IMG/VR virus record: IMGVR_UViG_3300025137_000016
Reading direction: 5' to 3' (one strand)
From: a virus
Length of the DNA: 64,000 bases
Shown here: positions 1 through 64,000 of the stretch, piece by piece
Numbering within the stretch: position 1 is the stretch's first letter
Layout of the letters: the number at the start of each line of letters is the position of its first letter
Program-made: the position numbers and the translations under genes
Notes under the pieces: generated by a model
Told to the model about the DNA's origin: nothing
Database searches by the model: none
What the model saw: only the letters and a program-made list of their open reading frames with translations

Positions 1-6
1 AAAACC

Positions 7-734
7 ATGTCCACAGTTATTAACTTAACGAAGAGCATGGTGCGAAATACCAAAGCCCTCGCCAAATATCTAGCATTCATTGCTCTTCCTTTAGGATTCC
101 CACTCGGTACTTTTGCAGTAATGCGATTGACATATATTGGATTCTAAAACAACCAAATCTCACGAGGATGATGTCGACTTTATGTTGGGCAATCCAATGT
201 TCTGGATAGTATTCATACCATCCTGTGTTGCCATCATTCCTTCAACTCTATGTGCTGCAGCCATCTGGTATCTACAATATTATCACTAGTTAGTATATAA
301 AAAGCCTAAATAGTCATGAGGATATTATGATAACATGGTTGATTGGTCTATTTGAAAAATATGTTGATTGGTTTCAACTAACTTTTGAAATAGATTATTA
401 TAAATTAATATTAATGGCTTTCCTAATGGGACTAGCTCTTGGCTTGCTCGCTCAAGGGATATTATTATGAAGAAAAGTTTACTACGAGATGTTGAGGGTT
501 TGGATAATATTATAAAGAACACCTCTGACACACGCATTAAAGAAATGTGGAAATCGAAAAAAGATCTTAAAAAGAAAATAGAACAAAGAGAAGATGGAAG
601 CGGAAGAACTACTAGCTAGAAGAATCGCAAAACTTGAACGAGTTCTAAAAGCTGCACAAGATAAAGGCTTTAAACAAATGTGGTCATCACATTTATTTCA
701 TTTAAGACAATTACAAAAAAAGAGGGTTAATTAA
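7..734 (+). other. Cluster of five small (<55 aa) overlapping ORFs: 7-147, 137-288, 327-470, 467-619, 594-734
   Basis: Translated by hand. The first three have hydrophobic TM-like stretches. Several junctions overlap (ATGA at 467-470; last stop overlaps the gp3 start). Below the ORF-track length cutoff. Confidence 0.5.
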
Positions 735-1264
735 TGACAGCTTATTCAAATGCATTCCCAACTGACTTATCTCCATTAAATCCTAATGGGTTTACATTCA
801 ATGTATCTAGACTACCAGATACAACTTTCTTTATTCAATCTGTTAATTTGCCTGGACTTAATCTAGGTGAGTTTATGCAAGCAAACCCATTAATTCAAAA
901 CCCTATTCCTGGAGAGATGCTAACTTATCAGGATCTTTCAGTAGAATTCCAAGTAGATGCTAATATGATTAATTGGAAAGCTATACATGATTGGATGATT
1001 GGACTAGGATACCCAGAATCCCACAAACAATACCTATCTTATCTAACAGCAGATGAGAAAGCAAAGATATCCGAGATATCTCAAAACTACTCGGATGCCA
1101 CCCTTCAAGTTCTATCAGGACAAAATACACCTGTTAAGACCTTTACATTCGTAGATTGTTTCCCGACATCTCTAGACCCTATACAATTTGAGTCTAAAAT
1201 GCAGGATGTAATGATGGTTTCGGCACGTGCTACCTTCAAATTTGCATATTATCAAGTTTCCTAA
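734..1264 (+). CDS. gp3: Tail completion / sheath stabilizer protein (T4 gp3-like)
   Basis: LSPLNPNGFTF..P...FF.QSVNLPG motif; canonical position upstream of uvsY-uvsW in T4-like phages. Confidence 0.8.
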   Translation: MTAYSNAFPTDLSPLNPNGFTFNVSRLPDTTFFIQSVNLPGLNLGEFMQANPLIQNPIPGEMLTYQDLSVEFQVDANMINWKAIHDWMIGLGYPESHKQYLSYLTADEKAKISEISQNYSDATLQVLSGQNTPVKTFTFVDCFPTSLDPIQFESKMQDVMMVSARATFKFAYYQVS

Positions 1265-1267
1265 TCC

Positions 1268-1296
1268 TTTACTTTTAAGTCTTTTTAGGCTAGAAT
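1268..1296 (+). promoter_or_regulatory. Class B promoter (TTTACT-17-TAGAAT) for uvsY
   Basis: TTTACT 1268-1273, TTTAAGT extension, TAGAAT 1291-1296; motif recurs before many genes. Confidence 0.75.
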
Positions 1297-1320
1297 AATG
1301 GTTTAGAGGAGTATATTATT

Positions 1321-1758
1321 ATGAATTTACAACAACTACAAGACGAATGGAAAGCTGATTCTATTATAGATGATGATCATTTAGACAAAGAAGCAGTACG
1401 CATTCCAAACTTACATCAGAAGTATTTAAAGTTTCTGATGGAATACAAATTAAAACTCACCAAACTAAGAGCTGAATTCCACCAACTTCGTAGATTAAAG
1501 ATTCGTTATTATAATGGCGAATTATCTAGAGAAGAATTGGCTGAACATAAATGGGATCAGTATCAAGGAATCAAACCAATTAAATCAGTACAAGATGACC
1601 TATTACATGGGGACAATGATTTAATATCAATAACAGTACGACTGTCTTATCTAGAAGATATGATTTATTGCTGTGAAAGTATTATGAAGTCAGTCTCTGG
1701 TAGAGGTTGGGATATTAAGAACTCAATTGAATGGAAAAAGTTTATTTCTGGTGCCTAA
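1321..1758 (+). CDS. uvsY: Recombination mediator UvsY
   Basis: W..DS.ID...L..E..RIP.LH.KY and C-terminal RGW.IKN.IEW.KF..G; synteny. Confidence 0.9.
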   Translation: MNLQQLQDEWKADSIIDDDHLDKEAVRIPNLHQKYLKFLMEYKLKLTKLRAEFHQLRRLKIRYYNGELSREELAEHKWDQYQGIKPIKSVQDDLLHGDNDLISITVRLSYLEDMIYCCESIMKSVSGRGWDIKNSIEWKKFISGA

Positions 1759-3235
1759 GATAACAATAGAAAAAGCGAGCAACATACATATTCGTTGCTT
1801 TTCAGATCCAGGAATCGAGCAGGAGTTATCTGACTATTTCACATATTCAGTTCCAGGTGCTCAGTTTACTCCACAGTTTAGATCTCGTCTATGGGATGGA
1901 AAAATACGACAGTATGATAGAATCCGACATACCTTATATCTTGGACTATACAAATATGTAGAAAGATTTGCAGTTGAAAGAGGGTATGAATTAGAAGTTA
2001 AGGATTTAATCCTCGTAGATCGCAAAATACCCTTTGAAGAGGTAGAAAACTGGGTAGAATCGCTAGAATTAGCCACTAAAGGCTCAAAGCTAACGATTAG
2101 GGAGTATCAAACTGAAGCTATACATAAAGCTCTAAATGATCAAAGAACGCTCCTAGTGAGTCCCACAGCGTCTGGAAAATCACTAATTATCTATTCTATT
2201 CTCCGATATCTGCTTGAACTGGATAAAAAGGCAATAATCATAGTTCCAACGACATCATTGGTGGAACAACTATATAAAGACTTCGAAGACTACTCAACAA
2301 TCAATGGTTGGGAAGTAAATAAGAATGTACAGAAACTATATTCTGGATTTACAAAAGATATTTCACATCAAGTTTTAATTACTACTTGGCAATCAGTTTA
2401 TAAACAACCAAGACAATGGTTCTCTCAATTTGATGTATGCTTTGGTGATGAAGCACACCAATTTAAAGCTAAGTCCCTCACATCGTGTATGGACAAATTA
2501 TATAACTGCGATTATAGAATAGGTACGACTGGTACGATTGATGGAAAGAAAGTTCATAAGCTAGTATTAGAAGGTGTATTTGGACCTGTGTTTTCTGTGA
2601 CCACAACTAAGCAACTGATGGAAGATAAGAAAGTTGCTGAATTAGATATTACTTGTTTATTATTAAAATATGATGATGCAGATAGAATGGGCAGAAAAGG
2701 TAATAAGTATTCTGATGAAATGGATTTCTTAGTCACTAATGATGCTAGAAATAAATTTATAGTAAACTTGGCAAAATCATTAAAGGGTAATACACTGGTA
2801 TTATATCAGTTTGTTCAGAAACATGGAATACCATTATACGAAGACCTAAATAAAAAGGTAGAAGGGCAAAAAGATGTTTGGTTCGTATCTGGCGATACTG
2901 TAGTTAAGGATAGAGAAAAAGTTAGAGAGATAGCTGGAGATAATGACAACAATATTATAGTTGCTTCCTTTGGTACATTCTCAACTGGAATTAATATTCC
3001 ATCTATCGAAAACATTATATTCGCATCTCCTAGTAAAAGTAAGATTAGAAACTTACAATCTATTGGAAGAGGACTAAGACTAAAAGACGGAAAAGAAAGT
3101 TGCAGTCTTTATGATATCGCTGACGACTTATCTTGGAAATCATGGAAGAATCATACTATTAAACATTTCTCAGAAAGACTCTCAATATATTCTGAAGAGA
3201 AATTTAACTACAAGATTGTAGAGGTAAACATATGA
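1751..3235 (+). CDS. uvsW: UvsW SF2 DNA helicase
   Basis: WDGKIR, SPTASGKS Walker A, DEAH, LQSIGRGLR; probable GTG start at 1751. Confidence 0.95.
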   Translation: MPKITIEKASNIHIRCFSDPGIEQELSDYFTYSVPGAQFTPQFRSRLWDGKIRQYDRIRHTLYLGLYKYVERFAVERGYELEVKDLILVDRKIPFEEVENWVESLELATKGSKLTIREYQTEAIHKALNDQRTLLVSPTASGKSLIIYSILRYLLELDKKAIIIVPTTSLVEQLYKDFEDYSTINGWEVNKNVQKLYSGFTKDISHQVLITTWQSVYKQPRQWFSQFDVCFGDEAHQFKAKSLTSCMDKLYNCDYRIGTTGTIDGKKVHKLVLEGVFGPVFSVTTTKQLMEDKKVAELDITCLLLKYDDADRMGRKGNKYSDEMDFLVTNDARNKFIVNLAKSLKGNTLVLYQFVQKHGIPLYEDLNKKVEGQKDVWFVSGDTVVKDREKVREIAGDNDNNIIVASFGTFSTGINIPSIENIIFASPSKSKIRNLQSIGRGLRLKDGKESCSLYDIADDLSWKSWKNHTIKHFSERLSIYSEEKFNYKIVEVNI

Positions 3236-3714
3236 GAGAAGAACTCATTAAGGAAGATGATCAGTTCGTAATTATGAAACTATCGACAGGGGAAACTCTA
3301 GTCGCTACTATGCGACACGCAGATGATGCAACCATATCTGTCGAATATCCATTTGAATTAAAAATTATACACGAAAGACGCAAGGATCAAGTAGTTGATG
3401 TGACTGCTGCTGCACCTTTCTGTGGATTTGCTGAAGATCGTAAATTTACTTTCAAAAAAAGAGATATAATGTTTACCAAAGAATTACATACTTATTCAAT
3501 ACCATTTTATATTGAATTGGTTGAGGAATACGAAAAACTAATAGATGTCCCTGTTCCTAAAAAGAAACTATCAGAAACACAAGAAGTTCTTAGAGCTACT
3601 GCCGAGCAAATGGCAAAAAGAAGTAGAGAGATACTTGGCGATGATAGATTCGAGGAAACAAGTGATATGCTTGAATATCTATTAGGCGATACAAAGAAGG
3701 ATACAATACATTGA
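3232..3714 (+). CDS. Hypothetical protein (Sm-like fold, KLSTGE motif)
   Basis: KLSTGETLVA motif typical of small T4-like phage proteins following uvsW. Confidence 0.55.
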   Translation: MREELIKEDDQFVIMKLSTGETLVATMRHADDATISVEYPFELKIIHERRKDQVVDVTAAAPFCGFAEDRKFTFKKRDIMFTKELHTYSIPFYIELVEEYEKLIDVPVPKKKLSETQEVLRATAEQMAKRSREILGDDRFEETSDMLEYLLGDTKKDTIH

Positions 3715-4016
3715 TCAGTATAACCACTCCAGCAAAAGAATATATGCAGGCTAGACTTGAGAAGTCTGGTATGAAGTATGCACGAATCGCTCTAAAGGGT
3801 GGAGGATGTGCTGGGTTTACTTATAAGTGGGAAGAAACTAATGATGTTGAAGATGGTACTCTTATCGAAGATATAATTATAGTAGATAAAACTGCTGAGT
3901 TGTATATCTTAGGATCGGAGATTGATTATAAAGAGGATTTCGCTGGTTCGCATATTGAGATTATAAATCCCAATGCTACTGGGTCTTGTGGTTGTGGTGA
4001 AAGTGTTGGATTCTAA
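3711..4016 (+). CDS. iscA: Fe-S cluster assembly accessory protein (IscA/HesB family)
   Basis: GGGCAGF.Y and NPNA..SCGCGES motifs. Confidence 0.92.
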   Translation: MISITTPAKEYMQARLEKSGMKYARIALKGGGCAGFTYKWEETNDVEDGTLIEDIIIVDKTAELYILGSEIDYKEDFAGSHIEIINPNATGSCGCGESVGF

Positions 4017-4058
4017 TCTGTATACTTTACTCTTAATCCTTAACCCCTAACACCCTTG

Positions 4059-4087
4059 ATATTACTCTTCAAAAACTTAAAAGTAAA
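4059..4087 (-). promoter_or_regulatory. Class B promoter on the minus strand, antisense to iscA
   Basis: Reverse complement reads TTTACT-TTTAAGTTTTTGAAGAG(17)-TAATAT, matching the + strand class B consensus. Confidence 0.7.
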
Positions 4088-4114
4088 GCCCGAATTAAAA
4101 ATAAATTTATATAG

Positions 4115-4143
4115 TTTACTTTTAACTTTTTTTTATATAATAT
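4115..4143 (+). promoter_or_regulatory. Class B promoter for gp55
   Basis: TTTACT 4115-4120, 17 nt, TAATAT 4138-4143. Confidence 0.7.
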
Positions 4144-4167
4144 AATGATAATGAATGGAGTAATTAC

Positions 4168-4725
4168 ATGACAGTCCCTAAGGAAAAAAAGAAGCCTAGA
4201 CATTATGTTGATAATAAGATGTTTCTACAAGCATTGAAAGATTTTAAAGAAGCATGTGTTAAAGCTGAAAAAGCAAAAGAAGAACGACCAAGAATCCCTG
4301 AGTATATTGGAGAATGTTTATTAAAGATTGGTACACACCTTTCATATAAACCAAACTTCATCAACTATACTTATCGGGAAGATATGATATTAGATGGTGT
4401 TGAGAATTGTATTCAATATATACATAACTTTGATCCTGATAAATCTGCAAACCCTTTCTCATACTTTACACAAATTATTTTTTATGCTTTCTTACGAAGA
4501 ATTAAGAAAGAGAAGAAACAAACTTATGTAAAACAAAAACTCATAGCTGAAATGGATGTTGATGCATTCATGCAAGCAGGTGAAGATGGTGAAGGCACTA
4601 ACGCATATATTGAATTTATGAAAAAGAATCAAGTCCTTGATCCTTACTTTGAAGCCAAAGAGAAAAAGAAGAAAGAAAAAAAGTCCACACCCATCTCTGA
4701 TGCGTTGGACGATGTGAATGAGTAA
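4168..4725 (+). CDS. gp55: Late-transcription sigma factor gp55
   Basis: HYVDNK.F, YIGECLLKI..HLSYKPNF.NYTYREDMI.DG.ENC, NPFSYFTQII.YAFLRRI.KEKKQ. Confidence 0.95.
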   Translation: MTVPKEKKKPRHYVDNKMFLQALKDFKEACVKAEKAKEERPRIPEYIGECLLKIGTHLSYKPNFINYTYREDMILDGVENCIQYIHNFDPDKSANPFSYFTQIIFYAFLRRIKKEKKQTYVKQKLIAEMDVDAFMQAGEDGEGTNAYIEFMKKNQVLDPYFEAKEKKKKEKKSTPISDALDDVNE

Positions 4726-5785
4726 AGTTGCTATTATTACAGATCTACACTTTGGTGCTAGAGGTGATGCCACTACCTTTGTAGATTACATGGATAAATT
4801 CTATACTGATACATTCTTTCCTACTTGTAAGGAAAGGAATATTGATACTGTATTAAATCTCGGTGATACATTTGATCGTCGAAAGTATATTAATTATCAC
4901 ACCCTAAAAAGATCAAGAGAATTCTTTTTTGATCCACTCCATAAAAACAATATGGTCATGAAAATGTTGGCAGGGAACCATGACACTTATTATAAGAACA
5001 CCAACGATACTAATTCTATAGACTTACTATTAAATGATTATGATAATATTGAAACTATTACTGAAGCACGTGATATTAAAGTTTATGATCGTACTATCTT
5101 TATGCTACCATGGATCTGCACTGACAACTATCAAGATAGCATGGATAGAATGGCTAAGTCCGAAGCAGAAATATGTATGGGGCATTTAGAGATAGATGGC
5201 TTCGTTATGCATAGAGGTATCAAATCACATGGTGGTTTAAATAGAGAACGATTTAATAAATTCGCATTAGTTTATAGTGGGCACTACCATCATAAATCTA
5301 ATGATGGACATGTATATTATCTTGGCAATCCATACGAATTAACTTGGGCAGACTATAAAGACCCTCGAGGGTTTCATATATGGGACACTGAGACCATGGA
5401 ACTAGAGTTTATAGAGAACCCTTATACCATGTTTGAAAGAGTTGAATATGATGATGCAAACTACTCCTATGATGATTTTGATGCTACTATTATGGCTGAG
5501 AAGTATGTTAAAGTGATTGTTGCTAATAAAACTGACTTTAATAAGTTTGACAAGTTTTTAAAAGGTATATACAAACAAAGCCCACATGATGTTAAGATTA
5601 TTGAAGATTTTAATGAATTTAAAGATGGTGCAATAGATGAAGAATTAAATCTAGAAGATACTATGAATATATTAACAACTTATGTTGATAGTGTAGAAAC
5701 TACAGTTGATAAGGAAAAGGTCAAAGGATTCCTTAAAGGATTATATGCTGAAGCACAAACCCATGAGAGTGAAACTGCTGAATGA
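4718..5785 (+). CDS. gp47: Recombination endonuclease subunit gp47 (Mre11/SbcD-like)
   Basis: TDLHFG, LGD.FD, GNHD, SGHYH metallophosphoesterase motifs. Confidence 0.95.
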   Translation: MSKVAIITDLHFGARGDATTFVDYMDKFYTDTFFPTCKERNIDTVLNLGDTFDRRKYINYHTLKRSREFFFDPLHKNNMVMKMLAGNHDTYYKNTNDTNSIDLLLNDYDNIETITEARDIKVYDRTIFMLPWICTDNYQDSMDRMAKSEAEICMGHLEIDGFVMHRGIKSHGGLNRERFNKFALVYSGHYHHKSNDGHVYYLGNPYELTWADYKDPRGFHIWDTETMELEFIENPYTMFERVEYDDANYSYDDFDATIMAEKYVKVIVANKTDFNKFDKFLKGIYKQSPHDVKIIEDFNEFKDGAIDEELNLEDTMNILTTYVDSVETTVDKEKVKGFLKGLYAEAQTHESETAE

Positions 5786-7503
5786 TTACATTTGAGAAGA
5801 TTAAGTGGAGGAATCTACTTAGTACTGGTAATGCTTGGACGGAAGTAGATCTTAATCGTTCTACTACTACATTAATTGTTGGAAAGAATGGTGAGGGTAA
5901 ATCTACCATCCTTGATGCTTTGATGTTTTCATTATATGGTCGTCCCTTTCGTAAAGTTAAAAAGGATCAGCTTGTCAATAGTATTAATGGTAAAAACCTA
6001 GAAGTTGAAATAGAATTTAATGTAGGTGGAAAACATTATAAAGTATTGCGAGGTGCCAAACCTAATAAGCTAGAAATATTTGCTGATGGATTAAAGTTAG
6101 ATTCTTTTGCAAGTAATGCTGATACTCAAACATATTTACAAACACAAATTATTGGCTTTGCCTGGAGAACTTTCAGTAAGATGGTTATTCTAGGATCAGC
6201 GAGTTATCAACCTTTTATGCAAATAGGTGGTTGGAATAGACGACAAGTTATTGAAGACATATTAGATATTCGTATTTTTAGTACGATGAATGAATTACTT
6301 ACTGAACGAATTAAAATAACCAAAGAGCAATTAACAACAGCAAGTAATAGAATAGAAGTATGTAAAACAAGTGTAGATGCTCAAAAAGAATTACTTGACG
6401 CATTAAGTAGTGTTAAACAAGATGCCATTGATAAAATAGTTTCTAAGATTGCTGCAAATGAAGAAGAGACAAACGATATATCTAAACAAATAGAAACAGC
6501 CATGGCATCAGTTGAAGAACTTAGTAAGTCTATCAATGATACAGACCAAGTTAATAAAGATCTAGAAGATGCTAAGAAACTGTTGGCTGGTTATGATAAT
6601 AAGAAAGTTGGTATCAGTAAAGATATTGCTTTTTTTGAAACTAATGATGTATGCCCACAATGTGAACAAGGTATAGAACACGATCATAAGAATAATATTC
6701 TTACTAGTTTAAATGATAAGCTAGGCAAAGCCAGTGGGAACTTAACTTCTTTATCCCAAGCTCTACAAAAACTAAATAAACGATACGAGGAGATTGCGTC
6801 TACCAATAAGACTATAATGGGCAAAAACTCAGAAGTAAGTGCTCTCAACCAATCACTCAACCTTATCACAAAACAGAATAAGGAACTAGTAGACGAACAA
6901 TCGAACCTAAATATCGATGACGATAATGTTAAGAATCAGAAACTAAAGCTGAAAGAACTTGCTAGTTCTGCAGTTGAAGCAGTTGAGGAAAAAACTACTA
7001 TTGAAGAACAAAAACAAATCGAAGATGTATCTAAAACACTTCTTGCTGATACTGGGATTAAGACAGAAATTATTCGCCAGTACTTGCCTATCATTAACAA
7101 ACTCATTAATAAATATCTACAAGCGATGGACTTCTTCGTTCACTTTGAACTTGATGAAGACTTCAATGAAACGATTCGTTCTAGATATCGTGATGAGTTC
7201 ACCTATGATAGTTTCTCAGAGGGGGAAAAGTTGAGGATAGATCTAGCAATATTATTTACTTGGCGACAAATCGCTAAAATGAAGAACTCGGTAAATACCA
7301 ATCTGTTATTATTAGATGAAATCTTTGATAGCAGTATGGATACCAATGGTACTGACTTGTTCCTACAAGTTTTAAATGAAATAGGTGAAGGAACAAATGT
7401 TTTCGTCATATCTCATAAAGGGGATCAGCTCTTTGATAAATTTAGATCAGTTATTAAATTTGTTAAGAAGAATGATTTTTCATCAATACAAATCGGAGGA
7501 TAA
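5782..7503 (+). CDS. gp46: Recombination endonuclease subunit gp46 (Rad50/SbcC-like)
   Basis: GKNGEGKST, CPQC zinc hook, SEGEK signature, LLDEIFDSS. Confidence 0.95.
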   Translation: MITFEKIKWRNLLSTGNAWTEVDLNRSTTTLIVGKNGEGKSTILDALMFSLYGRPFRKVKKDQLVNSINGKNLEVEIEFNVGGKHYKVLRGAKPNKLEIFADGLKLDSFASNADTQTYLQTQIIGFAWRTFSKMVILGSASYQPFMQIGGWNRRQVIEDILDIRIFSTMNELLTERIKITKEQLTTASNRIEVCKTSVDAQKELLDALSSVKQDAIDKIVSKIAANEEETNDISKQIETAMASVEELSKSINDTDQVNKDLEDAKKLLAGYDNKKVGISKDIAFFETNDVCPQCEQGIEHDHKNNILTSLNDKLGKASGNLTSLSQALQKLNKRYEEIASTNKTIMGKNSEVSALNQSLNLITKQNKELVDEQSNLNIDDDNVKNQKLKLKELASSAVEAVEEKTTIEEQKQIEDVSKTLLADTGIKTEIIRQYLPIINKLINKYLQAMDFFVHFELDEDFNETIRSRYRDEFTYDSFSEGEKLRIDLAILFTWRQIAKMKNSVNTNLLLLDEIFDSSMDTNGTDLFLQVLNEIGEGTNVFVISHKGDQLFDKFRSVIKFVKKNDFSSIQIGG

Positions 7504-7506
7504 TTC

Positions 7507-7686
7507 ATGAACGCACAAGCACACCTAATGGAACAATATAATAAACTAAATTATGAACATCAAGAAATACATAAAGAAGTTGAGAAATATAAATTCGATA
7601 CAACACAATTAAAGGAACTGAAGCATAAGAAGTTAGTCATTAAAGATAAACTCGCAGAAGTTTCGGAGCAATTAGGGATAAGCTAA
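7507..7686 (+). CDS. Small coiled-coil protein (DUF465/YdcH-like)
   Basis: 59 aa hand-translated ORF with H..I...V...LK.KKL.IKD.L pattern. Confidence 0.6.
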   Translation: MNAQAHLMEQYNKLNYEHQEIHKEVEKYKFDTTQLKELKHKKLVIKDKLAEVSEQLGIS

Positions 7687-7687
7687 A

Positions 7688-8260
7688 ATGAACATATTAG
7701 ATAATGCAAAGGGTGAATTAATATCGTGGGACGATCCTCTACTTACTAGTCCCCAAGAAGAATGGGACTTTAAAAAGTATCCATTAGAAGAAGCAGCAAA
7801 ACTTGGACTCCTATTAATAGAAACATCTAAAAAATTAAACGGAGCAGGATTATCAGCGAACCAAATAGGTCTACCCTATAAAGTGTTCGTGCTAACTGCT
7901 GAGGAAACTTTCGACCTGCCATCAATGGCACTATTCAATCCAGAGATTTTAGAATCATCTGAAGATACCAATATAATGACGGAGGGATGTTTATCCCGAC
8001 CCAATCTTTGGCTACTGGTTAAAAGACCAACAGTCATAAAAGTAAAATATCAAACATTTAAAGGTGAAGAAATCAAAACTACATTAAATGGTTATCTCTC
8101 TCGTGTGTTCCAACATGAGTATGACCATATGCTAGGAATTGATTTTACACAACGAGTTTCAAGAGAGAAATTAAAACGAGCAATTAAGAAACAGAAGAAG
8201 GATGCCAAAAGAGGTAGAACCACTTCAATTCTTCGTGGGAATTTTACAGACTCTCTATAA
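7688..8260 (+). CDS. def: Peptide deformylase
   Basis: GAGLSANQIG, EGCLS, QHEYDHMLG motifs. Confidence 0.95.
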   Translation: MNILDNAKGELISWDDPLLTSPQEEWDFKKYPLEEAAKLGLLLIETSKKLNGAGLSANQIGLPYKVFVLTAEETFDLPSMALFNPEILESSEDTNIMTEGCLSRPNLWLLVKRPTVIKVKYQTFKGEEIKTTLNGYLSRVFQHEYDHMLGIDFTQRVSREKLKRAIKKQKKDAKRGRTTSILRGNFTDSL

Positions 8261-8282
8261 CTATAACAAACTTTGAAGACCT

Positions 8283-8486
8283 ATGGATATATTACTTGAC
8301 CAACTCGCTGGTGTCCTCTGTGGCATCACACTGATACTATCAATATTAATACTAATTAATTGGATGCCCACAAAGCATGATCGATTATTTACTAATAATG
8401 TTAGAAAACAAAAGCAATTAATGCGTAAAAAACGACAATTAAAGACAGAATTAAAGCAAGTAAAAAAGGAACTTGCTGAGATTTAG
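8283..8486 (+). CDS. Small membrane-anchored hypothetical protein
   Basis: N-terminal hydrophobic helix plus basic coiled coil. Confidence 0.55.
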   Translation: MDILLDQLAGVLCGITLILSILILINWMPTKHDRLFTNNVRKQKQLMRKKRQLKTELKQVKKELAEI

Positions 8487-8570
8487 TTATAAGTCCTTGT
8501 TTTTTAATAACAAAATAATATAAAAAAAAGTGAAATAATGCTTTACTTTTGACTTCAATTGTAGTAAGAT
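8486..8570 (+). promoter_or_regulatory. Class A (early-type) promoter element, copy 1
   Basis: GTTATAAGTCCTTG..AATAAC box, A-tract, TTTACT 8542-8547, 17 nt, TAAGAT 8565-8570. Confidence 0.8.
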
Positions 8571-8600
8571 AGTGGTATTGAATAAAAAATTAAGAGGTAA

Positions 8601-10961
8601 ATGATGAATAATTCAAAAGACGTACTAGCAAAACTATTAAGCACCGAAGATGTGCAAGTAGTTCGTGCTGAAGTTCCAACAGCATCTTTCGATGTTGTGG
8701 GTAGAACTTTGACTCTACCAACATTTGTAAACTTAGATGAGCATATAGAAAACTTGATGATCGGTCATGAAGTTGGTCATGCATTGTTTACTCCACATGA
8801 TAGTCTTCAAGATGATGCCTTCAAAGATAAGTTAGTTAAAAATTATGCTAATGTTATTGAAGATGTTCGTATTGAAAAATTAATTCAAAAAGAATATCCT
8901 GGATTGACTACTGACTTTGTTGCTGGTTATAAGACTCTTGCTAAAAGCGATTTCTTTAGAGTTGGCGATAGAGATATTAACTCTCTTCAATTAATTGATA
9001 AAATTAATCTTTACTTTAAAATTGGTCTTAAATCTGGTATTAAGTTTTCTGCTGAAGAGTTTGAAATTGTTTCTAGAGTTGATGGATGTAAATCATTCAA
9101 ACAAGTATTTGCTCTTGCTAAAGAGTTGGCTCAATATGCTCGTGATAAAAAACAAGGTGAAGAAGAAGCAAAAGAAGCAGCAAATAAAAGTGCACTTGAT
9201 GACTTAGCTGAAGAGGATGCTCAAGAAAAAAGAGAAGAAGCTGAAAGCCAAGAACAACAGGGTGATGGCGATACGACTCCTTGGGATGATGAAGAAGATG
9301 ATAAAGAAGAAGAAGGCGATGATGAAACTGATGCTGATTCTAAAGAGAAAACTTCTCCAGGAAATACTCAAGAAGAAAATACTGCCAATGAGTTTAATGA
9401 CCCATACGACTACCCATACGATTTTGATGATAGTCTAGAATCTAAAACTCAAGAAGCACTTGATAATAATATGAGAGACCAATCTAAGTTTGATGGTAAA
9501 ATCTTTAGAACTATTGATCATGATGAAATGCCTTTTGGTGTAGACCCTGTTATTACTTATCAAGAAATCCTTCAGTCACTTACTACTGTGGGTGGTGAGC
9601 GAGAAGGTTATTCTGTAAAAGATAGATTAATGAATGATGATGGTTTCACTACTGATAGAGGAAACTATTGTTCATTATTCTACCCTCGTACTGGAGAAAT
9701 AGAACTAGATAACTTCAAAGAATGTTATGGTCGTGAATATCTTGGTAATAAATCTGGTCTATACTATCAAGATGATTACAAAAACTTTTTAGATGCTATT
9801 AAAGATGATATCAACTTTATGGTAAAAGAGTTTGAAATGAAAAAATCTGCTAGTAGATATGCTCGTACGCAAACTGCTAAGTCTGGTCAATTAAATATTA
9901 ATAAACTTTACAACTATAAACTTTCTGAAGATCTATTCAAAAGAATTAATCTAGTTGCTGATGATAAAAATCATGGGTTTATTATGTTAGTTGATTGGTC
10001 TGGTTCTATGCATGATATTATGAGAGATACAGTTAGACAAGTAATTGTATTATCTACTTTCTGTCGTAAAGTTAATATCCCATTTGAAGTTCTTGCTTTC
10101 TCTAATCATGACAATACTTATAACTCTGATTATGTAAGTGAGCATAAGAATCATCCTGATATAGCTAAGATGACTGCTAAGAGACATGCTAATAGAGAGA
10201 AACTACATTACATGGAAAGAGATAGTATGTTCTATTATCAACTTCTAACTCATGATATGAGTGGTAAAGATTTTGATGAAATGTGTTTCTTACTTCACAG
10301 CTTTATCTGGCAGTATTCTAATGCTCTAAGTTTATCAGGTACTCCTTTGACTGAAGCACTTGAAGTTGCTGTAGGATACACTGGTCGTTTTATTAAAAAA
10401 CATAATATTGATAAAATGAATTTCATCACTCTTACTGATGGTGCTGGCTGGAGTAAAGGTTTCAGAGATAATAGTACAAAGTTCAATGAACTATATCCTT
10501 CAGCAGGTTGGAATTATAAAAAGCAAGATACTCTTATAGATCCTATGACTAAGAAACAATATAAAATTGTTGGTAAGTCTAGTTCTTCTGCATACGATAT
10601 GGTTTTCCTTGATATGATTAAGACTAGATATAATGCTTCTACGATTGGTTATTTCATTGGTAGAAATACCCAGCAAGGAATGCAACAGTTTAGACATTAT
10701 AATGTTGTTGATGAACATGAGTTTGATGTTGCCGATGCTAGAGTTGCTGTTCGTAAGAATGGTGGCTGGGCTTCTTTCAAAGGTTGTGGTCGTGACGAGA
10801 TGTTCTTCCTAGATTCTAAAAAGTTAAATCCTGTATCTGATGAAATTAAAATCGATGGTAAAGGTACTGCTTCTCAGATTGCTAGGTCTTTCTCTAAAGG
10901 TCTTAAACAAAATAGACAATCAAAAGTTCTTATGTCTACCTTCGTCGAGAGGGTAGCATAA
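8601..10961 (+). CDS. Metallopeptidase-like + VWA domain protein (CobT-like partner of MoxR AAA)
   Basis: HEVGH zinc motif, acidic linker, DWSGSM MIDAS, LSGTPL and LTDG VWA motifs. Confidence 0.8.
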   Translation: MMNNSKDVLAKLLSTEDVQVVRAEVPTASFDVVGRTLTLPTFVNLDEHIENLMIGHEVGHALFTPHDSLQDDAFKDKLVKNYANVIEDVRIEKLIQKEYPGLTTDFVAGYKTLAKSDFFRVGDRDINSLQLIDKINLYFKIGLKSGIKFSAEEFEIVSRVDGCKSFKQVFALAKELAQYARDKKQGEEEAKEAANKSALDDLAEEDAQEKREEAESQEQQGDGDTTPWDDEEDDKEEEGDDETDADSKEKTSPGNTQEENTANEFNDPYDYPYDFDDSLESKTQEALDNNMRDQSKFDGKIFRTIDHDEMPFGVDPVITYQEILQSLTTVGGEREGYSVKDRLMNDDGFTTDRGNYCSLFYPRTGEIELDNFKECYGREYLGNKSGLYYQDDYKNFLDAIKDDINFMVKEFEMKKSASRYARTQTAKSGQLNINKLYNYKLSEDLFKRINLVADDKNHGFIMLVDWSGSMHDIMRDTVRQVIVLSTFCRKVNIPFEVLAFSNHDNTYNSDYVSEHKNHPDIAKMTAKRHANREKLHYMERDSMFYYQLLTHDMSGKDFDEMCFLLHSFIWQYSNALSLSGTPLTEALEVAVGYTGRFIKKHNIDKMNFITLTDGAGWSKGFRDNSTKFNELYPSAGWNYKKQDTLIDPMTKKQYKIVGKSSSSAYDMVFLDMIKTRYNASTIGYFIGRNTQQGMQQFRHYNVVDEHEFDVADARVAVRKNGGWASFKGCGRDEMFFLDSKKLNPVSDEIKIDGKGTASQIARSFSKGLKQNRQSKVLMSTFVERVA

Positions 10962-11042
10962 TGTCACACGTGAAAGCATTCTTTTGGGCATTGGCAATAC
11001 TAATGTTCATCGTAGGACTTTTTATTTTGGAGAGTATATAAT

Positions 11043-11375
11043 ATGTCATTACCAATAGACACTACAAGTGAACAAGCACAAGTGCTAAAAGAAAAGATTA
11101 AGCAAAGACGAAGTCAGATGTTAGTCCACTCTGCCCTATATTATGAAATGGATGAGAGTGTCGTTGACGATGCTACATGGCAGAGATGGGCTGACGAACT
11201 TCGCGATTTGCAAAACGATAATCCCTTGCTTTGTACCATAGAATTCTATGACGAAGCATTCGCTCGGTGGGATGGATCCACTGGTCATCATTTACCTCTC
11301 AAAGACGAGTGGGTTTTGAGCCGAGCGAACTTATTATTAAATGCTAAAATAGAAGGATATGGTACCACTATATGA
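11043..11375 (+). CDS. Stand-alone NAD-dependent DNA ligase subdomain Ia-like protein
   Basis: HS.LYYE.D..VVDD..W......L..L resembles the LigA N-terminal YY..D.P.ISD.EYD.L segment. Confidence 0.6.
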   Translation: MSLPIDTTSEQAQVLKEKIKQRRSQMLVHSALYYEMDESVVDDATWQRWADELRDLQNDNPLLCTIEFYDEAFARWDGSTGHHLPLKDEWVLSRANLLLNAKIEGYGTTI

Positions 11376-11605
11376 AAAAAGAAAAAACCCCACCACCATC
11401 TAAGAAACTTAGATATCACGTGAAGAGGAAAGGTAAAGTCTTTCTGGTAATGGAAAATGGTGGAGACATAAACAATAAAGTTGTTGTTGAATGCTCCACG
11501 AAAAAAGAAGCATATGCGATTTCAAAAACGCAGAGTTCTACTCAGCAGTGGCAACACAATGGTGGAGTTCCTATGTTTTTGTGTTCAGCAAATCAGATAA
11601 GTTAA
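11372..11605 (+). CDS. Hypothetical protein
   Basis: ORF coupled to both neighbours. Confidence 0.55.
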   Translation: MKKEKTPPPSKKLRYHVKRKGKVFLVMENGGDINNKVVVECSTKKEAYAISKTQSSTQQWQHNGGVPMFLCSANQIS

Positions 11606-12267
11606 TGAGTTATATCGTACCACATAAAAAAATCTATTATATTCATATCCCTAAAGCTGGAGGGACTAGCGAGTACTTTAATCTAATTGATACCTTTGGT
11701 ACAAGTAAAGTACAAGAAGTCCCTGAAGGAAAGCACAGCCCATATAACAGGCGATATGAAAGCTATGGTACGAAGTATGCACATGTTAGAAACCCACATA
11801 ATAGAATGCTCTCTATGTTTCTGTTCCATCATGAATTACAGTTTATGTTAGATAAATATATAAGTACAGAACGACAAGAGTTTATGAAGAAACATCACAA
11901 GCTAAGAATTAGTAGAGATGCAACTAAAATTAATACAGAGCAAACTCCATTTGATAGAATGATGGAAACTAAGGGACAGATGTTTACACAAATAACAACT
12001 CCTGAAAATTATATTATGTGGTTAGAAGTTGTTGGTAAAGCAAATAAGATGATGGATAGTCAATTTGCTTATAGACCATATTTACAGCAGAATTTATATT
12101 TGAATGATGATGTGTCAGTTAGAAAAATAGAAGATGAAGAAACGCATAAGAATATTACTACCAAACCTGATGATTATAAAGAAAGAGATTATCTAGATGC
12201 TGGCAAAGATTTGGTCGAGATATATTATAAAGAAGATTTTGATAAATTTGGATATGAAAATGTTTAA
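11605..12267 (+). CDS. Sulfotransferase family protein
   Basis: YIHIPKAGGTS (5'-PSB), VRNPHNRMLS (3'-PB), YKEDFDKFGY; start reassigned to coupled ATG 11605. Confidence 0.8.
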   Translation: MSYIVPHKKIYYIHIPKAGGTSEYFNLIDTFGTSKVQEVPEGKHSPYNRRYESYGTKYAHVRNPHNRMLSMFLFHHELQFMLDKYISTERQEFMKKHHKLRISRDATKINTEQTPFDRMMETKGQMFTQITTPENYIMWLEVVGKANKMMDSQFAYRPYLQQNLYLNDDVSVRKIEDEETHKNITTKPDDYKERDYLDAGKDLVEIYYKEDFDKFGYENV

Positions 12268-12358
12268 ATTTTATTTAGAAATTATTACTTGCTTTTTTAT
12301 TATAGCAGGTGTAATAAAACACTACCATTAATTAAAACAAAAAAAAGGAGAATACATT

Positions 12359-12610
12359 ATGGGAAAACACTTGAAAACTTCTATGGATGAAAAGGTTATT
12401 GATTATCTTGCCATCGAACTATGGAGAATAGATCCAAATAATAAAGTGCTACATAAATTCATGAGCATGCAGAATGAAGAAGGATTTCATATTAAAAAGA
12501 CTATAAATGAATATGATAAAACTAAGACAATGCCAGAGAAATATAACACAGATGGGACCTGGAAATCACCAAATGGGCAGATTTCATTTGAAGAATTTTT
12601 GGCTGAATAG
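12359..12610 (+). CDS. Hypothetical protein
   Basis: ORF with AGGAG SD. Confidence 0.6.
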   Translation: MGKHLKTSMDEKVIDYLAIELWRIDPNNKVLHKFMSMQNEEGFHIKKTINEYDKTKTMPEKYNTDGTWKSPNGQISFEEFLAE

Positions 12611-12618
12611 TTAAAAAA

Positions 12619-12703
12619 GTTATAAGTCCTTGATTTCATATAACAAAATAGCCTAAAAAAAAGTGAGAAATGTCTTTACTTTTGGGTGTAATTGTAGTAA
12701 GAT
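12619..12703 (+). promoter_or_regulatory. Class A promoter element, copy 2
   Basis: GTTATA-AGTCCTTGATTTCA-TATAAC, A-tract, TTTACT 12675-12680, TAAGAT 12698-12703. Confidence 0.8.
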
Positions 12704-12765
12704 AGGTACTATAAAGAATAAAAAACTTTATAAAATTGATAAATTAACAACGTGAGGTATATATT

Positions 12766-13950
12766 ATGACAAACTTATCAAAAGAAACTCTGTTCTTAGA
12801 AAAGGCATACGAGCTTTTTCCAGAGGTAGCTGAAAGTCAGCAAATGACTCAGGCTCAAATCTTAGCTGTCCGTAAGGCAGGTATTAGAGTCCCAGGCAGT
12901 GCTTGGGAAAATCGTGTAGCTGGGGCAACTCCTGCACTTTATATTATCCCTGGAGGTAGTATAACAAAACCAGTCCGAGAAACTACTGAAGCAGTTGCAA
13001 CTCAAAAAGTTGTTCCACTAAAATCTTCAGCAGTATCTTCTACTGTAGATAAAAATGCTTTGGTTCCAGAAGTGGATTCAAACTATGTTCCTTTCGGGAA
13101 CTATCAAGATCTAAATCATATTGTTAAATCTAATATGTTTTATCCTTCATACATTGCTGGTCCAACTGGTAATGGTAAATCAACAACTATTGAGCAAATC
13201 TGTGCTAAGCAGAAGAAACCTCTTATTCGTGTAAACTTAAACACGATGACTGATGAAGATCAGTTGATTGGTTCTAAGACTCTAGTTGATGGTAATGTTG
13301 AGATCGTAGAAGGTCCAGTGGTTATCGCCATGAGATTTGGTATCCCACTACTTCTTGATGAGATCGATGCTGGTGGAGCAAATACTCTACTTTGCTTACA
13401 ACCTATCCTTGAGGGCAAACCATTTTATTTCAAATTAAAAAATGAAATCATTGTTCCTGCTAAAGGATTTAATATCTTTGCTACTGCTAATACTAAAGGT
13501 AAAGGCTCTGATGATGGTAGATATATTGGTACTAATGTTCTTAATGAAGCATTCCTTGAAAGGTTTGCTGTGACATTCAACCAACCATATCCTACTCAAA
13601 AAATTGAGTTGAAGATTGTTCAAAATCTTCTTAACCATTATGAGTGTAAAGATAGTGGGGACTTTGCTTCTAACTTAGTTAAATGGGCAGAAGTTGTTCG
13701 TAAGACTTTTGATGATGGTGGTTGTGATGAGAATATCACTACTCGTAGATTGACTCACATTGTGAGAGCTTTCTCGATCTTTAAGAAAGAAGCCAAAGCG
13801 ATAGAGCTTTGCTTGAATAGATTTGATGAAGTCACTAAGATGGCTTTCTTAGATCTTTATAATAAGATTGCTAGTGGGGAGGAAGAAGTTGCTTCCCCTA
13901 GCGAGGAAGATACTACTAGAAACCCATTTAGTGAAGGAGAACAATCATAA
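12766..13950 (+). CDS. MoxR/CobS-like AAA+ ATPase
   Basis: GPTGNGKS, LLLDEID, ATANTKGKG, LNEAFLERF. Confidence 0.9.
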   Translation: MTNLSKETLFLEKAYELFPEVAESQQMTQAQILAVRKAGIRVPGSAWENRVAGATPALYIIPGGSITKPVRETTEAVATQKVVPLKSSAVSSTVDKNALVPEVDSNYVPFGNYQDLNHIVKSNMFYPSYIAGPTGNGKSTTIEQICAKQKKPLIRVNLNTMTDEDQLIGSKTLVDGNVEIVEGPVVIAMRFGIPLLLDEIDAGGANTLLCLQPILEGKPFYFKLKNEIIVPAKGFNIFATANTKGKGSDDGRYIGTNVLNEAFLERFAVTFNQPYPTQKIELKIVQNLLNHYECKDSGDFASNLVKWAEVVRKTFDDGGCDENITTRRLTHIVRAFSIFKKEAKAIELCLNRFDEVTKMAFLDLYNKIASGEEEVASPSEEDTTRNPFSEGEQS

Positions 13951-14387
13951 TGGAATTAACTTCATATGAAAACCTAACAAAGTTTCAAAGACGATGGGTA
14001 GATAACATGATCGACATCTACCCAGATCTTTCTTCTGGTGGTGCTATTACTCTAGAGCAATGTACTGAAGGAATTACTAAGTTAAAAGCAAAACATGATA
14101 AGGATCCATCGTTCCCTAAAATCGGAACACCAAACTGGAACTATAAGATTAACAAGATCGATAAAGGTATCTATTTCTTCCCTGCTCCTGGAGCAGATGC
14201 TGAGATGGCTATTCGTGAATCGGAAGATATAAGAATCTCTCGTCTACCCAAGCCCAAGTTTGTCATAGAAAATGACGAGGATGCTGATTTTGTTAAGGAA
14301 CTGCTGGAGTATGGTATTGAGATTGAAACAACTACTGTTAAATCCGATGCAATTCCAGACTTGCGATATTCATCTTCTATTGACTGA
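13950..14387 (+). CDS. Hypothetical protein
   Basis: TAATG-coupled ORF. Confidence 0.65.
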   Translation: MELTSYENLTKFQRRWVDNMIDIYPDLSSGGAITLEQCTEGITKLKAKHDKDPSFPKIGTPNWNYKINKIDKGIYFFPAPGADAEMAIRESEDIRISRLPKPKFVIENDEDADFVKELLEYGIEIETTTVKSDAIPDLRYSSSID

Positions 14388-14402
14388 CGATAGCTGATGA
14401 TA

Positions 14403-14440
14403 GAGTGGATAGGAATGCCATCTCCTGTCCACTCGTTTTC
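14403..14440 (+). terminator. Rho-independent terminator
   Basis: GAGTGGATAGGA / TCCTGTCCACTC stem followed by GTTTTC. Confidence 0.65.
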
Positions 14441-14451
14441 ATTTTCACAAC

Positions 14452-14480
14452 TTTACTTTTAAGTTTTTTTAATATAGAAT
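14452..14480 (+). promoter_or_regulatory. Class B promoter for clamp/clamp-loader operon
   Basis: TTTACT-17-TAGAAT. Confidence 0.78.
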
Positions 14481-14486
14481 GATACT

Positions 14487-14774
14487 ATGAATAAAAATGA
14501 AATACATTATAAATTTTCAGAGGATGAACTCATCGCTGAATTTAAACAATATATTGATAAGACCTATGGTGGTCACTACTCTAAAAATTCATTTCAAGCA
14601 AGTGAATTTATTATTGATAATGGTCATGGTATGGGATTTTTTATGGGCAATGTTTTGAAGTATGCCCAAAGGTATGGAAAGAAAGATGGATATAATCGAT
14701 CTGACATATTTAAAATACTTCACTATGCGTTGATGGCTCTCCATCAACATGACTTAACCAACAAGGAGAAATAA
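14487..14774 (+). CDS. DUF3310-like protein
   Basis: HY, GFFMGNVLKYAQRYGKKDG, D..KI.HY. Confidence 0.75.
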   Translation: MNKNEIHYKFSEDELIAEFKQYIDKTYGGHYSKNSFQASEFIIDNGHGMGFFMGNVLKYAQRYGKKDGYNRSDIFKILHYALMALHQHDLTNKEK

Positions 14775-14779
14775 TCGTT

Positions 14780-15445
14780 ATGAAACTTTCGAAAGAAACA
14801 TTGAGCGTCCTTAAGAACTTTGCCACTATTAATGGCAATATTCTTATTAAAGCTGGGGATAGACTATCAACTATCTCAGCACAAAAAAATGTTATGGCAT
14901 CTACTACTGTTAAAGAACACTTTGACAGCGAGTTTGGTATCTATGACTTGAACGAGTTTTTAGGAGTGTACAGTTTATTTGCTGACGATCCAGAACTTAA
15001 TTTTGATGAGAAGTTTGTCACTGTGGCAAATGGTAAATCTAAAGTAAAATATTATGCAGCAGATGCATCGGTACTAGCATCCCCAACTAAAGATGCTTTG
15101 CCTGTTGATGAAGATGTTAAATTCGATCTTCCTCGTAGCATGTATGATATGATTATGAAGACTTCGTCAGTATTAAGATCTAATGATATCAGTATCATTG
15201 GTGCGGATGGTAAGTTGACTGTTGTTGTGGCTGATAAGAAGAATGCTACTTCTAACTCTTGGGATGCAATCCTTGGCGATACTGATAAGAATTTTAAAGT
15301 TAATTTCAGGATTGATAATTTTAAGATGTTAGATGGTGATTACGAAGTGACTATTTCTAAGAAAAGAATTTCTAAGTTTGCTTCTAAGATGAATGACCTT
15401 ACATATTTCATCGCAGTTGAAGCTGACTCTACATTCGACTTTTAA
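14780..15445 (+). CDS. gp45: Sliding clamp gp45
   Basis: MKLSKETL.VLKNFATIN, FGIYDLNEFL, YFIAVE. Confidence 0.95.
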   Translation: MKLSKETLSVLKNFATINGNILIKAGDRLSTISAQKNVMASTTVKEHFDSEFGIYDLNEFLGVYSLFADDPELNFDEKFVTVANGKSKVKYYAADASVLASPTKDALPVDEDVKFDLPRSMYDMIMKTSSVLRSNDISIIGADGKLTVVVADKKNATSNSWDAILGDTDKNFKVNFRIDNFKMLDGDYEVTISKKRISKFASKMNDLTYFIAVEADSTFDF

Positions 15446-15467
15446 TTATTAAAATGGAATTTATATT

Positions 15468-16406
15468 ATGCAAGACCAATTTATTTGGGTTGAGAAATAT
15501 CGACCTAACACTATTGACGAATGTGTCCTTCCCCAAAATTTAAAGGATACATTTAAAGAGTTTGTTGCTAGTGGGCAACTGCCGAACTTTCTGTTCTGTG
15601 GTACTGCTGGAGTGGGTAAGACTACTGTAGCGAAAGCCCTCTGCAATGAAATCGGTGCTGAGTATCTGTTCATCAATGGTTCTGAGGAATCTGGCATTGA
15701 TGTGATACGAACTAAAATCAAAAACTTTGCTTCGTCTGTTTCCCTGACAGACTCAAAGAAAATTGTTATTCTTGATGAAGCAGATTATCTGAATCCGAAC
15801 AGTACTCAGCCAGCATTGAGAGCATTCATTGAAGAGTTCTCAAACAACTGCCGATTTATATTTACCTGTAATTTTAAGAACAGGATTATCGAGCCACTTC
15901 ATTCTAGGTGTGCTGTTATTGAATTTAGAACTGATGGTAAAGATAAACCACAAGTTGCCACTGCCTTTTATAAAAGGGTTGAGTGGATTCTTAATGGCGA
16001 GGGCATCAAGTTTGAGCCAAAGGCTGTTCTAGAACTTATTCAAAAACACTTCCCTGACTTCCGAAGAGTCTTAAATGAATTACAAAGATATTCTGTATCT
16101 GGTAATATAGATTCTGGTGTAATGATCAATGTAAGTGAGGAGTCTTGGAATAATCTATTCTTATTACTTAAAGACAAGAACTTTAAAGAAGTTCGCAAGT
16201 GGGTCACTAAAAATAGTGATATTGAAACCACCCAATTATTTTCTGATTTATTCAACAATGCTAATGTTAAATTAAAACCTGACTCAGTACCACAACTGGT
16301 ATTGATCTTGGCAGACTATCAATACAAAGCAGCATTTGTCGCTGACCATGAACTCAATAAAATGGCAGCACTTACAGAGATAATGGCATCCTGTAAGTTT
16401 CAATAA
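15468..16406 (+). CDS. gp44: Clamp loader large subunit gp44
   Basis: WVEKYRP, GTAGVGKTT, ILDEAD, HSRC. Confidence 0.95.
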   Translation: MQDQFIWVEKYRPNTIDECVLPQNLKDTFKEFVASGQLPNFLFCGTAGVGKTTVAKALCNEIGAEYLFINGSEESGIDVIRTKIKNFASSVSLTDSKKIVILDEADYLNPNSTQPALRAFIEEFSNNCRFIFTCNFKNRIIEPLHSRCAVIEFRTDGKDKPQVATAFYKRVEWILNGEGIKFEPKAVLELIQKHFPDFRRVLNELQRYSVSGNIDSGVMINVSEESWNNLFLLLKDKNFKEVRKWVTKNSDIETTQLFSDLFNNANVKLKPDSVPQLVLILADYQYKAAFVADHELNKMAALTEIMASCKFQ

Positions 16407-16792
16407 TGGCAAATCCATTCTTATATATAAATAATATCACCAACGACAAGAAGGATCTATTTAAAGATAATCCTCTTGCCGAGAAAGATTATGCATCCTT
16501 TATAGTCAATCGTGGTCTAGGATATTATCCTGATACTATTATGCAGTCGAATATGATGAATCGATACCATGATATCCCAAAGTCTTGGCAATACTATTTT
16601 TTACTAAATACTATCACAAAGGCAAAAAGGTTTTCGAAGTGGCATAAGCAAGATAAGCAGACCGAGTCCTTAAAGCTGGTAATGGAATATTATAATTATT
16701 CTCCAGAAAAGGCTCGTCAGGTAATGGATATATTAACAACTGACCAGATGAGCATAATTGAGCAAAAATTAAATAAAGGTGGTAAAAAATAA
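16406..16792 (+). CDS. gp62: Clamp loader small subunit gp62
   Basis: Y..FIVNR.L, KRFSKW.K, YY.YS.EKA; synteny. Confidence 0.9.
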   Translation: MANPFLYINNITNDKKDLFKDNPLAEKDYASFIVNRGLGYYPDTIMQSNMMNRYHDIPKSWQYYFLLNTITKAKRFSKWHKQDKQTESLKLVMEYYNYSPEKARQVMDILTTDQMSIIEQKLNKGGKK

Positions 16793-17208
16793 TGTCAGTT
16801 GAAATGATACATTACGATTGGTCTCCAGAGTCGATGTTAGAAGTCACTCTGCCTGAACCAGACAATTTCTTGAAAGTGAGAGAAACATTAACTCGTATCG
16901 GGATATCTTCTCGTACAGAAAACAAACTATTCCAATCTTGTCATATATTGCACAAGCAAGGAAAATACTTTATCGTACACTTCAAAGAACTATTTGCCCT
17001 AGATGGCAAAGAATCTAATATCGCTAATAACGATATTGAAAGAAGAAACACAATCGCAGTATTACTGCAAGATTGGGAACTCTTGAAGATAGTTAAGATT
17101 GAGCAAGCAGAGCCAAAGGCATCCTTGTCTCAAATTAAAGTATTATCGCATAAAGATAAATCTTCTTGGGAATTAGTGCCTAAATATAATATTGGGAAGA
17201 AAAAATAA
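16792..17208 (+). CDS. regA: Translational repressor RegA
   Basis: FLKVRETLTRIGI, QSCHILHKQGKYFIVHFKELFALDGK. Confidence 0.97.
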   Translation: MSVEMIHYDWSPESMLEVTLPEPDNFLKVRETLTRIGISSRTENKLFQSCHILHKQGKYFIVHFKELFALDGKESNIANNDIERRNTIAVLLQDWELLKIVKIEQAEPKASLSQIKVLSHKDKSSWELVPKYNIGKKK

Positions 17209-17217
17209 GGAGAGTAA

Positions 17218-18465
17218 ATGGCTGACGCAAAAATTAGTGAATTACCAGTTCTATCATCGCCAGAAAGCATTGACAAATTATTGGTTGTTGATACATCTGA
17301 ATCTACTACAAAACATATTACATACGGAAATCTAGTTTCTGCATTACAAGGTGCTAATGTTAATTTATCTGCACTTGGTGATGTTGATGTCACTGGAGTT
17401 TCTAATGGGCAAGTATTAAAATACAATGCTTCTGCTAGTGAATGGCAACCTGGAAGTGACACAGCTGGTATCTTATATACTGACTTATCAGCGATCAATG
17501 CTAGTGCTACTGGTGCTGGTGCATTATCATTTAATAATGTCACAGGTGTATTTACCAATACTCCTCCCGACCTATCAACTTTCATAACAGCATCATCTTC
17601 TGATACTCTTACTAACAAATCTGGTAATATTTCAATGTTCACTAATAATAGTGCATATATTACTGCGTCTTCATCTGACACACTTACCAATAAAGCTGGT
17701 AATGTTGATATGTTTACTAATAATGCTGGGTATCTAACTGGAGCATCTACTACTACTCTAACAAATAAAACTATTGATGCGGATGGTACTGGCAACTCTA
17801 TTACAAATATCGAAGATGCTAATATAAAAGCATCTGCTGCAATCGATGCTACTAAGATAGCTGATGGCTCTGTGACTTCTGCAGAGTTCCAACATATTTC
17901 AACTGTATCTTCTAATGTTCAAACACAACTAGATGCAAAAGCAGCAACCTCGTCTTTAGCAACATCAGCAACTACTGATACAACTAATGCTACTAACATA
18001 GGATCGGGAACTTTAAATAAAGCTAGATTACCATCTTCTATAGATGCGGACACAACAGGGAATGCTACAACAGCAACCACTGCCACATCTGCTACTAACA
18101 CAACAAATTTACCAAGCACAGTACTCGGAGCAAACCAAACTTATGCTATGCTCTATGCTTTTGATACAACTGCTGGTACAAACATCTATTCTATCGCAGT
18201 CGGTGGTACTGTAGCTGGAAATAAACTTTGGTATTATACTGGAACATTATCTACAACAGATCTCGGTCCAGGATATCAAGGAGCATTTGCTGCCCCAATG
18301 ACAGCATCAGGAGATAATCCTAGTGATGACATTAATAAATGGGTGCAAATCGATTCAACTGGAAGTTCCACTTGGAGAAACATGGGTCCACAACAAGCAG
18401 TATCATATGATCCTGCAGGTGCCAACTGGTTTAAAGTACCAGCATTATTCGTGAGAGTATCTTAA
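17218..18465 (+). CDS. Tail-fibre/adhesin-like virion protein
   Basis: T/S/A/G-rich, TLTNK repeats, AAIDATKIADG repeat, C-terminal WRNMG...LFVRVS tip-like motif. Confidence 0.6.
   Translation: MADAKISELPVLSSPESIDKLLVVDTSESTTKHITYGNLVSALQGANVNLSALGDVDVTGVSNGQVLKYNASASEWQPGSDTAGILYTDLSAINASATGAGALSFNNVTGVFTNTPPDLSTFITASSSDTLTNKSGNISMFTNNSAYITASSSDTLTNKAGNVDMFTNNAGYLTGASTTTLTNKTIDADGTGNSITNIEDANIKASAAIDATKIADGSVTSAEFQHISTVSSNVQTQLDAKAATSSLATSATTDTTNATNIGSGTLNKARLPSSIDADTTGNATTATTATSATNTTNLPSTVLGANQTYAMLYAFDTTAGTNIYSIAVGGTVAGNKLWYYTGTLSTTDLGPGYQGAFAAPMTASGDNPSDDINKWVQIDSTGSSTWRNMGPQQAVSYDPAGANWFKVPALFVRVS
17584..17769 (+). repeat. ~2.5 degenerate 75-nt (25 aa) tandem repeats
   Basis: ITASSSDTLTNK(S/A)GN..MFTNN..Y repeated. 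Confidence 0.75.
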
Positions 18466-18530
18466 TCTTTAAGAAACTTCTTACAACATTATTGAAATGG
18501 ATTATGAAAATGATACCTATATATTATGAT

Positions 18531-18586
18531 GAGAATGCCTTTTTTGGGTTCTCTAATTTAAACTCGCTTCATAAGGAGGAAACAAT
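18531..18586 (+). promoter_or_regulatory. ROSE-like RNA thermometer in hsp20 leader
   Basis: Hairpin GAGAA..CC/GG.TTCTC, then CTC(G)CTT-CAT-AAGGAG pairing the SD with a bulged G (UCGCU motif). Confidence 0.55.
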
Positions 18587-19021
18587 ATGAACGCACATAT
18601 AAACATGTGGTCACAACTAAGACCATTTTCAGTCGGCTTTGATAGTCTATTCGATCGTCTAGATCACGTCAATGCCATTCACAAACAAGAAAGCTACCCA
18701 CCATATAACATAGTAAAGATTTCGGAAGAGAAATTTGCTATTCAAATGGCTGTAGCTGGATTTTCTAAAAAACATATTGCAGTTGAACATCAGGAAAATA
18801 TTCTGACAGTTAAGTCAGTTCCATATACAGCTGATGAACTTGCTGCAGTTGAAGAAGATTATGTACATAAAGGAATCTCTAAGAGAAACTTTACTCGTAC
18901 ATTTACTATTGCCGATGATGTAATTATCAAAGGTGCTACTATGGAAGACGGAATGCTTTCAATTGAACTTGAAAGAGTAATTCCTGAAGAGAAAAAACTT
19001 AAAGTCATAGACATTAAGTAA
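18587..19021 (+). CDS. Small heat shock protein (Hsp20/IbpA-like)
   Basis: YPPYNI, AVAGF, YVHKGISKRNF.RTF, DGML.I.L. Confidence 0.95.
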   Translation: MNAHINMWSQLRPFSVGFDSLFDRLDHVNAIHKQESYPPYNIVKISEEKFAIQMAVAGFSKKHIAVEHQENILTVKSVPYTADELAAVEEDYVHKGISKRNFTRTFTIADDVIIKGATMEDGMLSIELERVIPEEKKLKVIDIK

Positions 19022-19031
19022 TTAACAACAG

Positions 19032-19060
19032 CTCCCCTCTTCGGAGGGGAGTCACTTTTT
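19032..19060 (+). terminator. Rho-independent terminator with cUUCGg tetraloop
   Basis: CTCCCCTC-TTCG-GAGGGGAG then TCACTTTTT. Confidence 0.85.
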
Positions 19061-19063
19061 AAA

Positions 19064-19393
19064 ATGGAGAATATTATGAGTGACAAAGATATATCATTAT
19101 TTATGATGACAAGTGGAGAAATTATCGTAGCAGAAGTGCTAGATGCTACTGCCACAACATATACCACTAAGATGCCAAGCATGCTAGTGACAGATCCTGG
19201 AAGTGATCCTGCAAAACAACAAGTTGGTCTTGCACCATATTGTCCTTATGCAGATCCTGACAATGCGATTGACTTTTTTAGAACAGCAATACAATCTATT
19301 GTAGTTCCTACCAAACAACTTAAAGAAGAGTATGAAAGAATCTGGGGCAATCCAAGTTCTTTGGTTCTACCAGAAAAGAAACTAATAGTATAA
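19064..19393 (+). CDS. Hypothetical protein (Sm-like, conserved upstream of gp43)
   Basis: TSGEII.AE, L.PY.PY, C-terminal LVLPEKKLIV. Confidence 0.65.
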   Translation: MENIMSDKDISLFMMTSGEIIVAEVLDATATTYTTKMPSMLVTDPGSDPAKQQVGLAPYCPYADPDNAIDFFRTAIQSIVVPTKQLKEEYERIWGNPSSLVLPEKKLIV

Positions 19394-19398
19394 ATTAT

Positions 19399-19427
19399 TT
19401 TACTTTTAAGTTTATTAAGGGTAGAAT
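19399..19427 (+). promoter_or_regulatory. Class B promoter for gp43
   Basis: TTTACT-17-TAGAAT, ATG 7 nt downstream. Confidence 0.78.
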
Positions 19428-19433
19428 GATTAT

Positions 19434-21917
19434 ATGAAGTTTTATACTAATGTACATCCTCATGGCAATCAATTACTAGTCCGATATGTTTCGGGTGGTA
19501 AAAGACGTGCTGAAAAGATACCTTTCAAGCCTAGTGTCTGGGTGACACGAGGGAAAGGCGAAACACCATACAAAACTCTCAAAGGGCATCCTGCCTATAA
19601 AGTCCAACAAGCCAGCATTAAAGACGCAAAAAACTTTGTACAGTCTTATGGCGATGTTATGGATGTTCATGGTCAAACTACATGGCATTATCAATATATG
19701 CATGACGAGTTTGATAAAGATATTGATTGGGACAAAGATCTAATTAAGATCTGGTCTATTGATATTGAAACTGAAGCTGAAGAGGGTTTCCCTAATATTG
19801 AAAGAGCAAATGAGAAACTTCTTTTAATTACCTTACAAGATAATCATACTAAAGAAACTGTCACTTTTGGCACCAAGCCATATACTGGCGATGCTACTCA
19901 ACATACTGATTGGCGATATGTATATTGTAGTGATGAGAAAGTTCTCTTTAATAAATTTCTAGATTACTGGATTGAAAACTATCCTGATGTTATTACTGGA
20001 TGGAACTCTCAGTTCTTTGACCTTGCTTATTTATGGAGAAGAATGTGTCACATAATTGGTGAAGACCATGCTCGTAGATTATCTCCCTGGAAAATAGTAC
20101 ATGAAAGGGAAATATTTGTAAAAGGTAATAAACAGTTCGCCATTGCTATCGCAGGTGTTGCTCAGCTAGATTATCTAGACCTCTACAAAAAATATACTTA
20201 TACTGCCCAGGAATCTTATCGTTTAGATAATATCGCATTCGTTGAACTTAATTCTAAGAAATTAGATCACAGTGAATATTCTACATTCTCTGACTTCTAT
20301 AAGATGGACTGGAATAAGTTTGTTGATTATAACATTCATGATGTTAGATTAGTTGATATGCTAGAAGATAAAATGAAACTGATTGAACTTCAGTTGACTA
20401 TGGCATATAATGCTAAGATTAATTATGATGATGTATTCTCGCAAGTTCGTATGTGGGATATGATTGTTCACAATTATCTAATGAAAGTAAATGTGGTCAT
20501 ACCACCCAAGTCCAGCCAAAATAAATCTACTAAGTTTGAAGGAGCATTCGTAAAAGATCCAATTGTAGGATTACATAAATGGGTGGCTTCCTTTGACTTA
20601 AACTCACTATATCCGCATTTAATTATGCAGTATAATATTTCCCCTGAAACATTACAACAAGAATCAGTTGAAAAGGGTGTCGAGCATTATCTTAAAAATC
20701 CTGCTGGAGAATCTGATTTTGCTGTTGCTGCAAATGGTTCGCAATATAGAAAAGACTTTAGAGGTGTGTTCCCATCTATTATGGAAGACTTCTATAATCA
20801 AAGAAAGATTGCTAAAAAAGAAATGCTTCAAGCACAGCAATTATATGAAAACGAAAATGATCCTAGACAATTAAAAGTTATCTCAAGTAAAAATAATTAT
20901 CAGATGGGAATGAAGATTGCTCTTAACTCTGCTTATGGTGCACTCGGCAATCAATACTTTAGATACTTTGATATTAAGATGGCTGAAGCTATTACTACTT
21001 CTGGGCAATTATCTATTCGTTGGATTCATGATAGAATGAATGAATATCTAAACAAGATAATTGGTACAAAAGATGAAGACTATATTATTGCTGTTGATAC
21101 AGATTCTATCTATGTGACCTTTGAGAAACTTGTTGATAAAGTTATGGGAGATAAACAAACTGACATAAATAAAACTATTAAGTTCTTAGATACAATATGT
21201 AATGAAAAATTCATGCCATATATAAATGAGCAATATGCTATTCTTGCTAAAAGACAAAATGCTTTTGCAAACAAGATGGTAATGGAAAGAGAAGTTCTAG
21301 CCGATAAAGGTTTATGGACTGCTAAGAAAAGATATGTTCTTTCAGTATATAACTCTGAAGGAGTATCTTATAAAAAACCTAAGATGAAGATTATGGGTTT
21401 AGAGATGATTAAATCTTCTACTCCTCATGCTGTTCGTGAATTATTAAAAGAGGTAATACCAACTGTTCTTCGTGGAACTCAATCTGAATTGTATGAGTTT
21501 ATCGAGAAAGCTAGAACTCATTTTAATTCACTTCCTGTTGAAGAGATTGCTTTTCCTAGATCGGTAAATGGTCTGAGCAACTATTATGATTCCTCTCAAA
21601 TATATCGCAAGGCAACTCCTATTCATGTTAGAGGTGCTTTACTTTATAATCATTATTTAAAAGAGAAGAATCTAAATCTTAGATATAATACTATTAAAGA
21701 GGGTGAAAAGATAAGATTCGTATATCTTAAAAAGCCCAATACAATGAGGGAAAATGTTATTTCCTTCCTGGATGAGATTCCTAAGGAATTTGATATCCAT
21801 AAATATGCTGACTATGACTTGATGTTTGAAAAGGTGTTTCTAGATCCTCTTGAAATACTAGTAAATTCGCTCAAATGGAAGGTCAAGGACACAGCTTCTT
21901 TAGAGGATTTCTTTTAG
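19434..21917 (+). CDS. gp43: Family B DNA polymerase gp43
   Basis: DIET exonuclease, SFDLNSLYP, KIALNSAYG, DTDS; uninterrupted. Confidence 0.97.
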   Translation: MKFYTNVHPHGNQLLVRYVSGGKRRAEKIPFKPSVWVTRGKGETPYKTLKGHPAYKVQQASIKDAKNFVQSYGDVMDVHGQTTWHYQYMHDEFDKDIDWDKDLIKIWSIDIETEAEEGFPNIERANEKLLLITLQDNHTKETVTFGTKPYTGDATQHTDWRYVYCSDEKVLFNKFLDYWIENYPDVITGWNSQFFDLAYLWRRMCHIIGEDHARRLSPWKIVHEREIFVKGNKQFAIAIAGVAQLDYLDLYKKYTYTAQESYRLDNIAFVELNSKKLDHSEYSTFSDFYKMDWNKFVDYNIHDVRLVDMLEDKMKLIELQLTMAYNAKINYDDVFSQVRMWDMIVHNYLMKVNVVIPPKSSQNKSTKFEGAFVKDPIVGLHKWVASFDLNSLYPHLIMQYNISPETLQQESVEKGVEHYLKNPAGESDFAVAANGSQYRKDFRGVFPSIMEDFYNQRKIAKKEMLQAQQLYENENDPRQLKVISSKNNYQMGMKIALNSAYGALGNQYFRYFDIKMAEAITTSGQLSIRWIHDRMNEYLNKIIGTKDEDYIIAVDTDSIYVTFEKLVDKVMGDKQTDINKTIKFLDTICNEKFMPYINEQYAILAKRQNAFANKMVMEREVLADKGLWTAKKRYVLSVYNSEGVSYKKPKMKIMGLEMIKSSTPHAVRELLKEVIPTVLRGTQSELYEFIEKARTHFNSLPVEEIAFPRSVNGLSNYYDSSQIYRKATPIHVRGALLYNHYLKEKNLNLRYNTIKEGEKIRFVYLKKPNTMRENVISFLDEIPKEFDIHKYADYDLMFEKVFLDPLEILVNSLKWKVKDTASLEDFF

Positions 21918-21937
21918 AAACAATGACTTACTGGTAT

Positions 21938-21966
21938 TTTACTTTTAAGTTTTTATCAGGTAATAT
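21938..21966 (+). promoter_or_regulatory. Class B promoter
   Basis: TTTACT-17-TAATAT. Confidence 0.7.
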
Positions 21967-21973
21967 TATGATA

Positions 21974-22264
21974 ATGAAAAAAGTAATTGGATTAATGATA
22001 ATAATGGGATTGACTATGTCACCCTCTGCTTACTCCGCACCGATAACAAAGGTGTATGGACCAAACTGTACAACTGAGACAACCTCAATTGTTAGGAATG
22101 GTATCATAATCAGTTCTATAGAAACTAGGACTTGTAAGGAAGAAGTACAGAATGGTCGTCAGAAGTTTGACCACAAGGCAAACTCAACAGATGCTTTAAT
22201 ATATGAAGCTGCACAACTGATGATGTATTCTGTTTTCGTTAAGGTCATTACAGAAATGAACTAG
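21974..22264 (+). CDS. Secreted hypothetical protein
   Basis: MKK + hydrophobic + AYS signal peptide; start reassigned downstream of promoter. Confidence 0.6.
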   Translation: MKKVIGLMIIMGLTMSPSAYSAPITKVYGPNCTTETTSIVRNGIIISSIETRTCKEEVQNGRQKFDHKANSTDALIYEAAQLMMYSVFVKVITEMN

Positions 22265-22277
22265 GAGAAGTTATATT

Positions 22278-22397
22278 ATGAAATATGTTATAGGAATTGG
22301 TATCGGGATAGGGGTTGCTTACTTTTATCCAAGTATCGGATCGACTATTATTGAAACTGTGAAGGAGGTTTATTATGTCATCAATTCAAAATTTTAA
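22278..22397 (+). CDS. Small membrane peptide (39 aa)
   Basis: AGGAG SD; MKYVIGIGIGIGVAYFYP. Confidence 0.5.
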   Translation: MKYVIGIGIGIGVAYFYPSIGSTIIETVKEVYYVINSKF

Positions 22398-22941
22398 AAC
22401 TATAATCTTGGTAGGAATGCTCGCTGTATTTGTGAGTGCGTGTTCGACTACTAAGATAACCCAAGAAGCCAATAAAGATGGTGTTCTAAATAAAGTGCCG
22501 ACTTGGTACTTAGATCACGATGTTGAAAAAGGTATTATTAGAAACAGGGATGCTAACGACTTTATATATGGTGTTGGTGCTTCTGTATCTTATGATTTAC
22601 AGTTTGCTCTAGACAAAGCGACTACTATCGCCAAGTCTGATTTAGCTGACCAAGTAAATGGTAGAATCACTCAAAATGAATCTATATATAAAGAAGAGGG
22701 TCGTGGTGAAGGAGAGGATCTAATGATTGAAAGATCTACTTCTCAAACAAATAATATTATTTCACCAACATCCCTTCCAGGATATGAAGAGTGGAATAAA
22801 GATGTATTCATTACAGCCGATGGTTTGTATAGAGTATATGTTGGATTAAAATGGTCTGAAGAAAATAACAAACTTGCACCAAACATTCAAATGGCACCAT
22901 TGGAGCCAGTGATTGTTAATCCAGCAAACGATGAAGTTTAA
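22375..22941 (+). CDS. Lipoprotein (LPP20-like)
   Basis: Lipobox VSAC, P.WY, A..KA...AK..LA motif. Confidence 0.7.
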   Translation: MSSIQNFKTIILVGMLAVFVSACSTTKITQEANKDGVLNKVPTWYLDHDVEKGIIRNRDANDFIYGVGASVSYDLQFALDKATTIAKSDLADQVNGRITQNESIYKEEGRGEGEDLMIERSTSQTNNIISPTSLPGYEEWNKDVFITADGLYRVYVGLKWSEENNKLAPNIQMAPLEPVIVNPANDEV

Positions 22942-22959
22942 TTTAAAAGGAGATAATAT

Positions 22960-24018
22960 ATGGTTGGTTATTTAAACGATCTTATAGATAATCTTGATAA
23001 TGAGTACGCAGGTCTTGCGGAAAATGCTTTGGACTCTGATGTCAGTTTCGTTGACACAGGGTCTTATGTATTTAATGCTCTATTGAGTGGATCTATATTT
23101 GGTGGACTACCAGCAAACAAGGTGACTGCCTTGGCTGGTGAAAGTTCTACAGGAAAAACATTTTTTGCTCTGGGGATTGCTAAAAACTTTCTAGACCTAG
23201 ACCCAGAAGCAGGTGTAATATATTTTGAAACAGAGGGTGCACTTACTAAGCAAATCCTCGAAGATAGAGATATTGATACCAACAGGTTCGTAATGGTTCC
23301 TGTGACAACTATTCAAGAGTTCCGTACTCAAGCTGTGCGAATACTTGATAACCATAAAAGTGTGCCTGAAGCAGCACGGAAACCAATCCTATTTGTTTTA
23401 GATTCATTGGGTATGCTCTCAACCACCAAAGAAGTAGCAGATGTGGCAGAGGGTAAAGATACTCGTGATATGACGAGAGCACAACTAGTAAGAGGTGCTT
23501 TCAGAGTATTGAGTCTAAAACTCGCACAGCTTGATGTACCAATGATTGTCACTAATCATACTTTTGATGTTATTGGTTCTTACATGCCTATGAAGGACAT
23601 GGGTGGTGGAGGTGGCTTAAAGTATGCTGCATCTACAATTATATTTTTGGGTAAATCTAAAGATAGAGATGGTACTGATATTGTTGGAAACATTATTAAA
23701 TGTACTACACAAAAATCTAGATTTACTAAGGAGAACTCTAAAGTTGAGTGTAAACTAAATTTCGAAAAAGGACTTTCACGTTATCATGGTCTGACAGAAC
23801 TTGCTGTTGAAGCAGGTATCTGGGAATCGGCTGGTGGTAGGATTACTGTAGATGGTAAAAAACTGTTCGGTAAACATATCGCCAACGATCCTGAGAAATA
23901 CTTTACTGAGGATGTTCTTAAATCAATTGATGCCCATACCAAGAAGAAGTTTATGTATGGTGGCTCAAGTCTAGAAGAGATTGTACCAGAAGATGTCGAA
24001 GATAATACAGGGAAATAA
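22960..24018 (+). CDS. uvsX: RecA-like recombinase UvsX
   Basis: DTGSY.FNALLSGS, AGESSTGKT, DSLGML, MGGGGGLKYAAS. Confidence 0.95.
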   Translation: MVGYLNDLIDNLDNEYAGLAENALDSDVSFVDTGSYVFNALLSGSIFGGLPANKVTALAGESSTGKTFFALGIAKNFLDLDPEAGVIYFETEGALTKQILEDRDIDTNRFVMVPVTTIQEFRTQAVRILDNHKSVPEAARKPILFVLDSLGMLSTTKEVADVAEGKDTRDMTRAQLVRGAFRVLSLKLAQLDVPMIVTNHTFDVIGSYMPMKDMGGGGGLKYAASTIIFLGKSKDRDGTDIVGNIIKCTTQKSRFTKENSKVECKLNFEKGLSRYHGLTELAVEAGIWESAGGRITVDGKKLFGKHIANDPEKYFTEDVLKSIDAHTKKKFMYGGSSLEEIVPEDVEDNTGK

Positions 24019-24469
24019 TCCCAAGGAGTATGAACCAATCCATAGTGCTGACGACTATGTTTCAGAAGAAGATTATCTGAAAGCCAAAGAGGATTGGGAA
24101 AAAGAAAATTATCATACTGATAAATTGAGAGACTCTGCTCAAGCCCAAATACCACATGAAGTTTTAGAAGAAACTAATGAAGCTGGGTTTATGAAGCTAA
24201 GAGTGACACAAGGTTTATTAGAGGATAAGATTGTTTCTTTTGGCAAGGTATCTTTTAAGACAACTGAGGATAGCACTATTAAACTAGACTATACTTATGA
24301 GATAGAGGGTAAAGATAAATTTCGTACAGTACCTAAAGTTGAAGTTGAAAAGATGCTCGGTGATTTCTTAATGGCTATGATTAAAGAACAACTTAATGAA
24401 AAGCAACTTCTATTTAGAGGTGGCGAAGATGAGATGAAGGATGTACTAAAAGATGAGCCAGAATCTTAA
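23993..24469 (+). CDS. Hypothetical protein (gp40-like position)
   Basis: Between uvsX and gp41 as T4 gp40; FGKV.F...LDY motif. Confidence 0.5.
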   Translation: MSKIIQGNNPKEYEPIHSADDYVSEEDYLKAKEDWEKENYHTDKLRDSAQAQIPHEVLEETNEAGFMKLRVTQGLLEDKIVSFGKVSFKTTEDSTIKLDYTYEIEGKDKFRTVPKVEVEKMLGDFLMAMIKEQLNEKQLLFRGGEDEMKDVLKDEPES

Positions 24470-24470
24470 T

Positions 24471-24499
24471 TTGACTTTTAACTTTTTTTCAGATAGAAT
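24471..24499 (+). promoter_or_regulatory. Class B promoter for gp41 and downstream modification genes
   Basis: TTGACT-17-TAGAAT. Confidence 0.78.
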
Positions 24500-24506
24500 A
24501 TAAATT

Positions 24507-25901
24507 ATGCGTATTGAAGAAACTATATTAAATAATCTATTACATAATGATGAATACTCACGCAAGGTGACACCATTCATCAAACCTGAATATTTTGAAG
24601 AACGCAATGAGAAGATTATGTTTGAAGAATATACTAAGTTATTCCTACAATATAATAATGTTCCTAATGCTGAAATGATTGCTAATGAAGTCTTCAATCG
24701 TAAAGACTTATATGATAATGATCATAAACTAATTCAGGATGCCATTCTTAAGATGAAAGAGCCAAATGATGTAAATGAAAACTGGCTCTATGATAAAACT
24801 GAAGATTGGTGTAAAGAACGAGCAGTATATAATACTGTAATGGATGCTATCAAAATTATTGATGGTCGTGATAAACAACATACCAAAGATGCTATTCCTA
24901 AAATGATGCAAGATGCTTTGGGTGTTTGCTTTGATACTTCTGTTGGTCATGATTATCTAGAAGACTCCGACTCTCGTTATGAGTTCTATCATAAAGTTGA
25001 AGAGAAAATTAAATTTGATATTGAATTATTGAATACTATTACCAGAGGTGGCTTGAGTAAAAAGACTCTTAATATTGCTATGGCTGGTACAGGTGTTGGT
25101 AAATCATTATTTATGTGTCATCATGCTGCATCAGTTTTGGGTGCTGGTATGAATGTTCTTTATATTACTATGGAGATGGCTGAAGAAAAAATCTCTGAAA
25201 GGATTGATGCTAACTTATTGAACTTGGGTATGAATGAAATTAAAGTCGTTGACCATGACATATTCAGTAAAAGAATTAATAAGATTAAAGATTCTAGTAA
25301 AGGTAAATTGATTGTAAAAGAATATCCTACAGGCTCTGCTCACTCTGGTCACTTCAGAGCATTACTTGAAGAACTTAAAATGAAAAAAGGTTTCAAGCCA
25401 GATATTATCTTTATTGATTATCTTAATATCTGTGCTTCACAAAGATTAAAGATGGGATCTAATGTAAACACTTATTCTTACATTAAATCTATTGCCGAAG
25501 AACTTAGAGGACTGGCAGTTGAATATAATTGTCCTCTCGTATCAGCTACCCAAACGACAAGAGGTGGCTTTAATAACACTGATGTTGGTCTAGAAGATAC
25601 TTCTGAATCTTTTGGTTTACCAGCGACTGCTGATTTAATGTTCGCGATTATTGCTAGTGAAGAACTAGACAATATGGGACAGTGGATGATTAAGCAACTG
25701 AAGAATAGATATTCAGATCCTAATTATTACAAGCGATTCGTAGTTGGTGTTGATAAGAATAAAATGCGATTATATGATGTAGAAGCATCTGCTCAATCAA
25801 ACATAATGGGATCAGGTCAAGAAAAAAAAGAAGATGATATCGCTGTGTTTGATAAGTCCGATGCTGGACAGCGATTAAATATGGAAGGATTTAAATTATG
25901 A
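24507..25901 (+). CDS. gp41: Replicative helicase gp41 (DnaB-like)
   Basis: AGTGVGKS, IDYLNIC, SATQTTR, SESFGLPATAD, QLKNRY. Confidence 0.96.
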   Translation: MRIEETILNNLLHNDEYSRKVTPFIKPEYFEERNEKIMFEEYTKLFLQYNNVPNAEMIANEVFNRKDLYDNDHKLIQDAILKMKEPNDVNENWLYDKTEDWCKERAVYNTVMDAIKIIDGRDKQHTKDAIPKMMQDALGVCFDTSVGHDYLEDSDSRYEFYHKVEEKIKFDIELLNTITRGGLSKKTLNIAMAGTGVGKSLFMCHHAASVLGAGMNVLYITMEMAEEKISERIDANLLNLGMNEIKVVDHDIFSKRINKIKDSSKGKLIVKEYPTGSAHSGHFRALLEELKMKKGFKPDIIFIDYLNICASQRLKMGSNVNTYSYIKSIAEELRGLAVEYNCPLVSATQTTRGGFNNTDVGLEDTSESFGLPATADLMFAIIASEELDNMGQWMIKQLKNRYSDPNYYKRFVVGVDKNKMRLYDVEASAQSNIMGSGQEKKEDDIAVFDKSDAGQRLNMEGFKL

Positions 25902-27199
25902 CAAAAGTGATAACAGCACCAAAGAAGTTTGAATGCGAAGATAAGCTAGGATTATTTGGTGATGAAAATGATTATGAATTATTATGTGATTGGGATTGCG
26001 ACTTTTATGCTCCCACTCCTATGGGTGAAGAAAACTCTGAAGCCAATATTATATTTAAGTTTAGAAAAAACTGGTTTACTCAAGACCAACAAGATAAAGC
26101 ATATAATGGTTTGCGTGAAGCAGCAGGTGCCACTGAGAATCGTGGACTCGCAGCAGGTAGTGAAAAAACAGTTGCTCTAGGAACTAGGGATTGGGTCACT
26201 AACTATCACAACGCATTAATACAATATTTTATGTCACCCTCAGCTACTCTTGATGGCTCGGATCCTGTTGAAGCAATTCAACTAGAGTATAAAGGTCGTG
26301 AGAAGATTGCTGATGACAGTCGTGGTAAAGTGTGGCTCGCACAAAAAGTAGCAGAAGAAGATTTCGTATTTGATAATTGGGTTGAAGAAATAAGAGGATT
26401 GCCTAGAGAGGAAATGGTTAAAGAAGCAACTAGAGTAAATGATAAATTGACCTCTACAACTTCTTATGCTAATTCAGTGTTCTCAGGTATCGCAGGATTC
26501 TTTGATAGATACCCTCGTATTCCTTTTGGTCGTCCTACAACTTTCACTAGAGATAATCCTGAGAAGTTTGAACAAGGATTCCCTTTCTTACAACAATTAT
26601 CTAAAGGTTTTGGTGAACTATTGCCAGTCAGGTATGGTAAACAACAGGAAGCATGTAATAAACTAGATAATAAATTTATTATTCCTGGAACTGTTTTCAC
26701 TACTGCTACTGTTAATAAAACATTTAGAACAGCATACCATCGAGACATGGGAGATCTAAATGAAGGATTCTCTAATCTTACAGTCGTATCAAATAATGGT
26801 AAATATTCTGGTGGGTACTTAATACTTCCTGAATATAAAGTTGCTATTAATATTCGTCCAGGAGATTTATTATTAATTAATAATCATGATGGAATACATG
26901 GTAATACACCAATGGTTATGGAAGATGAAAGTGCTGAAAGAATATCTTTCGTATGTTATTTCAGAGAGAAGATGTTAGAACTAGGAAGCTGGGATTATGA
27001 ACGAGCTCGTGAAGATTATGTTATTAATCGTAGAACTAATAAAGAACACGTCTTACAAAGACCATTATGGAATGGTATTAGTCCTGGGATGTGGGATGAG
27101 AAAGAATGGTATGACTTTCTTGAAGATAAACTAGGGAAAGATATTGTATCTAAGTACCACCCTGACAGTGAAGCTAGTTCTCTAGCAGACTTTTTTTAG
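25898..27199 (+). CDS. TET/JBP-family 2OG-Fe(II) dioxygenase
   Basis: FTT.TVN..FRTAYHRD.GD (HxD), GGYL.LPEY, GDLLL...H...HGNT, RIS.VCY.RE. Confidence 0.85.
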   Translation: MTKVITAPKKFECEDKLGLFGDENDYELLCDWDCDFYAPTPMGEENSEANIIFKFRKNWFTQDQQDKAYNGLREAAGATENRGLAAGSEKTVALGTRDWVTNYHNALIQYFMSPSATLDGSDPVEAIQLEYKGREKIADDSRGKVWLAQKVAEEDFVFDNWVEEIRGLPREEMVKEATRVNDKLTSTTSYANSVFSGIAGFFDRYPRIPFGRPTTFTRDNPEKFEQGFPFLQQLSKGFGELLPVRYGKQQEACNKLDNKFIIPGTVFTTATVNKTFRTAYHRDMGDLNEGFSNLTVVSNNGKYSGGYLILPEYKVAINIRPGDLLLINNHDGIHGNTPMVMEDESAERISFVCYFREKMLELGSWDYERAREDYVINRRTNKEHVLQRPLWNGISPGMWDEKEWYDFLEDKLGKDIVSKYHPDSEASSLADFF

Positions 27200-27200
27200 T

Positions 27201-27932
27201 ATGAATTATAAAATATTTAAAGACACCTATGTTCGTGAAGTAGATGGCAAAGCTCTAGGAGTTGATAAGGATATGGTGAACCAATGCCTATCTAATTATT
27301 CAAAGTTTGATAATCTTGATGGTGCCATAGTTATGGACTGGGGTATGAATATTGGTGCGTTTGGAAGAATGCTACTTGATACAAATATAAAACAATATAT
27401 TGGTGTAGAATGTCATCCTGAAAATTTTGAAGTATGTGAAAAGAATCTAGGGCATGATGAAAGATTTTGTTTAATTAATGCTGCAGTCACTACTCAAGAT
27501 ATTCCTGAGATAACTTTATATCTAACAGGAAGTAAACAAGAATTTTGTTCAGGCACTACTAATCCAAAAAGTAATGCTGCAAAGAACATGAGAAAAAACC
27601 AAGTCAAAGTTCCAACAGTACAAGCACAACAATTATTTGATATTTACCAACCAACACATTTAAAGTGTGATGTTGAAGGCGAAGAATATCGTATCTTTGA
27701 ACCAGATTGGTTTATTCCTGAAAGTATCAAACAGATGTCTTTAGAGTTTCACTGGTCAGATAGAATACTATCAGATTATGAAAGCAATCAACGAGCTAAA
27801 TTTATTGAGCAAGGTTTCACACCTTTACAAGAACAATTAAATTTAGTCCCAGGAGATAAGCAAGTAATGTTCTTGGGTGAAGAAGTTAAATACAGAAACA
27901 TATGGGGTATGGATACTCTATATAAACGATGA
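27201..27932 (+). CDS. FkbM-family SAM-dependent methyltransferase
   Basis: DWGMNIGAF motif I, E.HPENF, NAAV, LKCDVEGEEY, EFH. Confidence 0.85.
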   Translation: MNYKIFKDTYVREVDGKALGVDKDMVNQCLSNYSKFDNLDGAIVMDWGMNIGAFGRMLLDTNIKQYIGVECHPENFEVCEKNLGHDERFCLINAAVTTQDIPEITLYLTGSKQEFCSGTTNPKSNAAKNMRKNQVKVPTVQAQQLFDIYQPTHLKCDVEGEEYRIFEPDWFIPESIKQMSLEFHWSDRILSDYESNQRAKFIEQGFTPLQEQLNLVPGDKQVMFLGEEVKYRNIWGMDTLYKR

Positions 27933-29113
27933 AGTATTTACACACAGATAATAAAGATAAAGAATATGTAGATTGGCGACTCCCTGAAAATAGGGAGAAA
28001 GGTTTTCTATTATGGTTAGATTGGCGACTAACTTATAATGACCTCGACCATTACATGACAGCCAACATATTTCGCGATGCTACTGGCGATAAATCCCCTA
28101 CAAAAAAACCTATGACTGAAGAACAGCGACTCTGGTACTGTTTAATCTTTGGTTGCACCTATCAAACAGAAATGGCTTGGGCGATATATTGGAACTTTCC
28201 AAATCTATTGGAAATTGATTTACAAGAATTAGAAGAATGGAATGTTGAGCATTTAGATAAACAAAGATATGCTCGTGATACAAAATATAATAAAGGTAGA
28301 ATTGCTGAACAAGTAAGATCTATGCAACAATTGATTATGCCCTATGGTTCTATTAAAGCATGGGTAGATAATCAATTAAGAGATAACCCAAGTGAATCCT
28401 TTTTTAATATGTATGAGGAAGCACAGAAGATACACAAGTATGGTAGAATGACTACATGGTTATTTTGTCAAGCATTAAAAGAAACAGCCGAAGTACCCTT
28501 AGAGCCTGACACAATGTTAGCTACTGACAAATCTAACTGGAGTGTTAGATCTGGTCTTTGTTATTTAAAAGGTTGGGATAATCTTATTGAAGCCAAAGGT
28601 GCGAAGCTCGGAAAAGATGATATGCTGAATGTGGCTGAAGCAGAAAAATATATTTTTGCCAAAGCTAAAGATAATGTTTCGCCAGAAAATTCTAAAGTGC
28701 TTACAAACTTTTTATTAGAATCCCACCTATGTCAATATAAGAAACTAATGCTTGGTGGCGATTATGGTGGGCACTCTTCAGGTGATCATTATTCTAGAGG
28801 AAGTTTTTTAAAAGAAAAATGGGAGGGTATAGTGAACTATGATGCGTTCTTTGAAGATGCTATTACTAAGCATCACCCACTCGTACAGAAAAAAAGGGAA
28901 AGTCTTGCCCTAAGAGATTTATGTAAGAAAACAGGTCAAATGATTAACCTTCATCAAGATTATGATTTTATGCCAGATATGTATAAGGAAACAGGAATGG
29001 ATCCTAACTGGTTCTATAACAAGGGTGCTTATGAGAAAGAAGCAGTCAAATGTATAGATGCGTATCAGCTAAAGATGAGTGAAGAGAAATTCGGCTTGGA
29101 GGTTTACTTTTAA
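27929..29113 (+). CDS. aGPT-Pplase / amino acid:DNA transferase-like protein (HhH glycosylase fold)
   Basis: RLW...FG.TY....AW, D.KY.KG, YGRM..W.F...L, RSGL, LES.LC.YKK pattern; context with TET/JBP and P-loop kinase. Confidence 0.7.
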   Translation: MKYLHTDNKDKEYVDWRLPENREKGFLLWLDWRLTYNDLDHYMTANIFRDATGDKSPTKKPMTEEQRLWYCLIFGCTYQTEMAWAIYWNFPNLLEIDLQELEEWNVEHLDKQRYARDTKYNKGRIAEQVRSMQQLIMPYGSIKAWVDNQLRDNPSESFFNMYEEAQKIHKYGRMTTWLFCQALKETAEVPLEPDTMLATDKSNWSVRSGLCYLKGWDNLIEAKGAKLGKDDMLNVAEAEKYIFAKAKDNVSPENSKVLTNFLLESHLCQYKKLMLGGDYGGHSSGDHYSRGSFLKEKWEGIVNYDAFFEDAITKHHPLVQKKRESLALRDLCKKTGQMINLHQDYDFMPDMYKETGMDPNWFYNKGAYEKEAVKCIDAYQLKMSEEKFGLEVYF

Positions 29114-29131
29114 GTTTTTCTAGTATAGAAT
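29103..29131 (+). promoter_or_regulatory. Class B promoter for inositol synthase operon
   Basis: TIGHT match TTTACT-17-TAGAAT overlapping the upstream stop codon. Confidence 0.75.
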
Positions 29132-29212
29132 TCTTATATATAAATGAAAAGTGTGCTAATCTGATCCAGTCAAATCCCACACTCTAATAAACTGATATAA
29201 AGGAGAAAAAAT

Positions 29213-30490
29213 ATGTCAAAAATTAAGGTCGCCATTATTGGCACTGGTAATTGTGCAAAGTCGGTAGTCGAAGGTGTGCAATACTATACTCAAAATCCCC
29301 AAGATAAAGTAGGATTAATGTATCCAGATATAGGAGGATACACTGTAGAAGATATCGAATTCGTTTGTGGTTTCGATGTTGATCCTAGAAAAGTCGGGAA
29401 ACCATTACAACAAGCATTAAGAGCAGCACCAAACTGTGCCATGCATCATGTATCAGAAATTGATGATACTTGTATAGCAAAAGACAGTATGGTATATTCT
29501 AGTCCAGAACTAGATGGAGTTGCTTCACACATGCTTGACTATCCAGAAGCAGTATCATTTAGAACAGGAGCAGAAACTGCTTTATCTAAAAAACAAGTTG
29601 CTCATACTTTAAACTTCCACAAGGTTGATGTTATTATTAACTATCTTCCAGTTGGTTCTGAAAAAGCAACAGAGTTTTATATAGACGCAGCAGTAATGGC
29701 TGGTGTTCATTTTGTAAACTGTATTCCAACTCTTATTGAAACTGAAAAGACTAAAGTCATAGAACAGAAGTTCATTGATGCTGGTCTTACTATTGTCGGA
29801 TCTGATATGAGATCTGCATGGGGTGCTTCTAGATTATCTGAAGTATTACAGGGAGCGATGTTAGATTCTGGTCTACAAGTGACGCAACATATTCAAATGA
29901 ATATGGCAGCAGGATCTACACAAGGTCAAGAAACTATTAGAACAGGAAGAACAGCAAATACTGACTTCTTAAATATGGCTTATAAAGAAAGATTAAAATC
30001 TAAACATATTTCTAAAGAGAATGTTTTAAAAGGTCAGAATCTAGTTAGAGATGAATCTATCGCAGGTATGACTTTGTATGCTGGTCCAAGTTTAACAGTA
30101 TTCCAAAAACCTGGAGGAGAATATGTTGGCTCTGATAATAAGATTGCCAATTTAGATATAGTCGCCTATGGTTTTGGTGGGGCAAGGTATGAATTATCTG
30201 CAAGGATGTCAGTACAAGATTCGCCAAACTCTGGAGGTGTAGTTGTATCAGCTATTCGTTTCTGTAAGGTTGCTTCTGAAATGCAAGTAGTTGGATTCTT
30301 AAGAGGTCCATCAGCTTGGACGCAAAAGACTCCACCTGTACAATTAAAAACAGAAGATGCTAAGTTTGAATGTGATGCATTAGCTAGACGTGAACTTACT
30401 AAGATGACTGAACCACAGTTAGTTGTAAACAAACCAAAAGCAAAAGATCTAGCATATACATATCAAAAAGGTGAAACTGATTATGAATAG
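29213..30490 (+). CDS. ino1: myo-inositol-1-phosphate synthase
   Basis: KVAIIGTGNCA.S.V.GV.YY, NYLPVGSEKA, FVNCIP, NTDFLNM, SK.ISK, DSPNSGGV...AIR.CK. Confidence 0.9.
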   Translation: MSKIKVAIIGTGNCAKSVVEGVQYYTQNPQDKVGLMYPDIGGYTVEDIEFVCGFDVDPRKVGKPLQQALRAAPNCAMHHVSEIDDTCIAKDSMVYSSPELDGVASHMLDYPEAVSFRTGAETALSKKQVAHTLNFHKVDVIINYLPVGSEKATEFYIDAAVMAGVHFVNCIPTLIETEKTKVIEQKFIDAGLTIVGSDMRSAWGASRLSEVLQGAMLDSGLQVTQHIQMNMAAGSTQGQETIRTGRTANTDFLNMAYKERLKSKHISKENVLKGQNLVRDESIAGMTLYAGPSLTVFQKPGGEYVGSDNKIANLDIVAYGFGGARYELSARMSVQDSPNSGGVVVSAIRFCKVASEMQVVGFLRGPSAWTQKTPPVQLKTEDAKFECDALARRELTKMTEPQLVVNKPKAKDLAYTYQKGETDYE

Positions 30491-30893
30491 AAGAATCAAT
30501 ACTTTTGATATTGATGGTGTTATCTATATGGGTAAGCACGATGGTGTTTATCCAGGAAAAAGTGATGTCATTATTACAGGTAGATCTATAGATGAGTGGG
30601 ATGAAACTACTGCTATGCTACAAGCAAAAGGCATTAAGAATGAAGTCTTTATGAATCCAGCAAGGTTTGAAAATAAAACTAGACAAGGTTCTGGTATTCA
30701 TAAAGGCAACATTATAAAAATGTTAAGAGTTCAAAGAGAGATAGAAATAGGAATACATTTTGATGACGATCCTATACAAATAAAAGAGATCGAAAGAATA
30801 AATCCTGATATCACATGTGTACTATTATCCCATGAATTAGTGGATAAAGAAAACTGTAGACATGTAAACTTCTTTGAGTCTGGAGGAGAATAA
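30483..30893 (+). CDS. HAD-superfamily phosphatase
   Basis: FDIDGV motif I, ITGR motif II, K, HFDDD motif IV. Confidence 0.8.
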   Translation: MNRRINTFDIDGVIYMGKHDGVYPGKSDVIITGRSIDEWDETTAMLQAKGIKNEVFMNPARFENKTRQGSGIHKGNIIKMLRVQREIEIGIHFDDDPIQIKEIERINPDITCVLLSHELVDKENCRHVNFFESGGE

Positions 30894-31468
30894 TGATTAT
30901 AGCAATTGGTGGAGAACCAGCAACAGGTAAATCTACATTGATGAAACAATGGATGAAAGATTATACTTGGGATGATGTCAAGTGTACAGATCTATTATAT
31001 GGTATGCACTGTCAAGAGCTGAATACTATTGTTCTCGGAAAAGACTATTTCAATGAAGAACAGATGTTCTGTGGTACTGATAGACTATCAATGGCAGTAC
31101 AACCTAAAGCCATTGAGTGGTTTAAAACCTCATACAAGCCATCTGGGGTTAATATCGTATTTGAGGGAGATAGGTTGTTTAGTGCTTCATTTCTTGGCGA
31201 AATGACCTCTCAGGGACACGATATACGCATCATTTACATAAAGGCAGACCAAAGTACCCTAGACGAAAGACATGTCTCCAGGAACGATAATCAGGACGAT
31301 AAGTTCCTAAAATCAAGGAAAACCAAGCTATCTAACATATTATCCAACTTCGAGCTTATGCCCTACATTGAAGAGTTTACAAATAATACAATTGAAGATC
31401 AGTCGGTCTTAGTGGAATTAATCTTAAAGGAACTAAATAGTAGTGATGGCAAAATGGTACAGGGATAA
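30893..31468 (+). CDS. P-loop nucleotide kinase (modified-base kinase-like)
   Basis: GGEPATGKST, GTDRLSM, FEGDRL, lid R...R. Confidence 0.8.
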   Translation: MIIAIGGEPATGKSTLMKQWMKDYTWDDVKCTDLLYGMHCQELNTIVLGKDYFNEEQMFCGTDRLSMAVQPKAIEWFKTSYKPSGVNIVFEGDRLFSASFLGEMTSQGHDIRIIYIKADQSTLDERHVSRNDNQDDKFLKSRKTKLSNILSNFELMPYIEEFTNNTIEDQSVLVELILKELNSSDGKMVQG

Positions 31469-32006
31469 GGCAACCATTTCAGTACGAGGTGGCGATGCTC
31501 CAACTAGAAAACTCATAAGAGAGATGGCACACTATTGTGCTAAAAAACTTATGACTGTTCAACTCCGAACTCAAGTCACAATAAATTTCGTAATTACAAA
31601 AGACCTTTACTTAACTGAAAAGGTCCAAGGACTATCTTGGATTGATTGCGAAGAATATCGTCCAAAGAAATTTAAAATACAAGTAGAACACGAATCCAAA
31701 TTAAGACCTTTATTAGAAACTGTAGCACATGAGATGGTACATATAAAACAATGGGCATCTGGTGATATGTATGAATATTCAGATGGTAATAGAACTCGCT
31801 ACAAAAAGAAACAATATAATAATCAAAAAATAGATTATTGGGATTCGCCATGGGAAGTAGAAGCACATGGTAAAGAGGTTGGTCTATTTGTTCGTTTTTG
31901 TGAAGATGAGGGTTATAAAGATGAGAAGTGGGCAAAGGTCGATTTCTTAAAACCTGAATATGCAAAAAGAATCGCAAAACATATAAAAGCAAAAAGAAAA
32001 AAATAG
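31446..32006 (+). CDS. Zincin/SprT-like metallopeptidase
   Basis: AHEMVHIKQ, Y...PWE.EA. Confidence 0.75.
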   Translation: MAKWYRDKATISVRGGDAPTRKLIREMAHYCAKKLMTVQLRTQVTINFVITKDLYLTEKVQGLSWIDCEEYRPKKFKIQVEHESKLRPLLETVAHEMVHIKQWASGDMYEYSDGNRTRYKKKQYNNQKIDYWDSPWEVEAHGKEVGLFVRFCEDEGYKDEKWAKVDFLKPEYAKRIAKHIKAKRKK

Positions 32007-32009
32007 TCC

Positions 32010-32037
32010 TTTACTTTTGTTCAAAAATAGTTAGAAT
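32010..32037 (+). promoter_or_regulatory. Promoter TTTACT-16-TAGAAT
   Basis: Same -35 box as the other promoters, 16-nt spacer. Confidence 0.6.
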
Positions 32038-32047
32038 AAATAGTATT

Positions 32048-33460
32048 ATGGCAAATATATTTAAAGATAAATATCCCACAGGTCACAAGGTCGTGATCAA
32101 AGACAGGCAAGGCTTAACCAAAGTCGGTCCCATCATTCCTAGCATTATCACTCAAGCAAAAGCAAACATCAATCCAGGAAGTACTGTATTTGAATTAGAG
32201 AAAACAAGATTTACTAATTTAAAATATGAAATAAATCTTTCTAAATCTGGTGTTGCTCAAGAAATATATATGAGGAAGAGTGGTCACCTGTATAAGTTCA
32301 TTGGTTCTAAAAGTGTATTAGAAGGTATCTTCAGTCATGCTGGTGATGGAACTTCAGCAAAATCTGATACGAATTCTAAAACTGAATGCCAAGAATTAGT
32401 GTCTTTACATTTATTCGAGCAAAAATTAAAGTTTGGAAAAGATCAAGATTATGATTATATCGAATCATGCCTGCCTACTAAATTAAGAAAGTTCTTTAAT
32501 GAAGATTTCTATGAAAGTGCTAAAAAACAACTAGCACTATTCCTCAGCAAACACCCCAAGCTATTCACAGGTCCAGGATTCATATTTGAATTACAACTAG
32601 CCAGTCCTGCAACAAAAAGAATATATGCTAATGCTCTAAAGTTATCTAAACTGAATAAGGATAACTGGAATCCAGCTGATATGTGGATCGTGAGTAAGAG
32701 TTTAGATTATGATGTTTATGAAACTGCCACTGATATCCAATCAGTTAATAAACAACTAATCGCAGATTATCAAGCTGGACTTCTAGTTGGAATATCTCTA
32801 AAGAAAATCTTGCCAGGACAATTAGGTCAGATACAATTTATTAATACCTCGGAAACAAAAAAGAAAGAAACTAAATTTGATTTCAGTTTTGAGTTAAATG
32901 CTTTGACAGGAAGATCAAAAGCCAAAGATAAAATTAATGGTAATGCTTTTAATAACTTTATCATCTACACAAAATCAGGCTTTGGTATTCGTGGTGGGTT
33001 TAAAGCATCATCAACAACTTATAGTGTATCACTAGAGGGAAGATTTAAAAACTCTGGTTCACAGGTTGGTGGTATGGATGCTAAAGTTGTACCCAAAGAA
33101 TTTGTTAAGAGATATGGATATACATTAAGACAGGGTGGCATTCCTAATATTAAAGCAGAAGAAAAAATAGCATTACAAGAAATGAAAGAGATCTATGCAA
33201 AACATGGTGACAAGGTATCAGTATCAACAGACATGAATACCTATGCTGACTTTCTAAAAGTTTACAAAGGTGCGAATGATTTTGAGAAACAAAGATTGTG
33301 TCGTATCTCTTCTATGCTATATCCATTCATGGTATTGGCTTTTAATAAGCCGAAGAAGAAACAGAAGCAGACTGAATTTGAAAATTTAATGGACTGGAGT
33401 TATTCCCTAGCGAAGAAAGAAACAGCAGTTGGTGGCTTCTATGTCATCGTAAAACCATAA
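32048..33460 (+). CDS. Hypothetical protein, possible restriction-endonuclease-fold nuclease
   Basis: QE...KDNWNPADMW...GISLKK resembles a PD-(D/E)xK variant. Confidence 0.45.
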   Translation: MANIFKDKYPTGHKVVIKDRQGLTKVGPIIPSIITQAKANINPGSTVFELEKTRFTNLKYEINLSKSGVAQEIYMRKSGHLYKFIGSKSVLEGIFSHAGDGTSAKSDTNSKTECQELVSLHLFEQKLKFGKDQDYDYIESCLPTKLRKFFNEDFYESAKKQLALFLSKHPKLFTGPGFIFELQLASPATKRIYANALKLSKLNKDNWNPADMWIVSKSLDYDVYETATDIQSVNKQLIADYQAGLLVGISLKKILPGQLGQIQFINTSETKKKETKFDFSFELNALTGRSKAKDKINGNAFNNFIIYTKSGFGIRGGFKASSTTYSVSLEGRFKNSGSQVGGMDAKVVPKEFVKRYGYTLRQGGIPNIKAEEKIALQEMKEIYAKHGDKVSVSTDMNTYADFLKVYKGANDFEKQRLCRISSMLYPFMVLAFNKPKKKQKQTEFENLMDWSYSLAKKETAVGGFYVIVKP

Positions 33461-33475
33461 ATATCCATACCATTA

Positions 33476-33560
33476 GTTATAAGTCCTTGATTTCATATAA
33501 CAAAATAAACTAAAAAAAAGTGAGAAAGTTCTTTACTTTTGCCTCAAAATAAGGTAAGAT
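33476..33560 (+). promoter_or_regulatory. Class A promoter element, copy 3
   Basis: 26-bp box identical to copy 2; TTTACT 33532-33537, TAAGAT 33555-33560. Confidence 0.8.
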
Positions 33561-33594
33561 ATAGGTATATTAAATAAAAAAAGAGGTAAATAAT

Positions 33595-33963
33595 ATGAAT
33601 AAAGAAAATAACGAAACAATAGATCTAGGAATTTATGATAGAGGTCGTTCGACTTTTAACACTATTACAATCTGTGGTACTGAATACACTAGACAAGGTG
33701 AGTTTTGGAACTACAGCTGGTCAACTACTCAAGATGCTGTTGCAATGTACAAAGACGAATTTTACATTGATGAGAATGATATTGTTAGATGGAACTCTAA
33801 TGATAGAGAACCATTCGGTGATATGCTTCTTGACTTTGAAGAAGCTGGTCTTATCAAACTTAAACATGTTTTCAGAACTTGTGAGTCTAGAGATAAAGCG
33901 ACTGAAGCATTTTGGGCAACACATGACATCTCTGAATTTGTTACAAAAAGACCAGGTGAATAA
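33595..33963 (+). CDS. Hypothetical early protein
   Basis: GAGGT SD, directly behind class A promoter. Confidence 0.7.
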   Translation: MNKENNETIDLGIYDRGRSTFNTITICGTEYTRQGEFWNYSWSTTQDAVAMYKDEFYIDENDIVRWNSNDREPFGDMLLDFEEAGLIKLKHVFRTCESRDKATEAFWATHDISEFVTKRPGE

Positions 33964-33964
33964 T

Positions 33965-34144
33965 ATGAGTTGCGACGTGAGAGATAATATAGCTGATAGA
34001 ATAATTGACGATGTTGCAGACTTCAGTTCGCAACAGGTATTCCAGGAATTAAAGGATAGAGGAATCGTTCTTCATTATTCTGAAGTCCCAAGGGATGTTC
34101 TAGTTGAAGTGCTGTATGAGGAAAAAATGGGGTTTTATATTTGA
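33965..34144 (+). CDS. Hypothetical protein (59 aa)
   Basis: ATG 2 nt after upstream stop; C-terminal part of track ORF 33635-34144. Confidence 0.55.
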   Translation: MSCDVRDNIADRIIDDVADFSSQQVFQELKDRGIVLHYSEVPRDVLVEVLYEEKMGFYI

Positions 34145-34163
34145 AACCTAAATATTTTTTTTC

Positions 34164-34223
34164 TAAGTCCTTGATTCTAAATGAAAGAATTGTCTTTACT
34201 TTTGGTTCAAAAAGTAGTAAGAT
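34164..34223 (+). promoter_or_regulatory. Class A promoter element, shortened copy 4
   Basis: TAAGTCCTTGATT core, TTTACT 34195-34200, TAAGAT 34218-34223. Confidence 0.75.
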
Positions 34224-34257
34224 AAGGGTATATTAATTGATAATGAGAGGAAAAAAT

Positions 34258-34449
34258 ATGAGACCAATAACAATACACGATAAACTAGTAAGACTAGTCG
34301 AAAGACTAGAAAATGGTTCTTTGTCAAAAGCACAAGCTGTGACAATAGCTAAAAGTATGTGGAAACAAATCACTCCACTTCTACAAGTTAAAATGACTCC
34401 AGAGGAGTTAGTTAATGAGTGGCATACTGAACAATACAGGGGAGAGTAG
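34258..34449 (+). CDS. Hypothetical early protein
   Basis: GAGG SD behind class A promoter. Confidence 0.6.
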   Translation: MRPITIHDKLVRLVERLENGSLSKAQAVTIAKSMWKQITPLLQVKMTPEELVNEWHTEQYRGE

Positions 34450-34455
34450 CCAAAT

Positions 34456-35703
34456 ATGCTAAAAAGTTTTAAGACGATGTTGACCGAACAGAAAAATGTT
34501 CACATGGAACATATTGAAGATCTTATCTTTGATGAGGGAGTTGTGGGTACACGTCGTGCGATAAACTTTATGCAAGGCATGCGTGACATGTTAGCAGGTG
34601 CATCTACCACTAAAGTAAATGCCACTGTTAAATGGGATGGTGCTCCAGCAATCTTTGCTGGTACTGATCCAAGAAATGGAAAAAAGTTTGTTGCCAAAAA
34701 AGGTATCTTCAATAAAGATCCTAAAGTTTATTACACACCTGCTGATGTCAAAAAAGATACTGCTGGTGATTTACAAGCAAAGTTATTAATCTGTTTAAAA
34801 TACTTGCCTAAGATTCTTCCAGATAAAGGTATCTTCCAAGGTGACTTAATGTGGGCAGGTCGTAATGATTTAAAATTAAAAAATATAGATGGTCAGTCTA
34901 TGGTGACTTTTCAACCTAATACTATTGTCTATGCTGTTCCTGCGATATCTCCATTATCAAATGACATTCGTCGTGCTCATATGGGTATCGTCTGGCATAC
35001 TGAATATGCTGGAAATACATTTGATACTCTTAGAGCATCGTTTGGTAAAAACATTGCTAAGAAAATGAAACAATCTGGACCACTAGGTGGCGATGTTTGG
35101 TTTGATGATGCTACTTATAAAGATGTGTCTGGGCAAGGTGCTATGACTGCTAAAGAGACTGCTGCAATTACTAAGCAATTATCTGCTGTCGGAACGCAAT
35201 TTAGAAATGTAGATGCTGGTGTTGTAAATAGCATTCAAGCTAACAAAGACTTGCTTATTAATATCAAGACATTCAACAATACTAAAATAAGAGCAGGTCA
35301 AAGAATTACAAATCCAAGTCAGCATGTGACACAGATGTTTCATTATATATCTGACAAGTATCAAAAAGAGATTGATGCTAAGAAAACTCCAGCTGGTAAA
35401 AAGACTTGGGAAGCTAAAAAGAAAGAGATATTATCATTCTTTAAAAACGATAAAGCAAAGATTGTTCAGATCTTTAAATTGATGAATTTACTAGTGGATG
35501 CCAAGCAAACACTTATTAATAAGATGAACCAAATCGGATCTATGAAAACTTTTGTTCGTACTGCAAATGGATATAAAGTGACTGGAGTAGAGGGATTTGT
35601 AGCTATTGATAAGATGTCAGGCAAAGCTGTAAAACTCGTCGATAGATTAGAATTCTCTAGACTTAATTTTAGTCCAGAAATTTTGAAGGGATGGAATAAA
35701 TAA
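34456..35703 (+). CDS. Conserved T4-like protein with ligase-type nucleotidyltransferase motifs (DUF6267-like)
   Basis: H.EH.ED, TVKWDGAP (KxDG), QGDL, EGFVA, VKLVDR. Confidence 0.65.
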   Translation: MLKSFKTMLTEQKNVHMEHIEDLIFDEGVVGTRRAINFMQGMRDMLAGASTTKVNATVKWDGAPAIFAGTDPRNGKKFVAKKGIFNKDPKVYYTPADVKKDTAGDLQAKLLICLKYLPKILPDKGIFQGDLMWAGRNDLKLKNIDGQSMVTFQPNTIVYAVPAISPLSNDIRRAHMGIVWHTEYAGNTFDTLRASFGKNIAKKMKQSGPLGGDVWFDDATYKDVSGQGAMTAKETAAITKQLSAVGTQFRNVDAGVVNSIQANKDLLINIKTFNNTKIRAGQRITNPSQHVTQMFHYISDKYQKEIDAKKTPAGKKTWEAKKKEILSFFKNDKAKIVQIFKLMNLLVDAKQTLINKMNQIGSMKTFVRTANGYKVTGVEGFVAIDKMSGKAVKLVDRLEFSRLNFSPEILKGWNK

Positions 35704-35762
35704 TTACTAAATATAGGTATTGCGAGCAATACTGCTCTATTATAAATCGATGGGAAATATAA

Positions 35763-38700
35763 ATGAAAGACTTTAAAACACTTCTTAATGAAGTGCCTAG
35801 CAAAAAAATAGTTATCGGCTTTGGCAGGTTTAATCCACCAACGACTGGTCATGAATTGCTTATTAATAAAGTCACCCAATATGCTCGTAGCAAAGGCAGT
35901 CCTGCCAAAATCTATGTCACTCATACTGAGGACAACAAAAAAAATCCATTAAAACAAGCACGCAAGATCTATTACATGAAAAGAATGTTTGGACAGAATG
36001 TTCCATTAGTCGGAACTAAAGCACCTGACCAAAGAACAATAATAGAAGTTGCCAAGCATCTTAATACTGTAGACAAGATTAATGAAATAACTCTTATTGC
36101 TGGTAGCGATAGAATTGCTGAGTATAAAAGATTGCTTAACAAATACAATGGTAAAGATTTCAATTTTGACAAGATAACAGTTTTATCATCAGGTCGTAGA
36201 GATCCTGACTCTGATATGGCTGAAGGAATGTCAGCAACTAAAATGAGAACTGCTGCTACTTCTGGTAAATTTACTGACTTTAAAAAAGGTGTACCAAGAA
36301 GAATGACTATCGCTGATAGCAAAAGACTATTCAACGAAGTTAGAAAGGGCATGGGACTACCACCTATAAGAGAAGAAGTAGTTCTACCAACTTCTCAATT
36401 AAGAGAAGATTATGTTGCTAAGAAAATATTTAATATTGGTTCAGTAGTAGAAGATGACAAAGGTGTCTACGAAGTTATGGACCGAGGAGCAAATTATATA
36501 AGTGTTTCTGATGAAGATGGAAATGTAAACAAAAAATGGCTACATGAAGTCCGACAGATATCAGAACAAAATATTGTGAACGATTACCATTCTGAAGACG
36601 AACTTAAATACAAAGGATTCGTCACTGAAAATTTACATAATTTTTATGAAATTAAAGACAAGTTTCTAGACCTATTCGAATCTGATAAAGATCCTGTTGC
36701 TGTTCTTACTTGTTTAAAACTAGTTGATCAATCATGTAAGATCTTAGAGGACGCAAGACATCGAGGATATGCACTATTAGAAGAAGCAGGTGCTGATTCC
36801 ATTATAAAAATGAAACTGACAGACAGCCTAAATAGTATTAGCGAGTTTGATCAGCACAATTATATTGATGCGATAAATGCCGACTTGGCAGACTTATTAG
36901 CTAAGGAACCAAATATGAAACAAGACATTAAAGAGCAGAAAAATCTTAAGATAGATCCTGCCAATAAATTCAGATTTACTTCTGCCGACAGAATTAAAGT
37001 CGCTAGAATTATTGCTGGCTCATTGGGTGTAGACAATCCTGAGAAGATGTCTAATCCAACTCAACTTATTAATTATGGTCTTAGAAAATTAAGATCTAAA
37101 AGAGTGACTCCAGAGTTTGCTGATATTGTTAAAAAGATGCTAGTGACAGCTAAGACTGCAGGCATCGATTATGATAGACAATATTTACCACCACTAATGA
37201 AGACAGGTAGATTTGCTGTAGAAAGTAAATCCTTCACGCAATTCGTAAAAGAAGTTTCAGGTTCTGGTGTAGATCCTATCGTATTACAACTAAGAAAAAA
37301 TATTAATCTAAAAGGCAATTACACTTTTGAGTTTAGAGATGGCTCTAAAGGTAAGATGTCTCCAGGAGCATCTGAAGGAATCTTAAACAAATACGATGCA
37401 CTTCGTAGACCTAATCAAAAATTGAATGTATCTAATCCTATGGGTAAATCAATGAACTCTTTAAAAGATACATTGAAGAACTGGGACGCAGTTGCTAATA
37501 AAGAAAAGAAAGCAGCAGTTGGTGCAGATGGTAAAAAGAAAACAGGTAGAGATGAGCCACTTCGTGGATTAAAGAATCCTATGGATGAAATGTTTACTGA
37601 AGCCGATCTACCAGAAGCATGGGTAAAAACTGAAGCTGATCTAGAGAAGTTTTGGAAAACAAAAACTGAAGATGTAAAAGCTACTAAAGAAAGAATTACA
37701 AAAGAAAAAGAAGCTGATAAAATGAAGCATGATAAAATGATGGATCGTGCTAGAACTCAACAAGCTAGAAAAAAGAATATTGAAACAAAACCTTCTATCA
37801 AAAAAGAAGAGTATTATAATGTCGTATATAAAGGCAAAGACGGAAAGCCAGAGTCAGGTAAAGAAAAAAGATTTGGCGATAAAGAAGCTGCAAAAAAATA
37901 TGCCAAGCAAGGTAATACCATTAACACTGTTGGTGGTAAGTATCATGTATATAAAGTAGATGAAGAGTCTGAAGGCACAGATGGAACAATGGGTGTTGGT
38001 GCTGATGTCACTCGTAAAGTAAGACAAGGCTTAAGAGCTGATCTTATGATGAGAATGACTAGAGTTAAAGATAAAATGTCTAAAGCTGAAAAGGGTTCTA
38101 AAGAGTTTCAAGAATTATATGCTGAGTACAAAAAATGTAAAGGTATGATGCAAAGTCTCCCAGGGAAAAAGGGTGCTAATGAAGAAAAGATTTGGGAAGT
38201 AAAAAGACCAAGTGTTGATGTAGTAGATACTAATAGCAATTATAATATGGCGAAGTCTATTATGTCGTTTGACGATTACAAAAAAATGTTGAAACTTGCT
38301 GGTGGTATTGAAAAGCGAGATGAAACTGGTCAGATGGAATCTCAAAAAAAAAGAATTAAGGACGAGCAACGATTTAAGTTTGAAGAAGATGTTGCAGTCA
38401 AACAAGCTAACGATCTAGCAAAAGGCACTGAGCAGGAAATGACTCCTGAGCCTGAAGATAAACCTAAAGCATCAAAGATTAAAAAGAAATCAGGAACACC
38501 AAAGTCGGATGATCCTTATGACTTAGAAATATTTGTAGCAGATCCTAAAGCTGACGCAATGCTAGATAATCTCGACGATAAAGAGATTGATAAAGTTGTT
38601 GCTATGTTTAATGCTGACGAAGATCCTATGAATTCTAAGTTAGATATTTTTGATTTATATGACGATGAAGAATTAGCAATAGAAGTAGAGGATGAAGATG

Positions 38701-39221
38701 AAGAAATCTCTATGGAAGAATTTGAAGTTGAAGAAAATGCTGAACAATTAAATGAAGTATTATCTAGAACTGAAAGAATCAAAGCTAGAGTTAGAGTGCG
38801 AAGAACTAAAGCACGTCGTTCAAGAGCTGTTAAGATTGCACTTCGTAGACACTCATCTACACAAGTAATAAATAGTAGAGCAAGACGATTAGCTGTTAAG
38901 CTATTAAAAAGAAGATTCTTTAAGAAAGCTCCAAGCCAATTATCAGTTGGTGAAAGAGAAAGAGCTGAAGCAAGAATCGCTAAGATGCGTCATGTAGTAA
39001 AAAGAATTGCTTTGAAGTTAGCACCTAAAGTAAGGCAGATGGAAAAGAAAAGATTGCACGGCAGAAAATCTGGTGGGGCAAAATTCAAATCTGCATTAAA
39101 AGGTGGACGAATTAATACTAACAGACAAGCTGGTCGTAAGACTAAAGGTAATACAGTTGGACAAAGAGCCAGAGCTGGTAAAGGTTATGGTGGAAAGACA
39201 GGAAAGAAATATGGTGGTTAA
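35763..39221 (+). CDS. Cytidyltransferase-like (HxGH) nucleotidyltransferase with long charged extension
   Basis: FGRFNPPTTGH, AGSDR, MSATKMR; ~900 aa C-terminal extension. Confidence 0.8.
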   Translation: MKDFKTLLNEVPSKKIVIGFGRFNPPTTGHELLINKVTQYARSKGSPAKIYVTHTEDNKKNPLKQARKIYYMKRMFGQNVPLVGTKAPDQRTIIEVAKHLNTVDKINEITLIAGSDRIAEYKRLLNKYNGKDFNFDKITVLSSGRRDPDSDMAEGMSATKMRTAATSGKFTDFKKGVPRRMTIADSKRLFNEVRKGMGLPPIREEVVLPTSQLREDYVAKKIFNIGSVVEDDKGVYEVMDRGANYISVSDEDGNVNKKWLHEVRQISEQNIVNDYHSEDELKYKGFVTENLHNFYEIKDKFLDLFESDKDPVAVLTCLKLVDQSCKILEDARHRGYALLEEAGADSIIKMKLTDSLNSISEFDQHNYIDAINADLADLLAKEPNMKQDIKEQKNLKIDPANKFRFTSADRIKVARIIAGSLGVDNPEKMSNPTQLINYGLRKLRSKRVTPEFADIVKKMLVTAKTAGIDYDRQYLPPLMKTGRFAVESKSFTQFVKEVSGSGVDPIVLQLRKNINLKGNYTFEFRDGSKGKMSPGASEGILNKYDALRRPNQKLNVSNPMGKSMNSLKDTLKNWDAVANKEKKAAVGADGKKKTGRDEPLRGLKNPMDEMFTEADLPEAWVKTEADLEKFWKTKTEDVKATKERITKEKEADKMKHDKMMDRARTQQARKKNIETKPSIKKEEYYNVVYKGKDGKPESGKEKRFGDKEAAKKYAKQGNTINTVGGKYHVYKVDEESEGTDGTMGVGADVTRKVRQGLRADLMMRMTRVKDKMSKAEKGSKEFQELYAEYKKCKGMMQSLPGKKGANEEKIWEVKRPSVDVVDTNSNYNMAKSIMSFDDYKKMLKLAGGIEKRDETGQMESQKKRIKDEQRFKFEEDVAVKQANDLAKGTEQEMTPEPEDKPKASKIKKKSGTPKSDDPYDLEIFVADPKADAMLDNLDDKEIDKVVAMFNADEDPMNSKLDIFDLYDDEELAIEVEDEDEEISMEEFEVEENAEQLNEVLSRTERIKARVRVRRTKARRSRAVKIALRRHSSTQVINSRARRLAVKLLKRRFFKKAPSQLSVGERERAEARIAKMRHVVKRIALKLAPKVRQMEKKRLHGRKSGGAKFKSALKGGRINTNRQAGRKTKGNTVGQRARAGKGYGGKTGKKYGG

Positions 39222-39564
39222 ATCATTTAAAGAACATAGAGAAGAATCTATAGACTCAATATGTGAAGCTATGGAACTTCCTGTATTAAGCGAAGCCGAA
39301 TACCAAGGAAAGAAAGTCACACTTAATGATCCTATTCGTACTTCTGAAAATCCTAAAAAGAAATTCAAAGTATATGTAAAAGGTCCAAAGGGTAATGTTG
39401 TTGTAGTTCGCTTTGGCGATGCTAACATGTCTATCAAAAGAGACGATCCTAAAAGACGAAAAAGTTTTAGAGCAAGACATGGGTGTGATAATCCAGGTCC
39501 GAAATTCAAAGCTAAATATTGGAGTTGCTACCAGTGGAGAGCAGGAAGCAAAGTAGATAGTTAA
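39211..39564 (+). CDS. Conserved basic phage protein (RRKSFRARH.C..YWSC)
   Basis: KKFKVYV, VRFGD, SFRARHGC, YWSC motifs; start reassigned to 39211. Confidence 0.7.
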   Translation: MVVKSFKEHREESIDSICEAMELPVLSEAEYQGKKVTLNDPIRTSENPKKKFKVYVKGPKGNVVVVRFGDANMSIKRDDPKRRKSFRARHGCDNPGPKFKAKYWSCYQWRAGSKVDS

Positions 39565-39590
39565 ATTTTATTAATAATTGGAGATTATGA

Positions 39591-40559
39591 ATGAGTAATG
39601 ATAAAAATGAGCCAGTGGATATCCCAGAAACTGATGAAGATTGGGACAAAATCATAGATGAGCAAGACGCCATCGAAAAACACAAAATAGCACAAGCAGA
39701 ACTAGACGCAGAGATGGGTGGTAAAACATTTACCAAACCCACAGTTCCGTCACCTGCATTAAGCTCTGATCCTGAAGCTCCTCTTCCTGAGGGTGTTCTT
39801 AAAAGAGTCATGGGTATGGCTATTCCTACAAGAGAAAAACAACTTGAGGATTATGAAAAGTATAAAGAAGCTACATCCAAAACTACTGATCAAAGTAAAG
39901 TTGCATATGCAATTGAACAGATCGGAGAAAACAATTTAGATGGTGCTCAAAAATGGCTTAATGAAAACAAACAGCAACTAGACGAATCTAAAAGATTAAC
40001 TATTACTGAAGGACAAGCTGTTCAGGTTCACTATGTAAAATTCTTATCTGAAGAAGAGTTTGAAAGTAAAATTATTGAAGGACTTGCTGAGATTAAACAA
40101 ATTGAAGTAAAAGATATAATGGATGCTGGTGGTATGGACGCACACTTAGTAAGGGATTTAGATATCGATTCATTAGATGCTATTGAACTTATTATGGATG
40201 CTGAAGATATGCTTGGTGCTCAGATTGAAAACACTGAAATTATGTGGGTCAAAACATTAAAAGATATCTTCGAAGTTATTAAGTATAAGATCGAAAATGA
40301 CAATATGCCTTTCCCTATCCCTGACTTTGATGAAGAAGATATTATATTCAGACCAACCACTACTAATGTAGATGGTGTAGAGGTACATGGGGGCAACTCT
40401 GCTTATAAAGCATTCATGGCTGGGTCTGATCAACAGAGAGCTGTAGAAGGCGATATTGATGCATGGCTTGAAGAAGAAGACGCAAGAGAACAAAAAATGC
40501 GTGAACTTCTTGAAGAAGATGATGATGATTTATCTGTCGGACACGACAAAAAGGAATAA
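39591..40559 (+). CDS. Acidic protein with internal acyl-carrier-protein domain
   Basis: LVRDLDIDSLDAIELIMDAED..G..I phosphopantetheine-site signature. Confidence 0.75.
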   Translation: MSNDKNEPVDIPETDEDWDKIIDEQDAIEKHKIAQAELDAEMGGKTFTKPTVPSPALSSDPEAPLPEGVLKRVMGMAIPTREKQLEDYEKYKEATSKTTDQSKVAYAIEQIGENNLDGAQKWLNENKQQLDESKRLTITEGQAVQVHYVKFLSEEEFESKIIEGLAEIKQIEVKDIMDAGGMDAHLVRDLDIDSLDAIELIMDAEDMLGAQIENTEIMWVKTLKDIFEVIKYKIENDNMPFPIPDFDEEDIIFRPTTTNVDGVEVHGGNSAYKAFMAGSDQQRAVEGDIDAWLEEEDAREQKMRELLEEDDDDLSVGHDKKE

Positions 40560-40562
40560 TAT

Positions 40563-40694
40563 ATGGACTATCTATCACTATACGAGACAGAAAGATCTAA
40601 AGTTATTGAATTAGAAGGGCGAATTCGAGAACTTGAATATAAAATAGAACTAAATAATAGTAAATTAAACAATGAAGGAGACGATAATGATTAA
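40563..40694 (+). CDS. Small coiled-coil ORF (43 aa)
   Basis: AAGGA SD, hand-translated. Confidence 0.4.
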   Translation: MDYLSLYETERSKVIELEGRIRELEYKIELNNSKLNNEGDDND

Positions 40695-40911
40695 TGAGAA
40701 TGAGAAAGTGGCTGTAGAGAATGAAACTCCAGAAGCACCTGAAACAGATGCACCTGTAGAAACTCAACCTGAAGCACCTGCGGAAGCACCTGCTGAAGAG
40801 CCAAAGGCTGAAGAGCCAAAGGCTGAAGAGCCAAAGGCTGAAGAGCCAGCAAAACCAGAGATGAGTAATTTACAGAAAGCAGCAGTTGCTAAATTAAACG
40901 AACTTATCTAA
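40672..40911 (+). CDS. Small acidic E/P/A-rich protein
   Basis: Behind CTAAATA late-type promoter; EEPKA repeats. Confidence 0.6.
   Translation: MKETIMINENEKVAVENETPEAPETDAPVETQPEAPAEAPAEEPKAEEPKAEEPKAEEPAKPEMSNLQKAAVAKLNELI
40792..40848 (+). repeat. Perfect 15-bp tandem repeat GCTGAAGAGCCAAAG x3.8
   Basis: Read directly. Confidence 0.9.
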
Positions 40912-40926
40912 TTAAAGGGGATACAA

Positions 40927-42339
40927 ATGTCAGAAGTATTAAGCTATCAAGAATTTATGGAAGCATTGGATTCAGTGAATTCGAAAGCTGTCAAAAAGAA
41001 GTTTAAAGATCGCAAAGACAAGGACATCGATAATGATGGAGATGTTGATTCGTCTGACAAATTCCTACACAAAAGACGCAAAGCTATTTCTAAGGCTGTT
41101 AAAAACGAAGACATGGAAAAACCTATGACTTCTGCAGAACGAGCAAAGATGATGCAAAAGAAAGCTGATAAAGTAAAGCGTGATGCTGAAGCAAAACTTA
41201 AGAAAGCAAAAGGCATAACTATGGGAGAAGGCAAGTATGCAAAATACTCAGACCTACTTCTAAAAAAACAACGCATGAAAAAAATGGGTCAAAATACTAT
41301 GGTGGTTGATAAAGAAATCGAAGCTGAAAAGAAAAAAGTTCAATCAGATAAATCTGGTACCATGTCAATGAAAAAAGAAATGGCTGAAGCGAAAGATACT
41401 CATAAGACTAAAGATGGTGGCACTGCTAAAAAAGGTTTATATTACAATATAAACAAAAAGAAAAAGTCTGGTGCAAAGATGCGTAAAAAAGGCGACGAGG
41501 GTTCTCCTACTGAGAAAGACTTCGACAATGCTGCCAAAACTGCTAAAGAAGAAGTCGATCCTATAGATTTAAGAGGAAGACCTAAAAAAGCAGACTCACA
41601 TCCAAATTCACCTTATGGTGTAAAGCATCCTCTTCATCCTGCGAATGTAGCAAAACGCAAAGAGAGAGAAAGAAAGAAAGCACAAAGTGCTAACGAAGAA
41701 AGAGAACTATGTCATTCAAAAGACCACGACTGTGCTACAGTTGTTGAGCATCCAGTATGGGGTTTAGGAAAACCAATGTATGAAAGTCATGCAGTACCAA
41801 CTGACGATGGTTATGTTTCTTGGTATGATGTAGAATTCGATCATGGTATTGAAAAAGAAGTTCCTACAGATGAGATGAAGGTTTATACTACAGAAGATCA
41901 TTCTAAGTATATGAAACCAAAATCTAAGAAAGCTGTAAACGATGAAATGTATGCATCGAAGAAAAAGGACAAAAACAAAATGATAGATGAAGAAGAATAT
42001 TCTGAAGCAGATATCAAAAAAGCTGTCGAACTCGCTAAGAGAATGGCAGGAAGTAATTACACTGGAGCAACTAATGCCATTAACAAGATGAAAAAAGGTC
42101 TTGCTAGTGTTGGTAAAGTCAAATATGCATTAAGAAAAGCTGCAGAATCTTTTGAAACCTTTAATGGTTTATCTATATCAGAAGTAAACGACATCGTTGA
42201 TGAGCTCGCTTCTTCTGCCCAAGACTATATTAAGCTGGTGGAAAGTGGTGACTTAGAGTCCGCTGTCGAGCCAGATGTTGAACTAGCCAAAGGGATGCCA
42301 TTATCATTTAAACAATTCAAATCTAAAATAGGAGAATAA
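40927..42339 (+). CDS. Probable internal head protein (multi-module, K/E-rich)
   Basis: N-terminal SYQEFME, D.D.DGDVD..D..L.KRR.AI, GLY.NI, HDCA..VEH..WG modules. Confidence 0.6.
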   Translation: MSEVLSYQEFMEALDSVNSKAVKKKFKDRKDKDIDNDGDVDSSDKFLHKRRKAISKAVKNEDMEKPMTSAERAKMMQKKADKVKRDAEAKLKKAKGITMGEGKYAKYSDLLLKKQRMKKMGQNTMVVDKEIEAEKKKVQSDKSGTMSMKKEMAEAKDTHKTKDGGTAKKGLYYNINKKKKSGAKMRKKGDEGSPTEKDFDNAAKTAKEEVDPIDLRGRPKKADSHPNSPYGVKHPLHPANVAKRKERERKKAQSANEERELCHSKDHDCATVVEHPVWGLGKPMYESHAVPTDDGYVSWYDVEFDHGIEKEVPTDEMKVYTTEDHSKYMKPKSKKAVNDEMYASKKKDKNKMIDEEEYSEADIKKAVELAKRMAGSNYTGATNAINKMKKGLASVGKVKYALRKAAESFETFNGLSISEVNDIVDELASSAQDYIKLVESGDLESAVEPDVELAKGMPLSFKQFKSKIGE

Positions 42340-42340
42340 T

Positions 42341-43459
42341 ATGGCTTTATGGGGAACAAGTGATTCACACGTGAATCGACCTAACTGGCTAGAAGTTGGT
42401 CAAATTAAAAAAATTAATATTAGTGAAGTTGGTACTGGTTATGGTACTGGTCCATCTGTCGCTATTGCTGCTGGAGCTAGTGGTACAAGAGCCACTGCTG
42501 CTAACGCAACATTATCAGGTTCAGGAATAGCAAATATCGTTATGACTGATCCAGGAGACGGATATATAGCAACTGATGCTGCTGCTGTAACAATTGGTAC
42601 ACCAACAACTAATACTGTTGCTACATCTGCTGTCACTACTGCAACTGATACCTTTACTACTGGTACTCACAACTTGCTTACTGGTGATAGAGTAATTTAT
42701 GCAAATGGTGGTGGAGCTGATGCTACTGGATTAACTGGTGGTACAACTTACTTCGCAATTAAAGTTGACGCAACTAATATTAAAGTTGCTACAAACTTAA
42801 CAAATGCTGAAGCTGGAACTGCTATCGTAGTTTCTGGCACAGGTAATAACGCACAATCCTTTTCAGGTATTCAAGCTGTAGGTGCTGTAGTGAAAGCTGC
42901 AAACTCTTATTCAGCTGCAGACATTATGTTTGTTGATACTGATGAAGCTGCACTTGCTCAAAACAAAGCAAGAGGAATAACTGGTGCTGGTTGGTGGACA
43001 ATTAAATCTAGCAAACAAGATTCAGATGGTAATACAAGATATCAAGCTGAATGTATAGTTGCTATGTCTAGAACTGCAGCTCAAGCTGGTGACGATGCTG
43101 CTGATGATGCTTCTGTATCTGATGCTGCTAACTCATTCGCAATAACAGTACAACCTGCTGCTATGACTACTTCAAGTGGAGATGCTACGATAACTCTAAC
43201 TACAGGAACTGTGGTAGGAACTATTGGAGCTCTAAACTACAAGTGGCAAAGACAAACAGCTACTGGAACTCGTTGGACTGATGTCAATGGTACAATTGAC
43301 GCAGGAATCTACTCAGACTTCACTACTGCTACATTAGCAGTGACTGGTGTGACTGATACAACGCATGATGGTAAAAAATACAGAGTAAAAGTAAATAGTG
43401 CAAATGGTGCCCCAGAGCAAGTCTCTAATGGTGTCGCTACACTAACCTTTGGCTCTTAA
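42341..43459 (+). CDS. Virion structural protein with C-terminal Ig-like domain
   Basis: MALWG start, T/A/G-rich, ITVQP...Y.WQ...D...YRV.V Ig pattern. Confidence 0.65.
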   Translation: MALWGTSDSHVNRPNWLEVGQIKKINISEVGTGYGTGPSVAIAAGASGTRATAANATLSGSGIANIVMTDPGDGYIATDAAAVTIGTPTTNTVATSAVTTATDTFTTGTHNLLTGDRVIYANGGGADATGLTGGTTYFAIKVDATNIKVATNLTNAEAGTAIVVSGTGNNAQSFSGIQAVGAVVKAANSYSAADIMFVDTDEAALAQNKARGITGAGWWTIKSSKQDSDGNTRYQAECIVAMSRTAAQAGDDAADDASVSDAANSFAITVQPAAMTTSSGDATITLTTGTVVGTIGALNYKWQRQTATGTRWTDVNGTIDAGIYSDFTTATLAVTGVTDTTHDGKKYRVKVNSANGAPEQVSNGVATLTFGS

Positions 43460-43484
43460 TAAATAATAACATAACCTAGAACTG

Positions 43485-43514
43485 GGGGAGGGTTGTAAAA
43501 AACTCTCCCCATTC
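43485..43514 (+). terminator. Intergenic stem-loop
   Basis: GGGGAGGGTT / AACTCTCCCC inverted repeat. Confidence 0.5.
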
Positions 43515-43538
43515 TGCAAAATTAAATAGGAGTAAATT

Positions 43539-44135
43539 ATGGCAGATCAAAAAATATCAGAACTCGTTGCAGCAACCTCTGCTGCAGGTGCCGACCTTTT
43601 AAATATCGTACAAGGTGGCTCAAACAAAAAACTTACAATCGCAAATCTATTCGCTAATCTGGATACACCATTAATCATTAATGAAAGTGGTGGTGACCAA
43701 GATACTCGTGTCGAAGGATTAAACGATGTTAATCTATTATATGTAGATGCTTCCACTGACGCAGTTGGTATCGGAAGTGCTACTCCCACACAAAAATTAG
43801 ATGTAGCAGGAAACCTTGCAGTTTCAAATGGAACATTGTTCCTATCACAAACTGCTCAGTCTTCTACAGGTACATCTACAACAGACCTAACTAAAGCAGT
43901 GACAGAATTAACTTTGTCATCTGGTTCAGATGCTGCATCATTAGCTAATGGTACAGTTGGTCAAATCAAAATTATTACAGTCGTAAGTGGCTCAGGAGCA
44001 TGTGTATTGACTCCTGCAACTGCTAATGGCTTTACTACAGCTACATTTAACGCAGTTGGTGATACACTGACTGTTATGTATGTCGCAACAGTTGGTTGGT
44101 CAGTTATTGGCAATCATTCTGTGACTGTAGCTTAA
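43539..44135 (+). CDS. Virion structural/fibre-like protein
   Basis: MADQKISEL start, VGIG...P..KLDVAG, LANG..GQIKII. Confidence 0.65.
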   Translation: MADQKISELVAATSAAGADLLNIVQGGSNKKLTIANLFANLDTPLIINESGGDQDTRVEGLNDVNLLYVDASTDAVGIGSATPTQKLDVAGNLAVSNGTLFLSQTAQSSTGTSTTDLTKAVTELTLSSGSDAASLANGTVGQIKIITVVSGSGACVLTPATANGFTTATFNAVGDTLTVMYVATVGWSVIGNHSVTVA

Positions 44136-44166
44136 TATTAATCTATATTATTTTTAGGAGATAATT

Positions 44167-44379
44167 ATGTCTAGTTATGACTTTAATGCGAAACTTGATG
44201 GATATAGACAAGGACTTAAAAAGAAAGAAGAAGTTCTTGTTCAATTACAACAAGGTGTAGCGAATACCCAAGCAGAAATGCATATGTTGACTGGAGCGAT
44301 ACAAGCACTAGAAGACATTATAAAAGAATCTGAATTGAAACAGAAAAAGAGCGATGATAAAAAAACTGACAGAAAATAA
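44167..44379 (+). CDS. Small coiled-coil protein
   Basis: AGGAG SD; L.GAIQALE motif. Confidence 0.6.
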   Translation: MSSYDFNAKLDGYRQGLKKKEEVLVQLQQGVANTQAEMHMLTGAIQALEDIIKESELKQKKSDDKKTDRK

Positions 44380-44731
44380 CTTTCTTCAGTATGCTCTAAA
44401 TAATTATGATAATCCTTCTTGTGCTACACTAGAAGAATTTGAAGATGATTTAAAAAAGTTCTTTTATCTTAATAAACTTTTTAAGAGATACAAAAAGAAT
44501 GAAGAGTTAAGAGAGAGATTAATTTTAAATCATATTGTTGTGATATTTAATTTATGGGGCGATGCTGCTGCGGATATGCTTTTTCATCGAGTAGATGAAG
44601 AACATTGGAGTACACTGATAGTCTTTTTGATTTATCTAGGTAGACTCCCAGAATATATCCCAGGCACAACAACTCGCTCTACAACTTTACCACATGATGA
44701 AAATGTGGCAGATATATTAAGAGAAATATAA
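44354..44731 (+). CDS. Conserved T4-like hypothetical protein
   Basis: LTE.NF..YA...YDNP.C...EF..DL, ERLILNHI...N..G. Confidence 0.75.
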   Translation: MIKKLTENNFLQYALNNYDNPSCATLEEFEDDLKKFFYLNKLFKRYKKNEELRERLILNHIVVIFNLWGDAAADMLFHRVDEEHWSTLIVFLIYLGRLPEYIPGTTTRSTTLPHDENVADILREI

Positions 44732-45640
44732 ATGAGCAAAACAGTAGATAACATAATTGCGTATAGAATCATTTCTATGCTCGTCAAACCTTTTAAGGAC
44801 ACAGATGCCTTTAAAGAGGGAATCATTGACGAGAGAGGTAAAGTGATTAAGAAGGCAAGCAAGTTATCCACTACTAAAGAAAAAAATGCTTATACATTTT
44901 TACATCGTCTCATATTCAAATTAAAACAATTTGTTGAGAAAGCTCCAGGAGGGAAAACTAGATTAGGATCCCTTGCTGCAGCATACTATTTAATCAGGGA
45001 AGCATATGAAGGACAAGAGTCTGTTCATATACTAGAAGAAAGATATACTGATTTAATGTCAAAAGATATATCTCTACTTGAGGAAGAACTCATGGTAGAA
45101 GAAGTCGTTGATCATTTAATCTTTATGTCAGAAGCAAAGAAATTTAAACCTCATATGATGTATGATCCTAAATCTGGTGCTAAGAAAATGGCAAAAACAG
45201 AGAAAGATCATCTAGCACTAAAAGATAAAGGTTGGGGACATGAAGAAGTAGAAGAAGATGTTGCTGCTAATTCGGTAGCAGGTGGTGGTGTTGATTTATC
45301 CCCAACTGTTAGAATGAAAAAAGGTAGGAAGTTTGCTACATTTAAAGTTAGTGACGAAGTCTTCAGTAAATTCAAAAAGGGTAAAAAGAAATATTCTAAA
45401 TGGAAAGAATATTTGAATATGGAAGATGATGCTCAATCATCAATCTATTCATATGCTCGTAAGAATCCAAAAGGTGTTATCATAATGCAAAGCAAATCTG
45501 GTGACACTAAAGCGATTCGATTCAATAGAACTGGTGGAGGAAGTTGGAGAAATATTCAACGACCTGTATCTCGATCAGTTGGTAAAAGCACCATGGTTGG
45601 TGGACCAACTGGAACCATAGTCGCAATCACGGCATTATAA
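44732..45640 (+). CDS. Conserved T4-like hypothetical (probable head-associated) protein
   Basis: AYR...LV.PF..TDAFK.GIID..GK motif. Confidence 0.7.
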   Translation: MSKTVDNIIAYRIISMLVKPFKDTDAFKEGIIDERGKVIKKASKLSTTKEKNAYTFLHRLIFKLKQFVEKAPGGKTRLGSLAAAYYLIREAYEGQESVHILEERYTDLMSKDISLLEEELMVEEVVDHLIFMSEAKKFKPHMMYDPKSGAKKMAKTEKDHLALKDKGWGHEEVEEDVAANSVAGGGVDLSPTVRMKKGRKFATFKVSDEVFSKFKKGKKKYSKWKEYLNMEDDAQSSIYSYARKNPKGVIIMQSKSGDTKAIRFNRTGGGSWRNIQRPVSRSVGKSTMVGGPTGTIVAITAL

Positions 45641-46257
45641 TGTTTACAATTATTTCTATATTGGGGTTTGTACCCACGTCAGTCTATCTCGGTATTACTG
45701 TCATAGGACTAATAGGAATGATAGTAGTTGGTGTTATGCCACTACTACCTAAGAGCTGGGGACTAATGTTCGGATTGCTTTTTGGTATAGGCTCTTTCTT
45801 ATTAGGAGCTGTTTGGACAAATGGTCCAATAGTCGATGAGCTAAATAGATTACAGGATGAAATAAAAACTATTGAAGCTGAAGCAGAAAAAGTTTCTGAA
45901 GTTATTGCTGAAGATTTTGTAGATGAAACGAATAAAATTAAATCTAATGGAAATAAAATAAGTGAGAAGGTCAATGAATATATTAGTGAAAGTGATGATG
46001 CTTTGTGTAGTTTGCCTGACGATGTCAGCTTGCTCCACGACAGTGCCATTAAAAATGAAGTTCCCGACACCACCAGAAGTACTGATGGAGGAGGGGAAGA
46101 AAATGGAGACGATAGAGGAACGGAAAAACTCAGAATCTCTGAACTAACAACAATCACAGTCGAAAACTACACGACTTGTAATGAAGTAAGAATACAACTT
46201 AAGAATTTACAACGATGGGTAGACGAGATGCAGAGGGTACACAACTATGGCGAGTGA
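45640..46257 (+). CDS. Inner-membrane spanin (Rz-like)
   Basis: N-terminal TM helices, coiled coil, periplasmic Cys; encloses a lipoprotein gene. Confidence 0.7.
   Translation: MFTIISILGFVPTSVYLGITVIGLIGMIVVGVMPLLPKSWGLMFGLLFGIGSFLLGAVWTNGPIVDELNRLQDEIKTIEAEAEKVSEVIAEDFVDETNKIKSNGNKISEKVNEYISESDDALCSLPDDVSLLHDSAIKNEVPDTTRSTDGGGEENGDDRGTEKLRISELTTITVENYTTCNEVRIQLKNLQRWVDEMQRVHNYGE
45974..46147 (+). CDS. Outer-membrane spanin lipoprotein (Rz1-like), embedded in +1 frame
   Basis: MNILVKVMMLCVVCLTMSA-C lipobox, Pro-rich mature part, GAGAAGG upstream. Confidence 0.7.
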   Translation: MNILVKVMMLCVVCLTMSACSTTVPLKMKFPTPPEVLMEEGKKMETIEERKNSESLN

Positions 46258-46666
46258 AGTCGAAATAGCAAAAAATCAGGTAGAAATATCTAATCTTAAA
46301 ACTGATATTCAAAAGATTGATACATCTATTGAAAAGATTGGGGAAGCAACAGCTCAGATTTCTAGACTGTTAGCAGTACACGATTCTCGATTAGATGGAC
46401 AAGACGAAGATACAACTGCAATCCAAAAAGATATTAAAGTCCTACACGCAAGAATCACTGAGGGTGGGCAAGAAGTAATTCAAGCTATCCATGCTAGTGA
46501 GACCAGAATCTCAGAAGGTTCTAGTCTACAACATGCAGCCATGAACGAATCAATTGCTCAGGTAGGTCTTAGAGTTAATAATCTAGAGCAATATAAGTGG
46601 TATGTCATGGGAATAATAGGAGCTATTGCTGCTGTTGCAGGTTCTTTTGGATATATGTTATTCTAA
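46247..46666 (+). CDS. Coiled-coil protein with C-terminal TM (possible lysis-cassette protein)
   Basis: LLAVHD.RL, R...LE..KW + TM; adjacent to spanins. Confidence 0.55.
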   Translation: MASEVEIAKNQVEISNLKTDIQKIDTSIEKIGEATAQISRLLAVHDSRLDGQDEDTTAIQKDIKVLHARITEGGQEVIQAIHASETRISEGSSLQHAAMNESIAQVGLRVNNLEQYKWYVMGIIGAIAAVAGSFGYMLF

Positions 46667-46667
46667 C

Positions 46668-46696
46668 TTTACTTTTAAGTTTTTATCAAGTAATAT
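46668..46696 (+). promoter_or_regulatory. Class B promoter for primase
   Basis: TTTACT-17-TAATAT. Confidence 0.75.
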
Positions 46697-46705
46697 TACT
46701 ATATT

Positions 46706-47719
46706 ATGATTTATGTGGACGCAAAATATGCTGCGATGCTCTCACCGAGAGTACGCAACTTCAAACAGCAGAAGGACTATCTATGGAACCTTTCCTGTCC
46801 TCTCTGTGGTGATTCCAAAAAAGACCAATCAAAAGCTCGAGGATATATCTATCGTAAAGAATCCTCGCTTTTTTATAAGTGCCATAACTGTCAAGCTGGT
46901 ACGAATCTTGGCAACTTAATCAAACAACTAGACTCACGAATGTATAGTGAGTACTCTCTCGAAAAATTTGGGAGTACTAATAATACACACGTGCAAGATA
47001 AACCAGATTTAGATATATTCAAGACGGAAGCAATACAATTTCCTACTAAATTACAGCATGCGAATTTTGTATCTACTCTCCCTGATGAACACCCAATAAA
47101 AAAGTTCTTACTAAGACGACACATAAATCACGATCTACATAAGCACTTTTATTGGGTGCCGAGATTTAAACAATGGGTAAATGATAATGTGGTATATAAG
47201 TTTCATAAGATAGTATCTGATGAGCCAAGATTAGTTATACCCTTCTTTGATGAGGATAAAGAATTAATTGCTCTACAAGGTAGATCTTTCGGAAATGAAG
47301 AGCCTAAGTATTATACACTGAAAGTTAAAGAAGAAAACCATAAAGTGTATGGTCTTGATCGTTTAAATAAAGATCAACATGCTTATGTAGTTGAGGGTCC
47401 AATAGATTCTCTATTTCTTCAAAACTGTATAGCAGTTGCAGGTGCTTCTTTTGATATACCTCAAGTTAGAGAATTAAAAGATAACTGTACAATTGTTTTT
47501 GATAATGAACCACGCAATCGTGAACTCGTAAAACAAATAGAATCTATAATTAAAAAAGGTTATAGAGTTTGTTTATGGAGTGATAGTGTAAAAGAAAAAG
47601 ATATTAATGATATGATTATGGCTGGCAAAACACCTCTTACAATACATGCTCTCATGGAGGGGAGTAGTGTACAAGGTGCAGAAGCTGAAGCCAAATTTAA
47701 CTTATGGAGAAAGTGCTAA
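46706..47719 (+). CDS. gp61: DNA primase gp61
   Basis: CPLCGDS, CHNC zinc finger, EGPIDSLF, FDNEPRN, KDINDM. Confidence 0.95.
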   Translation: MIYVDAKYAAMLSPRVRNFKQQKDYLWNLSCPLCGDSKKDQSKARGYIYRKESSLFYKCHNCQAGTNLGNLIKQLDSRMYSEYSLEKFGSTNNTHVQDKPDLDIFKTEAIQFPTKLQHANFVSTLPDEHPIKKFLLRRHINHDLHKHFYWVPRFKQWVNDNVVYKFHKIVSDEPRLVIPFFDEDKELIALQGRSFGNEEPKYYTLKVKEENHKVYGLDRLNKDQHAYVVEGPIDSLFLQNCIAVAGASFDIPQVRELKDNCTIVFDNEPRNRELVKQIESIIKKGYRVCLWSDSVKEKDINDMIMAGKTPLTIHALMEGSSVQGAEAEAKFNLWRKC

Positions 47720-48216
47720 TGACTATACCATTTGACAGAGCTGACTTATTAAAAGATTATGTTCATGAGATGGATATTACTGAAGATATGGTTCGAACAT
47801 TTTGTAAAATTGTACAAGATGATAACCCCTTACATTTCGGAGACGAAGAGGGTAATGTAATGCCAGGAGCATTAATGGTTTCACTATTATTTTCAAACCC
47901 AGTAAATGGTTTCTTTATTCGTAATGTACAAATTAAATTTCTAGCACCAATTCACTTTCCTACAAAGGTTAAGATATATCGTAAGGTATGGAAAGCTACA
48001 GATAGAAAAGCTGGTGAACTCGGAGAAGGTATTTTTGCCATTCGTGATTTAACTGATGGCATTATTAAGTGCAAAGGTACAGGACAAGTATTCAGACCAA
48101 CTAAAAGATTAATGGAAACATTTGAAACAGGTGTTGATAGAAACTTTTTTAAGTCGTCAGATCCTAATTTTAAAAGACAACATTGGACAAACCCAACAGG
48201 CAAGGAGATAAAATGA
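47719..48216 (+). CDS. MaoC-like (hotdog-fold) dehydratase
   Basis: F......D.NPLH hydratase motif, PG.L..SL, F.API. Confidence 0.75.
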   Translation: MTIPFDRADLLKDYVHEMDITEDMVRTFCKIVQDDNPLHFGDEEGNVMPGALMVSLLFSNPVNGFFIRNVQIKFLAPIHFPTKVKIYRKVWKATDRKAGELGEGIFAIRDLTDGIIKCKGTGQVFRPTKRLMETFETGVDRNFFKSSDPNFKRQHWTNPTGKEIK

Positions 48217-48677
48217 GCGAAGAAGATAAAACAGATAAGCCATCGGCAACTGTCACAGATATTAATGAATTTGCTGCGAAGAAATATGATGAGCAAACTC
48301 TAGAAAATTTGCGTCAGCAACAAGAGTTAGATCAGAACTTTATTCTATCACCACTATGGGAATCGCTGGGTAATATTAAGAACTCCAAGCAAGCAATCAA
48401 TGCTGCGATGGGTATGTTAATATGTGCGAAAGACATTCTTGTTTTAGAACAAGGTAAAGAACAAGCCAAGTTAATATTAAGCACTATGGACTTCGAGAAG
48501 ATCGATCTGGTGACTATTACTAAGAAGCCTGTAGATGGGGTACCAACAGATGAATATAGTCTCAGAGAAGAGGATATGGATCCTATGGACGCTCCTCTAG
48601 AAGAAGATAAGGTTATAGAATTTGAATTTGATAATAATGGAGATACTGACAATGGCGAAGAAGAAAGCACTGATTGA
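48213..48677 (+). CDS. Acidic hypothetical protein
   Basis: AAGGAG SD, coupled ORF. Confidence 0.6.
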   Translation: MSEEDKTDKPSATVTDINEFAAKKYDEQTLENLRQQQELDQNFILSPLWESLGNIKNSKQAINAAMGMLICAKDILVLEQGKEQAKLILSTMDFEKIDLVTITKKPVDGVPTDEYSLREEDMDPMDAPLEEDKVIEFEFDNNGDTDNGEEESTD

Positions 48678-49014
48678 AGAACTTTGGGATGAACAAGAAG
48701 AAGTCCTAGAAAAACCACAACAGCAGACTGTATCTAACTTCGTAAGAGGTGAATGGGTCGATCGTATATATGGTGGTGGTGGTAATAAAATGAGATTACT
48801 CCAAGGGCAGTTCGGTAAAGAGTTCGCTGGTACTATCACTGAAAAGAAGTTTCGTAGATATAGAAAAGATCTACAGGGCATCGCTACTGAAACATATTAT
48901 CAAAAATACCATCATACTTCAGATGGAAGATGGTTCGACAATGGTGGTATGCCATGTGAAAAACCTCACCATGAACCAAAACAGGCACACCTAGAGGAAG
49001 AAGAAAGCGAATGA
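48652..49014 (+). CDS. Hypothetical protein
   Basis: GGAG SD; T.DGRWFDN.GMPC. Confidence 0.6.
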   Translation: MAKKKALIEELWDEQEEVLEKPQQQTVSNFVRGEWVDRIYGGGGNKMRLLQGQFGKEFAGTITEKKFRRYRKDLQGIATETYYQKYHHTSDGRWFDNGGMPCEKPHHEPKQAHLEEEESE

Positions 49015-49571
49015 ATGAGCCGAATATATTACTAAAGAAAATAGATGGAAAAAATTTATATATTTTTGATGATATCTTTACTTTTGAACAACGAGAAAAG
49101 CTATATAGTTATTGCTTAAATCAAAAGTATTCTCTCTCTGGATCTGATGTCCAAAGACTAGAAACTAAAGGCGATTACAACTTATATTGCAACCTTTCCC
49201 CAATAGACGTGGATAACATGGGGATTGAATGTATTAAAGCATACAGCCACGTCAAACACCACTTAGATAAATACACAATTACTCAATCAAGAATTAATTT
49301 GAGTACCATCCAGGATCGGAATCGTTTTCATTGCGATACTGGTGCCGAGCATAATATGACCATGCTTTATTATCCCAATATGGAATGGGAAAAGTCTTGG
49401 GGTGGACAGACACTTTTTTCAAACCTAAATGGAGATGACCTAGAATGGGTCTCTCACTATATTCCTGGAAGGATAATATTATTCGATGGCACACTCCCCC
49501 ACTCAATCAACCCCCCAACAATCCACAGCCCAACGCACAGATTTTCAATCGTCATTCAATATGGAAAATAA
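49011..49571 (+). CDS. 2OG-Fe(II) oxygenase
   Basis: HCD, T.LYY.N..W...WGG.T, PGR..LFDG..PH, R.SI. Confidence 0.85.
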   Translation: MNEPNILLKKIDGKNLYIFDDIFTFEQREKLYSYCLNQKYSLSGSDVQRLETKGDYNLYCNLSPIDVDNMGIECIKAYSHVKHHLDKYTITQSRINLSTIQDRNRFHCDTGAEHNMTMLYYPNMEWEKSWGGQTLFSNLNGDDLEWVSHYIPGRIILFDGTLPHSINPPTIHSPTHRFSIVIQYGK

Positions 49572-51378
49572 AATGGAAGATAAATTAACAGCAGAGATAC
49601 ATGGTATCACAATTGACTATACTAGAGATTCCCTATTAGATGTCGCAGGTAAAACAAGATTAAGAGAATCATATATGAAAGATGAGGAAACTTCCCCACA
49701 AGAGAGGTTTGCTTTCGTATCAAAAACATTTGGATCTAATCCTGAACATGCTCAAAGGTTATATGATTATGCAAGTAAACATTGGCTATCCTATTCAACT
49801 CCTATCCTATCATTTGGTAGAAGTAAAAGAGGATTACCAATTAGTTGTTTCTTAAATTTTATTGAAGATAGTTCTGAGGGTTTAGTACAAAATTTATCTG
49901 AAACAAACTGGCTATCAATGTCAGGTGGTGGAGTTGGTATTGGTTTTGGTATTCGTAGTGCTGATGATAAATCTACTGGTGTGATGCCACACTTAAAAAT
50001 GTATGACGCATCTTCACTAGCATATCGTCAAGGCAGAACTAGACGTGGAAGCTATGCTGCATATCTAGATATATCTCATCCTGACATTAAAGAATTTATT
50101 GATATGAGAAAGCCGACTGGTGATCCAAACATGAGAGCGATGAACATGCATCATGGTATTAATATCACTGACGACTTTATGCAGATTATTGAAAACAAAA
50201 TGAAAGATGCAAACTGCGATGATAAGTGGGGTCTTAAAGATCCACACAATGGTAAAGTAAAAGAGTATGTATCCGCAACAGAATTATGGCAAACAATTTT
50301 AGAAACTCGTATGATGACAGGTGAGCCATATTTACACTTCATTGATACAAGCAATAAACACTTGCCAGACTTTCTAAAAGAAAAAGGGTTGAAAATTCAT
50401 CAGAGTAATTTATGTTCGGAGATTATACTCCCAACTAATGAAGAGCGAACAGCTGTATGTTGTTTATCATCATTGAACTTAGAGTACTTTGACGAGTGGT
50501 CAAAAAATAAACAATTCCTAAAAGATACTGCAGAGATGCTTGATAATGTATTACAATATTTTATTGATAATGCTAGAGATGAAATATCTCGTGCTAGATT
50601 TTCTGCTGAACGAGAAAGATCGATTGGGATCGGAGCTCTAGGATTCCATGCTTACTTACAGAAGAATGGTATTCCTTTCGAGTCTCCAGTAGCTGGTAAT
50701 AGAAATGATAAAATATTTAAACACATTAGGAAAGGATTGGATAATGCCAATATTGAATTGGGCAAAGAACGAGGTGAAGCACCTGATGCTATGGGTACTG
50801 GCTTTCGTTTTAGTCATATGCTTGCCATTGCTCCTAATGCTTCTAGCTCTATTATTATGGGGAATACTTCTCCTAGCATCGAGCCTTATCGAGCTAATGC
50901 ATATCGTCAAGATACACTTAGTGGTTCCAGTCTTAATAAAAATAAACACCTTCAAAAACTTTTGGAAGAAAAATCAAAAGAATCTAAATTAGATTTAGAT
51001 GTTGAATGGTCTAGCATCATAGCGAATGATGGATCAGTACAGCATTTAAAATATCTTTCTGATATGGAAAAGGATATATATAAAACAGGAATGGAAATTA
51101 ACCAGCAATGGATTATTAATCATGCATCAGAAAGACAGAAGTATATTGACCAAGGACAATCGGTAAATGTATTCTTCAGACCTGATGTAGATATTAAGTA
51201 TCTACATGCTGTACACTTCCTAGCATGGAAGACAGGACTAAAGACTTTATATTATTGTAGAAGTGAGAAGATTGGTAAAGCCGATAAAATTAGTAGAAAG
51301 ATACAACGAGAAATTATGAAGGAAATAGATATCTCAGCCATTGCGGACGGAGATGTATGTTTAGCCTGTGAGGGATAA
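49561..51378 (+). CDS. nrdA: Ribonucleotide reductase class I alpha subunit (no ATP cone)
   Basis: PISCF, GGGVG, SNLCSEI, AIAPNASSS, LKTLYY, C-terminal CLACEG. Confidence 0.95.
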   Translation: MENKMEDKLTAEIHGITIDYTRDSLLDVAGKTRLRESYMKDEETSPQERFAFVSKTFGSNPEHAQRLYDYASKHWLSYSTPILSFGRSKRGLPISCFLNFIEDSSEGLVQNLSETNWLSMSGGGVGIGFGIRSADDKSTGVMPHLKMYDASSLAYRQGRTRRGSYAAYLDISHPDIKEFIDMRKPTGDPNMRAMNMHHGINITDDFMQIIENKMKDANCDDKWGLKDPHNGKVKEYVSATELWQTILETRMMTGEPYLHFIDTSNKHLPDFLKEKGLKIHQSNLCSEIILPTNEERTAVCCLSSLNLEYFDEWSKNKQFLKDTAEMLDNVLQYFIDNARDEISRARFSAERERSIGIGALGFHAYLQKNGIPFESPVAGNRNDKIFKHIRKGLDNANIELGKERGEAPDAMGTGFRFSHMLAIAPNASSSIIMGNTSPSIEPYRANAYRQDTLSGSSLNKNKHLQKLLEEKSKESKLDLDVEWSSIIANDGSVQHLKYLSDMEKDIYKTGMEINQQWIINHASERQKYIDQGQSVNVFFRPDVDIKYLHAVHFLAWKTGLKTLYYCRSEKIGKADKISRKIQREIMKEIDISAIADGDVCLACEG

Positions 51379-51380
51379 TA

Positions 51381-52322
51381 ATGATTACACTACCAGAACA
51401 TTTAAGTTATAGTAGAGAAGAAGTAGCGAAACTCAGAACACAAAAGATATTTCGTTATGGTGATGTTGCTAGACTCGATAAAGAACTAGACTTTCTTTGT
51501 ACATTTAAAAATGATTTAATCAAAGATTTCTTAAAAGAATATAAAGATATCGAAGACTGTTTACAAAAAGGAACTACTTCTGCAATGGGTGCAATATATG
51601 CCCAACTTAAAAAAAGTAAAGAGGGTATTCCTGACAAAGCATTAATGAATAAAGCAACTGCTCAAGGCAATCCTGATGTTGAATTTAACATAGGTGATGA
51701 TTCTTTTTTAAAAGGTCAAACTGTAGATGGTAAATTAACTCATGATGCTTGGCGAGTATTAGTTATGAAATATCATAATCCTAATATAGTTGGTAGAGGT
51801 CAAGAGAAAGGTGTTCAAGAAAGAATGCTTAAACTAAGACAAGCACAAGATGGTTATAGAGCATCAGCATTTCCTACTATGATGAAGATTGCTGATCATT
51901 ATAAAGAACTGTGTCCTGTATTAGAATACAGTATTCTACCAGCTCAAAGTATTATTGAAAGACATATAGGAATAGAAAATAAAAAGGGAGAGAATATAAG
52001 AATACATATTCCTTTAATTATTCCTGAAGGAGATTTATATTTAGAAGCTACTGGCGAGGAAGTTGATTGGCAACATCCATGGGGATTTAATAATCAACAT
52101 ATGCATAGTGCTCATAATAATTCAAATGAACATAGACTAATAATGTTAATTGATTTAAAAAGAACTTATGTTGGTATTCCACCAGCAACGCATTTTAAAG
52201 ATATGAGCATGGATCAGATTGGTGATGTACACTTTAAATACGGAAGGGATAATGAAAGAAGCCAACCTCAAATATCTTCTTCATTGTCAAATAAATTTAG
52301 GAAACCAGAGGACTACCTATGA
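51381..52322 (+). CDS. Aspartyl/asparaginyl beta-hydroxylase-like oxygenase
   Basis: YSIL....I.RH.G, IRIHIPL..P, F.N...HSA.N.S...RL...ID. Confidence 0.8.
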   Translation: MITLPEHLSYSREEVAKLRTQKIFRYGDVARLDKELDFLCTFKNDLIKDFLKEYKDIEDCLQKGTTSAMGAIYAQLKKSKEGIPDKALMNKATAQGNPDVEFNIGDDSFLKGQTVDGKLTHDAWRVLVMKYHNPNIVGRGQEKGVQERMLKLRQAQDGYRASAFPTMMKIADHYKELCPVLEYSILPAQSIIERHIGIENKKGENIRIHIPLIIPEGDLYLEATGEEVDWQHPWGFNNQHMHSAHNNSNEHRLIMLIDLKRTYVGIPPATHFKDMSMDQIGDVHFKYGRDNERSQPQISSSLSNKFRKPEDYL

Positions 52323-52444
52323 AAAACAAAAAGATGAAATTAAAAGAGAAAGAAATAGAAGAGTGGAATAAAAAGGTAAAAGCTCTTGGAGAAAAGAATA
52401 GAACAAAATTAGTATCTGCTATGAGAGGAAAGAATGCCAACTAA
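52319..52444 (+). CDS. Small basic ORF (41 aa)
   Basis: ATGA overlap, GAGG SD. Confidence 0.4.
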   Translation: MKNKKMKLKEKEIEEWNKKVKALGEKNRTKLVSAMRGKNAN

Positions 52445-52667
52445 ATTTAAAAAAGATGAAACAGTAGTTAAGAAGATTGGTGACCAAAAGATTAAAGCTA
52501 ATAACAGATTTTATATAAAGAGTGTAAACTTAGATAATTTAATTAAGACACTTAATAACGAAAACACCAAACCTAAGATAAAGCAAAAAATAAGAAATGA
52601 AATAACTCGTAGAGGAATTATTCTTAAACGCATAGGGATGGAAATAACAGAAGGAAAAACAGGATGA
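52434..52667 (+). CDS. Small basic hypothetical protein
   Basis: GAGG SD; KPKIKQKIRNE..RR. Confidence 0.6.
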   Translation: MPTKFKKDETVVKKIGDQKIKANNRFYIKSVNLDNLIKTLNNENTKPKIKQKIRNEITRRGIILKRIGMEITEGKTG

Positions 52668-53089
52668 ATTTTTTTAAGAAGTCCGCACTAGTTTTAGTAG
52701 CAGTACTTTCAATATCAGGTTGTGCTCAACTAAGTGCCTTTAAAAACTTTCTCCCATCAGGCTGGGATAGTAATGAAATGTTGTGGATTGCTGAGATGCA
52801 ATATGACATTCGTAAAATACAATGTGAGGGTGGCTTTGAAAACCCACTCGTATATCCTAGTGTAGAGAAAGTCTGGAGAACGAAAGAGATTTTATGGTGG
52901 TATGCTCAAGCAAATAGACATGCAGATGTCGTTGAGTTAATACGACCATTTAGTGAGAGTATGGAAGGAATATATATGACTGCTAAGAAAGGCATCATAA
53001 GAGAACCATACTGTGTAAACAAAGTTATTATATTAACTGTACAAGTTGATGAGATAGCTGAAGCATTAGCATCAAGGAGAAAACGATGA
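52664..53089 (+). CDS. Lipoprotein
   Basis: ISGC lipobox. Confidence 0.7.
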   Translation: MNFFKKSALVLVAVLSISGCAQLSAFKNFLPSGWDSNEMLWIAEMQYDIRKIQCEGGFENPLVYPSVEKVWRTKEILWWYAQANRHADVVELIRPFSESMEGIYMTAKKGIIREPYCVNKVIILTVQVDEIAEALASRRKR

Positions 53090-53340
53090 AATTAACGATA
53101 ATGGGTAAAAACAATTGTCCTTATTGCGACTTAGCAAAAAGGCATTTAGAAGATAAAGGTATTGCATTCGAGTATGTTAAGATCGATGAAGACATGGCAG
53201 CATACGAAACATTTAAGGAGCTCGGTGTTAAATCAGTTCCACAGATTTGTCAGAATGGTAAGATAGTTATTAAAGGTGGTTGGGATGGATTAAAATCTAC
53301 ACCAATTAATGAATTACAACAAATGGTCGGAGGAGAATAA
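53086..53340 (+). CDS. Glutaredoxin
   Basis: CPYC, SVPQI, GG.D.L. Confidence 0.92.
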   Translation: MKLTIMGKNNCPYCDLAKRHLEDKGIAFEYVKIDEDMAAYETFKELGVKSVPQICQNGKIVIKGGWDGLKSTPINELQQMVGGE

Positions 53341-53341
53341 T

Positions 53342-53566
53342 ATGGATGCATTTAAAGAAATTCGTAATGATGAATGGGCAAGTAAGAAAGTAGAACTCGC
53401 TGAGAAGTTTACCAAGCAATTAGAATCTGGTGAATTAAATGAGTGGGAATATAAAGATCTTATGCAAGATCTAACTCGTACAGATGAAGTCATGGACAAA
53501 GCTAACGCAATGAAAATGAAAGCAGCAGTAGAAAAAGCTATTTCTGTGGCACTGAAATTTGTATAA
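53342..53566 (+). CDS. Hypothetical protein
   Basis: GGAGGAG SD. Confidence 0.6.
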   Translation: MDAFKEIRNDEWASKKVELAEKFTKQLESGELNEWEYKDLMQDLTRTDEVMDKANAMKMKAAVEKAISVALKFV

Positions 53567-54245
53567 GTTTACATTCAAAGATTCGACTGAAGAAGTATTT
53601 GACGCAGAGACTCGTAAAAAGATTCTTGATAAGATATACTTCCACGAAAAGTACTGGAAAGGCTTAGACAAATATTTTAAAAGTTCAATCTTTCTCCAGC
53701 CTGGCATGGAACATATGTATTTATTTGGCGATGGGTTATATGTCTTACAAGAATTAAATGAAGCTAATAAGATAGATGAAGAAGTGCAGGAAATATTGGA
53801 TACTGAATTTTCAGAACTTATATATACTCCACTACTTAATACTATTAAAGAGATGTTCGGTCTCGGTATTAAAGAAGTATCTTATTGGGAAGGTCTACCA
53901 TTGCCAGGATTTCATATCTACAGAGGTAATGAGATAGGACTAACCCCAAATAGACCATATCATACAGACGACAATTTAAGATTTTATAAACCTGAAACCA
54001 ATAGAGATAAAATATTCTCTTTTGCTATACCAATCACCATGCCAGAATGTGGGGCATGTTTAGATTGGTTGGGGGATTCTAGTGATTATTTTACAGCACC
54101 TTATGCACTTGGTAAGATGACCATATGGCATGGAATGGTTAAGCACCGAATAGGATCTAAGCCACCAACTGAACAAGATAGAATTACTTTACAGGGACAT
54201 GTATATGTCAATGAACATGATGGAATTTTAAAAGTTTATTTCTAG
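53559..54245 (+). CDS. 2OG-Fe(II) oxygenase-like protein
   Basis: PGFHI, HTD, HRI, RITLQGH. Confidence 0.7.
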   Translation: MYKFTFKDSTEEVFDAETRKKILDKIYFHEKYWKGLDKYFKSSIFLQPGMEHMYLFGDGLYVLQELNEANKIDEEVQEILDTEFSELIYTPLLNTIKEMFGLGIKEVSYWEGLPLPGFHIYRGNEIGLTPNRPYHTDDNLRFYKPETNRDKIFSFAIPITMPECGACLDWLGDSSDYFTAPYALGKMTIWHGMVKHRIGSKPPTEQDRITLQGHVYVNEHDGILKVYF

Positions 54246-54254
54246 GAGGAAAAC

Positions 54255-54377
54255 ATGGACTTAAATTTAGACGCACAACTTCTTAACGACATTAGTTGGG
54301 GAGATGGAATATCATACATTATACTCGGACTGGCAGTATATATTACTGTTAGAATTATTAACAAATACACTAGATAG
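54255..54377 (+). CDS. Small membrane peptide (40 aa)
   Basis: AGGAGG SD, single TM. Confidence 0.55.
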   Translation: MDLNLDAQLLNDISWGDGISYIILGLAVYITVRIINKYTR

Positions 54378-54385
54378 GAAAATAG

Positions 54386-55384
54386 ATGGCTAAGAAGCAA
54401 CTCAAACTCACTGACGAAAGAACATATTTTAAACCTTTTAATTATGCTTGGGCATATGATGCATGGCTAAAGCATGAACAGAGTCATTGGCTTCACACTG
54501 AAGTACCAATGATTGAAGATGTTAAGGATTGGAAAACTAAGATTACTGCTGAGCAGAAATACTTTTTGACCAATATATTTAGATTCTTTACTCAGGGAGA
54601 TATAGATGTTGCTGGTGGTTATGTAAATAACTACTTGCCATATTTTCCACAACCAGAAATAAGAATGATGCTAAGTGGGTTTGCAGCAAGAGAAGCATTA
54701 CACATTGCTGCATACTCGCACTTAATTGAAACTCTGGGTATGCCAACTGATACATATCAGCAGTTTGCTGAGTATCAAGAAATGTCTGACAAGCATGAAT
54801 ACTTTATGAAGTTGTCAGAATCTAATGGCAACAAAGCATCTATCGCTATTAACATTGCAGCATTCAGTGCATTTACTGAGGGCATGCAACTATTCTCATC
54901 TTTCATTATGCTCTTGAATTTTCCAAGACATGGTATGATGAAAGGGATGGGACAAATCGTGACTTGGTCAATCGTCGATGAAACTCTACACGCAGAAAAT
55001 ATGATTAAGCTGTTTAGAACTTATGTTGAAGAGAACCCAAGCATATGGAACGACAAGACGAAAGGTGAAATCTATTCTGTCGCTACCAAAATGACTGAAC
55101 TGGAAGATAAGTTTATTGATCTATCTTTTGCTATGGGCGAGATGCCTGACTTAACAGCAGAAGATGTAAAACAATATATTAGATATATTTGTGATCGTAG
55201 ATTAATAGAACTTGGATTAAAAGGAATCTGGAAAGTCAAGAAGAATCCTCTACCATGGGTTGAAGAAATGATAAATGCTCCGACACATGGAAACTTTTTT
55301 GAGAATAGAGTCACAGATTATGCCAAAGGTGCACTGGCTGGTGACTGGCAAGAAGTTTGGGGTGTGAGTGCACAAGCTAAATAA
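54386..55384 (+). CDS. nrdB: Ribonucleotide reductase beta subunit
   Basis: FFTQGD, EALH..AY, EG.QLFSSF, DE.LH, NFFE.R.T.Y. Confidence 0.95.
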   Translation: MAKKQLKLTDERTYFKPFNYAWAYDAWLKHEQSHWLHTEVPMIEDVKDWKTKITAEQKYFLTNIFRFFTQGDIDVAGGYVNNYLPYFPQPEIRMMLSGFAAREALHIAAYSHLIETLGMPTDTYQQFAEYQEMSDKHEYFMKLSESNGNKASIAINIAAFSAFTEGMQLFSSFIMLLNFPRHGMMKGMGQIVTWSIVDETLHAENMIKLFRTYVEENPSIWNDKTKGEIYSVATKMTELEDKFIDLSFAMGEMPDLTAEDVKQYIRYICDRRLIELGLKGIWKVKKNPLPWVEEMINAPTHGNFFENRVTDYAKGALAGDWQEVWGVSAQAK

Positions 55385-55386
55385 TT

Positions 55387-55578
55387 ATGAAAACAAATAT
55401 AAAAAAATATACATTTGAATGTCGTTCGTGTGAAGCAGAATACACAATATCATTCGAACCAATTGATAATAACTTATATGGACAAGACATAACTTGTTGC
55501 CCATTCTGTGGTGATGATTGTGAACGACAAGATGATGATCTTGAAAAGGATGAAGATGACGAAGAAAATTTTAATTGA
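55387..55578 (+). CDS. Small zinc-ribbon protein
   Basis: CRSC...CPFCG, acidic tail. Confidence 0.7.
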   Translation: MKTNIKKYTFECRSCEAEYTISFEPIDNNLYGQDITCCPFCGDDCERQDDDLEKDEDDEENFN

Positions 55579-56356
55579 TGTTGTAAGTCAAGCTCCAGGA
55601 GTAATGACTTCTGACAAGGCAGAACTATTTGAATCTATTAAAGACCTAGATCTAGACTTAGAGATTTATGAGACAGTAAGAGAATTCGATTATGCCAAAT
55701 ATTTTCCTGCAAAACTTGCAAATGAAAATAGAGAGCGATTTCTAATCAATCATGAAAATGACTTTGTCATTCATCTACCTGAGAATGCTAAGATACAACG
55801 AGATTTTAAAGTAGTATGTGAAGCAGTACTTAATGAAGAAATAGATCTGGTACTTCAAGCTGGTAAAAGAGATTATTTTATCGACGATGAAGCCTTTGAA
55901 ACCCAAGAACAATTTCTAAGAGCAGTACTAGAAGTATATTGTGCTGAGGGTAAGAATACAATGTTTAAACACCCTGTAGAATATATCCAAAATATAATGA
56001 TGTGCTCAGCACCCTATGTTGCACAGTATGTACCTTATGCTAATGAAGCAGGTGTGTTTAATCCATTCGTTGGGTACTCTAGAAAGTTTGCTGAAAAGTA
56101 TTCGTATGATGAAACTATCAGACCATCCGATATATTAAACAATCACAATGCCCTTATGTTGGCACACTATGAAAAACTAAAGATCAAATATATTAGATCT
56201 AATGCTATATGGGAAGAACATATTAGTATGCAGAATCTAATAAACAGTGGTCAATGGGAACTTTATACTGACATATGGAAAGACCAAATGAAGAAAGCTA
56301 TCCCCAAGTTTTCTAAAAATATCACTAGACGCAAGATAGAGTTTATCTCCAATTAA
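55550..56356 (+). CDS. Hypothetical protein
   Basis: Long ORF in operon; no motif recognised. Confidence 0.6.
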   Translation: MKMTKKILIDVVSQAPGVMTSDKAELFESIKDLDLDLEIYETVREFDYAKYFPAKLANENRERFLINHENDFVIHLPENAKIQRDFKVVCEAVLNEEIDLVLQAGKRDYFIDDEAFETQEQFLRAVLEVYCAEGKNTMFKHPVEYIQNIMMCSAPYVAQYVPYANEAGVFNPFVGYSRKFAEKYSYDETIRPSDILNNHNALMLAHYEKLKIKYIRSNAIWEEHISMQNLINSGQWELYTDIWKDQMKKAIPKFSKNITRRKIEFISN

Positions 56357-56401
56357 CTCTTTTTCCTCATTTTTAAACTAGAAAAGACCTAAATATAATA
56401 C

Positions 56402-56821
56402 ATGACTTGGTTATTAGAAGACAACGTCTTCACTGATTATAAAGATTATTATGGTTTCATTTATGAGATTACCTGTAAAGCTACAGGGAAATCTTACATT
56501 GGTCGAAAATATTTTACAAAAGCGAAAACACTGCAGCCATTGAAAGGCAGAGTCAATAAAAGACGTAGCAGAGTTGAAAGTGATTGGCAAAATTATTGGG
56601 GATCGTCAGCAATCCTACACGAAGAGATTAACACGAAAGGCGAAAGTAGTTTCGAAAGAAAGATACTTCACCTTTGCAAAACACGTGGCGAGGTAAATTA
56701 CTGGGAAGTTAAAATAATGTTCGAGCGAGATGTGCTGAATGCAAAACTTCCTAATGGTGAATACAAATATTACAACGAAAATATTATGATGAAATTTACA
56801 AGATCTAATATAGGAGGATAA
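56402..56821 (+). CDS. GIY-YIG endonuclease
   Basis: GFIY...YIGRK, SDW..YWGSS, YYNENI. Confidence 0.85.
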   Translation: MTWLLEDNVFTDYKDYYGFIYEITCKATGKSYIGRKYFTKAKTLQPLKGRVNKRRSRVESDWQNYWGSSAILHEEINTKGESSFERKILHLCKTRGEVNYWEVKIMFERDVLNAKLPNGEYKYYNENIMMKFTRSNIGG

Positions 56822-56824
56822 TAT

Positions 56825-56971
56825 ATGTGGAATCTTACTGACATAAAAGAATGGATAATCGATACCAAAGACACAATTATGTGGAAGTGGTGGGAGTTAT
56901 CTACAAAAAATAAAATAATAGCAGGTGGTCTTATAGCCATTGCTGTTTGGGTTATATTGCGTTGCATGTAA
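56825..56971 (+). CDS. Small membrane peptide (48 aa)
   Basis: AGGAGG SD, C-terminal TM. Confidence 0.55.
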   Translation: MWNLTDIKEWIIDTKDTIMWKWWELSTKNKIIAGGLIAIAVWVILRCM

Positions 56972-56976
56972 TCTAA

Positions 56977-57003
56977 TAGGGTGGGCACTTCGGTGCCCAT
57001 CTA
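56977..57003 (+). other. cUUCGg stem-loop without U-tract
   Basis: TAGGGTGGGCAC-TTCG-GTGCCCATCTA. Confidence 0.7.
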
Positions 57004-57019
57004 ACGAAGGAGGACTATT

Positions 57020-58285
57020 ATGTTCATGAAAATATTAATGTTAGGGACAGCATTAACTATATCAGGCATTGCAGCATACTACTCAATTATTGGGTTGGCT
57101 ACTATTTTTGCTGCAGCAATGATCCCAGTTATAGTAATGGGTTCTGCGATGGAAGTAGGAAAGCTGGTCACAGTCGTATATCTACATAGATATTGGACTC
57201 AAGCCCACCTCTTACTCAAATCATATTTACTGTTCGCAGTATTCTTTTTAATGTTTATAACAAGCATGGGTATCTTTGGTTTCTTATCAAAGGCACATAT
57301 TGAACAAACTTCACTATCGGTGGAGCAGGTAGCACTTGCTGATTCTATTGATGACAAATTACTTCGCTCAGAAGTAAAGATTACCAGATGGGATAGTGAG
57401 ATAGATAGGTTGCTTAAACCTAATAGTGAAAGAGTTGATGTTCAAATAGGTAATGAGCAAGACACTCTTAATAGTATTTACGATCGTATTACTTCTGAGA
57501 AGAAAGCTATTACTGAAAGAAAAAAAGATGCTAACACTGCATATAATTCCAAAGTAAAAACTATTAATGATACAATCTCTGGCTGGGGAAGTCAACCAAA
57601 AAAAGATGAACAAATTAGTATTGCCAATGGCGAACTAAAAAAAGAAATCGCTACCCTAGATAAAGAGCTGGCAAGTATTGATAAGAAGTATGCTGCACAG
57701 ATAGCAGACTTAGAAAAAGTCATTAAAAGTTATCGTGCTCAGTCAGAAACTAAAACTGATGATATTGATGGTAAAATTGCTACATTAGAAAATAATGTAG
57801 AAAAGGAACAACTCATTGTTGATAAACTAATAGAAGAAAAAATGGTTTATGAGAAAGAGTTTCGTAAACTCGAAGCTGAAGTTGGACCTGTAAAGTATAT
57901 CGCTGAACTAGTATATGGTGAAGCTGATAAGAATGTTCTTGATGATGCTGTTAGATGGGTTATCATTATTCTATGTATTGTATTTGACCCACTAGCTGTA
58001 GCTCTACTAATTGCCTGGAATGGTATGATAGAACCAAGAGCTGTAAAAAAAAAGTTAAAGCCGAGTGATGATGCCAAATACTATTGGCAAAAAATAACTC
58101 AAGAAGCTAAAGTAAAGACGCATGTTGATAAACTTCCAGAGAAAAGAGAAGATTTGCCAGGTCCTGCCATAAGTAAAGGCAAAGAAGTAGACCCTGACAA
58201 TGAACCATATAATCCAGATGCCGACGAAATAAGATCCGACATTAAAGAATTAATTGCTAAGAAAGATAGCAAAAACCCTAAATAG
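57020..58285 (+). CDS. Membrane protein with long coiled coil
   Basis: Three N-terminal TMs (ITSMGIFGFLSKAH), coiled coil, EVGPVKYIA..FDPLAV TM. Confidence 0.75.
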   Translation: MFMKILMLGTALTISGIAAYYSIIGLATIFAAAMIPVIVMGSAMEVGKLVTVVYLHRYWTQAHLLLKSYLLFAVFFLMFITSMGIFGFLSKAHIEQTSLSVEQVALADSIDDKLLRSEVKITRWDSEIDRLLKPNSERVDVQIGNEQDTLNSIYDRITSEKKAITERKKDANTAYNSKVKTINDTISGWGSQPKKDEQISIANGELKKEIATLDKELASIDKKYAAQIADLEKVIKSYRAQSETKTDDIDGKIATLENNVEKEQLIVDKLIEEKMVYEKEFRKLEAEVGPVKYIAELVYGEADKNVLDDAVRWVIIILCIVFDPLAVALLIAWNGMIEPRAVKKKLKPSDDAKYYWQKITQEAKVKTHVDKLPEKREDLPGPAISKGKEVDPDNEPYNPDADEIRSDIKELIAKKDSKNPK

Positions 58286-58323
58286 TTATCTAAATTGAAT
58301 TTTAATTTTAAATTGGATAAAAT

Positions 58324-58617
58324 ATGGGCAACAAGGATTTTGATCTCGACGGAGATGGCAGTGTTTCTAAAGAAGAAATTGAAGCTGTAAAACTACTTAA
58401 AGAATCTGAAGCAGCAGAAGAAAAAGCTGATACGCAAAAGAGTATGGCATGGATCGCTATGGCATCCATGCTAATATTCACTGCATTTCTATTCCTCCCT
58501 TTTATGTCTAACGAACGAGTCTCCGCACTCGGAGATTTACTTGGTCTATTTTACATAGCTCAAGCAGGTGTCGTTGGAGCATACATGGGAATGGCTGCAT
58601 ACATGAGTAGAAAATAA
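58324..58617 (+). CDS. Two-TM protein with EF-hand-like loop (holin-like)
   Basis: DLDGDGSVSKEE then two TMs. Confidence 0.6.
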   Translation: MGNKDFDLDGDGSVSKEEIEAVKLLKESEAAEEKADTQKSMAWIAMASMLIFTAFLFLPFMSNERVSALGDLLGLFYIAQAGVVGAYMGMAAYMSRK

Positions 58618-58631
58618 AGTAAAGGGAGATT

Positions 58632-58913
58632 ATGGAAGATGTTTTATTATTAGTAGGTGAACTTGGTTTACCAATTGCTGGTTGTATTTTTTTAGGTGGC
58701 TTTATATATGTCATTCTAAATTATATATTATCAGGTGTCACTGATCAAGTGAAGACTATGCATGGAATTATTTCAATGCTGGACAATCGTATCAAAAATA
58801 TGAACAACGATATGATTAAACTTGATATCCTAATATCACATTCACTAGATCTAAAACCAGATGAAGAGCGAATAGCAAGAGCTGATGGGAAGGAAGATGC
58901 AAGACGTGATTGA
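58632..58913 (+). CDS. Single-TM coiled-coil protein
   Basis: G.PIA TM; LDNRIKNMNNDMIKLD. Confidence 0.65.
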   Translation: MEDVLLLVGELGLPIAGCIFLGGFIYVILNYILSGVTDQVKTMHGIISMLDNRIKNMNNDMIKLDILISHSLDLKPDEERIARADGKEDARRD

Positions 58914-59160
58914 GATTATTAATGAGTATGGCTTTCCAGTGGTAGCTGTAGTTGGTATGGGGTGGTTCATATACTTCATATATAATTACATCACTGAAAA
59001 GATAGCGACTAAGCTAGACCAAGCTAATGCAGTGTTGATAGCACTAATAGATAGAATTCGTATGTTAGATAACGATATTATAAGATTGAAGTCTAAGATA
59101 AATACAGTAATAGAATTGAAGGAAAAACAGAAGGAACATCAAGATGAAAATACTAAATAA
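58897..59160 (+). CDS. Single-TM coiled-coil protein, paralog of upstream gene
   Basis: GFPVV TM; LIDRIRMLDNDIIRL. Confidence 0.65.
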   Translation: MQDVIEIINEYGFPVVAVVGMGWFIYFIYNYITEKIATKLDQANAVLIALIDRIRMLDNDIIRLKSKINTVIELKEKQKEHQDENTK

Positions 59161-59623
59161 TGGTATAAGAGCTCTAGTAGTCTTACTATTTTTAAGTCCA
59201 GCATATGCGGATAACCTTCATTTTGAATTTGGGAATCCTGCTTTCAGTGGCAATGGATATAGTTCTCACGTATTAAGTGTTGAGCAATTGCAATACTCTA
59301 GACAACAAGATGTAAAAGCAGACGAGAAAAGTGCTGCTGCTGCAGCAAAACGACTAGAAGAAAATACTACAATTGCGAAGTTTATAAAAAATGTAGAATC
59401 TAGAATATATGCTAACTTGTCTAAACAACTAGTTGACAATATGTTTGGTACTGGATGTGATGCTGAAACTGTAAACTGCCCAACCAGTGGTACATCAACT
59501 GTTGAGGGTGCTACAATTTACTGGGTTAAAGATACGACCACTGAAATTATCACCCTTACCATTACAGATGAAAATGGATCTGTCACAAGCATTAGTGTAC
59601 CTATCGGCGATTTTCAGTTTTAA
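59144..59623 (+). CDS. csgF: Curli assembly protein CsgF-like
   Basis: Signal peptide then L.F.F.NPAFSG.G; C-terminal G..T.I.VP; precedes csgG. Confidence 0.8.
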   Translation: MKILNNGIRALVVLLFLSPAYADNLHFEFGNPAFSGNGYSSHVLSVEQLQYSRQQDVKADEKSAAAAAKRLEENTTIAKFIKNVESRIYANLSKQLVDNMFGTGCDAETVNCPTSGTSTVEGATIYWVKDTTTEIITLTITDENGSVTSISVPIGDFQF

Positions 59624-59634
59624 AGGAGTGCCCA

Positions 59635-60477
59635 GTGCGAAGTATATGTAAGAGTATAGTCTTGTTGTATATACTGCTTATTGCAGGTTGTGCAACAGTA
59701 CCTCAAAAGATTCAAGATTATAACGAGCTTGGACCTTTTCAGCATAAGACTCCTACACATGAATTATTAACAGGTCTACCAGAATTAGATCAGGAAACAA
59801 TAACAATAGCAGTTTATTCTTTCACCGATAAAACTGGGCAAAGAAAACCCAGTACAAATTTTTCACAATTGTCAACTGCTGTATCTCAAGGACCAGAAGT
59901 CTGGGTGATACAAGCATTAAAAGAAGCTGGCAATGGTACTTGGTTCAAAGTTGTTGAAAGAGGTGGGTTAGATAACCTCGTTAAAGAAAGACAACTGATA
60001 CGATCTACTAGAGAATCGTATGAAGGACAAGAAGCAAATAAGAATAGTTTAAAACCACTATTGTTTGCTGGTCTTATATTAGAAGGTGGGATTGTTTCCT
60101 ACGATACTAATATAGACACTGGAGGTTTTGGTGTTAGATACTTTGGCATCGGTGCTCATGAAGAGTATAGAGTTGACCAAGTGACTGTTGCTCTAAGAGT
60201 TATAGCAGTACAAACTGGCGAAGTGATGCTCGCAGTATCAAGCACGAAAACTATCGCTTCACATAAAACTGGACTGGATGCTTTTCGGTTTATTGATATG
60301 GGAACTAGAGCGATAGAAGTTGAAAGTGGAGTTAGTTCCAACGAACCTGTAAATTATGCCATAAGATCTGCAGTAGAAAACTGTATTATAGAGATGATTA
60401 AGCAAGGAGAGAAAAACTCTCTATGGAAATTTAAGGAGAAAAAGTATGTACCAGATATTAAAAAAGACTTACATTAA
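59635..60477 (+). CDS. csgG: Curli secretion channel CsgG
   Basis: IAGC lipobox, AVYSF.DKTGQRKP, STAV.QG, WF.VVER.GL.NL.KERQ.IR, EGGIV.YD. Confidence 0.92.
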   Translation: MRSICKSIVLLYILLIAGCATVPQKIQDYNELGPFQHKTPTHELLTGLPELDQETITIAVYSFTDKTGQRKPSTNFSQLSTAVSQGPEVWVIQALKEAGNGTWFKVVERGGLDNLVKERQLIRSTRESYEGQEANKNSLKPLLFAGLILEGGIVSYDTNIDTGGFGVRYFGIGAHEEYRVDQVTVALRVIAVQTGEVMLAVSSTKTIASHKTGLDAFRFIDMGTRAIEVESGVSSNEPVNYAIRSAVENCIIEMIKQGEKNSLWKFKEKKYVPDIKKDLH

Positions 60478-61153
60478 TATTATTTCTGTTGTATTCATTA
60501 TGACTGTGTCATCCTATTTGTATGCGAATGATATTTATGTCACACAGTCTGGGGCAACTCTAGATTTAGACATCACACAGGATGGACAAAATAACACAGT
60601 TGGTAATTCAACCACTGCTTCATCATCTATCGGAGCCACTACTAGTTTAAACATTGATCAAGTAGGAAACTCGAATGTTATTACTTATGCTATAAATGGT
60701 GCTTCTTATACAGGTGTTATTAATTTAGCTGGTAATAGTAATAATGTAGATTTAAATTGTGATAGCACAGGAGGAAACTCTTCTTGTGGATCTGCTAATG
60801 CTGTAATCAATTTCACAGGTAGTTCAAATGATATAGATTTAGATATTGGTCAAACCTCGTCAGCATCAAGTGCTGATGTTGATTTAGTTGGTCAATCAGG
60901 ATCTGATTCAAATACTTTGGCAGCAACTGTAGATGGCAACTCTGCTATCTTAACAATCACTGTAAATGGTGATACAAATAACTGGCTAATCGATATAGAT
61001 GGTAATGGTGATGTCAATGGACATACCTTAATACATTCTCATACAGGTGGAATAGCTGATGTTGATATTGTTCAATCTGGTGTTAATGACCAAATGATTA
61101 ACTTGACAACTTCGGGAGATAACCATGACATCGATATCAGTCAGACTGACTAA
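60446..61153 (+). CDS. Secreted curlin-like repeat protein
   Basis: Signal peptide; repeats of I.Q.G..N. Confidence 0.7.
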   Translation: MYQILKKTYINIISVVFIMTVSSYLYANDIYVTQSGATLDLDITQDGQNNTVGNSTTASSSIGATTSLNIDQVGNSNVITYAINGASYTGVINLAGNSNNVDLNCDSTGGNSSCGSANAVINFTGSSNDIDLDIGQTSSASSADVDLVGQSGSDSNTLAATVDGNSAILTITVNGDTNNWLIDIDGNGDVNGHTLIHSHTGGIADVDIVQSGVNDQMINLTTSGDNHDIDISQTD

Positions 61154-61238
61154 CATTGTCGGAGATAATCTAGGCAATTTTTTTCATGATATAATACACG
61201 ATCCATCAATCATGTTAATTCTATCGTTTAGTTTCTAA

Positions 61239-62354
61239 ATGAAATTCGCTTTACCATTAACTGTATTGTTCATGCTTGTACTATGCTCTCAAGAAGTGAA
61301 AGCAAGTATAGGAGAAGTGACACTACATGAAGGCAACGGAAGTATTGAAAGAAAAACTAATGGCGAATCTGTCACTACTGAAAAAGAAGTAGATGTATTC
61401 AGTTATGATACAGTTAAAACTGGAAATGGTAAAACTGCTATTGAGTTTATTGACGATACCAGAGTTGATGTCACAAGTCATAGTAAATTAGTCATTGATG
61501 AATTTGTTTACGATCCTAATACTAAGACAGGAAAGTTATCATTAAAAGCTAGTCTCGGAACAATAAGATATGCTTCTGGTCAGATAGCAAAAAACTCAGC
61601 AACAGATGTAAATATTACTACTCCAACAGCAACCATTGCTGTAAGGGGAACTGACTTCACTATGACTGTAGATGAGGTTGGGTCTTCTACTATTATATTA
61701 TTACCAAGTTGTGATACCACAGGTGCTTGTTATGTAGGGGAGATAGCTGTAGAATCTGATGCTGGATTTGTAATATTAAACCAAGCATTCCAGGCAACAG
61801 TAGTTGATACAATATCAAGTCAACCTATGAAGCCAGTGATACTAAATTTAGATGAGGAGATGATTGGTAATTTATTAATAGTATCTAAACCAAGAGAGAT
61901 AGCAGAAGAACAATCTAGGGAAGATTCGTATAACCAAGTTGCTAGTGCATTAGATATAGATTTTTTACAGTTTGATGATTTAGAAATAGATTACTTAGAA
62001 GATGAAGAAGATACTTGGTCAACTGGATTAGATATAGATTTTTTAGAACAAAATTTTCTAGTAGATATTTTGGCTCAGATAAATAAAGAACTTGCTAAAG
62101 CTATGCGAAGCGAGTTTGATAAGAAAAAATCAACTAGTAATGTTCAATTAGGGAAAGACCCTGTCACTGGTATTATAATTTTAGATGAAGATCCTCAATG
62201 GGTTTATTCTAGAGAAGGTGCAGGAAACTTTTTTGAATTAAGATTAGATAAGGAATATGGCTATGTCATTTCATTTACACAAAACGATTTTCAAATTATG
62301 GATTACGAACTAGGAGGAGCAGAAAATGTTATCGACATTCTTCAAAATCAGTAG
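61239..62354 (+). CDS. FecR-domain protein
   Basis: D.V.TG.G...I.F.D.T, TPTATIAVRGTDF. Confidence 0.85.
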   Translation: MKFALPLTVLFMLVLCSQEVKASIGEVTLHEGNGSIERKTNGESVTTEKEVDVFSYDTVKTGNGKTAIEFIDDTRVDVTSHSKLVIDEFVYDPNTKTGKLSLKASLGTIRYASGQIAKNSATDVNITTPTATIAVRGTDFTMTVDEVGSSTIILLPSCDTTGACYVGEIAVESDAGFVILNQAFQATVVDTISSQPMKPVILNLDEEMIGNLLIVSKPREIAEEQSREDSYNQVASALDIDFLQFDDLEIDYLEDEEDTWSTGLDIDFLEQNFLVDILAQINKELAKAMRSEFDKKKSTSNVQLGKDPVTGIIILDEDPQWVYSREGAGNFFELRLDKEYGYVISFTQNDFQIMDYELGGAENVIDILQNQ

Positions 62355-63699
62355 CATACTTGTATTAAGTTTTTTACTCTCATCTAAAGCATGGGGTGGT
62401 AGTCTTAATTACGAAGTCTGGGGTATCTCAACTTATGCTCCTATGTTAGAATCACCTTGTTATAATAACTATGCGTATCTTTCTACATGTAATAATACAA
62501 ACTGGGCAGGTGTTGGTGTGTCTCAAGGAACTGGTACTCTTAGTAGTTTAAATTATAACTGGAATAGTGGTCAAATAAATTTTGGAGGGAACACCAATTT
62601 TGGCTACGACCAAAAAATGGCAGTCATCACAGGTTATTGGCAACATCCAGGAACAGCTGGTCAATCATCAACAGTATATTTTGCTGGTCGTAATGATGAT
62701 GGTCTTATAGTAAATATTAATAATACCAAAGTAATATCTGACTGGGCACAACAAGGTCCAACATATTGGAACTCCAGTGGTTCATTTACAGGTGTGGGTG
62801 GTCAATGGTATCCAATAATGATTAACTGGTATGAATGGGGTGGTTCTGCTAATATGGATATACATTATAGTTTATCTAATTTAAGTTTAAACTCTACAAG
62901 TGGTTGGTTAGATATGAACAACAATCATTTTAGTACATCAGCTCCAGTGACAGCAACAGTTGCAACAAGTGGTCAATCAAGTTTGGTCACCACAGGTAAA
63001 GGAGCAACAGGTGAGGGAGTAAATCTAAATGTACAAGGGGATAATAATGATATCAATATACAACAAGCTGGGAACAACAATTTTATCGTAGGTACTAACT
63101 GGTCAAGTGCTGCTCAACTTACTGGAGATAATAATACTATAAACTTCAGTCAAGGAAACCACAATACAAGTGGCAGTAGTGGTAGTAATGGTATCGGCTT
63201 TGATATTACAGGGGATAGTAATACTGTGAGTATATCCCAAGGAGATGCTTCTGCTGATACTGGTGATCATAGAGTATGGATGGATATTGATGGGGATAGT
63301 AATGTGTTATCTCTATTACAAAAAAACAATGGCGATACTAACTCTGAGCATTACATGCATATTGATATTGATTCTAGTAGTAATAATGTATTGGCTTATC
63401 AACATAACGATGGAGATAAAACATTATTCTTAGATATAAATAATAACAGTAATGATGTGGATATATTTCAGTATGGTACTGGCTCACATTTTCTTGATGT
63501 ATTATTGGATTCAGGAAGTAGTGCTCATGATATAGATATCACGCAGGACGGAGCAGGAGATCATGGAGCAAGAATAGACTTGTCTGGATATTCATATGAT
63601 TTTGATTTATCACAAGATAGTGGTAGTTCTAAAAGCTATGTCGTAGAAGGTATATGTGCAACCTCTAGTGGTTGTAGTTTATCTACCACACAAAACTAA
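62326..63699 (+). CDS. Secreted PA14-domain + curlin-like repeat protein
   Basis: ITGY...NDDG..V.IN...I..W, YEWGG (PA14); C-terminal Q.G/N repeats. Confidence 0.7.
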   Translation: MLSTFFKISSILVLSFLLSSKAWGGSLNYEVWGISTYAPMLESPCYNNYAYLSTCNNTNWAGVGVSQGTGTLSSLNYNWNSGQINFGGNTNFGYDQKMAVITGYWQHPGTAGQSSTVYFAGRNDDGLIVNINNTKVISDWAQQGPTYWNSSGSFTGVGGQWYPIMINWYEWGGSANMDIHYSLSNLSLNSTSGWLDMNNNHFSTSAPVTATVATSGQSSLVTTGKGATGEGVNLNVQGDNNDINIQQAGNNNFIVGTNWSSAAQLTGDNNTINFSQGNHNTSGSSGSNGIGFDITGDSNTVSISQGDASADTGDHRVWMDIDGDSNVLSLLQKNNGDTNSEHYMHIDIDSSSNNVLAYQHNDGDKTLFLDINNNSNDVDIFQYGTGSHFLDVLLDSGSSAHDIDITQDGAGDHGARIDLSGYSYDFDLSQDSGSSKSYVVEGICATSSGCSLSTTQN

Positions 63700-63711
63700 C
63701 TAAATATAATA

Positions 63712-64000
63712 TTGGCATATAGTAAAAAAGTCGTAGACCGATTCGAAAGTGTTCTACGCAATCCAAAAAAACATTCGGTTGGTAGATTCAATCCGAAGGA
63801 TGCTGATGTTGCGACAGGTATGGTAGGAGCTCCTGCTTGTGGTGATGTAATGAAATTACAATTGAAACTTGATAGAGCCAACGATCCTGATAAAGCTAAG
63901 ATCGTAGATGTTAAGTTTAAAACATATGGGTGTGGTTCTGCTATCGCATCTTCTACTATGTTTGTAGAAATGTTAAAAGGTAAAACTATTGAAGAAGCAA
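63712..64000 (+). CDS. iscU: Fe-S scaffold IscU (truncated by window end)
   Basis: Hand translation: MAYSKKVVD..., GAPACGDVMKLQ, FKTYGCGSAIASS; TTG start. Confidence 0.9.
   Translation, partial: MAYSKKVVDRFESVLRNPKKHSVGRFNPKDADVATGMVGAPACGDVMKLQLKLDRANDPDKAKIVDVKFKTYGCGSAIASSTMFVEMLKGKTIEEA

Follow-up and report, generated by a model that had tools for sequence, protein, structure and literature searches.

A phage gene cassette that may supply its own cyclitol for thymidine hypermodification

A six-gene cassette behind gp41

Why should a phage keep a homologue of myo-inositol-1-phosphate synthase (INO1) among enzymes that modify DNA? The question is raised by a locus in a 64,000-nt stretch of viral DNA (IMG/VR record IMGVR_UViG_3300025137_000016; below, the window), which belongs to a marine T4-like phage with gp46/47, gp45, gp43, UvsX, primase and RNR present. 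Behind the gene for a gp41-type DnaB replicative helicase (24507..25901, + strand; DnaB_C 2.1e-17, PHROG 19 8.8e-127), taken here as context only, lie six genes that the original prediction had read as tightly coupled and as encoding a TET/JBP dioxygenase, an FkbM methyltransferase, an aGPT-Pplase-like transferase, INO1, a HAD phosphatase and a P-loop kinase. An ORF check of the window recovered all six, all on the + strand; all the identities hold on profile, structure and motif matches, and the coupling is borne out by short gaps and overlaps, with one 99-nt gap before INO1.

The gp41 stop overlaps by 4 nt the start of the gene for a TET/JBP-family Fe(II)/2OG dioxygenase (5mYOX), a predicted thymine dioxygenase (25898..27199, +; Tet_JBP PF12851, 1.6e-21). 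After a 1-nt gap comes an FkbM-family SAM methyltransferase gene (27201..27932, +), whose product, a predicted tailoring O-methyltransferase, scores above both cut-offs (PF05050, 1.2e-6, 29.2 versus 22.7 bits; TIGR01444, 39.1 versus 37.7 bits). It overlaps by 4 nt the gene for an amino acid:DNA transferase (AADT, formerly aGPT-Pplase clade 2; 27929..29113, +; PF18724 (ADDT), 5.6e-20, 72.5 bits with a cut-off of 26.2). The 99-nt gap that follows (29114..29212, +) holds, by sequence reading, an AAGGAG ribosome-binding site preceding INO1, and a predicted late-promoter-like element, TATAAATG at 29139-29146, named after what we take to be the T4 late-promoter consensus. The INO1 gene (29213..30490, +) overlaps that of a small capless HAD phosphatase (30471..30893, +), whose translation probably begins at the ATG in position 30483, and the HAD gene overlaps by 1 nt the gene for the P-loop kinase (Ploopntkinase3; 30893..31468, +).

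Thymine is the likely target of the dioxygenase

The dioxygenase keeps its iron triad (H281-x-D283 and H334) and the 2OG-binding R348, all conserved in the family alignment. What distinguishes T-oxidising from 5mC-oxidising 5mYOX clades is the absence of a C5-methyltransferase partner. A homology search of the window found no homologue of the C5-methyltransferase-like cluster, and PF00145 (C5-cytosine methyltransferase) had no match in five related records, among them a complete genome. ThyA-family proteins (thymidylate-synthase homologues) were found neither in the window nor in four window-type records, one of them a complete genome, and the window also has no ParB. The complete relative, 154 kb with terminal repeats, lacks ThyA family, C5-methyltransferase and ParB alike, which points to thymine rather than 5mC as the likely substrate of the dioxygenase and supports the choice of thymine in the earlier scheme.

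This arrangement resembles the phage 5mYOX clade C1 T-dioxygenase pathways (O'Toole et al. 2026, PMC13229309), in which a TET/JBP enzyme without a neighbouring C5-methyltransferase is linked with P-loop kinases and AADTs, and in which O-methyltransferase, HAD and glycosyltransferase are among the co-occurring domains, much as in the cassette. Unlike in those pathways, a ParB partner was not found in window-type genomes; no ParB_N match was obtained in five related records, suggesting a ParB-independent arrangement. The main text on the clade C1 pathways makes no mention of inositol (PMC13229309). A further likeness is to base J of kinetoplastids (JBP1/2 and a glucosyltransferase), where a TET/JBP enzyme also hydroxylates thymine post-replicatively and an O-linked polyol is then placed on the hydroxymethyl group; there, however, a UDP-glucose glycosyltransferase acts directly on 5-hmU, without the intervention of a kinase or an AADT, and a pyranose is added, whereas the adduct proposed for the cassette is a carbocycle.

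The transferase and the kinase

The assignment of 27929-29113 to the aGPT-Pplase family, on which the predicted transfer step depends, is confirmed by the PF18724 match and by the catalytic E264 and C268, which are invariant among homologues of 21-53% identity. In the thymidine hypermodification of phages ViI/CBA120, M6, PaMx11, SP10 and PhiW-14 (Lee et al., PMC8989533), 5-hmdU is converted to 5-PmdU by 5-HMUDK and an AADT/aGPT-Pplase2 then performs the transfer, a chemistry that takes O-, N- and S-nucleophiles (PMC8989533). The cassette, like these systems, has a clustered kinase gene and an AADT from the same Pfam family in which Cys and Glu are conserved; an O-linked product has its precedent in the O-serinyl-T of ViI, where gp247 attaches serine via the serine hydroxyl (PMC8989533), with the same logic of phage DNA protection. 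The two differ in that ViI-type phages obtain 5-hmU via dUMP hydroxymethylase, whereas the window would do so via TET/JBP on DNA, and in that their kinase is HMUDK and that of the window belongs to PF18751. They differ also in tailoring: profile searches found none of the PLP, radical-SAM, FAD or acetyltransferase enzymes of amino-acid-adduct pathways in the cassette, which has a cyclitol-phosphate synthase and a phosphatase, and this encoded pair suggests a non-amino-acid nucleophile.

The kinase carries a Walker A motif (GGEPATGKST, residues 6-15); of the Pfam families it matches Ploopntkinase3 best (PF18751, 6.3e-9), which is associated with DNA modification, and it also matches AAA_33. An HMUDK (PF18723) homologue was found neither in the window (tblastn) nor in phage Cr30. 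In other INO1 architectures an HMUDK kinase takes the same post-HAD position; the Ploopntkinase3 and HMUDK clusters have no detectable mutual similarity (hhalign), yet either one follows HAD. We predict the PF18751 kinase to be a 5-hmU DNA kinase. C-terminal tails like that of gp43 mark the TET enzyme (SSLADFF in the window), AADT (here terminating in GLEVYF), HMUDK, an SGNH-fold protein and the C5-methyltransferase-like protein. The tail occurs in 0 of 67 INO1, 1 of 59 HAD, 0 of 35 ThyA-like and 0 of 33 dCMP deaminase proteins, and its absence fits an action of INO1 and HAD on small molecules. PF18751 kinases also lack this tail of DNA-acting enzymes (0/12) and stand outside the validated HMUDK family, so that they could act on a small molecule.

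The INO1 homologue and its phosphatase

INO1 is homologous over its full length to the Mycobacterium tuberculosis Ino1 structure 1GR0 (2e-53, residues 3-386, ~40% identity), and it matches TIGR03450 (2.8e-62) and PF01658 (1.5e-9). It has a Rossmann motif, GTGNCAKS, at 10-17, and its K264, K268, K310, D336/S337 and K372 align with M. tuberculosis K248, K252, K284, D310/S311 and K346, which we take to be the catalytic residues. The TIGR03450 score, at 211 bits, is far under the NCBIfam equivalog cut-off of 638; a 15-aa insertion (233-247) lies in a catalytic loop; and where the canonical sequence is GDDIKS (the GDDxKS motif) INO1 reads GSDMRS, a Lys-to-Arg change. The product may therefore not be myo-inositol-3-phosphate. 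The marine and RP13 forms have the 15-aa insertion plus a second one near the active site, and the Moby and Cr30 homologues are canonical-looking and lack the insertion. The second-best solved relative of INO1 is a five-membered-cyclitol-phosphate synthase, 6K96 (4.8e-28).

The HAD protein has no Pfam match and hits PHROG 415 at 2.2e-8. HAD motifs I-IV are present as D13-x-D15, T36-G-R, K78 and D99-D100, with D13, D15, T36, K78, D99 and D100 invariant in 27 sequences, and the predicted structure (pLDDT 90.5) reaches a Foldseek probability of 1.00 to the T4 PNK phosphatase domain, lipin/Nir2 LNS2 domains and KDO8P phosphatase. On motifs and structure model we consider it a predicted cyclitol-phosphate phosphatase. 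The pair recalls bacterial Ino1 and inositol monophosphatase in its full-length homology to M. tuberculosis Ino1, in the retained NAD-binding motif and aligned Lys, Asp and Ser residues, and in having the phosphatase gene directly behind the synthase gene. The phosphatases differ, that of the cassette being a capless HAD of roughly 130 aa and the bacterial one having the IMPase fold, as do the settings: bacterial Ino1 serves lipid or thiol synthesis (phosphatidylinositol, mycothiol), whereas the cassette lies in a DNA modification context. The literature searched contained no paper that ties ino1 to DNA modification and no description of an inositol-type DNA base modification.

INO1 and HAD recur in DNA-modification clusters

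INO1 and HAD are paired in 76 of 83 related loci and lie within DNA base-modification clusters in nearly all loci long enough to judge; a kinase of the Ploopntkinase3 or HMUDK cluster is at most 6 kb away in 27 of the 32 loci with full flanks, and likewise in 50 of the 57 having at least 2.5 kb downstream, counts that overstate independence, many of the compared loci being close relatives. The host clusters are of unrelated designs: TET-AADT-kinase as in the window, a dUMP-hydroxymethylase-like/5-hmdU-DNA-kinase design, a podovirus-like one and two 7-deazaguanine clusters. In the cultured phage Cr30 the cassette comprises TET, AADT, INO1, HAD and kinase; RP13 has an AADT-like protein, HMUDK (3e-47), INO1 and HAD; and a PolA/DnaB podovirus-like, non-T4 contig has the arrangement AADT-HMUDK-INO1-HAD.

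The original prediction expected ino1 and HAD to accompany the transferase across phage contigs, and a reverse search from an AADT alignment, seeded with INO1-linked AADTs, found INO1 directly downstream in 68 of 71 loci (AADT identities 23-89%). It had also made ino1 dependent on transferase and kinase, and this part stood only to a degree. Most INO1+HAD loci are without AADT and have there instead an HMUDK kinase and the SGNH-fold protein, for which no AADT similarity was found. Two 7-deazaguanine lineages have INO1+HAD without 5-hmU enzymes: the pair lies inside FolE-QueD-QueE-QueC-DpdA clusters in Stenotrophomonas phage Moby-like genomes, where AADT and 5-hmU kinase are both absent, and in the marine contig L047. 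Genes for 7-deazaguanine are absent from the window. With INO1+HAD occurring outside AADT and 5-hmU-kinase contexts, the module reaches beyond the particular scheme first put forward.

On the INO1 tree the context must have changed no fewer than 8 times, and key nodes have SH-aLRT values of 93-99. Cassette variants without INO1 retain HAD, and other sugar-phosphate-type enzymes replace INO1 in them. Judged by synteny and phylogeny, the INO1+HAD pair is repeatedly recruited into DNA-modification clusters, and a functional tie to DNA hypermodification across many phage lineages is supported by these comparisons.

A proposed cyclitol-supplied pathway

Taken together, the pairing, the cluster designs, the reverse search, the context switches and the lack of ThyA, C5-methyltransferase and ParB are therefore best read as cyclitol-supplied thymidine hypermodification. 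We put at about 55% the probability that the cassette encodes such a post-replicative pathway making its own nucleophile, a reading that rests on gene context. Thymine in newly replicated phage DNA would be converted to 5-hydroxymethyluracil by the TET/JBP dioxygenase, and the new hydroxyl would be phosphorylated by the P-loop kinase. The Cys268/Glu264 site of AADT would then eliminate the phosphate, giving an exocyclic methylene intermediate, and add a hydroxyl nucleophile. This nucleophile would be a free cyclitol, most likely myo-inositol, formed from glucose-6-phosphate by INO1 and dephosphorylated by HAD. FkbM may O-methylate the cyclitol, a tailoring role that may fall to a GT4 or TET-associated-type glycosyltransferase in relatives. 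The predicted nucleoside is 5-(inosityl-oxymethyl)-dU, of ~420.4 Da, or ~434.4 Da when methylated. Gene identities, motifs and synteny are computed here and the kinase-to-AADT chemistry follows family precedent; we infer that AADT takes the cyclitol as co-substrate, that the PF18751 kinase acts on DNA and that FkbM does the tailoring.

The nearest alternatives keep part of this pathway. Every characterised AADT uses amino acids or putrescine as substrate (PMC8989533), and AADT might here add a cellular amino acid or polyamine while the cassette hypermodifies thymidine as above. INO1+HAD would then act after the main route or off it, perhaps by providing a cyclitol that the FkbM/GT slot enzymes or another transferase use for a further decoration. 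The glycosyltransferases of many cassettes and the presence of INO1+HAD in AADT-less clusters agree with this; we nevertheless consider it unlikely, given the position of INO1 directly behind this AADT subfamily in 68 of 71 loci and the absence of PLP decarboxylase, radical-SAM isomerase, FAD lyase and acetyltransferase from the window cassette. It is quite unlikely, too, that INO1, in the manner of the five-membered cyclitol phosphate synthase Ari2, makes a different cyclitol phosphate or starts from a different substrate, and that the adduct is a carbocycle other than myo-inositol. The rank of 6K96, the sub-cut-off score, the two insertions in marine and RP13 homologues and the GSDMRS reading of the GDDxKS motif favour such a product, but M. 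tuberculosis Ino1 is by far the best match over the full length, the aligned Ino1 residues are all retained, and the Moby and Cr30 homologues have a canonical look without the insertion.

Other readings would detach the genes from thymidine altogether. INO1+HAD could be an auxiliary metabolic pair (for an osmolyte, or as a drain on host glucose-6-phosphate) that lies near modification genes only through the plastic gp43-uvsX-gp41 early-gene region of T4-like phages. Phage genome papers see ino1 as a bacteria-like acquired gene (PMC9025141), the pair is always in the replication-gene region among T4-like relatives, and Moby-like phages have it without 5-hmU kinase or AADT. This becomes very unlikely in view of its location between, not beside, modification genes in at least five designs, one of them in the non-T4 PolA podovirus-like contig, of the context switches, each ending inside a modification cluster, and of the INO1-less variants that keep HAD beside a substitute enzyme. 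Finally, HAD and the kinase could form a split T4 Pnk-like end-healing enzyme (3'-phosphatase and 5'-kinase) unrelated to inositol or 5-hmU: the T4 polynucleotide kinase phosphatase domain is among the best family and fold matches of HAD, the kinase matches AAA_33 too, and the two genes are translationally coupled. We find this highly improbable; the constant companion of HAD is INO1 rather than the kinase, INO1 and HAD remain together where the kinase has been swapped for the dissimilar HMUDK-cluster one or is missing (Moby, L047), and the kinase's top Pfam family is the modification-associated one.

Reach of the module and accessory genes

The cyclitol-supplied pathway preferred here has a wider version, which we offer as possible though doubtful: INO1+HAD may be a portable cyclitol-donor module serving TET-made 5-hmU, dUMP-hydroxymethylase-made 5-hmU and 7-deazaguanine pathways in abundant marine and some soil and freshwater phages. 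If so, DNA bases bearing cyclitols, O-methylated and glycosylated variants among them, would form a class of natural modification that is widespread yet undescribed.

The FkbM slot itself is variable, holding a GT4 glycosyltransferase or no gene in relatives, and GT4 or TAGT-like glycosyltransferases are present in many cassettes. At the other end of the cassette, the kinase stop is overlapped by a possible accessory gene for an SprT-like metalloprotease-type protein (31443..32006, +; PHROG 10499, HEMVH at 96-100); its nearest Atlas clusters are annotated 'SprT-like family protein' (score 0.97), and it is conserved in the closest relatives only (10 loci).

The cassette behind gp41

The window belongs to a T4-like phage, has a G+C content of about 35% with every long ORF on the + strand, and carries a gene set that includes gp46/gp47-type nuclease subunits, clamp, gp43, UvsX, gp41 helicase, primase and ribonucleotide reductase. 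Directly behind gp41 we found the six + strand genes of the original prediction, at identical coordinates, and their identities were confirmed by family matches, or by motifs and a structural model in the case of the HAD protein. These genes encode a Tet_JBP dioxygenase (TET, 25898-27199, 1.6e-21), an FkbM methyltransferase (27201-27932; PF05050, with TIGR01444 slightly over its cut-off), an amino acid:DNA transferase (AADT, 27929-29113, PF18724), an inositol-phosphate synthase homologue (INO1, 29213-30490), a 140-aa HAD protein (30471-30893) and a P-loop kinase of the Ploopntkinase3 type (PF18751, 30893-31468). Gene identities, motifs and synteny of the cassette are directly visible, and the six-gene region has no megablast match among GenBank phages. 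The genes abut or overlap, except for a 99-nt gap ahead of INO1. This gap holds a strong ribosome-binding site and the late-promoter-like TATAAATG (29139-29146), which matches the T4 late-promoter consensus at 7 of 8 positions; INO1, HAD and the kinase may therefore have a promoter of their own.

The catalytic residues of TET are retained (H281-x-D283, H334, R348). The alignment of INO1 with M. tuberculosis Ino1 (1GR0, 2e-53) is full-length, and INO1 keeps residues matching Mtb K248, K252, K284, D310/S311 and K346, which we take to be the catalytic residues of Ino1. INO1 scores far under the NCBIfam equivalog cut-off, has GSDMRS in place of Ino1's GDDIKS, and carries a 15-aa insertion (residues 233-247) that is common to the marine family and Ralstonia phage RP13 and is absent from Stenotrophomonas phage Moby and Caulobacter phage Cr30. 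HAD motifs I-IV are all found in the 140-aa protein. Its confident model (pLDDT 90.5) resembles the phosphatase domain of T4 PNK, LNS2/lipin domains and KDO8P phosphatase, and indicates a small capless HAD phosphatase. The predicted assignment of 27929-29113 to the aGPT-Pplase-family transferases was upheld, with 72.5 bits against a PF18724 cut-off of 26.2 and an intact Glu/Cys pair (E264, C268) of the kind shown to be essential by Lee et al. (PMC8989533). Searches of PDB sequences with AADT, TET and the kinase brought no informative match.

Thymine as the likely TET substrate

Genome-wide absences were checked on related IMG/VR records. The four window-type records, among them a complete 154-kb genome, are without a thymidylate-synthase family gene, a C5-methyltransferase or ParB, and the window has no homologue of ThyA-like, HMUDK (the validated 5-hmdU DNA kinase family), SGNH or C5-methyltransferase-like proteins. 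Because of these absences in the window-type records, thymine in DNA is the sole evident TET substrate, as had been predicted; 5mC was rejected since no C5-methyltransferase was found. ParB-independent or clade C1 phage T-dioxygenases are described as linked to kinases and AADTs, and the setting of the window TET seems to fit this published group (PMC13229309).

INO1 and HAD in base-modification clusters

A search seeded with INO1 yielded 80 IMG/VR loci in addition to the cultured RP13, Cr30 and Moby-like Stenotrophomonas phages, and their ORFs were called and clustered. HAD follows INO1 in 76 of the 83 loci. Of the 32 loci whose flanks are complete, 27 have a 5-hmU-type kinase no more than 6 kb away; among loci that extend 2.5 kb or more downstream, 50 of 57 have one. 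The co-occurrence of ino1 and HAD with the transferase, which the original prediction proposed as a check, held from one side only: starting from INO1, only about one locus in four also has TET, AADT and the PF18751 kinase, but a reverse search, seeded with an alignment of INO1-linked AADTs and reaching 71 loci with AADT identities as low as 23%, found INO1 adjoining AADT in 68, usually with TET upstream and HAD and kinase downstream. Among GenBank phages, AADT relatives occur in 346 records and INO1 in only 19, so AADTs generally do not need INO1; the closest full-length relative of the window AADT in this set is the INO1-linked AADT of Cr30.

The commonest INO1 architecture, seen in L017, L020, L024, L050, L081 and about 40 further loci of T4-like phages, lies between gp43 and uvsX and lacks AADT. 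Its order is DUF1599 (labelled 'nucleotide modification associated'), ThyA homologue, dCMP deaminase, INO1, HAD, HMUDK, a 343-aa protein and a C5-methylase-like protein, the kinase being a 5-hmdU DNA kinase with the HMUDK helical domain. By hhalign, the PF18751 and HMUDK kinase clusters show no relatedness. The 343-aa protein and the HMUDK kinase are the two halves of fused PHROG 17781. The 343-aa protein, which takes the place of AADT in most INO1 loci, was considered as a hidden AADT and rejected (hhalign probability 0.3); its model has an N-terminal domain and an SGNH/GDSL hydrolase fold, with a GDSHS motif. This DUF1599/ThyA-like/INO1/HMUDK/SGNH arrangement is a second thymidine-modification architecture of marine T4-like phages.

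Other contexts are more diverse. RP13 encodes an AADT-like protein, HMUDK (3e-47), INO1 and HAD. In a podovirus-like contig of the PolA/DnaB type, consecutive AADT-HMUDK-INO1-HAD genes come after a ThyA homologue. Cr30 carries TET, AADT, a TET-associated-glycosyltransferase-like protein, INO1, HAD and kinase; its TET homologue (2706-4034) is labelled 'putative SNF2 DNA repair protein' in GenBank, and a dATP/dGTP diphosphohydrolase N-domain protein (4901-5428; PF18909, 5.1e-34) lies between TET and AADT. Moby-like phages and the marine contig L047 harbour the pair within 7-deazaguanine clusters, ordered FolE-INO1-HAD-QueC-DpdA-QueE in Moby (7207-12621) and INO1-x-HAD-x-QueC-FolE-PRTase...QueE-like in L047 (9959-19680), and neither cluster has 5-hmU enzymes. 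A few kb downstream of its INO1/7-deazaguanine cluster, L047 encodes a homologue of the anti-Pycsar protein Apyc1 (19681-20457, 3.1e-30).

Among the AADT loci, what lies between TET and AADT varies: FkbM in some, a GT4 glycosyltransferase in others, or no gene at all. Two INO1-less loci (L096 and L113) keep HAD, and in them a radical-SAM protein, DUF2284 and a class II aldolase-like protein take the place of INO1. The L096 cassette (5820-10954), which reads radical-SAM, FkbM, AADT, HAD, DUF2284, PF18751-type kinase and class II aldolase-like protein, may make a different nucleophile. A rearranged cassette in L112 (7387-14788: kinase, AADT, cytidylyltransferase-cupin fusion, unknown, GT4, NT5C-type HAD, INO1, TET) is a hint of chemistry that uses a nucleotide-activated sugar or cyclitol.

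Polymerase-like tails and the role of HAD

As a second, independent line of evidence, we found a C-terminal motif like that of the phages' own gp43, [ST]LE[DE]FF-like, on many enzymes of the window and relatives (L017-L083). It is present on TET (13/14; 27176-27199 in the window), HMUDK (34/37), the SGNH protein (29/34) and the C5-methylase-like protein (21/23), and also on the window-type AADT (29093-29110). It is missing from INO1 (0/67), HAD (1/59), the ThyA-like protein (0/35), dCMP deaminase (0/33) and the PF18751 kinase (0/12). In T4 and RB69 such tails dock onto the sliding clamp, and the motif suggests that base-modifying enzymes of these T4-like phages are tethered to the clamp. The pattern divides DNA-acting from small-molecule enzymes; INO1 and HAD, having no tail, fall into the latter group, and the placement of the PF18751 kinase is ambiguous.

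These data bear on what HAD does. Being capless and PNK-phosphatase-like, it might act on a DNA-bound phosphate, a role we did not adopt because it has no polymerase-like tail and because the capless KDO8P phosphatase uses a small sugar phosphate. HAD and the kinase could also represent a split Pnk; against this, HAD stays beside INO1 with either kinase type, and also where there is no kinase. In a tree of 101 INO1 sequences the cluster type must change no fewer than 8 times, and TET-type clades fall within HMUDK-type clades and vice versa (SH-aLRT 93-99). The INO1-HAD pair has therefore moved repeatedly, always into a base-modification cluster. We consider it probable that the pair is a functional part of the thymidine hypermodification cassette.

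Proposed pathway and its implications

That the six genes form a thymidine hypermodification cassette is very likely. FkbM itself, the namesake of the methyltransferase family, methylates a cyclohexyl hydroxyl of FK506. In the pathway we propose, TET would generate 5-hmU, the kinase would activate it, AADT would attach a cyclitol supplied by INO1 and HAD, and FkbM would methylate the cyclitol; we give this full scheme a probability of roughly 0.55. The step from kinase to AADT has precedent in the family, where the reaction passes through a covalent C6 adduct and then an exocyclic methylene that accepts amine, hydroxyl or thiol nucleophiles (PMC8989533); the cyclitol as AADT co-substrate we infer. 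Weak points are that the kinase has no tail and is not an HMUDK, that the synthase has non-canonical features, that INO1 and HAD also occur without AADT and in 7-deazaguanine clusters, and that many loci are not independent of one another.

In a full-text literature search, ino1 or inositol was not linked to phage DNA hypermodification, although earlier mention elsewhere, for example in supplements, is possible. The sole phage paper found to discuss ino1 regarded it as a bacteria-like acquisition. A 2026 survey of 5mYOX (TET/JBP-family dioxygenase) neighbourhoods reports O-methyltransferase, HAD, kinase and amino acid transferase domains, its main text being without inositol (PMC13229309). The pathway type is known, and the nucleophile-supply module and predicted adduct class are new. 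If true, the scheme would make a carbocyclic polyol ether on thymine the first member of a chemical class new to natural DNA; phage ino1 would be reread as a DNA-modification gene, no longer an auxiliary metabolic one; and AADT substrates would extend past amino acids and polyamines, which is relevant to labelling DNA with enzymes. In ocean metagenomes the family is very common, with thousands of close homologues, some of them on contigs about 150 kb long. For major marine phage groups, a bulky T modification would therefore have consequences for evading restriction and defence, and also for the behaviour of their DNA during sequencing and cloning. An immediate test is feasible, since the widely used Caulobacter transducing phage Cr30 has the TET-AADT-INO1-HAD-kinase set.

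Genes following the cassette

The ORF at 32048-33460 was excluded from the module because it is virion-protein-like. Overlapping the kinase stop is a SprT-like ORF (31443-32006); it has the motif HEMVH, its C-terminus is basic, and it is kept in the closest relatives only. We speculate that it is a DNA-protein-crosslink protease, which would be a sensible neighbour for AADT given the covalent Cys-C6 intermediate of that enzyme.

Follow-up and report, generated by a model that had tools for sequence, protein, structure and literature searches.

In T4 and RB69, the sliding clamp gp45 serves the DNA polymerase gp43 and the late-transcription factors gp55 and gp33, whose C-termini are hydrophobic-acidic, highly similar to each other, and interchangeable (PMC2988020). 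In a co-crystal, the 11 C-terminal residues of RB69 gp43 lie on the clamp's hydrophobic patch, and the linker that carries the epitope in gp55, a known clamp client in T4, is divergent and probably unstructured (PMC2988020). Among T4 DNA-modifying enzymes, binding to gp45 has been claimed in print for alpha-glucosyltransferase only; this interaction was proposed in 2004, was not reproduced in 2025-26 (bioRxiv 10.64898/2025.12.06.692756; PMC13216743), and is now disputed.

Phage thymine dioxygenases have only recently been shown to act after replication (PMC13229309). In the classic hypermodification pathways, 5-hydroxymethyluracil (5hmU) enters as a nucleotide ahead of replication and is then processed by a P-loop kinase and AADT/aGPT-Pplase; those phage 5mYOX enzymes that have no C5-methyltransferase next to them oxidise thymine post-replicatively, and kinases and amino-acid:DNA transferases are linked to them (PMC13229309). 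Expressed alone, thymine dioxygenases hydroxylate 9-15% of the chromosomal thymines of E. coli; how they are aimed at the phage's own DNA, and why they act post-replicatively, is an open question, the rationale having been called a mystery (PMC13229309). One class of these enzymes is ParB-dependent, as in the pair of 5mYOX176 and ParB176, and needs a subclass-specific C-terminal extension for activity (PMC13229309); some phage TET clades show no activity when expressed on their own in E. coli (PMC8256090, PMC13229309).

A TET/JBP dioxygenase gene inside a T4-type replication module

The locus described here lies in a 64,000-nucleotide stretch of DNA of a T4-like marine phage (IMG/VR record IMGVR_UViG_3300025137_000016; hereafter the window), which has a G+C content of 35%, carries its genes on the + strand throughout, and has no near-identical match in the phage reference collection. 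Of the isolates that carry the same dioxygenase, three T4-like phages are the closest: Stenotrophomonas phage DLP6, Caulobacter phage Cr30, and C48C1. The window holds a replication module of the T4 type, comprising the late sigma factor gp55 (4168-4725), gp47/gp46 (4718-7503), the sliding clamp gp45 (14780-15445; 221 aa; phrog_223 at 5.8e-71; PF09116/PF02916), the clamp loader subunits gp44 (15468-16406; phrog_168 at 8.9e-121) and gp62 (16406-16792; phrog_225 at 2.2e-39), the family-B DNA polymerase gp43 (19434-21917; 827 aa; Pfam DNA_pol_B and exonuclease domain), UvsX (22960-24018), and the replicative helicase gp41 (24507-25901; DnaB_C at 2.1e-17), all on the + strand; RegA also belongs to it. 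The clamp, which is the proposed docking partner in what follows, matches the known T4 and RB69 clamp structures 1CZD, 1B77 and 1B8H with E-values of 1e-25 to 7e-27, and judged by these matches it is a clear homolog of both. An 83-aa ORF (12359-12610, ending in ISFEEFLAE) considered as a candidate gp33 has neither a PHROG match nor a tblastn match in the phage collection.

The gene directly downstream of gp41 encodes a TET/JBP (5mYOX) Fe(II)/2OG DNA-base dioxygenase of the long form (25898-27199, + strand; 433 aa). Its start overlaps the stop of gp41, which places the modification cluster that begins here inside the replication module. The Tet_JBP family PF12851 matches residues 207-357 at 1.6e-21, with 76.6 bits against a Pfam gathering score of 34.9. 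In an alignment of 20 diverse TET sequences, H281, D283, H334 and R348 are invariant; by analogy, the first three would be the iron ligands of the HxD...H motif and R348 the arginine that binds 2OG. The AlphaFold2 model of the enzyme has a mean pLDDT of 88 and the double-stranded beta-helix fold of solved TET enzymes, and its best Foldseek matches are NgTET1 (8.8e-11), followed by TET2 and CcTet.

The dioxygenase is followed on the same strand by an FkbM-family methyltransferase (27201-27932; PF05050 at 1.2e-6), an amino-acid:DNA transferase of the ADDT/AADT family, formerly aGPT-Pplase (27929-29113; 394 aa; PF18724 at 5.6e-20, 72.5 bits), a myo-inositol-1-phosphate synthase-like protein (29213-30490; PF01658 at 1.5e-9), a small kinase-like ORF with a weak match to polynucleotide kinases (30471-30893; phrog_415 at 2.2e-8), and a P-loop nucleotide kinase 3, a candidate 5hmU DNA kinase (30893-31468; PF18751 at 6.3e-9). 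The ORFs of the window that were scanned include neither a C5-cytosine methyltransferase nor a ParB gene. Given the ADDT and P-loop kinase as neighbors, and no C5-cytosine methyltransferase in the scanned ORFs, the substrate of the window TET is probably thymine, in agreement with the thymine dioxygenases of PMC13229309. The FkbM methyltransferase and the inositol-phosphate-synthase-like gene suggest further tailoring of the modified base. Caulobacter phage Cr30 has a similar inositol-phosphate-synthase-like gene close to its TET gene.

C-terminal tails of the polymerase and of DNA-modifying enzymes

The last seven codons of the TET gene, AGT TCT CTA GCA GAC TTT TTT (27176-27196), encode SSLADFF and are followed by the stop codon TAG (27197-27199); together they form the proposed clamp-docking peptide (27176-27199, + strand). 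The polymerase gp43 ends in ASLEDFF (GCT TCT TTA GAG GAT TTC TTT, 21894-21914, then TAG), and the ADDT in GLEVYF, which matches the looser pattern Lxx[FY][FY] only and is, as far as its residues tell, a weaker, degenerate version of the tail. The first-pass annotation had placed tails on exactly these three proteins; all three placements are exact, and Pfam confirms the identities of the proteins. The methyltransferase, which ends in DTLYKR, has no clamp-type tail, nor have the inositol-phosphate-synthase-like protein, the small kinase-like ORF and the P-loop kinase. The serine, leucine, aspartate and phenylalanine codons differ between the TET and gp43 tails, so that their likeness lies at the level of the peptide rather than in duplicated DNA, and gene conversion between the two was rejected. 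An ORF at 53559-54245, without a family match, ends in ILKVYF.

The tail, of the type [ST]L[ED]xFF, is conserved among TET homologs. Of the closest 120 (55-88% identity), 119 end in Lxx[FY][FY](x) and the remaining one in IEEFFA, while the residues directly upstream of the tail differ; a tail not conserved in homologs was one of the results that the first-pass annotation had named as refuting its proposal, and there the proposal held. In an alignment of 20 diverse long-form TETs (36-88% identity), L429, F432 and F433 are conserved, and the linker that joins the conserved YHPE to the tail is variable in both length and sequence. Among cluster representatives at 50% identity, the tail is present in 19 of the 25 closest matches. 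Most of the short TET forms (about 300 aa), which come from phages of other types, are without it (the strict motif occurs in 7 of 110 proteins under 400 aa). In the AlphaFold2 model of the window TET, pLDDT drops over the last 13 residues to 70 and then to 51, with a short helix at 429-432. A conserved tail, a variable linker and low terminal pLDDT together characterise a short linear motif that is carried by a flexible linker, and the pattern of conservation indicates that the TET tail is under selection.

These data bear directly on whether the match between TET and polymerase is a product of chance or composition, without function, in an AT-rich genome rich in Phe codons. The low G+C content would favor such an artefact, as would the frequency of loose hydrophobic endings, which occur 50-56 times per genome in six-frame ORFs; with so many matches, the baseplate hub among them, this loose pattern was dropped as a means of detection in favor of the strict and tight ones. 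However, the number of window ORFs expected from composition to end in S-L-x-D-F-F is 5e-5, and when the residues of the 75 window ORFs with at least 80 aa were shuffled 2000 times, no shuffle gave two tails of the type [STAN]LxxFF(x). Across 88 loci (see below), the tight motif ends 114 of 1760 coding-strand ORFs against 2 of 1327 on the non-coding strand, and the TET tail persists in homologs down to the lowest identities given above. The chance reading, to which we attach almost no probability, is effectively refuted by the conservation.

The tail is carried by other proteins as well. A census was made of every ORF of at least 60 aa in 88 loci, these being the window itself, 80 loci from IMG/VR that surround TET homologs, and loci of four isolate phages. 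Endings of the form Lxx[FY][FY](x0-2) are found in 130 of 1760 ORFs on the coding (+) strand and in 12 of 1327 spurious ORFs on the opposite strand. The 130 comprise 77 TETs, 36 gp43 polymerases, 8 ADDTs, 4 TET-associated glycosyltransferases (TAGT, PF20691), 3 GNAT acetyltransferases, each adjoining an ADDT, one Dam-type N6-adenine methyltransferase, which adjoins gp43, and one unknown, which is a window ORF. A genome-wide census covered the 64-kb window and the complete genomes of C48C1 and DLP6. In the two complete genomes, the strict motif is restricted to the polymerase and DNA-modifying enzymes, save for one short spurious ORF in each: in C48C1 it is carried by gp43, Dam and TET, and in DLP6 by gp43, TET and the TAGT glycosyltransferase. 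The tail or a close variant is further seen in all 16 TAGT glycosyltransferase homologs and in about 78 homologs of the Dam-type enzyme, most of which adjoin a gp43 that is itself tailed. In the ADDT family it is patchy (13 strict and 19 loose matches in 84 proteins), and VGLEVYF persists in ADDTs of only about 40% identity. So, as their endings suggest, five unrelated folds that act on DNA bases (TET, ADDT, TAGT, GNAT and Dam) have acquired the ending of the polymerase.

An ending of this kind might also serve the enzyme that carries it, in folding, oligomerisation, the pairing of TET with the transferase, or as a signal for stability or proteolysis, with the likeness to the polymerase arising by convergence on a hydrophobic-acidic ending. 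That this can happen is suggested by the baseplate-hub proteins, which end in GMENFFV in DLP6 and in GIDDFF in C48C1 and thus show that a similar ending is possible for unrelated, presumably structural reasons. It would also accommodate seven related loci in which full-length TETs have no tail and the abutting glycosyltransferase has one. The same loci can be read as showing that the tether is not obligatory for every enzyme, and one tether per pathway may be enough. Against a role within the enzyme itself stand the five unrelated folds that share the ending, found only in phages with T4-type replisomes, and the variable length of the linker together with the low model confidence of the tail, since intramolecular roles seldom tolerate such linkers; we consider this explanation unlikely.

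The gp45 clamp as candidate partner

If the tail docks on a common partner, the polymerase offers a pointer to its identity. The window gp43 aligns with RB69 gp43 from end to end, and ASLEDFF falls over ASLFDMF, the ending of RB69 gp43; the tails of the two polymerases are thus positionally homologous. The occurrence of the TET tail across phages points the same way. It is found in five phages with gp43 and gp45, namely the window phage, DLP6, C48C1, Cr30 and Melnitz, and is degenerate in the last two: the Cr30 TET ends in GATLF, with a polymerase ending in LSSLFD, and in Melnitz, which has gp45, the distant TET-like gene next to an HhaI-type methylase ends in NLNDFLGE. In a small sample of three further phages, S-CBWM1, HTVC112P and P12024L, a gp45 match and a TET tail are both absent. 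In these genomes, the TET tail tracks the clamp, or the T4-type replisome as a whole, to go by the sequences. The residue that follows FF shows no co-variation between the gp43 and the TET of the same phage, polymerases ending in FFG often occurring with TETs that end in FF, which is no evidence either way on a shared site.

The structure prediction that the first-pass annotation had put forward as a check was made for the gp45 trimer with TET residues 404-433, both with alignments, next to three controls. The complex scores 0.51 against 0.00 for the best control, with runs agreeing in at least 75% of contacts and a pLDDT of 45-51 for the partner; controls in which the clamp was replaced score 0.00. 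In the calibration of this score, the mark is reached by 58 of 80 solved complexes and by 2 of 110 mismatched pairs; at or below 0.60 it is reached by only 7 of the 80 solved complexes and by both of the passing mismatches, so that 0.51 lies in a range in which, unless a strong prior backs them, most passes are false. As the RB69 clamp-peptide complex is already solved, the pass may reflect likeness to it rather than binding.

The same shared tail could instead dock on another partner in replication or recombination, for example the gp44/62 loader, gp32, or the gp41/gp59 system. The comparative data show that a partner is shared and not which one it is, the complex prediction is weak, and the TET gene overlaps the gene for gp41. 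Yet the positional homology of the gp43 tail to a peptide that is seen on the clamp in the RB69 crystal (PMC2988020), the absence of the tail where gp45 is absent, and the zero scores of the clamp-replaced controls speak for gp45, and we regard a different partner as decidedly improbable. The FF form would in any case not be the sole clamp epitope of the window phage, as its gp55 ends in ISDALDDVNE, without FF.

Among the explanations weighed here, the one that we favor as likely is a portable peptide that docks on gp45 and ties the hypermodification of thymine to phage DNA that is newly replicated and loaded with clamps. With this, the claim of the first-pass annotation that the modifying enzymes dock on gp45 by a polymerase-like peptide stands in part: it gains from the conserved tail of TET, from the recurrence of that tail on unrelated modifying families, from its absence without gp45, and from the alignment of the gp43 tail with RB69, and it loses from the degenerate tail of the ADDT and from the weak complex score. 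The ending [ST]L[ED/A]xFF of TET would belong to the same type of short linear docking motif as the gp45-binding peptide of gp43, and its flexible linker would tether the enzyme to the gp45 clamps that gp44/62 place on replicating DNA. There, TET would most likely oxidise thymine to 5hmU in the new duplex, and the P-loop kinase, the ADDT (with its weaker tail) and the tailoring enzymes would then build the hypermodified thymine. As relatives keep the tail and four other DNA-modifying families carry it, hypermodification is probably carried out from the clamp on freshly copied DNA. By the further proposal of the first-pass annotation, modification would be confined to phage DNA that has just been replicated; the inferred benefit would be targeting, or the discrimination of self from non-self that the first-pass annotation had proposed.

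A more far-reaching reading, which we offer tentatively and think rather doubtful, is that gp45 acts in T4-like phages as a general toolbelt for post-replicative modification, recruiting dioxygenases, glycosyltransferases, amino-acid transferases, acetyltransferases and Dam-type methyltransferases by one C-terminal peptide, and that the loaded clamp is the required activator of long-form dioxygenases on duplex DNA, as the ParB-like sliding clamp is for the ParB-dependent subclass. If so, this would explain the phage TET clades that are inactive when expressed alone in E. coli, and modification would be restricted to replicating phage DNA.

Comparison with known clamp clients and hypermodification systems

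Among the closest parallels are the epitopes of T4 and RB69 gp43, gp55 and gp33, with which the tail described here shares its position at the extreme C-terminus, its combination of hydrophobic and acidic residues, a variable and flexible linker, its portability, and a cognate gp45 in the same genome. The register of the motif differs, being LxxFF in the window against the LFDMF form in RB69. The clients would differ as well: the known ones are the polymerase and two late-transcription factors, and those proposed here are DNA-base-modifying enzymes. What would be new, then, is not the epitope, which is known, but its clients, and if the proposal is true, the client list of the T4 clamp grows from the polymerase and the late-transcription factors to a set of DNA-modifying enzymes. 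A literature search, with subscription journals mostly outside its reach, returned no earlier account of such a tail on a TET, a glycosyltransferase or a Dam enzyme.

T4 alpha-glucosyltransferase resembles the proposed clients as a DNA-modifying enzyme of the T4 family that would work from the clamp during replication; it differs from them in that no shared C-terminal motif has been reported for it. The study that did not reproduce its interaction with gp45 used C-terminal His tags (PMC13216743). On tails like those described here, a C-terminal tag could mask the free C-terminus, and C-terminal affinity tags are common in published studies.

The thymidine hypermodification clusters are matched by the window in its ADDT (PF18724) and P-loop kinase (PF18751), which lie beside the dioxygenase. 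Unlike in the classic pathways, a TET/JBP enzyme would here make 5hmU on the polymer. With respect to the ParB-dependent dioxygenases, the window TET differs in being a long form (about 430 aa) in which an additional N-terminal region accounts for about 200 aa, and in its proposed partner, gp45; a gp45-type tail is not mentioned in PMC13229309, and two related papers are likewise silent on it. To the question of how a phage aims its dioxygenase at its own DNA, a clamp tether would be a simple and testable answer. In practice, reconstituting the 'inactive' clades may call for a loaded clamp.

Such a tether has a parallel in eukaryotes, where the maintenance methyltransferase DNMT1 is recruited to the replication fork through PCNA as a PIP-box client. 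In both cases, a DNA-modifying enzyme would be coupled to replication by a clamp-binding peptide, here with the proposed core Lxx[FY][FY]. The position of the PIP-box glutamine, three residues before the aliphatic residue, is occupied by alanine in the window TET (EASSLADFF); on the evidence of its residues, the tail would act in the manner of a PIP box without belonging to the Qxx[LIVM]xx[FY][FY] family. The window system, as proposed, differs from PCNA and DNMT1 in that the clamp is gp45, that the motif has no conserved glutamine and is strictly C-terminal, and that the reaction coupled to replication would be oxidation and hypermodification rather than the copying of methyl groups.

Methyltransferases and the polymerase-type tail

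In many marine T4-like contigs, the gene directly downstream of gp43 encodes a Dam-type (D12 class) N6-adenine DNA methyltransferase, as found in phage C48C1 (L005:3995-4879) and at loci L113-L192; its ending is almost always [ST]L[DE]xFF(x), with LDNFLGD, LDLFWD, and LDLFMETA as variants. In Methylophilales phage Melnitz-3 (L088:1422-3606), gp43, which ends TTLEDFFG, is followed by an HhaI-type C5-methyltransferase lacking the tail, and then by a distant TET-like protein of 328 residues with the C-terminal sequence NLNDFLGE. The genes probably make up a 5mC pathway, here in a T4-like phage, and of its enzymes only the dioxygenase carries a tail, in degenerate form.

Motif-like endings on other proteins

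Endings resembling the tail also occur on structural proteins: annotated baseplate-hub subunits end GMENFFV in phage DLP6 (KU682439.2, 135667-136368) and GIDDFF in C48C1 (OQ984149.1, 115098-115805), which cautions against using the loose hydrophobic pattern alone. Within the window, an 83-residue ORF between cobS and gp45 (12359-12610) ends ISFEEFLAE, a hydrophobic-acidic sequence of the clamp-epitope type; a late-transcription co-activator like gp33, or a different clamp client, could be its product. Neither PHROG nor the phage collection yielded a match to it. The late sigma factor gp55 (4168-4725) has the C-terminal end KKSTPISDALDDVNE, which is likewise hydrophobic and acidic and lacks the FF pair of gp43 and the modifying enzymes. 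A 228-residue ORF upstream of nrdB (53559-54245), matched by neither Pfam nor PHROG, ends DGILKVYF. The gp41 helicase (24507-25901) has a conserved ending of its own, MEGFKL in the window and FxGFKF in most relatives (homologs in loci L008-L087); this may represent a docking peptide in its own right, with a helicase loader or primase as one conceivable partner.

Other genes of the window

The large subunit of ribonucleotide reductase (49486-51378) has a small 2OG-Fe(II) oxygenase (49011-49571) on one side and an Asp/Asn beta-hydroxylase-like protein (51381-52322) on the other; the small subunit lies at 54386-55384. Also encoded are a sulfotransferase-like ORF (11491-12267) and a CobS-like ATPase (12766-13950), and the ORF at 39591-40559 contains a phosphopantetheine-attachment site. 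Unusually for a phage, the window holds a curli-secretion-like cassette (59144-63699), with CsgF-like (59144-59623) and CsgG-like (59635-60477) components and, downstream of them, proteins in which a FecR domain and a weak match to PA14 were recognised.

Dioxygenases with other endings

Full-length TET homologs without the tail, ending ...EHNRLVES or ...GGVELDI, occur at L200:2696-4798 and L205:2694-4810, and likewise at the other loci of L198-L202 and at L204; the glycosyltransferase that starts at the base after the tail-less TET has the C-terminal sequence STLEEFF or SSLESFF (L198-L202, L204, L205). Nine of the 110 short-form TET representatives (~300 residues), among them P0253, P0269, P0298, P0335, P0354, and P0355, carry near the C-terminus another motif, of the type ...ELERAK.R..GDPLY or GTPLF. 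A C-terminal extension specific to ParB-dependent thymine dioxygenases has been described (PMC13229309), and the motif of these short forms may correspond to it.
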